Below the pieces are notes generated by a model that was not told where the DNA came from, made no database searches, and saw nothing but the letters and a program-made list of their open reading frames with translations. Made by a program: the position numbers and the translations under genes. Below are positions 1 through 32,000 of a stretch of 32,000 nucleotides of DNA, in pieces. The stretch covers positions 3,000,001-3,032,000 of the forward strand of contig NZ_RSDW01000001.1 of NCBI RefSeq assembly GCF_003945235.1, read 5' to 3'. Origin of the DNA: Edaphobacter aggregans. Its GTDB lineage: Bacteria > Acidobacteriota > Terriglobia > Terriglobales > Acidobacteriaceae. How positions within the stretch are numbered: position 1 is the stretch's first letter; every line of letters begins with the position of its first letter.

Positions 1-845
1 AGGAGGATTATGTCGCTGCTGCGGTTACAGATTTGCGGGAGGATGAGTTGGCGCTGATGTCGGCGCATGGCTTGACGGCGGAGCAGATTGGGTTTCGGCG
101 GGGGCTGGAGGCGAGTTATCGCGGGCTACGGTCGCAGGAGTTTGCTGAGGATGCGGAGAGCTGCTTCAAGGCTACGGGTGAGTGCTGCTTTGAGGTTCAG
201 GCGGTCGAGGCTCGGTTGAAGGAGCTGCAGGAGCCCGTTGCGTGTCGGCGCGGTGGGGCTTTGCAGGTTTGGCTGCCTCCGGTTGCGGGGAAGGAGTATC
301 TGGTTGCGGTGGATACGGCGGGTGGTGGCGCGGATGGGGACTTTGCGGCGGTGCAGGTGATCGAGATGGTGTCGGGGATGCAGTGCGCGGAGTTGCAGCA
401 GAGGATTGGGACGCTGGAGCTGGCAAGAGTTTCGGCGGAGCTGGCAAGGGAGTATGGCGGGGCTTTGATCGCGGTGGAGAGGAATAATCATGGCGCTGGT
501 GTGCTGGCTTATCTGGATAGCGTTGAGCGTTACGCTCGGGTTTATGAGCAGGGCGGAGTCGCGGGATGGTTGACGACGGCGGGGAGCAAGCCGGGGATGG
601 TGAGCCGGATGGGGGCTTTGCTGGCAGAGTCCCCCTGGTTGTTTTTTAGCAGGAGGTTGTTGGGGGAGTGCCGGACTTTTGTTTCGATGGCCGGGGGACG
701 GACTGGGGCTGCTAGTGGGGCTCATGATGATTGTTTGATGGCTATGGCGATTGGGCAGGCGGTTCGGGCGGAGTTGGCGGGGAAGAAGAAGGATGGGCCG
801 AAGCTAAGGGAGGGGTGGGACTCGCGGGCTTTTTGGGTTGGGTGA
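1..845 (+). CDS. terL: Phage terminase large subunit, C-terminal (nuclease) portion; 5' end lies outside the window
   Basis: The reading frame is open from nt 3 to the stop at 843-845; the track ORF 33..845 starts at an internal TTG. TerL-type RNaseH-like nuclease motifs are present: LVAVDTAGGGADGDFAAV, IAVERNNHG, GAHDDCLMAMAIG. A portal gene follows downstream on the same strand. Confidence 0.8.
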   Translation, partial: EDYVAAAVTDLREDELALMSAHGLTAEQIGFRRGLEASYRGLRSQEFAEDAESCFKATGECCFEVQAVEARLKELQEPVACRRGGALQVWLPPVAGKEYLVAVDTAGGGADGDFAAVQVIEMVSGMQCAELQQRIGTLELARVSAELAREYGGALIAVERNNHGAGVLAYLDSVERYARVYEQGGVAGWLTTAGSKPGMVSRMGALLAESPWLFFSRRLLGECRTFVSMAGGRTGAASGAHDDCLMAMAIGQAVRAELAGKKKDGPKLREGWDSRAFWVG

Positions 846-900
846 GGAGGGCATCGCGGAAGTGCAAGAGCAAAAGCACTCGGGTCGCTTCGCTCCCCTC

Positions 901-938
901 GGAAATGCGGGGGTTCTTCGCTGCGCTCAGAATGACAA
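901..938. repeat. Dispersed hairpin repeat unit (core TTCTTCGCTGCGCTCAGAATGAC)
   Basis: GGAAATGCGGGGGTTCTTCGCTGCGCTCAGAATGACAA matches the reverse complement of 18997-19034 at 36/38 positions by my own alignment. A partial copy lies at 2016-2038. A second unit and an ATCCCC-TTC-GGGGAT hairpin (977-991) adjoin it. Confidence 0.75.
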
Positions 939-1109
939 GCAAAAAGTAACAACGACAACTACAAAAGCAGAAGCAGATCCCCTTCGGGGATGACAACTAG
1001 AAAGGCAACCGCAAAAGCAACGACAACGGCACACTATAACAAAGGCGGCACATTACGACGGTGGCTAGTATTCTGTTGCGGGGGAGTTTCGGGCTTGGCG
1101 GTTTTGGCG

Positions 1110-1961
1110 GTGCAGGCGATTCGTCGGATGCGGGGTGGGGCGCAGAGCCAGTTGATGCTGGGGGCCGATGGGAAGCTTTGGGTGGTGAAGTTTCAGAATA
1201 ATCCGCAGCATTTGCGGGTGTTGGCGAATGAGTTGATCGCGACTCGGCTGGCGGCTGCGGTAGGGTTGACCGTTCCACAGAGCGATGTGGTCGAGGTGAC
1301 GGAGTGGCTGGTGGCTAATTCTCCTGGGATGCATGTCGAGTTGCCTCGGGGGCAGAGGGAGCAGTATTCGGCGGGGCTGCAGTTTGGGTCGCAGTTTGTG
1401 GGCGGGCTGATGCCTGGGCAGGTGGTGGATTATCTGCCCGAGCAGCAGCTGGATGAGGTGAGGAATCTGGCGGAGTTTGCGGGGATCCTGTGCATCGACA
1501 AATGGGCGGGTAACTGTAATGGGCGGCAGGCGGTGTTCGAGCGGAGGTCGAGGGAGCGGAAGTATCGGGTTACGTTTATCGATCAGGGATTTTGCTTCAA
1601 TGCGGGGGAGTGGACGTTTCCGGATTCGCCGCTGCGGGGGGTGTATCAGCGGAATCGGGTGTATGCGGGCGTAACGGGGTGGGAGAGCTTTGAGCCTTGG
1701 CTGAGTCGAGTGGAGGAGATGCGGGCCGATACTCTTTGGGGGATCGCGGAGGTGGTTCCGCCGGAGTGGTATGGCGGGGATACCGTGGTGATCGAGCGGT
1801 TGATGGAGCAGATGCTGATGCGGCGGTCGCGGGTGAGGGAGTTGATAGGGTGGTTTCGGGATTCGAATCGGGAGCCTTTCCCGATGTGGGAAAAGAAGGT
1901 GAGTGCGGTTGTGCCGAGGCAGTTTGCTGAGTTGAGTGTGGCGGGTAAGTTTGTAATGTAG
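1110..1961 (+). CDS. HipA-like / PI3-4-kinase-fold Ser/Thr protein kinase (HipA family kinase)
   Basis: Kinase motifs: glycine-rich RMRGGAQS, VVKF lysine, catalytic-loop-like CIDKWAGNCNGRQ, metal-binding TFIDQGFCF. The track ORF starts at 990, but 990-1109 is repeat-derived sequence and the ATG at 990 lies inside a hairpin. A likelier start is GTG 1110 or ATG 1128. The stop at 1959-1961 is firm. Confidence 0.65.
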   Translation: MQAIRRMRGGAQSQLMLGADGKLWVVKFQNNPQHLRVLANELIATRLAAAVGLTVPQSDVVEVTEWLVANSPGMHVELPRGQREQYSAGLQFGSQFVGGLMPGQVVDYLPEQQLDEVRNLAEFAGILCIDKWAGNCNGRQAVFERRSRERKYRVTFIDQGFCFNAGEWTFPDSPLRGVYQRNRVYAGVTGWESFEPWLSRVEEMRADTLWGIAEVVPPEWYGGDTVVIERLMEQMLMRRSRVRELIGWFRDSNREPFPMWEKKVSAVVPRQFAELSVAGKFVM

Positions 1962-2015
1962 TGGATGGTTGTTGGATTGCTGAAGAAAAGGACAAGTCAA
2001 AAACAAATACAGGGA

Positions 2016-2038
2016 TCCTTCGCTACGCTCAGAATGAC
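2016..2038. repeat. Partial copy of the dispersed repeat (TCCTTCGCTACGCTCAGAATGAC)
   Basis: Matches 914-936 at 21/23 positions in the same orientation. It lies in the 135-bp gap between the kinase and DUF3037 genes. Confidence 0.6.
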
Positions 2039-2096
2039 GGACTTCAAGCCATGTGAAGGTTGCCAATGCTTAGAGTTGATTGAAAGGGAATAGGGC

Positions 2097-2939
2097 GTGA
2101 GGGAACGGTTGCCGTGCGAGTTCTTCCTGATTCGGTATGTGCCGGATGTGGTGAAGGGCGAGTTTGCGAATATCGGTGTGCTGCTGCGAGAGGCAGGGCG
2201 CGACGATAGCGCGGTGGTGCGTTTTACGCGGGACTGGAGCCGGGTGAAGTGTCTGGATGCGGATGCAGATATCGGGCTGCTGGAGGGATTGGAGTCGGAG
2301 ATTGCGGCTCGGTTGCGGATGGGTGCGGCGGATACGAAGCCGGTGATGCAGGTGCTCGAGGATACGCTGTCGAACTCGGTGCAGATGACGGAGGTTCGGG
2401 CTTCGCTGGCGGAGAGTATGCCGGCTGAGTTGGACCAGCTAATGCGGATGTATGTGGAGCCTCTGAAGGTGAAGCAGGAACGGAAGAGGACGGGGCGGGC
2501 GGCGATTGCGGGGGCGATGCGGACGGAGTTTGAGCGCGCGGGGGTGTGGGGATTGATGCGGAAAAGGATTGCGGTTTCGCTGTATACGCGGGCGGGGGAT
2601 CCGATGAAGATTGATTGTGGGTATCGGGCTGATCTGCAAACTGCGGGTGGGGTGGTCCGGATGTTTCAGGCTGTGTCGCTGGAGGGTGATGTGGAGGGAG
2701 CGAAGGGTTTGGCTTACTCGGCTCCGCAGTTGATGGAGGGCGTGCAGCGGGTGGAGGGAGCAGCGCTGGAGTTGACGGCGGTGGTGGAGCCTCTGCGGAC
2801 TGTGTCGGAATTGGAAGATGAGGCTATGGAGCGGTATCGGTTCGGGGTGGAGGCCATGGAGCGACAGGCGATTCGGGTGGTGACGGTGAGTGACCTGGCG
2901 AGAGTGGCGGCTATGGCGAGGGTGGAGTTGCGGGTTTAG
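2097..2939 (+). CDS. DUF3037 domain protein
   Basis: The N-terminus CEFFLIRYVPDVVKGEFANIGVLLRE matches my memory of the DUF3037 (PF11236) signature y-x-v-i-R-y-v-P-d-x-x-r-g-E-f-x-N-i-G-v. GTG start preceded by AAGGGA. The ORF is codon-usage coherent. Confidence 0.65.
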   Translation: MRERLPCEFFLIRYVPDVVKGEFANIGVLLREAGRDDSAVVRFTRDWSRVKCLDADADIGLLEGLESEIAARLRMGAADTKPVMQVLEDTLSNSVQMTEVRASLAESMPAELDQLMRMYVEPLKVKQERKRTGRAAIAGAMRTEFERAGVWGLMRKRIAVSLYTRAGDPMKIDCGYRADLQTAGGVVRMFQAVSLEGDVEGAKGLAYSAPQLMEGVQRVEGAALELTAVVEPLRTVSELEDEAMERYRFGVEAMERQAIRVVTVSDLARVAAMARVELRV

Positions 2940-2969
2940 GAATTGGGTATCAGGTTTCGGATTTCGGGA

Positions 2970-3004
2970 GGCATAGCCGGTTTGGCTGTGCCTTTTTTCT
3001 TTTG
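2970..3004 (+). terminator. Rho-independent terminator closing the kinase/DUF3037 cassette
   Basis: GGCATAGCC-GGTTT-GGCTGTGCC forms a 9-bp stem (one G-U pair) with a 5-nt loop, followed by TTTTTTCTTTT. It starts 31 nt after the DUF3037 stop and lies upstream of the portal start. Confidence 0.75.
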
Positions 3005-3035
3005 TGGTGGATGTGATTTGGAGAGAGGTGAAGGC

Positions 3036-4280
3036 ATGGGCGTTCGGACGACGATGAAGAGTGTTTGGGAACGGTTGGCGGGAGTGGAGGCTGCGGCGGC
3101 TGGGGACGTGATCGTGGGGGAGCGGAAGACGGCTATGCTGCCTTCGATTCTGAGTCCGTATCAGGTTGGGCGTACGGGGCAGAACGCTTTGCCGAAGCCT
3201 ACTCCGGCGAATCTGCGGAAGTTTGCGGAGACGCCCGTGGTGCGGCGGGCGATCAACGTGGTGAAGGACAAGATCGCCAGCATGGATTGGCAGGTGCGGG
3301 TGCGGCGCGGCTACTCGGAGGCGACGGTGGAGGATGCTGCCGCGCGGATGGTTGTGTTGCGGCGTTGCCTGGAAGAGCCGAATGCTTCGGATAGCTTTCG
3401 GGTGTTGTGGGAACAGGTGATCGAGGATCTGCTGGTGGGCGGGTTTGGCGCGGTAGAGATGGAGGCTACGCGTGATTCGGAGCGGCCGTTTCATCTGTGG
3501 GCGGTGGATGGAGCGACGATCCAGATCGACAGCAGGTGGGATGGCGATCCGGAGAAGCCGCGATATGCGCAGGCTACGGGGCAGTTGGGCAGGGATGGGT
3601 TGGTTCCACTGCTGGATGACGAGCTGATGTATCTGCGGCTGAATCCGCGGACCCATACTCCGTTTGGGCTGGGGCGGCTGGAGGTTGCGTTCGAGACGGT
3701 GAATCAGTTTTTGAGTGCGAATCGGTATGCGGGGCGGCTGGCTTCGAATTCTGTGGTGCAGTATGCGCTTTGGCTGAATGAGGCTACGCCGGAGCAGCAC
3801 GATCGGCTGATTCGGTGGTGGCAGGATGAGATTGAAGGAACGGGCCGTGTGCCGCTGCTGAGCTGCGAGCAGAAGCCAGAGGTGCTGCGGTTTGCGGGCG
3901 GAACCGATGCCGATCTCCGGTTGCAGTGGCAGGAGGCGCTGATCCGGATGATTGCGAATGCGTTTGAGCTGCCGCCGATGTTGCTGGGGCTGCAAGGCGA
4001 TGTCAATCGCTCAACCGCGGGCGAGATGGCGGATGAGGCGTTTCAGAGCGCGGTGGTTCCGGTGGCGAAGCTGGTGGCGGAGCACATTACGCGCGATCTG
4101 TTTGCGAAAAAGCTGGGTTGGCGCGAGTTCGAGTTCTGCTTCAACGATCTGGCGAGCAGGGACGAGATGGAGGAATTGCAGATTCAGACAGCTCTGTTGA
4201 GTGCGGGCGTGTTGACGGTGGATGAGGTGCGGCAGATGCGAGGGCTGGGTCCGTTGCAGAGCGAAGAGGTGACGCAGTGA
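3036..4280 (+). CDS. Phage portal protein
   Basis: ATG at 3036 is preceded by GAGAGAGG. The track start at 2943 would run through the terminator. Length (about 414 aa) and sequence (LRKFAETPVVRRAINVVKDKIASMDWQV, ANAFELPPMLLG) resemble HK97/Phage_portal-type portals. It is positioned after terL. Confidence 0.75.
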   Translation: MGVRTTMKSVWERLAGVEAAAAGDVIVGERKTAMLPSILSPYQVGRTGQNALPKPTPANLRKFAETPVVRRAINVVKDKIASMDWQVRVRRGYSEATVEDAAARMVVLRRCLEEPNASDSFRVLWEQVIEDLLVGGFGAVEMEATRDSERPFHLWAVDGATIQIDSRWDGDPEKPRYAQATGQLGRDGLVPLLDDELMYLRLNPRTHTPFGLGRLEVAFETVNQFLSANRYAGRLASNSVVQYALWLNEATPEQHDRLIRWWQDEIEGTGRVPLLSCEQKPEVLRFAGGTDADLRLQWQEALIRMIANAFELPPMLLGLQGDVNRSTAGEMADEAFQSAVVPVAKLVAEHITRDLFAKKLGWREFEFCFNDLASRDEMEELQIQTALLSAGVLTVDEVRQMRGLGPLQSEEVTQ

Positions 4281-6592
4281 AGGTGACGATCGACAATCTG
4301 GATGGCCAGGGTGCGGTGGACTATAGCGCCGCACTCTGCGCAGATGTGCCGTTGAAGATCGAGCGTGTGCTGAATGCTCCTTCGCGGTGCAGCGGGATGT
4401 TGGATGTGAGTGATGCGGGGCTGGCTGTTCCTATGAGGCGCGGACGGATAGTGGTGATTTCGGCTAGCGGGACAGTGTTGTTCACCGGATATGTAGCGAC
4501 GGAGCCGCAGGCTGTGTATGCGGGGACTGCGACGAAGGGTCCGGTATATCGGTACGCGTTCAGCGCGATCAGCGATGAGTGGCTGCTGGATAAGCAGAGC
4601 GTTCCGGTGAGCGGGGCGGGATTGGCGCAGGCTGCCGGGCAGGTGTTGACGACGCTCACGAATCGCGTGGATGGTGGACTCTTCACGACGACGGGTGTTC
4701 TGAATGGAGCGGCGGTTGGCGTGTTCGACCCGGCGCCTGCGGGGAGTTGGTCGGTGAATGCGGGAAATGTCGCTGCGGCTACCTATGCGTCGTATCGTGT
4801 GCTGAATGGCGCGGTGAGCTTGCAGCCTGCGGGGACGGTGACACATACTCTGAGCGATGGCGATGGGACGCTGCAGGTGGCGGCGTTGCAGACTTCGGCG
4901 GTGAAGGAGCTGGCCAACGATGTGACGGTGAGCGGTGAGATGGAGCCTGCGGCCTACATTACCGAGACGTTTGCGGGGGATGGGACGACGACGGTGTTTC
5001 AGCTTTCTGAAGCGCCGTTTCGGCCGAAGGGGGCGGCCAACTCTTCGTTACTGCTGTCGGACAGCTTCAACCAGGGTGTGTTCAATCCGCAGGTGTGGCA
5101 GCTGGCCGATCCGGGATCGCATCTTGGTTTGAGCGCTGCTGGGCTGACGATGACCGGCGGCAACGGCTTCGATGGGCAGACGACTCTGATGGCGATTGAT
5201 GCTATCGAGATGGGTGGCACGCTGGTGATTGAGGCTGGCAACGTGCAATTTGGCGTGGCCAGCGATGGCGTGGTGTGCGGATTGTACTCGGGCGTGATAG
5301 AGAGGGCGAACTGCTTTGTCGGATACAACGTGAGGCAGAGTGGCGGGTCGACGGTGGTGATCCCGTTGGTCAACGGTGCTGAGGTTGGGATGGTGTACAC
5401 GCTGCTCAGCGGGCATACGTACACGCTGCGGATCCGGCTGCACTGCGTGGAGACACAGCGAGTGTTGCAGCGCTACTACGCCATGGTGGATGGAGCGGTG
5501 GAGGCTTTCGGCGGTGGAGTGGTTTCGGCGCCGATGGCAGTGGTGTTCGAGTTGCAGGACCTTGGAGTGGCGTCGAATACTCCGGCGACAGTGTTGTATG
5601 ACGGCGCGGTGACGAGTTCACCGGCGAGTTGTAGTTTCGTCTCTGTGAACAGCGTGCAGCTATTTGGGTCGATGGGCTATTGCAGAGTGACACAGACCGG
5701 GTCGGCATGGGTGGCGAGTACGCTGCCGAGTGGAGTGAAGATGACTCGGCTGATTGGAGTTGCTGGCGAAGGTATCAATTGCACGGTATCTGCTACCGGT
5801 AAGGTTACATTTTTAGCCGGCCGTGTTCCGGTAGCGGGCGAGCTTGTTACTGTGACGTATCGCGGGCAACAGAGAGCCATTGCTCGACTGGAGGATCCTG
5901 CCAGCGTCGCGGCGGAGGCCGAGGGTAGTGCGCCGGGGACTGCTCGCTGGCTAGGTAAGGTGCTACGACCTGCGTCGCGGAGCTCAGTGGATTGCGAGAA
6001 CGCTGCGCAAGCTGTATTGAGTTTTTCGGCCAGTCGGGCTGCGGCTGTGGCAGGGACCTATGAGGCGATGAACCCCAGCGATGTTTGGCCCGGGGATGTA
6101 CTGACGATTACGAGCCGTGGCAAAACGATGAACGTAGTTGTGCGGCAGGTTGCGATTGAAGATGGGTCGTCGTGGCCTGAGGCGCTGACGTATCGAATTG
6201 CGTTTGCGAACGATTGGGCTGAAGGTTTGGGTTTGACTTTGTCGGAGGCGATTGCAGCAGATGCGTTGCTGCCTCTGACGGCGTTGGCGACACCGGGCAA
6301 TGTGCTTGCGAACCTGCAGCAATTGCAAGTGGTGAGCGCGACGGGGACCGCGCTGCAGGTGGATGCTGGAACGGCTCCCCCTGCAGGCGGCGGGTTTGAA
6401 GTGCGACGGCGGGATTGGGACTTCGGGCTGGGTGTCGATCAGGATTTGGTCCTGCGAAGTCCGGTGCGGAATTTTTCGATTCCACGAGAGGGGCAGGTGG
6501 AGCAGTACTACGTGCGGATGTACGACGGATCGGCTCCGCCGGTGTATTCGCGGTTTTCGAGTGCGGTGTTTACGAATCTGCCGGTGAGTTAG
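4277..6592 (+). CDS. Large phage structural protein, probably tail hub / host-recognition type (771 aa)
   Basis: GTG start overlaps the portal stop (GTGA). The N-terminus resembles gpD/Vgr/tail-tip hub patterns (RIVVISASGTVLFTGYVATEP...YRYAFSAISDEWLL). It has a GDGTTTVFQL motif as in GTA/phage tail proteins, a beta-rich middle region, and a second hub-like module (WPGDVLTITSRGKTMNVVVRQVAIEDG). Confidence 0.5.
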   Translation: MKVTIDNLDGQGAVDYSAALCADVPLKIERVLNAPSRCSGMLDVSDAGLAVPMRRGRIVVISASGTVLFTGYVATEPQAVYAGTATKGPVYRYAFSAISDEWLLDKQSVPVSGAGLAQAAGQVLTTLTNRVDGGLFTTTGVLNGAAVGVFDPAPAGSWSVNAGNVAAATYASYRVLNGAVSLQPAGTVTHTLSDGDGTLQVAALQTSAVKELANDVTVSGEMEPAAYITETFAGDGTTTVFQLSEAPFRPKGAANSSLLLSDSFNQGVFNPQVWQLADPGSHLGLSAAGLTMTGGNGFDGQTTLMAIDAIEMGGTLVIEAGNVQFGVASDGVVCGLYSGVIERANCFVGYNVRQSGGSTVVIPLVNGAEVGMVYTLLSGHTYTLRIRLHCVETQRVLQRYYAMVDGAVEAFGGGVVSAPMAVVFELQDLGVASNTPATVLYDGAVTSSPASCSFVSVNSVQLFGSMGYCRVTQTGSAWVASTLPSGVKMTRLIGVAGEGINCTVSATGKVTFLAGRVPVAGELVTVTYRGQQRAIARLEDPASVAAEAEGSAPGTARWLGKVLRPASRSSVDCENAAQAVLSFSASRAAAVAGTYEAMNPSDVWPGDVLTITSRGKTMNVVVRQVAIEDGSSWPEALTYRIAFANDWAEGLGLTLSEAIAADALLPLTALATPGNVLANLQQLQVVSATGTALQVDAGTAPPAGGGFEVRRRDWDFGLGVDQDLVLRSPVRNFSIPREGQVEQYYVRMYDGSAPPVYSRFSSAVFTNLPVS

Positions 6593-6609
6593 CGGCGAGG
6601 AGGTGGGAG

Positions 6610-6825
6610 ATGACGGAGTTTGAAGGACAGGTTCTGGCGGACCTGCGTGTGTTGAAGAGTCAAATGGAACATTTAATCGGGATCGGTCAACCGGGGCGCA
6701 TCGTTCAGATCGAAGAACGGGTGGAGCGTCATGAGCGGAGTGTGCAGCGGATCAAGGGTGTGTTCGCTGCGTTTGGTGGGCTGCTAACGATGGTTCATCT
6801 AGCGATGGCTTATCTGCGGCGTTAG
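6610..6825 (+). CDS. Small tail-anchored coiled-coil membrane protein (71 aa), phage-associated
   Basis: ATG 6610 is preceded by GGAGGTGGGAG. It has a charged helical N-part and a C-terminal hydrophobic helix GVFAAFGGLLTMVHLAMAYL. The track ORF 6415..6825 overlaps the preceding gene, so the shorter start is preferred. Confidence 0.5.
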   Translation: MTEFEGQVLADLRVLKSQMEHLIGIGQPGRIVQIEERVERHERSVQRIKGVFAAFGGLLTMVHLAMAYLRR

Positions 6826-6840
6826 TTTAGAGAGGAAGGA

Positions 6841-7104
6841 ATGGGAGTGGATTTCTTGAAGCTGTTTTTACGTGGCGTTGCGATGTTACCTGGGGTGATT
6901 CAAGGGACAGAGGCTCTGTTCGGCGCTGCGACTGGTGAACAGAAGAGGACGGCCGCGGTGGAAATCGTTGGTGCGGCAATTAACATCACCGATGCTGTGT
7001 CGAAGAAGCAGATCGCCGATGCGGATAAATTCACCGCAGGATTGAACGGGATCATTGACGGTTTCGTGACGTGCTTGAATGCGAGTATGTGGGCGAAGCA
7101 GTAG
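6841..7104 (+). CDS. Small hypothetical phage-associated protein (87 aa)
   Basis: ATG is preceded by GAGAGGAAGGA. It is the last gene of the plus-strand block before purE. No family recognised. Confidence 0.45.
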   Translation: MGVDFLKLFLRGVAMLPGVIQGTEALFGAATGEQKRTAAVEIVGAAINITDAVSKKQIADADKFTAGLNGIIDGFVTCLNASMWAKQ

Positions 7105-7153
7105 ATGGCGGCGTTCATGGCCCAGACCTGTGGGACACGTATAATCGAGGGCT

Positions 7154-7657
7154 ATGAGCGCCGGACCGTTGGTTGGAATAGTGATGGGAAGCCGCAATGA
7201 TTATGCGGTGATGCGGAGTGCTGCGGAGATGCTGACGGAGTTCGGCGTAGCGCATGAGGTTCGTGTGGTTTCGGCACACCGGACGCCTGATCTGCTGTTC
7301 GAGTACGCGGAGACGGCGATCGCACGAGGGCTGCGTGTGATCATCGCTGGAGCTGGTGGCGCGGCGCACCTGCCGGGGATGATTGCAGCGAAGACGGTGG
7401 TTCCAGTGCTGGGTGTGCCCATCCCTGCGACAGCGCTGCAAGGGATGGATTCCCTGCTGAGCATTGTGCAGATGCCAAAGGGCGTTCCTGTGGGGACGCT
7501 GGCGATTGGCTCGGCGGGCGCGGCGAATGCAGGGTTGCTGGCGGCGGAGATTCTGGCGACGACAGATGCGGCGTTGCAGGCGAAGCTGGTGGCTTGGCGT
7601 GCGGCTCGGCGAGATGAGGTGCTGGCGCAGGTCGTTGGCGATGAGGTCGGCGCGTGA
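7154..7657 (+). CDS. purE: N5-carboxyaminoimidazole ribonucleotide mutase
   Basis: [14 protein letters not shown]...RVVSAHRTP...[14 protein letters not shown]...PVLGVPI is the canonical PurE signature. Confidence 0.95.
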
Positions 7658-8838
7658 GCACTACCTCTTCTTCCGTGGCAAAGCCCATTCTGCCGGGGGC
7701 AACAATCGGGATCTTCGGCGGCGGACAGCTTGGCCGCATGACTGCGATGGCGGCGCGCGCAATGGGGTATCGCATCCTTGTGCTCGATCCGGACCCCGCG
7801 TGTGCGGCGCGGTTTGTCGTGGATGGATGTATAGAAGCTGGGTGGGACGATTCTCGTGAGGCTGCAAATCTGGCGCGTGGATGCGACGTAGTGACATTGG
7901 AGATCGAGCAGATCTCGATGGCAAGCATGGAGGCGGCGGCCAGCTTTGCTCCGGTGCGGCCAGGCGGCGCGATGCTGGGCGTGATTCAGGACAGGATTGA
8001 ACAGAAGGACTGGCTGCAGCGTAATGGATTTCCTGTAGGAGAGTATCGTGCCGTGCGGTCGCTCGAGCAGTTGCGCGAAGCGGTCAATGCGCTGGGCGGC
8101 AAGGTCTTCTGCAAGAGCGCGACAGGTGGTTATGACGGGCGCGGGCAGGGGAAGGTTGGGTTCAATCCGGACGCAAAGGCTGAGGCTGAAATTCAGGGGG
8201 CCTGGGAGGCCCTAGGAGAGCGGGCCGGAGTGGTCGAGAAGGCTGTCAGCCTCGAGCGCGAGATTTCTGTGTTGGTGGCGCGGGCTCCGAATGGTGAGGT
8301 GAAGGTCTTTCCGGCGGCGTGGAATCATCACGAGGAACAGATTCTGGCGTGGAGCGTGATGCCGGCGCCGCTGAGTTCGGCGATGGAAGCCGAAGCGCGG
8401 AGAATCGCTGAAGAGATTGCCGATACTTTTCAGCTTGAGGGAATTTTGGCGGTTGAGTTGTTCTGCACGACCGATGGAAAGCTGCTGGTGAACGAGCTGG
8501 CTCCTCGACCGCATAACAGCTATCACGCAAGTGAACGGGCATGTGTAACGAGCCAGTTTGAGCAGCTCGTACGTGCCGTTTGCGATCTTCCGCTGGGCGA
8601 GGTAGATATAGTGCAGCCCGCGGCGATTGCCAATCTACTGGGCGATGTCTGGCTCGACGCGGATGGAAAGCTTCGCGAACCACGGTTCGATGCAGCATTG
8701 GCAGTACCCGGAGTGAGACTGCATCTCTACGAGAAGCATCTGCCACGAAAAGGCCGAAAGATGGGCCACCTGAGCGCGGTGGGGGCGAGCGCCGACGAAG
8801 CAATCGAGCTAGTGCTGCGAGCAAAATCTCTGCTGTGA
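7654..8838 (+). CDS. purK: N5-carboxyaminoimidazole ribonucleotide synthase (ATP-grasp)
   Basis: GTGA start/stop overlap with pur[16 protein letters not shown]-grasp core and [12 protein letters not shown] motif are present. Confidence 0.92.
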
Positions 8839-8879
8839 CTCCAATTGATTGGCGAACTCGCGAGGAGGCGACGCCAGCC

Positions 8880-9338
8880 TTATTGCTCTTCGCGAGCCTG
8901 GCGTTTGAGGCGCTCTCGTTGTTCCCTGGACTCCATCCAGCCGCGCAGAATGACGACGGCGGCTACCTGATCGATGACGTGTTTGCGATCGCGGCGGTCG
9001 TGCCCGGCCTCGTCGAGAATCTCGTGCGCAGCGACAGAGCTCAGCCTCTCGTCCCACAGCTCGACCGGCAGTCCGGAGCGAGCGCTCAACTCCTCGGCGA
9101 ACTGCTGCACCTTTGCAGCCCATGGGCTCTGATCGCCCGACATATGGAGAGGATTGCCAACGACAATGTGCGCGACCTCGTGTTTGCGAATCAGCCGCTG
9201 CAGGCTGCGCAGATCTTCGCCGCGGCTCTTGCGCCATAAAGTAAGCAGGGGTTGCGCCGTGTAACCGAGCGGATCGGAGAGCGCGATACCGATACGCACT
9301 TTTCCGACATCCAACGCCATCACCCGGTCCGTGATCAT
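8880..9338 (-). CDS. ruvX: YqgF/RuvX family putative pre-16S rRNA nuclease / Holliday junction resolvase-like protein
   Basis: MALDVGKVRIGIALSD...HIVVGNPLHMSGD...DERLSS is typical of YqgF. Confidence 0.88.
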   Translation of the reverse strand: MITDRVMALDVGKVRIGIALSDPLGYTAQPLLTLWRKSRGEDLRSLQRLIRKHEVAHIVVGNPLHMSGDQSPWAAKVQQFAEELSARSGLPVELWDERLSSVAAHEILDEAGHDRRDRKHVIDQVAAVVILRGWMESREQRERLKRQAREEQ

Positions 9339-9347
9339 GGGTTTAGT

Positions 9348-9842
9348 CTACCGTCGCGGTTTTGGCTGAGTGGCTGGAACAAAGAAATCTACGAGATTAC
9401 CGTCGGGATCACGAAAATATAGAGAGCGAGTGCCCCAAGGCTGGGTGGTGGGCTTTTTGACCCACGTCTTCACAAGCCCTTGTAATCGAACGTACTCGTG
9501 ATCGACATCGGTGACTTTGAATTCCAGGATCGCGCTATTGTTCTGTCCCGCTTTTGCCGATCCTGGGATGTACTTTTCTTGTGCTTCGGTGGCAAATATC
9601 GCGAGCACTGCCGTACCGGTTCGAAATTCGACATAAGTGTCATCTACTTTATGCGGCTCCATTTCCAGGGCCTGTGCGTAGAAGGAAGTTAGTCTTTTGA
9701 CGTCGTTTGTGATGAGACACGTATTGGTCAGTGTAGGAGAGGAATTCTGTGCTGGCGGTGTAGCGCTACTTTCCAGGGAGCGTTGCATTGAAACTGCTAA
9801 TGCCGTTGTCAGAAACACTGCTGAAACCATCTGTGTTTTCAT
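9348..9842 (-). CDS. Secreted VOC (glyoxalase/bleomycin-resistance/dioxygenase fold) family protein
   Basis: Likely start is MKTQMVSAVFLTTALAVS (signal peptide) at 9842, preceded by GGGGGGAA. VOC-like core: FYAQALEM...AVLAIF...FRDPDGNLVDF. Confidence 0.7.
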   Translation of the reverse strand: MKTQMVSAVFLTTALAVSMQRSLESSATPPAQNSSPTLTNTCLITNDVKRLTSFYAQALEMEPHKVDDTYVEFRTGTAVLAIFATEAQEKYIPGSAKAGQNNSAILEFKVTDVDHEYVRLQGLVKTWVKKPTTQPWGTRSLYFRDPDGNLVDFFVPATQPKPRR

Positions 9843-9861
9843 GGTTCCCCCCGGACTTTGT

Positions 9862-9893
9862 AACAAAAACGGCAGACCTCAGTGAAGTCTGCC
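9862..9893 (-). terminator. Rho-independent terminator after the E2 gene
   Basis: On the minus strand: GGCAGAC-TTCACTGAG-GTCTGCC (7-bp stem) followed by GTTTTTGTT. It lies 25 nt downstream of the E2 stop. Confidence 0.7.
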
Positions 9894-9917
9894 GTTGGTG
9901 TGTTGGTTGACTCTTGA

Positions 9918-11558
9918 TCAACCGATGTCTTCGTTCCAGTTCTCCAGATAAGCCTTGAAGTCGGACATGAATTTTCCGGCGTCAGCTCCGTCAACGATGC
10001 GGTGGTCGAAGCCGAGCGTGAAGCGCTGGATGGACCGGATGGCGATGGAGTCGTTGCCGTCCTTGTCGGTGAGGACTTCGGCTTCTTTATTGAGCCCACC
10101 GATGCCGAGAATCGCGCTCTGCGGCTGGTTGATGATCGGCGTGCCGAACTGCTCGCCGAAGATGCCGGAGTTGGTCAGCGTGAAGGTGCCCCCGGAGATC
10201 TCGTCCGGAGCAAGCTTCTTGCCACGAGCGCGGTCAGCTACATCGACGATGCCGCGTGCGATGCCGAGGAAGTTCTTCTCCTCGGTCTGCTTGAGCACGG
10301 GAACAATCAAACCCCAGTCCAGCGCAACAGCGATGCCGATGTTGATGTTCTTGTTGTAGCGAATCGCCTCGCCATCGATCGACGCGTTGACGATCGGGTG
10401 CTTGCGCAGCGCAACAATAGCAGCACGCGTGATGAAGGGCATGTACGTCAGCTTGACGCCATTGCGCTGCTCATACTTCGACTTCTCTTTCTCGCGGAGC
10501 TTCACAATGCGCGTCATGTCCACCTTGAAGACGGTGTGGACGTGCGGACTGGTGCGCTTGGACTCGACCATGCGCTGCGCGATGATGGAGCGCATCTTGG
10601 TCATCGGCACGAGCTCGCCGGGCAACGGCTGCGCTGGCGCAGGAGCGGCAGGCTTGGCGGCTGCTGGCGCAACCGCGGCAGGTGCCGGAGCAGCCGGCTT
10701 TGCTCCGCCCTCGAGATGGCCGAGGATGTCGCTCTTGGTGATGCGGCCTGCGGACCCTGTGCCCGCGACCTGAGTGAGGTCAACGTCGTTCTCGCGCGCG
10801 ATCTTGCGGACCAGCGGAGAAGAGCGGGGATGATCGCCAACTGCAGCTACTGGAGCTGAAGTCGCCACAGGTGCAGGAGCAGAGGCTGCGGGAGCCGGTG
10901 CTGCAGCCGCCGGTGCGGGGGCCGCCTTCCCTGCAGCGCCACCAATGACAGCCACTACAGTGTTGATCGTAACGGTCTTGCCCTCTCCGACCTTGATCTC
11001 GGTAAGGGTTCCGGCAACAGGCGAAGGAATCTCGGCGTCAACCTTGTCCGTGGAGATCTCGAAGATGGGCTCGTCGCGCTGGACGCTGTCGCCAACCTTC
11101 TTGAGCCACTTGGTGATGGTGCCTTCGGTGATGGATTCGCCCATCTGCGGCATCAACACCTCGGTGCCGACGCCCGATTCAATCTTGGTGCCCGCAGCTG
11201 CGACATCAGCCGCAGCTGGATTGCCCTGAGTTGCTGCTGGCGCATCCACGGCTGAAGGCGTTGCAGTGTCCGTTGAGGGAGTCGCCGCAGTTTCGGCCTT
11301 CGCCGCCGCTGCTCCAGATCCACCTTCCTCGATCGTTGCAACGACCGTGTTGATCTGCACCGTAGTCCCCTCGGCGATCTTGATCTCCTTCAGGGTCCCA
11401 GCCGATGGCGAAGGAATCTCGGCGTCGACCTTATCGGTAGAAATCTCGAAGAGCGGTTCGTCACGCTGGACGGTGTCGCCGGGCTTCTTGAGCCATTTGG
11501 TGATGGTGCCTTCAGTGATGGATTCGCCCATCTGGGGCATAACTACTTCAGTCGGCAT
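9918..11558 (-). CDS. 2-oxoacid dehydrogenase E2 component (dihydrolipoyllysine-residue acyltransferase), SucB/OdhB-like, two lipoyl domains
   Basis: Two copies of MPQMGESITEGTITKWLKK..GD.VQRDEP.FEISTDKVDAEIPSP, Ala/Pro linkers, an E3-binding domain (SPLVRKIARENDVDL) and the catalytic DHRIVDG motif. Confidence 0.9.
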   Translation of the reverse strand: MPTEVVMPQMGESITEGTITKWLKKPGDTVQRDEPLFEISTDKVDAEIPSPSAGTLKEIKIAEGTTVQINTVVATIEEGGSGAAAAKAETAATPSTDTATPSAVDAPAATQGNPAAADVAAAGTKIESGVGTEVLMPQMGESITEGTITKWLKKVGDSVQRDEPIFEISTDKVDAEIPSPVAGTLTEIKVGEGKTVTINTVVAVIGGAAGKAAPAPAAAAPAPAASAPAPVATSAPVAAVGDHPRSSPLVRKIARENDVDLTQVAGTGSAGRITKSDILGHLEGGAKPAAPAPAAVAPAAAKPAAPAPAQPLPGELVPMTKMRSIIAQRMVESKRTSPHVHTVFKVDMTRIVKLREKEKSKYEQRNGVKLTYMPFITRAAIVALRKHPIVNASIDGEAIRYNKNINIGIAVALDWGLIVPVLKQTEEKNFLGIARGIVDVADRARGKKLAPDEISGGTFTLTNSGIFGEQFGTPIINQPQSAILGIGGLNKEAEVLTDKDGNDSIAIRSIQRFTLGFDHRIVDGADAGKFMSDFKAYLENWNEDIG

Positions 11559-11718
11559 GAGTGTCTTTTCTCCCTAAATTACTGGTGCAGACGGCTTGAA
11601 CCGCACTCCATCCCTGGCCCGGTGCGCGATTGAGCATACGATTGGGATTATACGGCTGCAACAGGGTTCCTGGTCGCCGATCGGTGCGGTTAGCGAACAA
11701 CATGGGCGCTGAACGCCC

Positions 11719-12456
11719 TCATACTCGAGTCGCAAGAAGATGATCCAGCGACTCGCACCAGAGCATCTGCCGCTCGAACACACGTCCAAAATTGCGTGCG
11801 GCGGAGTTGAGCGCATTCTCCATCGTAGGCTGTCGTGCCGGATCAAGACCGGGGTCCGCCTGGAGTTCAAGGCTGGTCACATCGCGGTCCGTGATGCCGC
11901 ATGGCACGATCCACTCGAAGTCGCGGAGGTCGGTAGTGACGTTGAGCGCGAATCCATGCGAGGTCACGCCTTGCGAGACATGGACCCCAATCGCCGCAAT
12001 CTTCTTTTCGAGAATGCTGCCGCCAGCCATCGTCCACACACCGGTTCGCTTGGGGATGCGCTGTGCCATTACGCCAAAATCACAGCATGTGCGAATCAGC
12101 ACCTCTTCGAGGAGGCGAACGTAATCGACCGGCCCAAGATGCGGCCCCTTCTTGCCGGGAAGATCGCCGCGCAGATCGATGATCGGGTAGCCGACGAGTT
12201 GGCCGGGGCCGTGATACGTAACATCGCCCCCGCGATTGATCTCATGCAACTCGATGCCGCGCTGCGCAAGAAACTCATCCGAAGCAATAACATTCGACCG
12301 CACAGAATTGCGCCCGAGCGTAAGCACCGGAGGATGCTCCAGCAGCAACAACGTATCGGCGATGAGGTTCTGTTTACGCGCCGCGATGACCTGCTGCTGA
12401 ATCGCAAGAGCGTCCCCGTAAGGAACGCGGCCGAGATGGAGAAGATTGATATGCAT
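11719..12456 (-). CDS. lipB: Lipoyl(octanoyl) transferase
   Basis: Start at MHINLLHLGRVPYGDAL (ATG 12456). Motifs: EHPPVLTLGR, RGGDVTYHGPGQLVGYP, KIAAIGV. Confidence 0.9.
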   Translation of the reverse strand: MHINLLHLGRVPYGDALAIQQQVIAARKQNLIADTLLLLEHPPVLTLGRNSVRSNVIASDEFLAQRGIELHEINRGGDVTYHGPGQLVGYPIIDLRGDLPGKKGPHLGPVDYVRLLEEVLIRTCCDFGVMAQRIPKRTGVWTMAGGSILEKKIAAIGVHVSQGVTSHGFALNVTTDLRDFEWIVPCGITDRDVTSLELQADPGLDPARQPTMENALNSAARNFGRVFERQMLWCESLDHLLATRV

Positions 12457-12522
12457 GTTGAAGCTTAAGAAGAACGAAGCCCGATCATCAGACCGGGCTT
12501 CCTCTGGTTGCAATGCTGAGAG

Positions 12523-13941
12523 TTAGACGTTGACCGCCATGCCTTCCACGCTGCTGAAGCCATCAAGCAGCGCCTCAGCAACCGTGGGATGCGCGTGAAT
12601 CGTAAACATCATCTCTTCGACCGTGGCCTCAAGCTCAAGCGCTGTCACACACTCCGCGATGATCTCCGTAGCATAAGGCCCGATGATGTGAACGCCCAGG
12701 ATCTCGCCATACTTCGTGTCCGAAACCACCTTCACAAAGCCATCATGCGAGTCGACAATCGTGGCCTTCGAGTTCCCAACGAACGGGAACTTGCCAACCT
12801 TCACCGAGTAGCCCTTCTCCTTGGCCTGCGCCTCCGTCAGACCCACGCTGGCAATCTGCGGATCGGTATACGTGCAGCCAGGAATGCGAAGACGATTCAC
12901 CGACTTGGCGTACTTACCCGCCATCCGCGCCGCAACTACCAGCCCAGCCATCGAGCCAACATGCGCCAACTGCGGCAGGCCACCGACGATATCGCCAATC
13001 GCGTAAACCCCGGGCTCCGTCGTCTCCATCCACTCGTTCGTCATCACGAACCCGCGGTCCGGCTTGATGTTCGTCTTCTCAAGCCCGATGCCCTCGGTGC
13101 GCGGCGCACGGCCCACAGCCATCAGCACCTTCTCGGCTTGCTTGGACTGCACCTTGCCGTTCGCATCCGTCCACGTCACCAGTGCGCCATCCTTGTTCTT
13201 CTCGATCTTCGTGTCCTTGATCGACAGATACACATCGATGCCGCGCTTCTTAAACTGCCGCAGCAGCTCCTTCGAGATCTCTTCATCCTCTACCGGCACC
13301 ACCCGCGGCAGCACCTCGAGCACCGTCACATTCGCCCCAAAGCTATTGAAGATCGACGCGAACTCAACCCCCACGGCACCCGAACCGATCACCACTAGCG
13401 ACTTCGGCGCCTCGGCAATCTTCAAAATCTCGTAGTTCGTCAGAATCGTATCGTCCGGCTTATTCCCCGGCAGCACCCGTGCATCTGAGCCAGTCGCCAG
13501 CACAACCTTCTTCGCCTTGATCGTCTCGGTCTTGCCATCAGCCAGCTTGGCCTCGATGGTATGAACACCATCCTTCGCCGGGCCGGTCAACTTTCCGAAG
13601 CCTTTGAACGTCGTGATCTTATTCTTCTTCATCAGGAAGTCGAGACCCTTGACGTGCCGCGAGATCACATCATCCTTACGCGCTAGCACGCCCTTCCAGT
13701 TCAGCTTCGGGGTCACGCCATCGATACCATAGCGTTCAGCATGCTTCAGGTGATCCCAAAGCTCCGCCGAAAACAGCATCGCTTTGGTCGGGATGCAACC
13801 CCAAAGCAAGCACGTGCCGCCAAGGCGGTCATTCGCGTCGATAAGAGCGGCCTTCAGGCCATACTGTGAGGCACGGATCGCACACGTGTATCCGGCGGGC
13901 CCGCCGCCGACCACAACTACATCAAAAATCGTATCTGCCAA
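12523..13941 (-). CDS. lpdA: Dihydrolipoyl dehydrogenase (E3)
   Basis: VVVVGGGPAGY, redox-active GGTCLLWGCIPTK, and C-terminal interface HAHPT..E. Confidence 0.95.
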   Translation of the reverse strand: MADTIFDVVVVGGGPAGYTCAIRASQYGLKAALIDANDRLGGTCLLWGCIPTKAMLFSAELWDHLKHAERYGIDGVTPKLNWKGVLARKDDVISRHVKGLDFLMKKNKITTFKGFGKLTGPAKDGVHTIEAKLADGKTETIKAKKVVLATGSDARVLPGNKPDDTILTNYEILKIAEAPKSLVVIGSGAVGVEFASIFNSFGANVTVLEVLPRVVPVEDEEISKELLRQFKKRGIDVYLSIKDTKIEKNKDGALVTWTDANGKVQSKQAEKVLMAVGRAPRTEGIGLEKTNIKPDRGFVMTNEWMETTEPGVYAIGDIVGGLPQLAHVGSMAGLVVAARMAGKYAKSVNRLRIPGCTYTDPQIASVGLTEAQAKEKGYSVKVGKFPFVGNSKATIVDSHDGFVKVVSDTKYGEILGVHIIGPYATEIIAECVTALELEATVEEMMFTIHAHPTVAEALLDGFSSVEGMAVNV

Positions 13942-14094
13942 GGGAATCTCCGTTTCTGCGTCTATACAAACATTCTAGATTACGCTTCGTGTCAAGCGCT
14001 CTCGGTCATCCATCTGGCTGGCAACGTACTTTCAGACTAATCTTTATCGCACCTGCTCTCCCGCAAAGGAGTAAGCAGTCAAACTGAGCAAAGG

Positions 14095-15435
14095 ATGAAA
14101 CCCATGACAGCAGGAAAGACCACTCAAGTGCTCTACAAACTGTTCGTGTTTTTCCTCATCAGTGCAGGTTGCGCGCTGGCCCAAGTGACTATTCCCGACA
14201 CTCCAGCCGGCCACACACTTCAAGCCTGGCTCGATGCTTTCAACAGCGGTGACCGCGCCAAGGTCGAGGCCTACGTCACCAGCACTGACCCCTCAAACTC
14301 CGTCGACGGCATGCTCTCCTTCCGCAGCCAGACCGGCGGCTTCGATCTTCTGTCCATCGAGAGCAGCGATCCGCTCCACATTCGCTTCCGCGTCAAAGAA
14401 AAAGGTGGCACGACAACCGCACTCGGCAATCTCATTGTAAAAAGCGGGCAGCCTCCGACAGTAGCAACCTTCGGCCTGCGCGCTCTACCCCCGGGAGCGG
14501 TCGTCGAAAACGTGAAGATTGACGCAGCCATGCGCAAGAAAGTCGTCGACGGCATAGAGACCAACCTGAACGAGTATTACGTCGAGCCCACGGTCGCGCA
14601 GCAGATGGTCGACGCAATGAAATTGCACGCAGCCAAGGGCGACTACGACAACATCTCCGACGGCGATGAGCTAGCCATGCGCCTGACCAAAGATCTGCAG
14701 GACGTAAGCCACGACAAACACCTGCGTATCGACTTCACCCCCTTCAAAACACCCGAACGAACCGGCCCCACTCCAGAGGACGAGGCTCGCTTCCACCAGC
14801 AGATGGAACACGCCAACTGTGCGTTCCAGAAGGTCGAGATCCTCCCAGGCAACATCGGCTATATCAAGTTCGACGGCTTCATGGACGCCGGATTCTGCGG
14901 CCCCACCGTCAACGCAGCGATGGCCTTCATCGCCCACACCGACGCCGTCATCTTCGACATCCGCCAGAACGGGGGCGGCCAACCCGCCATGGTCACGCTC
15001 ATCGCAAGCTACCTCTTCGATCAGCCGAAGCACCTCATCGACATCTACAACCGCAAAGAAGATTCAACCACCCAGAACTGGACGCTCTCCTATCTCCCCG
15101 GCCCGCGCCTCTCCAAACAGCCTGTCTTCGTCCTCACATCCAAGCGCACCTTCTCCGGAGCCGAAGAGTTCGCCTTCGACCTCAAAAACCAGAAGCGCGC
15201 AACCATCATCGGCGAGACAACAGGCGGAGGAGCCCACCCGGTCTCAGGCCACACCGTAGCTGACTACTTCAACATCGGCGTACCCTTCGCAAAATCGCTC
15301 GATCCCGTCACCAAGACCAACTGGGAAGGAACAGGCGTCGAACCGGACGTAAAAGTCCCTGCAGCCGACGCCCTGACCACCGCACAAAAGCTAGCCCCCG
15401 AAAAGATTCAAGCCGGCAAGAGCGACAAGAAATAG
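14095..15435 (+). CDS. Secreted S41-family peptidase-like protein (IRBP/tail-specific protease-like)
   Basis: Signal peptide present. GNIGYIKFDGF, VIFDIRQNGGG, TFSGAEEFAFDLKNQKRATIIGETTGGGAHP. Confidence 0.75.
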   Translation: MKPMTAGKTTQVLYKLFVFFLISAGCALAQVTIPDTPAGHTLQAWLDAFNSGDRAKVEAYVTSTDPSNSVDGMLSFRSQTGGFDLLSIESSDPLHIRFRVKEKGGTTTALGNLIVKSGQPPTVATFGLRALPPGAVVENVKIDAAMRKKVVDGIETNLNEYYVEPTVAQQMVDAMKLHAAKGDYDNISDGDELAMRLTKDLQDVSHDKHLRIDFTPFKTPERTGPTPEDEARFHQQMEHANCAFQKVEILPGNIGYIKFDGFMDAGFCGPTVNAAMAFIAHTDAVIFDIRQNGGGQPAMVTLIASYLFDQPKHLIDIYNRKEDSTTQNWTLSYLPGPRLSKQPVFVLTSKRTFSGAEEFAFDLKNQKRATIIGETTGGGAHPVSGHTVADYFNIGVPFAKSLDPVTKTNWEGTGVEPDVKVPAADALTTAQKLAPEKIQAGKSDKK

Positions 15436-16329
15436 CTACGACGCCGTCATCGCCTCAAGTAAGGCCACAGCCATGGCGTTATTCGGTGTCGTCACGCCAT
15501 GCCTCTTGCCCACTCGCACAATCACGCCATTGCGAGCATCAATCTCTGTCGGCCTTCCCGCGAGCCTATCCGCAAGCATCGAGTTGACACCATCCCGAGC
15601 CGCCTTCCGATAAGCCTCCAACACTTCATCCGGAACCGCATCGCTCAGCACCGCACCCTCTGCCCGCCCGACAGCCACGCACTCACGCACAATCTGCAAA
15701 GCAACCTCGCCGATGGCCTCATCGTGCATCACCTCATTCGGCCGAAGCAGCAACGCAGACAGCACTCCCGCCGAGTTGTGGCACAACTTCCGCCAAGCAA
15801 CGGTCACCCAATCAGGTACGGTAGCCGCATCGGCAGCCGTCCCCGCAAACAACTCCACAAACTCCGCACCCAACCCACCCTCAGGCACCTTCAGACTCAT
15901 CCCACCCCGCTGCACAATCCTCTCCGGAGACTTCCTCTCCGCAGGACAATCCACAATCACCGGCACGATCCTGTCCGCAGCAACATCAGGCGCAAAGCGT
16001 TCCCTATGCTCCACGCCATTCTGCAGCACCGCCACCGGAGCGCCCTTCGCACACAACCGTTCCAGCCACCTCGCCGCACCCGCAACGTCGTAAGCCTTGG
16101 TCGCCACCATCACCCAATCAACAGCAGGCGCAACGTCAGGATCGGTAACCACCGTCGCATCGATCCGCATCACACCGTCCGGCGTCTCCACCACCAACTC
16201 CGCCAGCGGCGTGCGCACACACAACACCAACTCATGCCGCCCCGCCGACTGCACCAGCGAAGCCACCACCCCACCAATCGCCCCCACGCCAACAATCGCA
16301 ATTCGCGCCACGCATTTCCTCTCGCGCAA
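15436..16329 (-). CDS. panE: 2-dehydropantoate 2-reductase (ApbA/PanE family)
   Basis: IAIVGVGAIGG Rossmann motif and C-terminal SMLADRLAGRPTEIDARNGVIV..GKRHGVTTPNN. Start is TTG 16329 or GTG 16311. Its stop abuts the S41 stop (TAGCTA). Confidence 0.8.
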   Translation of the reverse strand: MRERKCVARIAIVGVGAIGGVVASLVQSAGRHELVLCVRTPLAELVVETPDGVMRIDATVVTDPDVAPAVDWVMVATKAYDVAGAARWLERLCAKGAPVAVLQNGVEHRERFAPDVAADRIVPVIVDCPAERKSPERIVQRGGMSLKVPEGGLGAEFVELFAGTAADAATVPDWVTVAWRKLCHNSAGVLSALLLRPNEVMHDEAIGEVALQIVRECVAVGRAEGAVLSDAVPDEVLEAYRKAARDGVNSMLADRLAGRPTEIDARNGVIVRVGKRHGVTTPNNAMAVALLEAMTAS

Positions 16330-16335
16330 AACTCG

Positions 16336-17325
16336 CTAGCCCAGCACCTTAGCCGCATCCTTAGCAAAATAAGTCACAATAAAATCCGCGCCAGCCCTGC
16401 GAATCGAAGTCAGCGACTCCATCATCGCCCGCTCCGGCTCCAGCCATCCACGCGCAAACGCCGCATGCAGCATCGAGTACTCTCCCGACACTTGATACGC
16501 CCCCATCGGCACGTCATACCGCTCCCGCGCCGCACGAATCACATCCAGATACGGCATCGCCGGCTTCATCAGCACCATATCTGTTCCCTCGGTAATATCC
16601 TGGTCGATCTCGCGCATAGCCTCGCGCAAATTCGCTCCATCCATCTGATAGCTGCGCCGATCACCGAACTGCGGAGCCGAATCCGCCGCCTCACGAAACG
16701 GCCCATAGAATGCCGAGGCAAACTTCGAAGCATAGCTCAGCACAGGAATCTGTTGATGCCCACCGCCATCCAACGCATTACGAATCGCCGCAACGCGCCC
16801 GTCCATCATGTCGCTCGGAGCAACGATGTCAGCTCCGGCAGCAGCCAACGAAGCCGCGGTCTTCGCCAGCAGCGCAACACTCGAATCATTTTCAATCTCG
16901 TAGTGATCACCATCACGCCCCACCACGCCGCAGTGCCCATGCGATGTGTACTCGCACAAACAAACATCGGCAATCTGCACGAGGGAATCCAGCGCACGAT
17001 TCTTCTTGAACGCCCGGAGAGCCGTCTGCACAATCCCATCCGCAGCCCACGCTCCCGTCGCCTGCTCATCCTTCTCCGCTGGCAGACCAAACAACAGCAA
17101 CCCGCCGATCCCCAGCCCAGCGCAAGCCTCCGCCTCCTTCATCGCCTCGTCAACCGACAGGTTGTACACCCCAGGCATCGACCCAATCTCTTTACGGACA
17201 CCCTCGCCGGGGCAGATAAACAGCGGATAAATCAACGCCCCAGGATGCAGATGTGTCTCGCGAACAAGCGACCGCATCGCCTCGGTCCGGCGCAGCCTGC
17301 GCATACGCGTAACAGGAAAGTTCAT
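16336..17325 (-). CDS. hemB: Porphobilinogen synthase (delta-aminolevulinate dehydratase)
   Basis: RRLR, PLFI, Zn-type cysteine cluster [14 protein letters not shown], and the PSDMMDGR and KPAMPYLD motifs. Confidence 0.95.
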
Positions 17326-17363
17326 ACCAATAGTCTACGACCCCGTGAATCTACACCGCGAAG

Positions 17364-17945
17364 CTAGCTGCGATCCGCAATCGCGTCATACTCCATCCCC
17401 GACGTCGCCGGAGCCAGCACCCACAACGTGTAGATACCAAGCGCGGTCCCGAACGGAAACTTCAGCAGCGACAGAACAGACACGACAATCGCCAGCACCC
17501 TTCCCCAGGGCCTCCGCGTCAGCAGCGCATAGCCCACCAGCAAAGCCAACGCCGACGCCAGCACAGCCGCCACCATGATCACCGGCAGCAAAGCAGCCAT
17601 CCACTGTGGCCCGAATGGCCCGCCGTGGTGCCCAAACTCCCAATTGTCTCCAAACCGCCCGAACCACATCATCTTGACGAAAAACATCGCCATCAAGCCG
17701 CCCAGCAGCCGAAACGCCCCAAAGGCGCACCACAGAATCCCCAGCAATTGCAGATTCCGCTGCACACGCGGAGCCGGCTTGTACATGGGCGGCGGATAGT
17801 TCGCATACACCGGTTGACCCGCCATTGGCTGAGCCGCCACAACCTGCGCCCCGCACCTCGAACAAAAGTGAACCCCTTCTCCAACTGCAGCACCACAAGC
17901 CTGACAGACCATCGCACACCTCTGACTTTCCAGCGTCCCCATCAT
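17364..17945 (-). CDS. Zinc-ribbon domain membrane protein
   Basis: N-terminal CQACGAAV...FCSRCGAQV zinc ribbon, a Pro-rich linker, then about 4 hydrophobic helices. The start may be the internal M at MVCQACG. Confidence 0.65.
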   Translation of the reverse strand: MMGTLESQRCAMVCQACGAAVGEGVHFCSRCGAQVVAAQPMAGQPVYANYPPPMYKPAPRVQRNLQLLGILWCAFGAFRLLGGLMAMFFVKMMWFGRFGDNWEFGHHGGPFGPQWMAALLPVIMVAAVLASALALLVGYALLTRRPWGRVLAIVVSVLSLLKFPFGTALGIYTLWVLAPATSGMEYDAIADRS

Positions 17946-18011
17946 TCCGGGACAGGCGCTTGTATCTGCTACGCGTACGCGCAGACGGTTGTTCCCTGCG
18001 AGATTACGATA

Positions 18012-20735
18012 GTGGAAGTGAATTCTCCAGAACTATTGCCGACCATCCCCTCGCTCCTCCACGAATCCAGCACCTCCGCGCTCGAGTGGCCACGCCTCCG
18101 CGACCACATCGCCGGCCGCACCTTCTCTCCCCTCGGCCGCGCCTGGATCCTCGCCCTAGAACCCTGCGCCGACCTTCCCTGGATCGACCAGCAACACCAG
18201 CGCACCGCCGAGATGCGCGCCATGCTCTTGTCAGGCGGCAGCTTCGAGTTCCGTGGCCTCTTCGACCCCACGCTCCTCCTCGACAAAGCCCGCATCGAAG
18301 GCTCAGCCCTTGAAGGCCTTGAGGTTCGCGACCTCCTCACCGTAGCCGAGCGAGTCGCCGCCTGGCGCACCCTCATCGACCCACCACCCAACGCCCCACG
18401 TTACGACTGGCCCGCCATCGATGCCCTCTCTGGCTCCCTCCGCGCCTTCGACCTCAACCCACTCCTCCACCAGCTACGCGGCAAGATCGAACCCGACGGC
18501 TCCCTCAACGACGACGCATCCCCCGAACTTCGCCGCATCCGCCGCGCCATGGAACGCCAACACCGCGCCATCGAAGAGAGCCTCCGCAAGTCCCTCCGCG
18601 GCCTCAACGAAGGGGGCAGCACCCAGGACGAGCTCATCACCATCCGCGGCGAACGCTTCGTCATCCCCGTCAAGGCCGAGTTCAAGCGCAAAGTCCCCGG
18701 CGTCATCCATGGCTCATCTTCCTCCGGACAAACCGTCTTCATCGAACCCCTCGAAACCATCGAGCAGAACAACGAACTAGTCCGCCTCCTCGACGAAGAA
18801 CAATCCGAGATCCACCGCATCCTCGTCGCCATGACCCGCGCCCTCGGCGACAACGCCACCGCCATCCTCACCGGCACCGCCATCCTCGCCGAAGTCGAAT
18901 CCCACGCCGCCCGAGCCCGCTTCGCCATCGACCTGAACTGCACCCGCCCCACCTTTACCAATAATGCCGTCGCCACGAGCACAGCAACCAATAACGTTGT
19001 CATTCTGAGCGGAGCGAAGAACCCCCGCATTTCGCCTGAAGCGCCACAAACCCGCACTGCTCCACCAGAATCCAACCCAACCAATAACCCTGTCATTTCG
19101 ACCGAACTCCGAGCGAGTGAAGCGAGTCGAGGAGGGAGTGGAGAAACCCGCTTCTCTACCACAACTCCCTACGAGCCCAACACTCAGTCACCCGACCCAC
19201 AACTCTCACTAGTAGCCGCCCGCCACCCCCTCCTTGAACTCCGCATGAGAGCCTCCGCACGCGAAGCGGGCACCGAAGCAGCCACACCCGTCCCCCTAAC
19301 CATCACCCTCACCAACGAAGCCCGCCAGCTCATCATCAGCGGACCCAACACCGGCGGCAAAACCGTCTCCCTCAAAACCCTCGGCCTCCTCTCATTGATG
19401 GCGCAAGCTGGAGTCCCCATCCCCGCCGAAGAAGCCCATCTCCCCCTCTTCACCAGCGTCTACGCCGACATCGGCGACGCCCAATCCATCGAGCGTAACC
19501 TCTCCAGCTTCTCCGCCCACGTCGTCAACCTCGACCGCATCTCCCGCGAAGCCACCGCCTCATCCCTCGTGCTCCTCGACGAACTAGGCTCCGCGACCGA
19601 CCCCGAAGAAGGCGCAGCCCTGGCCGTAGCCATCGCGCAGCACTTCCTCGACATCCACGCCTGGTGCTGCATCACCACCCACCTCACCTCGCTCAAGGTC
19701 TACGCCGCCAATCACGCCGGAGTGTTGAACGCCGCAGTAGGCTTCGACCAGCAGACCCTAACCCCCACCTACCAGCTCCGCCTCGGAGTCCCCGGAGCCT
19801 CCGCCGGCCTCAACATCGCCAGCCGCCTCGGCCTCTCACCCGAGATCATCGCCGCCGCTCGCTCTCAAATGTCCACCCAGACTGCCGACATAGGAGCCTT
19901 CCTCGACCAACTCCACGACCAGCTCACCGCCGCCGCCACCGAGCGCGAAACCCTCCGGCAGCGCGAGCAGCAACTAGCCCGCGAAAAAATCCGCCTCGAA
20001 ACCGAAGGCCGCGCCGAACAAAAAGCCCGCACCAAAGAACTCGAAACCAAGCTCAACTCCCTCATCGAAGACTTCGCCTACCAGCTCCGCGAAACCGTCA
20101 AAGCCATCGACGACAAGACCCTCGCCCAAAAGATCGCTCGCGACTCCGCCACCCGCATCGCCCGCCTGCGGCGCGAGTTCTCCGAACAATTCAACTCCAC
20201 CGTAGTAGCCCACAACACCGGCGCCGACAAGGCCGATCCCAACGCCCAACCCCACATCCCCAAAGGCATCAAGGTCGGCGACCTGGTCAAGCTCAAATCC
20301 CTCGGCCGCCAGGCCCGAGTAGACCGCATCATCGACGCCAAAACCTACGAAGTCTCCATTGGCCCCATGAAGATGCGCGCCGCCATCGACGACATAGCCG
20401 AAGTCGAGACCGTCAAAGTAGCTACGCCCCTCGAAGCCGCCCGCAAGCGCGGAGGCATCACCATCGCCACCGCCAACGACCCCGACTACATGACCTCCGA
20501 GATCAACGTCATCGGCCGCACCGCAGACGAGGCCCACGCCGAAGTCGAACGCTTCCTCGACCGCGCTTTCCTCGCCGGCCTCCCCTGCATCCGCATCGTC
20601 CACGGCACTGGCATGGGCATCCTACGCCGAACCCTCCGCGAATTCCTTCGCAACCACCCCCACGTAGCCACCGTCACCGAACCCCCACAAAACCAAGGCG
20701 GCCAAGGGGCAACCGAAGTCGAATTGAGGCAATGA
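18012..20735 (+). CDS. mutS2: Endonuclease MutS2 (MutS core, Walker A ATPase, C-terminal Smr domain) carrying a repeat-derived in-frame insertion
   Basis: LEWPRLRDHIAGRTFSPLG, RHPLL, ISGPNTGGKTVSLKT, DELGSATDPEEG and Smr (EINVIGRTADEA...RIVHGTGMGILR). The track ORF start at 17625 overlaps the divergent gene. A likelier start is GTG 18012/18018; the exact start is uncertain. Confidence 0.88.
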   Translation: MEVNSPELLPTIPSLLHESSTSALEWPRLRDHIAGRTFSPLGRAWILALEPCADLPWIDQQHQRTAEMRAMLLSGGSFEFRGLFDPTLLLDKARIEGSALEGLEVRDLLTVAERVAAWRTLIDPPPNAPRYDWPAIDALSGSLRAFDLNPLLHQLRGKIEPDGSLNDDASPELRRIRRAMERQHRAIEESLRKSLRGLNEGGSTQDELITIRGERFVIPVKAEFKRKVPGVIHGSSSSGQTVFIEPLETIEQNNELVRLLDEEQSEIHRILVAMTRALGDNATAILTGTAILAEVESHAARARFAIDLNCTRPTFTNNAVATSTATNNVVILSGAKNPRISPEAPQTRTAPPESNPTNNPVISTELRASEASRGGSGETRFSTTTPYEPNTQSPDPQLSLVAARHPLLELRMRASAREAGTEAATPVPLTITLTNEARQLIISGPNTGGKTVSLKTLGLLSLMAQAGVPIPAEEAHLPLFTSVYADIGDAQSIERNLSSFSAHVVNLDRISREATASSLVLLDELGSATDPEEGAALAVAIAQHFLDIHAWCCITTHLTSLKVYAANHAGVLNAAVGFDQQTLTPTYQLRLGVPGASAGLNIASRLGLSPEIIAAARSQMSTQTADIGAFLDQLHDQLTAAATERETLRQREQQLAREKIRLETEGRAEQKARTKELETKLNSLIEDFAYQLRETVKAIDDKTLAQKIARDSATRIARLRREFSEQFNSTVVAHNTGADKADPNAQPHIPKGIKVGDLVKLKSLGRQARVDRIIDAKTYEVSIGPMKMRAAIDDIAEVETVKVATPLEAARKRGGITIATANDPDYMTSEINVIGRTADEAHAEVERFLDRAFLAGLPCIRIVHGTGMGILRRTLREFLRNHPHVATVTEPPQNQGGQGATEVELRQ
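18997..19034. repeat. Dispersed repeat unit inside the mutS2 coding sequence (GTCATTCTGAGCGGAGCGAAGAACCCCCGCATTTCG)
   Basis: Reverse complement of 901-938 at 36/38 positions. Translated in frame as VILSGAKNPRIS. Confidence 0.8.
19092..19156. repeat. Second dispersed repeat unit inside mutS2 (GTCATTTCGACC...GGAGAAACCCGCTTCTC variant)
   Basis: Translated in frame as VISTELRASEASRGGSGETRFS. It has the same CCAATAAC..TGTCATT head as the unit at 18988-19034, and its head resembles the 23-bp motif at 29199/29988. Confidence 0.6.
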
Positions 20736-20738
20736 GCT

Positions 20739-21146
20739 ATGCCCTCGCCAACCATCGCTCCTCCACTCTCCGGAAACGTCCTTGGCTCCCCCGACGGCGC
20801 ATTCATCCTCGCTGAGTGGCAAGACCCCGGCGGCCCACCCGATCCGCCGCGTCTCATCGCTCCACTCCACGTCCACCACAACGACGACGAAGCCTGGTAT
20901 GTCCTCGAAGGCACACTCCGAATCAAGTCAGGAGACAATGAAATCGAAGCCTCCGCAGGCTCCAGCGTCTTCGTTCCCCGCGGCACACCCCACACCTACT
21001 GGAACCCCACTACCCACCCAGTCCGCTATCTGCTCATCATGACGCCAAACATCCACCGCCTCATTCAAGAGATTCACGCAACGTCCGACCGCAGCTCCTC
21101 CACCCTTCACAGCCTCTTCGTAAAATACAACTCACAACTGCTCTGA
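20739..21146 (+). CDS. Cupin domain protein
   Basis: Cupin motifs PLHVHHNDDEAWYVLEG and GSSVFVPRGTPHTY. Confidence 0.75.
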   Translation: MPSPTIAPPLSGNVLGSPDGAFILAEWQDPGGPPDPPRLIAPLHVHHNDDEAWYVLEGTLRIKSGDNEIEASAGSSVFVPRGTPHTYWNPTTHPVRYLLIMTPNIHRLIQEIHATSDRSSSTLHSLFVKYNSQLL

Positions 21147-21170
21147 TCCCTACTCCAGTAATCTATCTCC

Positions 21171-22007
21171 ATGAACCCGCTCGTCGAACCAGCCTGGCTA
21201 GCTGCCCGCCTCCAAGACTCCAACACCGTAATCCTTGACGCCACACTCCCTCCCGTAGGCGTCACGCCCCCGGTCGATACCCACTCCCGCTACGTCGCCC
21301 GGCACATCCCCGGGGCCATCTTTTTCGACATCGACCAGCACTCCGACCACACCACCTCGCTCCCCCACATGCTCCCCACCGCCGAAGTCTTCGCCCAAAG
21401 CATGTCCGCCCTCGGCATCGCCGACAGCGCCACCATCGTCATCTACGAGCAGGAAGGCGTCTTCTCCGCCCCCCGCGCCCGCTGGATGCTCCGCACCTTC
21501 GGAGCCCCCAACGTCTACATACTCAACGGAGGCCTCAACGCCTGGGCCGCCGCCGGCCTTCCTATCGAATCAGGCGAAGTGCACCGCCCCGCGGCGACCT
21601 TTCACGCGGCCCTCAACCGCGATGCCGTCAAAGACTTCGCACAGGTCCAGCGGATGATCTCTGAGCACAAGCAAATCCTCGATGCCCGCTCCGCCGCGCG
21701 CTTCAGCGGAGCAGCACCCGAGCCTCGCGCCGGTATTAGCTCTGGTCACATGCCCGGAGCCACCAGCGTTCCCTTCACAGAACTCGTTGAAGCAGGCCGC
21801 CTCAAGTCGCGCGAAGACCTGCGCGACCTCTTCGCCTCAAAGCATGTAGACCTGCAGCAGCCCATCACCACCACCTGTGGATCGGGAGTCACCGCTGCGG
21901 TTGTGGCGCTAGGACTCGAGATCGCTGGCGCAACCGACGTTACCCTCTACGATGGTTCCTGGGCCGAGTACGCACAACGCCCCGAAGCCGTCATCGAAAA
22001 GGGCTAG
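21171..22007 (+). CDS. sseA: 3-mercaptopyruvate sulfurtransferase (tandem rhodanese)
   Basis: Two rhodanese domains, active-site loop TTCGSGVTAA, HIPGA and GHMPGA motifs. Confidence 0.88.
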   Translation: MNPLVEPAWLAARLQDSNTVILDATLPPVGVTPPVDTHSRYVARHIPGAIFFDIDQHSDHTTSLPHMLPTAEVFAQSMSALGIADSATIVIYEQEGVFSAPRARWMLRTFGAPNVYILNGGLNAWAAAGLPIESGEVHRPAATFHAALNRDAVKDFAQVQRMISEHKQILDARSAARFSGAAPEPRAGISSGHMPGATSVPFTELVEAGRLKSREDLRDLFASKHVDLQQPITTTCGSGVTAAVVALGLEIAGATDVTLYDGSWAEYAQRPEAVIEKG

Positions 22008-22289
22008 TTTGCGGCCATTTTTTTTGGGGGGAGTTTTTCTGTGTGAAAAGGGGGTGTTTGCTGGGTTTTTTGCGCTTTTCGGTGGTCAATTGGTGGAGAA
22101 AAGTGTGGTTAGTGTGGTTTTGATGTGGTGTTTGGGTGGTGTGTTTGCGGGATCGAAAAAGTGGCAGCTTTTTGAAATATTTCTGTGGGAATCTTTAGTC
22201 CGGTGCGGGATGCCCGAAATGGCAACCCTCTTCCCGTCACCGCCGTTGTTTGTTTTTGCTGTCAGCCCCAGTGCTAAACTCCCATCCAA

Positions 22290-23294
22290 ATGCCCGAGTC
22301 GCTCCAGCAGCGGATCGAAAAAATACGCCTCTGGGCAAAAGACCCCGACCGCGCCGCCTCGCACATTCTCGTCACGATCCTCGCCGTCATCATCCTCGTC
22401 GCCATAGCCCTCTGGATCGTCTGGATAGTCCCCAAGCACGAAGCCGCCGCCATCCTCGACCCCGAAAAACGCCTCACCCTCGAAAACGAACTCCGCAAGA
22501 CCCTCACCCAGATCGTCCTCAGCATCTTCGGCCTCTTCATTCTCTACTTCACGTGGCAGCGCGCCCGCGCCGGCGACAAGACTGTCCAGATCATGGAGCA
22601 GGGTCACATCACCGACCGCTACACCAAAGCCATCGAGCAGCTAGGCAAACTCGACGGCGACAAGCCCAACATCGAAGTCCGCCTCGGCGCAATCTACGCC
22701 CTCGAGCGCATCGCCCGCGACTCCCCCCGCGACCACTGGACCATCATGGAGGTCCTCACCGCCTACGTCCGCCAGAACGCTCCAGCCGCTCCGAAGGGTG
22801 AAACACTTGAGAAGCCCCTTCCAGAAAAACCACGCACCGATATTCAAGCCGTCCTGACCGTTCTGGGGCGTCGCCTGGTCGGACCTAAGCGCGAGAACCC
22901 TGATCAGGCTCTCGATTTATCTTTCACCCATCTCCAAAAGGCAAGTTTTTACAAAGGCAACTGGGAGAAAACTGACTTTAGTACAGCCAATTTGCAAGAA
23001 GCCAACTTAAATCGAACGAGCCTTAGAGAAGCTTTCTTTGTCGACGCAAACCTGAAGGGTGCATTCTTTCGAAACGCAGATCTTCGCAATGCATTCCTTT
23101 TAGATAGCAATCTAGAGGGCGTCGACCTCGAGGATGCCGAGTTGTTGGGCGCACACTTCAGTGGAGCGAACCTTACTGGCGCTAAAAATCTCGGTCCCGA
23201 TCAGATGCGAACAACTTGGCTCTGGTGGGAAGCTAATTTATCCCCCGATTTCCGAGAGGCACTCGGTCCAGTCCCTGATAAATCCAACGGCTAA
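22290..23294 (+). CDS. Membrane-anchored pentapeptide-repeat protein
   Basis: Two N-terminal TM helices (ILVTILAVIILVAIALWIVWIV; IVLSIFGLFILYFTW), a helical linker domain (EVRLGAIYALERIARDSPRDHWTIMEVLTAYVRQ) and C-terminal A(D/N)LxX pentapeptide repeats (ANLQEANLNRTSLREAFFVDANLKGAFFRNADLRNAFLLDSNLEGVDLEDAELLGAHFSGANLTGA). Confidence 0.8.
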   Translation: MPESLQQRIEKIRLWAKDPDRAASHILVTILAVIILVAIALWIVWIVPKHEAAAILDPEKRLTLENELRKTLTQIVLSIFGLFILYFTWQRARAGDKTVQIMEQGHITDRYTKAIEQLGKLDGDKPNIEVRLGAIYALERIARDSPRDHWTIMEVLTAYVRQNAPAAPKGETLEKPLPEKPRTDIQAVLTVLGRRLVGPKRENPDQALDLSFTHLQKASFYKGNWEKTDFSTANLQEANLNRTSLREAFFVDANLKGAFFRNADLRNAFLLDSNLEGVDLEDAELLGAHFSGANLTGAKNLGPDQMRTTWLWWEANLSPDFREALGPVPDKSNG

Positions 23295-23555
23295 TGCTCT
23301 TAGCAACCGCAATTCCCATCCATCCCAATAGCATAGCCCGGTGCGGGTGCCGGGTGCCCCCTATCTGGCAGTCTCACCGCCAGATGTGGGACATTCACGG
23401 AAAGCGCGAAACCCTTCTTCCCAAAGCATCCGCCGTAGCCAAAGCGTATGCATCACCAATCCAACCCTTTCTCCGCTATCCCCCTCCAACCAAAGACGCA
23501 AGCCTGAAAACCGGCGTACCCTTGACGCCACAGCTGTATCGATGCCCGGAGACCC

Positions 23556-25151
23556 ATGGCGACCACGGCGACCGAAGTCGAAATCGACCACTCCCTATGG
23601 AAGCCGAAAGCCAATCCATGGGCCATCGCCGCAACCGTCGCGCTCGCCGCATTCATGGAGGTCCTCGACACCTCCATTGCCAACGTCGCCCTTCCGCACA
23701 TCTCCGGCTCCCTCGGCGCCAGCACCAATCAAGGAACGTGGGTCCTGACCAGTTACCTCGTCGCCAACGCAATCATTCTGCCGGTCGGCGCATGGGCGTC
23801 ATCCGTCATCGGACGGCGTAACTTCTTCCAGCTCTGCATCGTCATCTTCACGGTGTCGAGCTTCCTCTGCGGCATCGCGCCCTCGTTGCCGGCTCTGCTG
23901 ATCTTCCGTGTCTTCCAAGGCATCGGCGGCGGCGGCCTGCAACCCATGGCCCAGGCCATCATGGCCGACTCGTTCGAGGAGCGCAAACGCGGCCTCGCCT
24001 TCTCGCTTTACGGCCTCGTCGCCGTCCTCGCGCCCTCCATCGGGCCCACCCTCGGCGGCTGGATCACTGACAACTACTCCTGGCGCTGGATCTTCTACAT
24101 CAACATTCCCGTCGGGCTGCTCGCCCTCGTTCTCGTGCAGAGGCTCGTGCAGGACCCTCCCTGGATCAAGCCCGACAGGAACAACCTCCGCCGCCTCGAC
24201 TACGTCGGCCTCGCACTCCTCACCATCTCCATGGCCGGCCTCCAGATCGCCCTCGACAAAGGCGAAGAGAACGACTGGTTCGCCTCGAACTTCATTCGCA
24301 TCTTCGCCACCATGTTCGTCATCGGCATCATCGCCCTGATCCTGTGGGAGTGGAACCACGACCACCCCATCATGAACCTGAAGCTCTTCAAGTTCAGAAA
24401 CTTCGCCATCTGCTGCTTCCTGATGCTGCTGGTCGGCGGCGTCCTGAACGCCTCAACCGTGCTGCAGCCGCAGTTCCTTCAAGGTCTGCTAGGCTACAAC
24501 GCCACCAACGCAGGCAAGGCGCTGACGATGGGCGGCCTCGCTCTCATCGTGGTGATGCCCGCCGCCGGCATCGCAACGGGCAAGTTCCCCGCACGAAATC
24601 TCGCGGCCCTCGGCTTCGCCTTCTTCGCCATGTCGTATTGGTACAGCTCCAACCACATCACGCTCGACATGAGCTTCCGCTTTGCCTCGTGGCTGCGCAT
24701 TATCCAGGTACTGCCGATCCCGTTCTGCTTCATCGCCATCACGAACGCTGCCTACGTCGGTCTGCCTCGCGAGGCCAGCAACCAGGTCGCGGGCCTGATC
24801 AACTTCGTCCGCAACGTTGGCGGCAGCATCTTCATCGCCGTCACGGGAGCGCTGGTCACGAATCGCTCCCTCTTCCATCAGGCTCGCCTGCAGGAGCACA
24901 TGCAAGCCGGCAATCCGCAGTTCGTGAACCGCGTGTACGATCTCGGCCACTTCTTTGGCGGCGGCGCAGACGGCACCTACACCGCGAAGGCCTACATCTA
25001 CCAACTCCTCAACCAGCAAGCCGGAGTCATGGGCTATCAGGACGTCTACCGCATGCTCGCGTGGATGGCGTGCTTCATGGTCCTCTTCGCCTTCCTGCTC
25101 AAGAAGAACCGCCCCGGCCAGGGTCCCTCGGCGTCTGAGGCGATGCACTAA
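23556..25151 (+). CDS. MFS transporter, DHA2 (EmrB/QacA, 14-TMS) drug:H+ antiporter family
   Basis: AFMEVLDTSIANVALPHI, LIFRVFQGIGGGGL, multiple TM segments, 531 aa. Confidence 0.85.
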   Translation: MATTATEVEIDHSLWKPKANPWAIAATVALAAFMEVLDTSIANVALPHISGSLGASTNQGTWVLTSYLVANAIILPVGAWASSVIGRRNFFQLCIVIFTVSSFLCGIAPSLPALLIFRVFQGIGGGGLQPMAQAIMADSFEERKRGLAFSLYGLVAVLAPSIGPTLGGWITDNYSWRWIFYINIPVGLLALVLVQRLVQDPPWIKPDRNNLRRLDYVGLALLTISMAGLQIALDKGEENDWFASNFIRIFATMFVIGIIALILWEWNHDHPIMNLKLFKFRNFAICCFLMLLVGGVLNASTVLQPQFLQGLLGYNATNAGKALTMGGLALIVVMPAAGIATGKFPARNLAALGFAFFAMSYWYSSNHITLDMSFRFASWLRIIQVLPIPFCFIAITNAAYVGLPREASNQVAGLINFVRNVGGSIFIAVTGALVTNRSLFHQARLQEHMQAGNPQFVNRVYDLGHFFGGGADGTYTAKAYIYQLLNQQAGVMGYQDVYRMLAWMACFMVLFAFLLKKNRPGQGPSASEAMH

Positions 25152-25208
25152 ACGACTTGTTTGCAATAGCTTGTGCTCCGTACAACGGCCCGAATTCGCC
25201 AATATTTT

Positions 25209-25232
25209 ATATTTCCATTATATTGGAAATAT
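25209..25232. promoter_or_regulatory. Putative ArsR operator: perfect 9-bp inverted repeat ATATTTCCA-N6-TGGAAATAT
   Basis: The arms at 25209-25217 and 25224-25232 are exact reverse complements. The element lies in an AT-rich patch and overlaps the arsR ATG (25231). Confidence 0.6.
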
Positions 25233-25560
25233 GGATAACAAAGCGGCCGTCTCCATCCTTACAGCTCTCGCGCAGGAATCCCGCCTGGCAGTCTTTCGCC
25301 TACTCGTCGAGCAAGGCCCTGACGGTCTGCCCGCGGGCAAGATCGGTGAGCATCTCGGCATCCCGCCGGCGACCTTGTCCTTCCATCTCAAAGAACTCAG
25401 TCACGCAGGGCTGGTGCAATCCCGGCAGGAGAGCCGATACATCTTCTATTCCGCCAACTATGCAGCCATGAACAACCTGCTTGGCTTCCTCACAAAGAAC
25501 TGCTGCGCGGGATCGACGTGCGAAGTGACCGCAACCGTGTGTGCTCCTAACTGCGCCTGA
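25231..25560 (+). CDS. arsR: ArsR/SmtB family transcriptional repressor with C-terminal cysteine cluster
   Basis: Start at MDNKAAVSIL. wHTH: ESRLAVFRLL...AGKIGEHLGIPPATLSFHLKEL. No ELCVCDL site is present; instead there is a C-terminal CCAGSTC...C..C cluster. First gene of an ars cluster. Confidence 0.85.
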   Translation: MDNKAAVSILTALAQESRLAVFRLLVEQGPDGLPAGKIGEHLGIPPATLSFHLKELSHAGLVQSRQESRYIFYSANYAAMNNLLGFLTKNCCAGSTCEVTATVCAPNCA

Positions 25561-25578
25561 TCCAAGAAAGGAATCGCC

Positions 25579-26052
25579 ATGAAACGTCTCCATGTGCATG
25601 TCTCCGTCAAGGACCTCAGCGAAAGCGTTCGCTTCTATCGTGGTCTCTTCGCCGCCGAGCCCACCGTCCTCAAGCACGACTACGCTAAGTGGCTGCTCGA
25701 GGACCCGCGAGTCAATTTTGCGATCTCGACCCGCTCCAACGAGACAGGCCTGAGACACCTCGGCATACAAGTCGAGAGCCTCGCCGAACTGGACGAGATT
25801 GAGCAGCGGGCAACCGACGCAGGTTTGGTGTCGTCGCCCGAGAAAGGCGCGAACTGCTGTTATGCGCAGTCTGACAAGCAATGGTTGACCGATCCTCAAG
25901 GCATTGTCTGGGAGGCATTTCACACTGTCGGAGAGATCCCGACGTACGGCGGACAACGTAACGCCAACGACGCATGCTGCGCTCCGGCCACCAAGCCCGA
26001 CCTTACGCTTTCAGAGATCACGACCTGCGGCACGAACTCCGGCTGTTGCTGA
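25579..26052 (+). CDS. arsI: ArsI-like VOC-fold protein (candidate C-As lyase)
   Basis: Glyoxalase-fold with HVHVSV, HLGIQV, a vicinal Cys pair in GANCCYAQSD and a Cys-rich C-terminal tail. Located between arsR and arsC. Confidence 0.6.
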   Translation: MKRLHVHVSVKDLSESVRFYRGLFAAEPTVLKHDYAKWLLEDPRVNFAISTRSNETGLRHLGIQVESLAELDEIEQRATDAGLVSSPEKGANCCYAQSDKQWLTDPQGIVWEAFHTVGEIPTYGGQRNANDACCAPATKPDLTLSEITTCGTNSGCC

Positions 26053-26066
26053 CATCAAGAGACGTC

Positions 26067-26567
26067 ATGACCGACAAGACATACAACGTCCTCTTCCTTT
26101 GCACGCACAACTCTGCGCGAAGCGTGCTTGCTGAAGGTTTGCTGAACCAGATGGGAGCAGGGCGATTCAAGGCCTACAGTGCCGGAAGCTCCCCATCGGG
26201 CTCGGTAAATCCCTTCGCGCTGAAAACTTTGCGCACGCTTGGCTGTGACACGGAGGGCATCCGCAGCAAGGGGTGGGACGAGTTTGCCGGTCCCGATGCT
26301 CCTAAGATGGATTTCATCTTCACGGTCTGCGATAACGCGGCTGGTGAAGTCTGCCCAATCTGGCCGGGGCATCCCGCGATCGCGCATTGGGGCTTTGCCG
26401 ACCCCTCGTTAGTTCAGGGAGACGACGCGACTCGGCTTGCGGCATTCGCGCACACCGCACAGCTCATCACAACGAGATTGCGTCTCTTCACCAGCCTGCC
26501 GATTGAAACGCTGGATCACATGTCGCTCGTGACAGAACTGCGCAAGCTCGGTGGCCACACCGCATGA
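26067..26567 (+). CDS. arsC: Arsenate reductase, LMW-PTPase (thioredoxin-coupled) type
   Basis: Start at MTDKTYNVLFLCTHNSARS (CX5R P-loop), then AYSAGS and FTVCDNAAGEVCP cysteines. Confidence 0.88.
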   Translation: MTDKTYNVLFLCTHNSARSVLAEGLLNQMGAGRFKAYSAGSSPSGSVNPFALKTLRTLGCDTEGIRSKGWDEFAGPDAPKMDFIFTVCDNAAGEVCPIWPGHPAIAHWGFADPSLVQGDDATRLAAFAHTAQLITTRLRLFTSLPIETLDHMSLVTELRKLGGHTA

Positions 26568-27277
26568 ACCTGACGCGCCGTCTCTTCGCCGAATGGCTTG
26601 GCACCGCGTTTCTGCTGGCGACCGTAGTGGGCTCTGGCATCATGGCCGAACGTCTCTCCGGCGGAAACGTCGCGATTGCCTTGTTGGCGAACGCCATTGC
26701 CACCGGCGCTGTCCTGTGTGCCTTGATCATGACGTTTGCCGAGATATCCGGCGCACATTTCAATCCCGCGGTCACGTTCGCTGCAGCCCTGCAACGCCAA
26801 TTGCCCAGTAAGGAAGCGCTCCTTTACGTTCTGGTTCAAATCATCGGCGCGTTCTGTGGCGTAGCTGCCGCACATGGTATGTTCGGCCAGCAGGTGTTCT
26901 TTGCCTCACAACACATGCGTACCGGACCGGCCCAGTGGTGGAGCGAATTCATCGCTACTTTTGGCCTATTAGCAGTGATCTTCGGCTGTTCCCGGAGCCG
27001 CCCGAATGCAGTCCCATTCGCCGTAGCGTCCTACATCGTCGGCGCGTACTGGTTCACCTCATCCACCTCGTTCGCCAACCCTGCGGTCACGCTCGCGCGA
27101 GCTGCCACGAATACCTTTGCCGGAATACGACCGATGGACGCGCCGGGGTTCATCGCAGCCCAGCTCGTCGGCGCGGCCGCAGCAACGTTCGTCTTCACAT
27201 GGCTGTTGAAGGAGTCGCCGACTCAAGGCCACCCCGAATGCTCCCAGACTGCACCTGTTCACAAGCCTGCCGATTGA
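26564..27277 (+). CDS. aqpS: MIP-family aquaglyceroporin, AqpS-like arsenite channel
   Basis: ATGA overlap with arsC. Two NPA boxes (HFNPAVTF, FANPAVTL) and six hydrophobic segments. Confidence 0.85.
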   Translation: MNLTRRLFAEWLGTAFLLATVVGSGIMAERLSGGNVAIALLANAIATGAVLCALIMTFAEISGAHFNPAVTFAAALQRQLPSKEALLYVLVQIIGAFCGVAAAHGMFGQQVFFASQHMRTGPAQWWSEFIATFGLLAVIFGCSRSRPNAVPFAVASYIVGAYWFTSSTSFANPAVTLARAATNTFAGIRPMDAPGFIAAQLVGAAAATFVFTWLLKESPTQGHPECSQTAPVHKPAD

Positions 27278-27511
27278 AGCGCTGGATCAGTCCAGAACCC
27301 CTCTTGCCGTGGGCACCTTCCAGAAGAATGATTTGATCGGGAGGAGCAGAGCTACCAGCATCACTAGAAAGTTAAGAACTCCCAACGGCGATTTGGCACT
27401 AATCAACGTCCAACTCGCAGCGATACATGATCGCGAAACACCGGGGATGGGCTATGCATAGAGATCGATGCCGGCGAAATATTTGCACGCGGCGATGGAG
27501 GCACAACCGGG

Positions 27512-29119
27512 GTGACGACTGAGACGAGAATTGCTGAGCCGCAGGAATTTGCCGCGGTATCAATGAAGGACGCAGTGTGGCTGGCGGCAGGGTTTGGCCT
27601 GCTGAAGTATGTTCTGTCAACGCTGTGCCAGATAACGTTCCAACATGCGGGGTACGGCATTTTTCGTGACGAGCTGTATTTCATCGTGTGCGGCCGGCAT
27701 CTGGCCTGGGGGTATGTGGATCAGCCGCCCATCATTCCCTTGGTGGCACGCATTTCGGAGTTGCTGTTCGGCTTGCATTCGCTGGCCCTGTTCCGGACCT
27801 TTGCCTCGCTGGCGAGTGCCGCGGAAGTCGCGATGACGGGGCTGCTGGCATGGCGAATGGGCGCTTCGCTCTGGGCGCAGGCGCTGGCAATGACGGGGAT
27901 TCTGCTGGCGCCCATGGCCATGGCCACCGCTTCGAACTTTTCGACGAGCACTTTTGAGCCGGTCTTCTGGATGACGGTGGCGCTGGCGACGATGGAGCTG
28001 GCGCGGCTGGCCGATCGCGGCATTCGCAGTGGCCGTACAGTGGCGTTGTGGTGGGTCCTGCTCGGCGTGGCATCGGGCCTGGCCCTCGAAAACAAGTGGA
28101 ACGGGGTTTTCTTCCTCACCTGTCTGCTGGCGGCGCTGCTGATGACCAGCCAGAGAAAGTTACTGGCTTCGAAATGGTTCCCAATCGGCTTTGCGCTAAT
28201 TGTCGTGCTGATTCTGCCCAATTTGCTGTGGGAGATGCACCATCACTGGGCAACGCTCGAGCTGCTGCACAACGATCAGATTAACGGCAAGAACGTTCGT
28301 CTGGGCCCCATTGCATTTGCGCTGAACCAGATGGTCGTCTTCGGTCCTCTGATGGCGCCGTTGTGGGCGGGAGGCTTTCTGTGGCTGCTCTTCAGCCGGG
28401 CGGCGCAGGCATTCCGCTTTCTGGGCGTGACGTATCTGCTGTATCTGCCCCTGATGATGATTCTGCACGCCAAGGACTATTACCTTGCGGCCATTTATCC
28501 GATCTATTTTGCCGCGGGGGCGGCGGCCTGGGATCTTCTCTTCCGCAAGGCCTGGTTGCGGCGCGGGCTCACGCCCGTTTACGTGGCGATGAACGTGCTT
28601 CTCATCGCGATTCTGTTGCCAGCCATTCTCCCGGTACTGCCCCCGGCAAAAATTCTTGCCTATCAGCAGCGGCACCATCTGCAACCCCAGAAAAGGGAAA
28701 ATGCTACCACCTCGCCGCTGCCGCAGCTCTACGCCGACATGCTGGATTGGCGGCAGAAGGCGGACCTGCTGGCCGCTGCCTGGTACTCGCTGCCGCAGGC
28801 GGAGCGCGCACAGGCCGTGATCTACACGGAGAACTATGGCGCCGCGAGCGCGGTGAACGTGTACCGGCCGGATGTGCCGGAGGCCATCAGCGGTCACCAG
28901 AACTACTTCTTGTGGGGACCACGCACGTATACAGGTAGCGTGATGATCGTGTTTGGCGAAAGCCGCAGGACGCTCGAAACCAACTTCGACTCAGTAGTGG
29001 AATTTACGCAGGATGCAAATCCGTATTTGGAGCCGTATGAGCGTGGGCCGGTTTTCATCTGCAGAGGCCTCCATGAAAATCTCCAGGCGGTGTGGCCAAA
29101 GATGAAGAACTGGGCGTGA
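27512..29119 (+). CDS. Family 39/83 (ArnT/PMT-like) membrane glycosyltransferase
   Basis: DELYFIVCGRHLAWGYVDQPP motif, about 11 TM segments, then a soluble C-terminal domain. Start is GTG 27512, or ATG 27563 as an alternative. Confidence 0.75.
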   Translation: MTTETRIAEPQEFAAVSMKDAVWLAAGFGLLKYVLSTLCQITFQHAGYGIFRDELYFIVCGRHLAWGYVDQPPIIPLVARISELLFGLHSLALFRTFASLASAAEVAMTGLLAWRMGASLWAQALAMTGILLAPMAMATASNFSTSTFEPVFWMTVALATMELARLADRGIRSGRTVALWWVLLGVASGLALENKWNGVFFLTCLLAALLMTSQRKLLASKWFPIGFALIVVLILPNLLWEMHHHWATLELLHNDQINGKNVRLGPIAFALNQMVVFGPLMAPLWAGGFLWLLFSRAAQAFRFLGVTYLLYLPLMMILHAKDYYLAAIYPIYFAAGAAAWDLLFRKAWLRRGLTPVYVAMNVLLIAILLPAILPVLPPAKILAYQQRHHLQPQKRENATTSPLPQLYADMLDWRQKADLLAAAWYSLPQAERAQAVIYTENYGAASAVNVYRPDVPEAISGHQNYFLWGPRTYTGSVMIVFGESRRTLETNFDSVVEFTQDANPYLEPYERGPVFICRGLHENLQAVWPKMKNWA

Positions 29120-29198
29120 GGCCACGGCGAAAGGGTCCGGCCCGTCTCAACTCACGATTTCAGGCCTTAGCACTCATTGAGTTCGACACGGATGTGTC

Positions 29199-29221
29199 GT
29201 CGGCAATACTGACATTTCGAC
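29199..29221. repeat. 23-bp motif GTCGGCAATACTGACATTTCGAC, copy 1
   Basis: Identical to 29988-30010 in the same orientation. Confidence 0.85.
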
Positions 29222-29294
29222 ATAACAGCTTTTTCCAGAACATGTTGACAACGTAAGGGCGTCTATTCGAGCAGTCAACTTCTATTTCCGGGTT

Positions 29295-29316
29295 GCCGGC
29301 AATCGGACATTTCGAC
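29295..29316. repeat. Degenerate copy of the motif (GCCGGCAATCGGACATTTCGAC)
   Basis: Shares GGCAAT and GACATTTCGAC with copies 1 and 3; it is one nt shorter. Confidence 0.6.
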
Positions 29317-29405
29317 CCGATTCCACGAAACTTCCGGATAGCCGGTAATACGTCCGTGATGATCGGGCGCTCACCTTGTGGAGTCACTCCGCATGCACGC
29401 AGTCC

Positions 29406-29975
29406 TCACGACTCCACCAATTGCGGCACGTCCGGGTTCCAGCGCCGCAGCACTGTCTTCCCGAAATACGCACAACCGAATGCCGTTGCCGCACCGCCGA
29501 GTTGGATCACATTGTTCTGCCCTACAATGAGGCCGTTTCCCAACGCTGCGAATAATAAGGTGGAATGCGCCACGTAGAGCAGCGCGGTAGCGGACGGGTA
29601 CACCCACCTGCTCCGTTCCCGCAAGGTGACGCTCGCAATCGCCGTCGTGATGAGGTAACCCGTCAATCCGAAGTAGAGCAGTACTAGAAGCGAGAGCACC
29701 GGGATAGACTTGGGTGCGCCACCCACATCACCTGGCAGGAGAAGATGCTCTCGATATTCCGAAAAGAGCACCGTCGCTACCATCACAACGCTGGTGCTGA
29801 CAGCCTGAACGACGATCTCGACGAGCCATATTGCCAGCCAGTGGACCGCTGTCACGTAATCCAGCCTGCGAATCGATCCCATCAATCCTCTCCGCTTATT
29901 GCGAACCCATTCTCCCACAGACGAGAGCGGGCGGGTGGCCCACTTATCTCCTTGCGTTTTACAGTCTTCTGCCAT
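29406..29975 (-). CDS. Hypothetical integral membrane protein (189 aa, about 4 TM)
   Basis: ATG start, four hydrophobic segments, no family recognised. Motif copy 3 lies 13-35 nt upstream of its start codon. Confidence 0.5.
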   Translation of the reverse strand: MAEDCKTQGDKWATRPLSSVGEWVRNKRRGLMGSIRRLDYVTAVHWLAIWLVEIVVQAVSTSVVMVATVLFSEYREHLLLPGDVGGAPKSIPVLSLLVLLYFGLTGYLITTAIASVTLRERSRWVYPSATALLYVAHSTLLFAALGNGLIVGQNNVIQLGGAATAFGCAYFGKTVLRRWNPDVPQLVES

Positions 29976-29987
29976 CCTGACCGTATT

Positions 29988-30010
29988 GTCGGCAATACTG
30001 ACATTTCGAC
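29988..30010. repeat. 23-bp motif GTCGGCAATACTGACATTTCGAC, copy 3
   Basis: Identical to 29199-29221. It overlaps the palindrome GTATTG-TCGG-CAATAC (29983-29998). Confidence 0.85.
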
Positions 30011-30146
30011 CATCGTGATGGAGCGAGACGGCACAGCGGTACCTCTCTTTCAGACTTCCGTAGCAAACCGGAAGAACGAAAAATGTGGCAACCGTTTACC
30101 ACGATTGCCACACGTTTAACCACAACCTAACCGCAAATTACCACCA

Positions 30147-31172
30147 CTAAACCACAACACGCGAAGTCGCCCGAAGCCCAACCCACGTGTCCCGCACAAA
30201 CACCACCACATCCCAAATAAGCTTCAGCGTCGCAATCAAAAGAGCAACCCGGAAACCCAGGTAGATCGCCTGGTTAAGCGCAGCCAGAGTCTCATGCGGC
30301 AGCGACTTAAACCCTTGCGCAGGAACAAAATAGATCTGCGCTCGCACCATCACCGCAAGAATCCCCAACCCCAGCGCATGAACCACCAGGTCGAGAACCT
30401 TCCGCCACGTACCGAACCGCCGGATCCCAATCATTATGGCCTTGAGCACCAGCTGCGCGACCAGCAACCCGATAATCTGCCAGTAAAACGTATGCCACTG
30501 CGGCGTAAACCCTATCTGCTGGTTCTTCAGGTAATCGACGCCCGGTCCTAGAATCAGGAACGGCCGCGTAGGAATCGCCAGCAACCAAAGCAACATAACT
30601 GCGCTGACGATCAGATCCGCAATGCCACTCGCCAATGAGGGCACCTTGCCACGACTCTTCTCCACACGAGGAAGATCACGCGGATTCCACGGCTGCGCGA
30701 TGCTCGTACCATTGTGTCTGCAGGCCCACTCGATGCCGACAAAGACCGCTGTCATCACTCCCCAGAACGCGAACAGCGTGCCCGGAAGATGTCCAATGGC
30801 CGCGCCAATTACCGCGCCAATATTGACTCTTCCATGGGTCTGAAACACGAGATTCACCACCTGCGCAAAGACGGAGAACAGAATCACCCAAGGTAGGCTC
30901 CTGCGCAGCGCAAGCAGGTAGAAGGGGAACACCTCCGGGCCAATCAGCGACTGCTGCGGACGATACCGCGAAGCAACAACGATCGGGCGCCCGTGGTTGC
31001 GAATGATCTCGACCAGTTCATCCTCTGTGAGCCGCCGGCCCAGCTGCTCTTCACGGTCTTCAATCATCGCAAGAAGGTTAACCCGAAGCTCGGCCAGTGT
31101 GTCGTCTTTGCTGGCGGCAGGAAGGTATTCGCCAATAGCCTGGAGATAGCGGTCAAGGATATCCATAGTCAT
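30147..31172 (-). CDS. PadR-coupled membrane protein (DUF1700/HAAS-like or permease-prefix-like N-terminal helix bundle plus multi-TM region)
   Basis: Likely start is MTMDILDRYLQAIGEYLP at 31172, sharing one nt with the padR stop (TAATG). The track start at 31352 would overlap padR. About 6-8 hydrophobic segments. Confidence 0.65.
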   Translation of the reverse strand: MTMDILDRYLQAIGEYLPAASKDDTLAELRVNLLAMIEDREEQLGRRLTEDELVEIIRNHGRPIVVASRYRPQQSLIGPEVFPFYLLALRRSLPWVILFSVFAQVVNLVFQTHGRVNIGAVIGAAIGHLPGTLFAFWGVMTAVFVGIEWACRHNGTSIAQPWNPRDLPRVEKSRGKVPSLASGIADLIVSAVMLLWLLAIPTRPFLILGPGVDYLKNQQIGFTPQWHTFYWQIIGLLVAQLVLKAIMIGIRRFGTWRKVLDLVVHALGLGILAVMVRAQIYFVPAQGFKSLPHETLAALNQAIYLGFRVALLIATLKLIWDVVVFVRDTWVGLRATSRVVV

Positions 31173-31579
31173 TACTCCTGATGGCCCGTAAGTTCGGGCT
31201 GAGATTCGACGGCGGATGCAGCTTGGGACCCGAGAATGCGGTGCAGCGAGTCGTTGATACCGTTCCATTCCGCCAAGAGTTGATCGAGTATCCGGCGGCC
31301 CAGGGGAGAGAGTCGGTAAAAGCGCTTGTTTCGCTTCTCCTCCTCGCGCCATTCACTGGTCAGCAGGCCCTGCGTCTCCAGCCGGCGAAGCAGCGGGTAG
31401 AGCGTGCTCTCCTCAATGGCCAGCCCATGGTCAGCCAGAGCCTTGCGCAACGTGTAGCCGTAGTGCTCCTCGCGAAGCTGCGCCAGAACCGCAAGAATGA
31501 GGCACCCGCGGCGAAGTTCGAGTCGAAGCGAATCGAACAGTTCGCTCTGAAGAGGATCGGTTTGGAAGACGGTATCCAT
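31172..31579 (-). CDS. padR: PadR family transcriptional regulator
   Basis: LAVLAQLREEHYGYTLRKAL...EESTLYPLLRRLETQGLLTSEWREEEKRNKRFYRLSPLG. Start is ATG 31579, or GTG 31591 as an alternative. Confidence 0.85.
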   Translation of the reverse strand: MDTVFQTDPLQSELFDSLRLELRRGCLILAVLAQLREEHYGYTLRKALADHGLAIEESTLYPLLRRLETQGLLTSEWREEEKRNKRFYRLSPLGRRILDQLLAEWNGINDSLHRILGSQAASAVESQPELTGHQE

Positions 31580-31589
31580 ACTGTGCTTC

Positions 31590-31616
31590 ACATACTGTAT
31601 GACGCATAGTGTATGT
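31590..31616. promoter_or_regulatory. Putative PadR autoregulatory operator (ACATAC-N15-GTATGT with inner CATAC-T-GTATG palindrome)
   Basis: ACATACTGTATGACGCATAGTGTATGT lies immediately upstream of padR. The outer hexamers are exact reverse complements and contain ATGT/ACAT half-sites like those of known PadR operators. Confidence 0.5.
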
Positions 31617-31800
31617 TGTCAAGTATCTATTTGAGATTTATTTTCCTCTGCGCCCAAGCAAAAAAATCCTGATGCGATACCGAGGTTTTTACCTTTATTT
31701 TGTTGTTGTTAGACCTAAATTTTTAGTGACACCTCTACAAAAACTGTGCTTCTGTCTTCAGGAAACCGCTCGGTTTTGTATTCTGCGATCTGAAAACAAA

Positions 31801-32000
31801 ATGACCCACGCTAAACTCCTGCGCCCCTTCTTTGCCTTACTGTTCGCGCTGATTCGCATATCTGTCCTCGCGCAGGCGACCCCGCCATCGCTCCCCGACC
31901 TCCAATCCGCCGACACTTTCGGAGCGGATCTCTTTCTTCAGTCCGGCACAACCGGTATGGTTCTCGTGGTCGTTCGCGACAACCAGGTCTTTTTCCGGGG
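31801..32000 (+). CDS. Serine hydrolase / beta-lactamase-family (AmpH/class C-like) protein, N-terminal fragment; continues past the window
   Basis: ATG 31801 opens MTHAKLLRPFFALLFALIRISVLAQA (signal peptide), then GTTGMVLVVVRDNQVFFRG, which is typical of the strand preceding the SxxK motif. Open to the window end. Confidence 0.55.
   Translation, partial: MTHAKLLRPFFALLFALIRISVLAQATPPSLPDLQSADTFGADLFLQSGTTGMVLVVVRDNQVFFR

Follow-up and report, generated by a model that had tools for sequence, protein, structure and literature searches.

In the 32,000-nucleotide stretch of DNA analyzed here (the window), terL and the portal gene, which usually adjoin in phages, are separated by two genes coding for a short HipA-like kinase and a DUF3037 protein. 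The pair is probably a module of the PDC-M66 (DS-6/HipAD) type, by analogy with tested relatives a kinase toxin restrained by the DUF3037 protein, that has become fixed in a domesticated phage-derived gene cluster. The family Acidobacteriaceae appears to inherit this cluster vertically. The pair occupies the same place in all related loci and diverges together with purK, and thus appears to be an old, fixed component of the cluster rather than a recently acquired moron.

The kinase and the DUF3037 protein

The kinase gene (1095..1961, forward strand) codes for a short Ser/Thr kinase of the HipA_2 type (PF20613), 288 residues long when read from the TTG at 1095, which is preceded by GGGGAG. The frame can also be read from an ATG at 990, giving 323 residues. 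The TTG is most likely the true start, because thousands of homologues are 287-288 residues long and span just 89% of the longer form. The protein matches the Pfam profile HipA_2 above its curated cut-off (E = 3e-9, 36.8 bits, cut-off 27) and reaches 25.7 bits with HipA_C, below the cut-off of 30.5. The N-terminal HipA domain was absent from the 288-residue protein in the Pfam profile search. The kinase also matches PHROG family phrog_3162 (E = 3e-12) and PADLOC family PDC-M66A (E = 1.2e-8), the latter with moderate similarity mostly over the N-terminal half. NCBIfam profiles matched neither protein of the pair, and the kinase was unmatched in a tblastn search of GenBank phages. The motifs RMRGGAQS, VVKF, IDKWAGNCN and IDQGF, on which an earlier sequence-only reading had based its recognition of a HipA-like kinase core, are all present in the window. 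In an alignment of the kinases of 77 species, R13-G-G-A-Q17, K32, D135-K-W, N140, G143-R-Q145, D163 and G165 are invariant and Q164 is kept in at least 90%. The catalytic core is intact, and the kinase is predicted to be active.

A sequence search of the PDB gave a weak similarity between the kinase and Shewanella HipA (E ~0.9), situated around the VKF...NE...RLA...GL segment. The AlphaFold2 models of the kinase and the DUF3037 protein are poor, with pLDDT values of 55 and 53, respectively, because the homologues supplied for both were 80-97% identical. The best Foldseek matches of the kinase model, namely CtkA, HipA and PI4KIIalpha, and the HipA structures 4pu4, 3dnv and 3tpv found among the matches, are for this reason leads only. 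In an alignment of 34 distant kinases (A6) no segment was sufficiently conserved to serve for scanning loci, and the scan for distant kinases was done with a smaller alignment (A7).

The DUF3037 protein gene (2097..2939, forward strand) codes for 280 residues, as had been read from the sequence alone. Its product is 100% identical to a protein of Edaphobacter aggregans, the species to which the window belongs. PF11236 is found at residues 11-120 (E = 3e-22, 79.6 bits, cut-off 22.6) and is the sole Pfam match at E values up to 1; DUF1829 was not found. Both proteins are thus assigned by Pfam profiles, to HipA_2 and DUF3037. The remaining C-terminal half of ~150 residues has no family match in Pfam up to E = 1 and no match in the PDB, and a PDB sequence search with the protein returned no relative. 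Matches to PHROG family phrog_5137 (E = 2e-12) and PADLOC family PDC-M66B (E = 1.7e-9) were found, the latter lying mainly in the N-terminal half with moderate similarity. Pfam matched neither an HTH nor any other recognizable DNA-binding domain in the protein.

Spacers, repeats and terminator

Among relatives the spacer between terL and the kinase gene is often shorter than 50 nt. The kinase-DUF3037 spacer has a median length of 55 nt, is often only 2-30 nt long in relatives, and may be replaced by a 4-nt overlap of the two genes. These short spacers suggest that the pair is co-transcribed with terL. A scan of positions 600-3400 found no sigma-70-like promoter, with a model that may not fit acidobacterial promoters, and no Rfam family was found in 1-7200.

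The pair closes the terL-containing run of genes, which ends at a conserved terminator just 5' of the portal gene. An intrinsic-terminator-like hairpin followed by a T-run occupies 2966..3006 on the forward strand, ~30 nt before the portal start codon; the distance from the end of the hairpin to the portal ATG has a median of 39 nt across loci. The hairpin has an energy of -21 kcal/mol (z = -2.95) and is found in 79 of 83 loci. Its stem has nine pairs, eight of them with compensatory double changes. The strong terminator that had been placed at 2970-3004 is therefore real and conserved, its coordinates being now 2966-2996 plus the T-run.

Each of the two spacers in the window carries a copy of a host dispersed repeat with the core TTCGCTNCGCTCAGAATGAC. 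The first copy (902..938, forward strand) lies between terL and the kinase gene and the second (2005..2038, forward strand) between the kinase and DUF3037 genes, while a third, inverted copy is found at 18997-19033; 0.01 matches in the window would be expected by chance. Repeats had previously been noted at 901-938 and 2016-2038 and taken for the borders of an inserted cassette. The repeats themselves are real. Their role as insertion borders is ruled out, since the closest relatives have short spacers that lack the repeat, and in other genomes it occupies other spacers of the cluster (loci L007, L011, L014 and L036). The base composition of the pair is the same as that of its flanks: GC is 0.59-0.62 throughout, and the GC3 skew seen in terL (0.70) and portal (0.64) extends into the kinase (0.76) and DUF3037 (0.80) genes.

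The phage-derived cluster and its inheritance

The window starts within terL and contains its 3' part (33..845, forward strand), directly 5' of the pair (Terminase_6C, E = 2.6e-4; phrog_24361 and phrog_38). Full-length homologues of 499-513 residues are found in loci L001, L002 and L084 (phrog_2, 1e-27). Directly 3' of the pair is the portal gene (3036..4280, forward strand, ATG at 3036), identified by Phage_portal (E = 4e-53) and phrog_2662 (4e-39). The two same-strand genes of the pair hence hold terL, ending at 845, and portal 2.2 kb apart, as the sequence-only reading had stated. The portal gene is followed by the gene of a conserved 771-residue protein (4277..6592, forward strand), which is syntenic and 44-88% identical across loci. 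This protein has no match in Pfam, PHROG or the PDB, and its position invites the guess of a role in the tail or in ejection. The cluster ends with a small conserved open reading frame of ~71 residues (6610..6825, forward strand; 40-96% across loci by tblastn), called as a 71-residue gene in L001 and L002. It is directly followed by purE and purK.

The part of the cluster 5' of the window is described here from the closest relative, L006. The whole cluster is ~17-18 kb long. A small Sigma70_r4 protein is encoded at its left end, and its other products include terL, portal, a head-tail adaptor, giant fibre-like proteins and a putative capsid protein. The Sigma70_r4 protein, terL, portal and the adaptor are recognized by their families, and the remainder match no family. 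Neither a tape-measure nor a tail-tube gene was recognized in the cluster, and a PDB sequence search gave nothing useful for the putative capsid protein. Portal-related stretches number at least 588 in a one-genome-per-species collection. By tblastn the portal protein is only 22-24% identical to any GenBank phage, and no cultured relative was available among these phages for a comparison of gene order. There is no integrase or tRNA in the window, nor is there an integrase within the ~18 kb seen in L084. With purE and purK directly after the cluster, the setting is not the ordinary prophage that had been assumed. As judged from its genes, the element would be a domesticated phage-derived cluster, possibly of a GTA-like nature. 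No description of a GTA or of a conserved phage-like cluster was found in the literature on Acidobacteria.

The order terL-kinase-DUF3037-portal-771-residue protein-purE-purK is the same in all 78 related genome loci that have enough flanking sequence, which come from the genera Edaphobacter, Tunturiibacter, Granulicella, Silvibacterium and Alloacidobacterium. The kinase gene comes first and the DUF3037 gene next, on the same strand, in the window, in these 78 loci and in 53 of 56 metagenome loci; together with the literature, this bears out the earlier statement that DUF3037 genes are often found beside those of HipA-like kinases. The pair is single-copy and is missing only in distant lineages that also lack terL and portal. 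Mantel correlations with purK are 0.75 for the kinase, 0.78 for portal and 0.77 for purE, the cluster genes spanning 0.66-0.80, and the distances of the kinase and portal are correlated with r = 0.82. The kinase has a dN/dS ratio of 0.14 and the DUF3037 protein one of 0.19, against 0.12 for purE. The 771-residue protein gene has a ratio of 0.19 and the structural genes have ratios of 0.13-0.19, showing purifying selection. A single widespread temperate phage with one attachment site next to purE is ruled out as the source of this pattern because the cluster co-diverges with purK.

If the pair were the self-contained moron of the sequence-only reading, it would be a recent insertion in an ordinary and possibly active prophage, giving strain-specific exclusion. 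Like the morons of lambda and HK97-type phages, it adds a further unit on the same strand to a run of conserved late genes, parting the normally adjacent terL and portal by 2.2 kb and ending in an intrinsic terminator. A related kinase lies near an integrase in the viral contig L126, where terL and portal are not nearby, and HipAD is found in E. coli prophages (PMC13092281). Morons, however, are accessory, whereas the acidobacterial pair is common to all relatives, does not deviate in composition and showed no promoter in the sigma-70-like scan. Its unchanging position in the 78 genome loci and its core-like co-divergence with purK largely refute this explanation, as do the matching composition of the flanks, the dispersed repeats that are not borders, the lack of an integrase or tRNA in the window and the purEK genes directly after the cluster, leaving it scarcely credible. 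The sequence-only reading had itself regarded conservation of the two genes in related prophages, as virion-assembly components, as evidence against a moron; the conservation in place across related loci is found.

Relation to known systems and possible function

On the basis of profile matches, the pair belongs to the PADLOC class PDC-M66, alias DS-6/HipAD. PDC-M66A is the only or best PADLOC match of the window kinase and of five divergent kinases, four from the cluster and one from L126, and PDC-M66B is the only or best match of the window DUF3037 protein and five divergent homologues (1e-6 to 2e-15). DS-6 was renamed HipAD following Brenes and Laub 2025 (as cited in PMC13092281). In the Retron-Sda1 operon, deletion of the kinase abolishes defence and deletion of the DUF3037 gene is toxic, and the kinase/DUF3037 relatives tested work without phage structural genes (PMC12548924). 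A catalytic mutant of DS-6A likewise loses defence (PMC13092281). Because a kinase with a DUF3037 protein has already been validated as an anti-phage system, the combination is no longer new as a biochemical class, and the pair, formerly described as uncharacterised, falls into a class that has been named and tested. By analogy, the experiments on Retron-Sda1 and DS-6/HipAD agree with the earlier idea of a toxin-antitoxin or abortive-infection module.

The acidobacterial pair resembles the PDC-M66, DS-6 and Retron-Sda1 modules in being a two-gene operon, kinase first and DUF3037 second, with conserved catalytic residues. DS-6B carries DUF1829 beside DUF3037, a feature that is specific to DS-6B and not required for PDC-M66. 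The acidobacterial DUF3037 protein lacks DUF1829 and has a different C-terminal half, suggesting that neutralisation or sensing may proceed in another way. Furthermore, PDC-M66/DS-6 modules are patchy or mobile, whereas the acidobacterial pair is vertically inherited and fixed between terL and portal. The canonical HipBA systems of E. coli and Shewanella share the kinase superfamily, and the same growth-arrest toxin logic would be expected. However, canonical HipA has ~440 residues, whereas the acidobacterial kinase has 288 and reaches the HipA_2 but not the HipA_C cut-off. The partner of HipA is the upstream HTH protein HipB, whereas here the partner is the downstream DUF3037 protein and the upstream gene is terL. 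The H. pylori kinase CtkA (3akl) is closer to the acidobacterial kinase than HipA is, both in size and in Foldseek rank, the latter being based on a weak model.

If the pair acts as its tested relatives do, the DUF3037 protein would hold the kinase inactive. A trigger, for instance an infecting phage or the cluster itself becoming active, might then release the kinase, which could phosphorylate a host target, by analogy with HipA a translation factor of the kind of an aminoacyl-tRNA synthetase. Growth would thereby be arrested or the infection aborted. As a rule, defence systems are patchy and mobile and turn over fast. A single-copy, fixed pair with near-housekeeping conservation is atypical for defence, and a core cellular or particle-linked role fits it equally well.

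The pair also occurs outside the intact cluster. In deeper lineages it stands alone amid housekeeping genes, away from any terL or portal (L174, L176 and L148), adjoining MutS2, DnaG and E2 and in part sharing the chromosomal surroundings of the window pair. In locus L133 the portal, putative capsid and 771-residue protein genes are truncated, and terL, the kinase and DUF3037 genes are of full length. Its presence alone or in a decayed cluster shows that the pair probably has a selective value of its own. The ancestor of the cluster probably captured it long ago, and it was retained for its own benefit.

These occurrences bear on the possibility that the pair is a working part of a GTA-like particle system and not a defence, shutting down the producer or phosphorylating terL, portal or capsid proteins so as to time assembly. 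Its position between terL and portal is kept through a rearrangement in which the whole capsid block is relocated between two gene orders (type A and type B). The short spacers that suggest co-transcription with terL, the conserved terminator setting the terL-kinase-DUF3037 unit apart from portal, the close correlation of kinase and portal distances and the purifying selection on the structural genes are also consistent with such a role. Nevertheless, it is unlikely, given that the pair stands alone in some genomes, is intact in L133 despite the truncated portal and putative capsid genes, and has tested relatives that function without phage structural genes.

The stand-alone pairs by MutS2, DnaG and E2, with their partly window-like neighbourhood, would instead suit a core kinase module by which Terriglobia regulate, for example, stress-induced dormancy or persistence, having no link to phages and residing in the cluster by historical accident. 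Vertical inheritance and near-housekeeping conservation point the same way, and HipA is classically tied to persistence. Such a module is rather improbable, since the best profile matches are to the phage and defence families PDC-M66, phrog_3162 and phrog_5137, the tested relatives defend against phage, and all crown-group genomes retain the pair beside terL and portal. That the pair serves addiction alone, as a selfish module that prevents the loss of its DNA and thereby makes an old prophage remnant persist, is very improbable. Addiction would not account for the purifying selection on the structural genes at its flanks or for their intactness throughout the sampled genomes, and on a chromosome it would not explain why the position is so strictly conserved, although the deletion of DUF3037 is toxic in a relative and the pair outlives its neighbours in L133.

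The preferred reading, a kinase/DUF3037 module of the PDC-M66 type fixed in a domesticated cluster, makes the evolutionary behaviour of the pair its unusual feature: it has stayed at one site throughout the radiation of an abundant soil family, evolving at about the pace of purE and purK. If confirmed, it would offer a natural system for studying how defence modules of the toxin type come to be fixed as core genes. The cluster would then also give the Acidobacteriota, a phylum with little-known gene exchange and phage biology, a candidate for a domesticated phage or GTA-like element. The cluster resembles GTAs and other domesticated clusters (RcGTA of Rhodobacterales, PBSX of Bacillus) in its compact head and tail genes with no integrase seen, its vertical inheritance, its divergence in step with the host across a large clade and the purifying selection acting on it. 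It differs from RcGTA and PBSX in being known from its genes alone, and in that most of its structural proteins have no family match. No described GTA is known to carry a HipA-like kinase/DUF3037 pair within its structural operon, and literature searches likewise found none. It is tentatively suggested, with more doubt than conviction, that Acidobacteriaceae carry an undescribed, family-wide, vertically inherited and functional GTA-like particle system with the kinase/DUF3037 module hard-wired at the end of the terL unit. Were this true, the expression of particle genes would be coupled to an arrest of host growth or to self-protection of the cluster, and a defence-type toxin module would have become one of the core components of a domesticated virus.

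The host locus is already listed as viral contigs in IMG/VR, a warning that viral-detection pipelines count this acidobacterial locus as viral.

The kinase and DUF3037 genes and their defence class

The kinase and DUF3037 genes (846-3035) lie on the + strand between the 3' part of terL (33-845, +; Terminase_6C and terminase PHROGs) and the portal gene (3036-4280, +; Phage_portal, 4e-53). The kinase reading frame begins at 990 or 1095, ends at 1961 and matches HipA_2 (PF20613, E 3e-9) above the cut-off, HipA_C being below it. The DUF3037 reading frame (2097-2939) matches PF11236 (E 3e-22) over residues 11-120, and its product has 100% identity to an Edaphobacter aggregans protein. These Pfam searches confirm the families given in the sequence-only reading, and the features described there are all present on the + strand. 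The motifs RMRGGAQS, VVKF, IDKWAGNCN and IDQGF can all be read in the kinase, and residues R13-G-G-A-Q17, K32, D135-K-W, N140, G143-R-Q145, D163 and G165 are invariant across 77 species. Because the best 120 of more than 7,900 kinase homologues (80-96% identical) are mostly 287-288 residues long and span 89% of the 323-residue reading, the start is most likely TTG 1095, which has GGGGAG just 5' of it.

Because only near-identical homologues were supplied, the AlphaFold2 models are poor, with a pLDDT of 55 (kinase) and 53 (DUF3037 protein). The best PDB matches of the kinase model are H. pylori CtkA, Shewanella and E. coli HipA and PI4KIIalpha, with E values of about 2e-3 to 6e-2 and TM scores of about 0.3-0.4, weakly consistent with a HipA/CtkA/PI3-4-kinase-like fold. 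The DUF3037 model has weak Foldseek matches (E at least 0.04), many of them nucleases (Mus81/XPF, Card1, Can2, arenavirus endonuclease, XisH), a likeness that may serve as a lead, not a result. The C-terminal half of this protein (2490-2939, residues ~131-280) has no family match, and its conserved residues form no recognisable canonical D...ExK motif.

The kinase matches the PADLOC profile PDC-M66A (1e-8) and the DUF3037 protein PDC-M66B (2e-9), which together make up one candidate system. The same profiles were matched by divergent members of the two families, five kinases and five DUF3037 proteins. Both proteins also have PHROGs families, phrog_3162 and phrog_5137. HipA-like kinases are strongly associated with DUF3037 (PMC12548924). 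In the Retron-Sda1 operon, deletion of the kinase abolishes defence against phage Bas51, deletion of DUF3037 is toxic, and the reverse transcriptase and ncRNA are dispensable (PMC12548924). The related system DS-6 has been validated, a catalytic mutant of its kinase gives no defence, and a kinase-DUF3037 complex is predicted by AlphaFold3 (PMC13092281). DS-6 was renamed HipAD after it had also been discovered, independently, in prophages of E. coli (Brenes and Laub 2025, cited in PMC13092281). The toxin-antitoxin or abortive-infection function guessed from the sequence is the current view of the kinase-DUF3037 class and agrees with these experiments on related pairs. The class can no longer be called uncharacterised, having been named (PDC-M66, HipAD) and tested experimentally in relatives.

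Inheritance of the pair within a phage-derived cluster

Contigs of other species with close kinases, including Edaphobacter bradus, carry in order terL, kinase, DUF3037, portal, a gene for ~775 residues, a 71-residue gene, purE and purK. A portal scan of a one-genome-per-species collection gave at least 588 related stretches, of which the best 80 belong to Edaphobacter, Tunturiibacter, Granulicella, Silvibacterium, Alloacidobacterium, Pseudacidobacterium and other Acidobacteriaceae. All 78 genome loci with enough upstream DNA have the pair placed between terL and portal. Identities to the window, with dN/dS ratios that are only approximate because dS is saturated at about 1.1-1.4, are 51-94% (0.16) for terL, 62-95% (0.14) for the kinase, 47-96% (0.19) for DUF3037, 68-93% (0.13) for portal, 44-88% (0.19) for the 771-residue protein, 71-96% (0.12) for purE and 63-95% (0.09) for purK; all ratios were computed against the window. 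The pairwise distance matrices of the kinase, portal and purE correlate with that of purK (r = 0.75, 0.78 and 0.77, respectively; p = 0.001 for each), and GC content and third-position skew run on without a break through terL, the pair and portal. Taken together, the synteny, the dN/dS ratios, the purK-correlated distances, the invariant kinase residues and the continuous composition show long vertical inheritance of the pair and the cluster under purifying selection. An identical place in 78 of 78 loci and distances that track purK do not fit a strain-specific moron inserted in a mobile prophage; the sequence-only reading had taken the pair for a self-contained moron.

The coding-strand GC3 skew is extreme in the window, +0.70 to +0.80 for terL, kinase and DUF3037, with purE at +0.57. 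The skew crosses zero near 11-12 kb, reaches -0.4 to -0.6 for + strand genes at 14-23 kb, and is positive again in the + strand reading frame 27512-29119; for the - strand frame 30147-31352 it is negative on the + strand. The same strong skew occurs in related loci L009, L013, L017, L026 and L073 and is lacking in L001, L002, L051 and L078. The pattern could stem from a replication terminus or past inversions.

The cluster is about 17-18 kb long (window 1-6825; L001-L085 in relatives, e.g. L084:1-18813) and comprises Sigma70_r4, giant fibre-like, terL, kinase, DUF3037, portal, putative capsid and adaptor genes and a gene for 771-801 residues. In relatives it holds a small Sigma70_r4 protein at its left end, a protein of 1,430-1,530 residues (with GDSL-lipase and LamG domains in Edaphobacter-type loci), a head-tail adaptor (phrog_442, 8e-15), several small proteins, and a highly conserved protein of ~322 residues, taken from its position only to be a putative capsid protein. 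No integrase was seen within the cluster's roughly 18 kb, and the window has no tRNA genes. Beyond ~6.9 kb the window encodes housekeeping functions, namely purE, purK, a glyoxalase, E2 and E3 of a 2-oxoacid dehydrogenase, lipoate ligase, an S41 peptidase and MutS2. A 215-nt direct repeat (80% identity; 10951-11552) in the E2 gene represents its two lipoyl domains and is ordinary.

Several hundred Acidobacteriaceae species or more have the cluster beside purEK; it co-diverges with its host and is under purifying selection. Its gene order is of two types: the capsid block is 3' of portal in 8 of 54 scorable genome loci (type A; L084, L056, L064) and 5' of both the fibre gene and terL in the other 46 (type B; the window, L001, L013 and the closest relative, L006). 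The moved block consists of the 199- and 139-residue genes, the putative capsid gene, the adaptor, and the 146-, 162- and 366-residue genes; under both orders the pair remains between terL and portal.

Sixteen such loci are entered in IMG/VR as viral contigs. No close relative was found among GenBank phages, and a literature search found no description of this Acidobacteriaceae cluster. A comparative study reported strain KBS 146 as lacking a prophage, yet its marker-gene table has one portal gene for this strain, whose genome carries the cluster (L035). Its nearest counterpart would be a domesticated phage cluster, for example a gene transfer agent, and it may be regarded as a candidate domesticated or GTA-like element. 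Three long IMG/VR contigs (L116, L117 and L118, e.g. L118:10001-10969) encode a protein 65-76% identical to the putative capsid protein; apart from this they have hardly any detectable gene in common with the cluster, one of them having the 199-residue gene. This suggests that the putative capsid gene may have undergone mosaic exchange with real phages.

The terminator and repeats around the pair

The strong intrinsic terminator noticed earlier is real. Positions 2966-2996 fold into a hairpin with a T-run after it (-21 kcal/mol, z = -2.95), which is intrinsic-terminator-like, and in 79 of 83 loci a hairpin with a T-run is found between DUF3037 and portal. In an alignment of 35 sequences, 8 of 9 pairs have compensatory double changes. 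The median distance from the end of the hairpin to the portal ATG downstream is 39 nt, in a spacer of at least 80 nt in all loci measured; the terL-kinase and kinase-DUF3037 spacers have medians of 52 and 55 nt, with occasional overlaps. In the simplest reading, terL, kinase and DUF3037 would form the end of one transcription unit, and portal would be expressed by read-through or from a promoter not detected here.

The dispersed repeats said to bound the cassette are present (902-938, 2005-2038 and, inverted, 18997-19033; three matches in the window against 0.01 expected), and their role as borders is ruled out. The kinase-DUF3037 spacer is only 27-69 nt in the closest relatives (93-96% identical proteins) compared with 135 nt in the window, and the repeat occurs elsewhere in varied spacers, between DUF3037 and portal in L007, L011 and L014 and between kinase and DUF3037 in L036. 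It is a host element landing in intergenic DNA, incidental to the pair. The inverted copy (18997-19033, - strand), with a partial copy 93 nt away (19078-19104), lies inside the reading frame 17625-20735, upstream of the part matching MutS2 domains; either MutS2 starts downstream of the repeat or the repeat is tolerated in frame.

The pair outside the cluster

When metagenomes were scanned with distant kinases, 80 loci were obtained, with kinases 50-71% identical to that of the window. DUF3037 is 3' of the kinase in 53 of the 56 loci with at least 1.2 kb downstream, in keeping with PMC12548924 and with the kinase-DUF3037 association named in the sequence-only reading. terL is upstream in 43 of 60 (at least 1.2 kb upstream) and portal downstream in 29 of 40 (at least 2.6 kb downstream). 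Where terL and portal are missing, the pair is found among housekeeping genes, often with a 4-nt kinase-DUF3037 overlap. L174 (4339-10856) has E3, a 342-residue gene, MutS2, kinase, DUF3037 and DnaG, the first three 58-64% identical to window genes 10-18 kb downstream of the pair. L176 (215-7337), L175 and L130 have CDP-alcohol phosphatidyltransferase, kinase, DUF3037, a 558-residue gene and E2, and in L148 (874-6197) two peptidase genes flank the pair. The chromosomal neighbourhood of L174 and L176 (E2, E3, MutS2) is partly that of the window, which hints that the pair may be an old resident of this region.

In the decayed cluster L133 (2301-12475), portal retains only residues 1-164, directly next to residues 139-322 of the putative capsid protein; of the 771-residue protein the C-terminal half is left, and of the fibre gene a fragment. 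terL, kinase and DUF3037 have kept their full length. A neighbour-joining tree of 168 kinases has a wholly cluster-embedded crown group, which includes all genome loci, and the stand-alone pairs branch either basally or among deep cluster-embedded kinases. The stand-alone pairs and the intact pair in L133 imply that the pair is probably of selective benefit by itself, and they speak for an autonomous toxin/neutraliser or defence module more than for a dedicated particle-assembly factor.

The best-supported explanation, by analogy with the tested systems, is that a kinase toxin of the PDC-M66/HipAD type and its DUF3037 neutraliser are fixed in a vertically inherited, phage-derived Acidobacteriaceae cluster that is possibly still functional. 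The families and functional guess of the sequence-only reading are retained here; its history and context are not. The pair would have been captured long ago and then fixed within the cluster. We infer for it a trigger, a phosphorylation target and a role in defence, in control of the cluster or in both.

On a 34.6-kb IMG/VR contig (L126, 7992-8798), a HipA_2 kinase 48% identical to that of the window lies ~3 kb from a phage integrase, with no terL, portal or recognisable DUF3037 gene alongside. Among the metagenome loci, two kinase genes are side by side and convergent in L127 (5730-7537) and in tandem in L140 (3490-5234), and in L160 and L162 the kinase and a short DUF3037-like gene point away from each other; these are variant architectures of the family.
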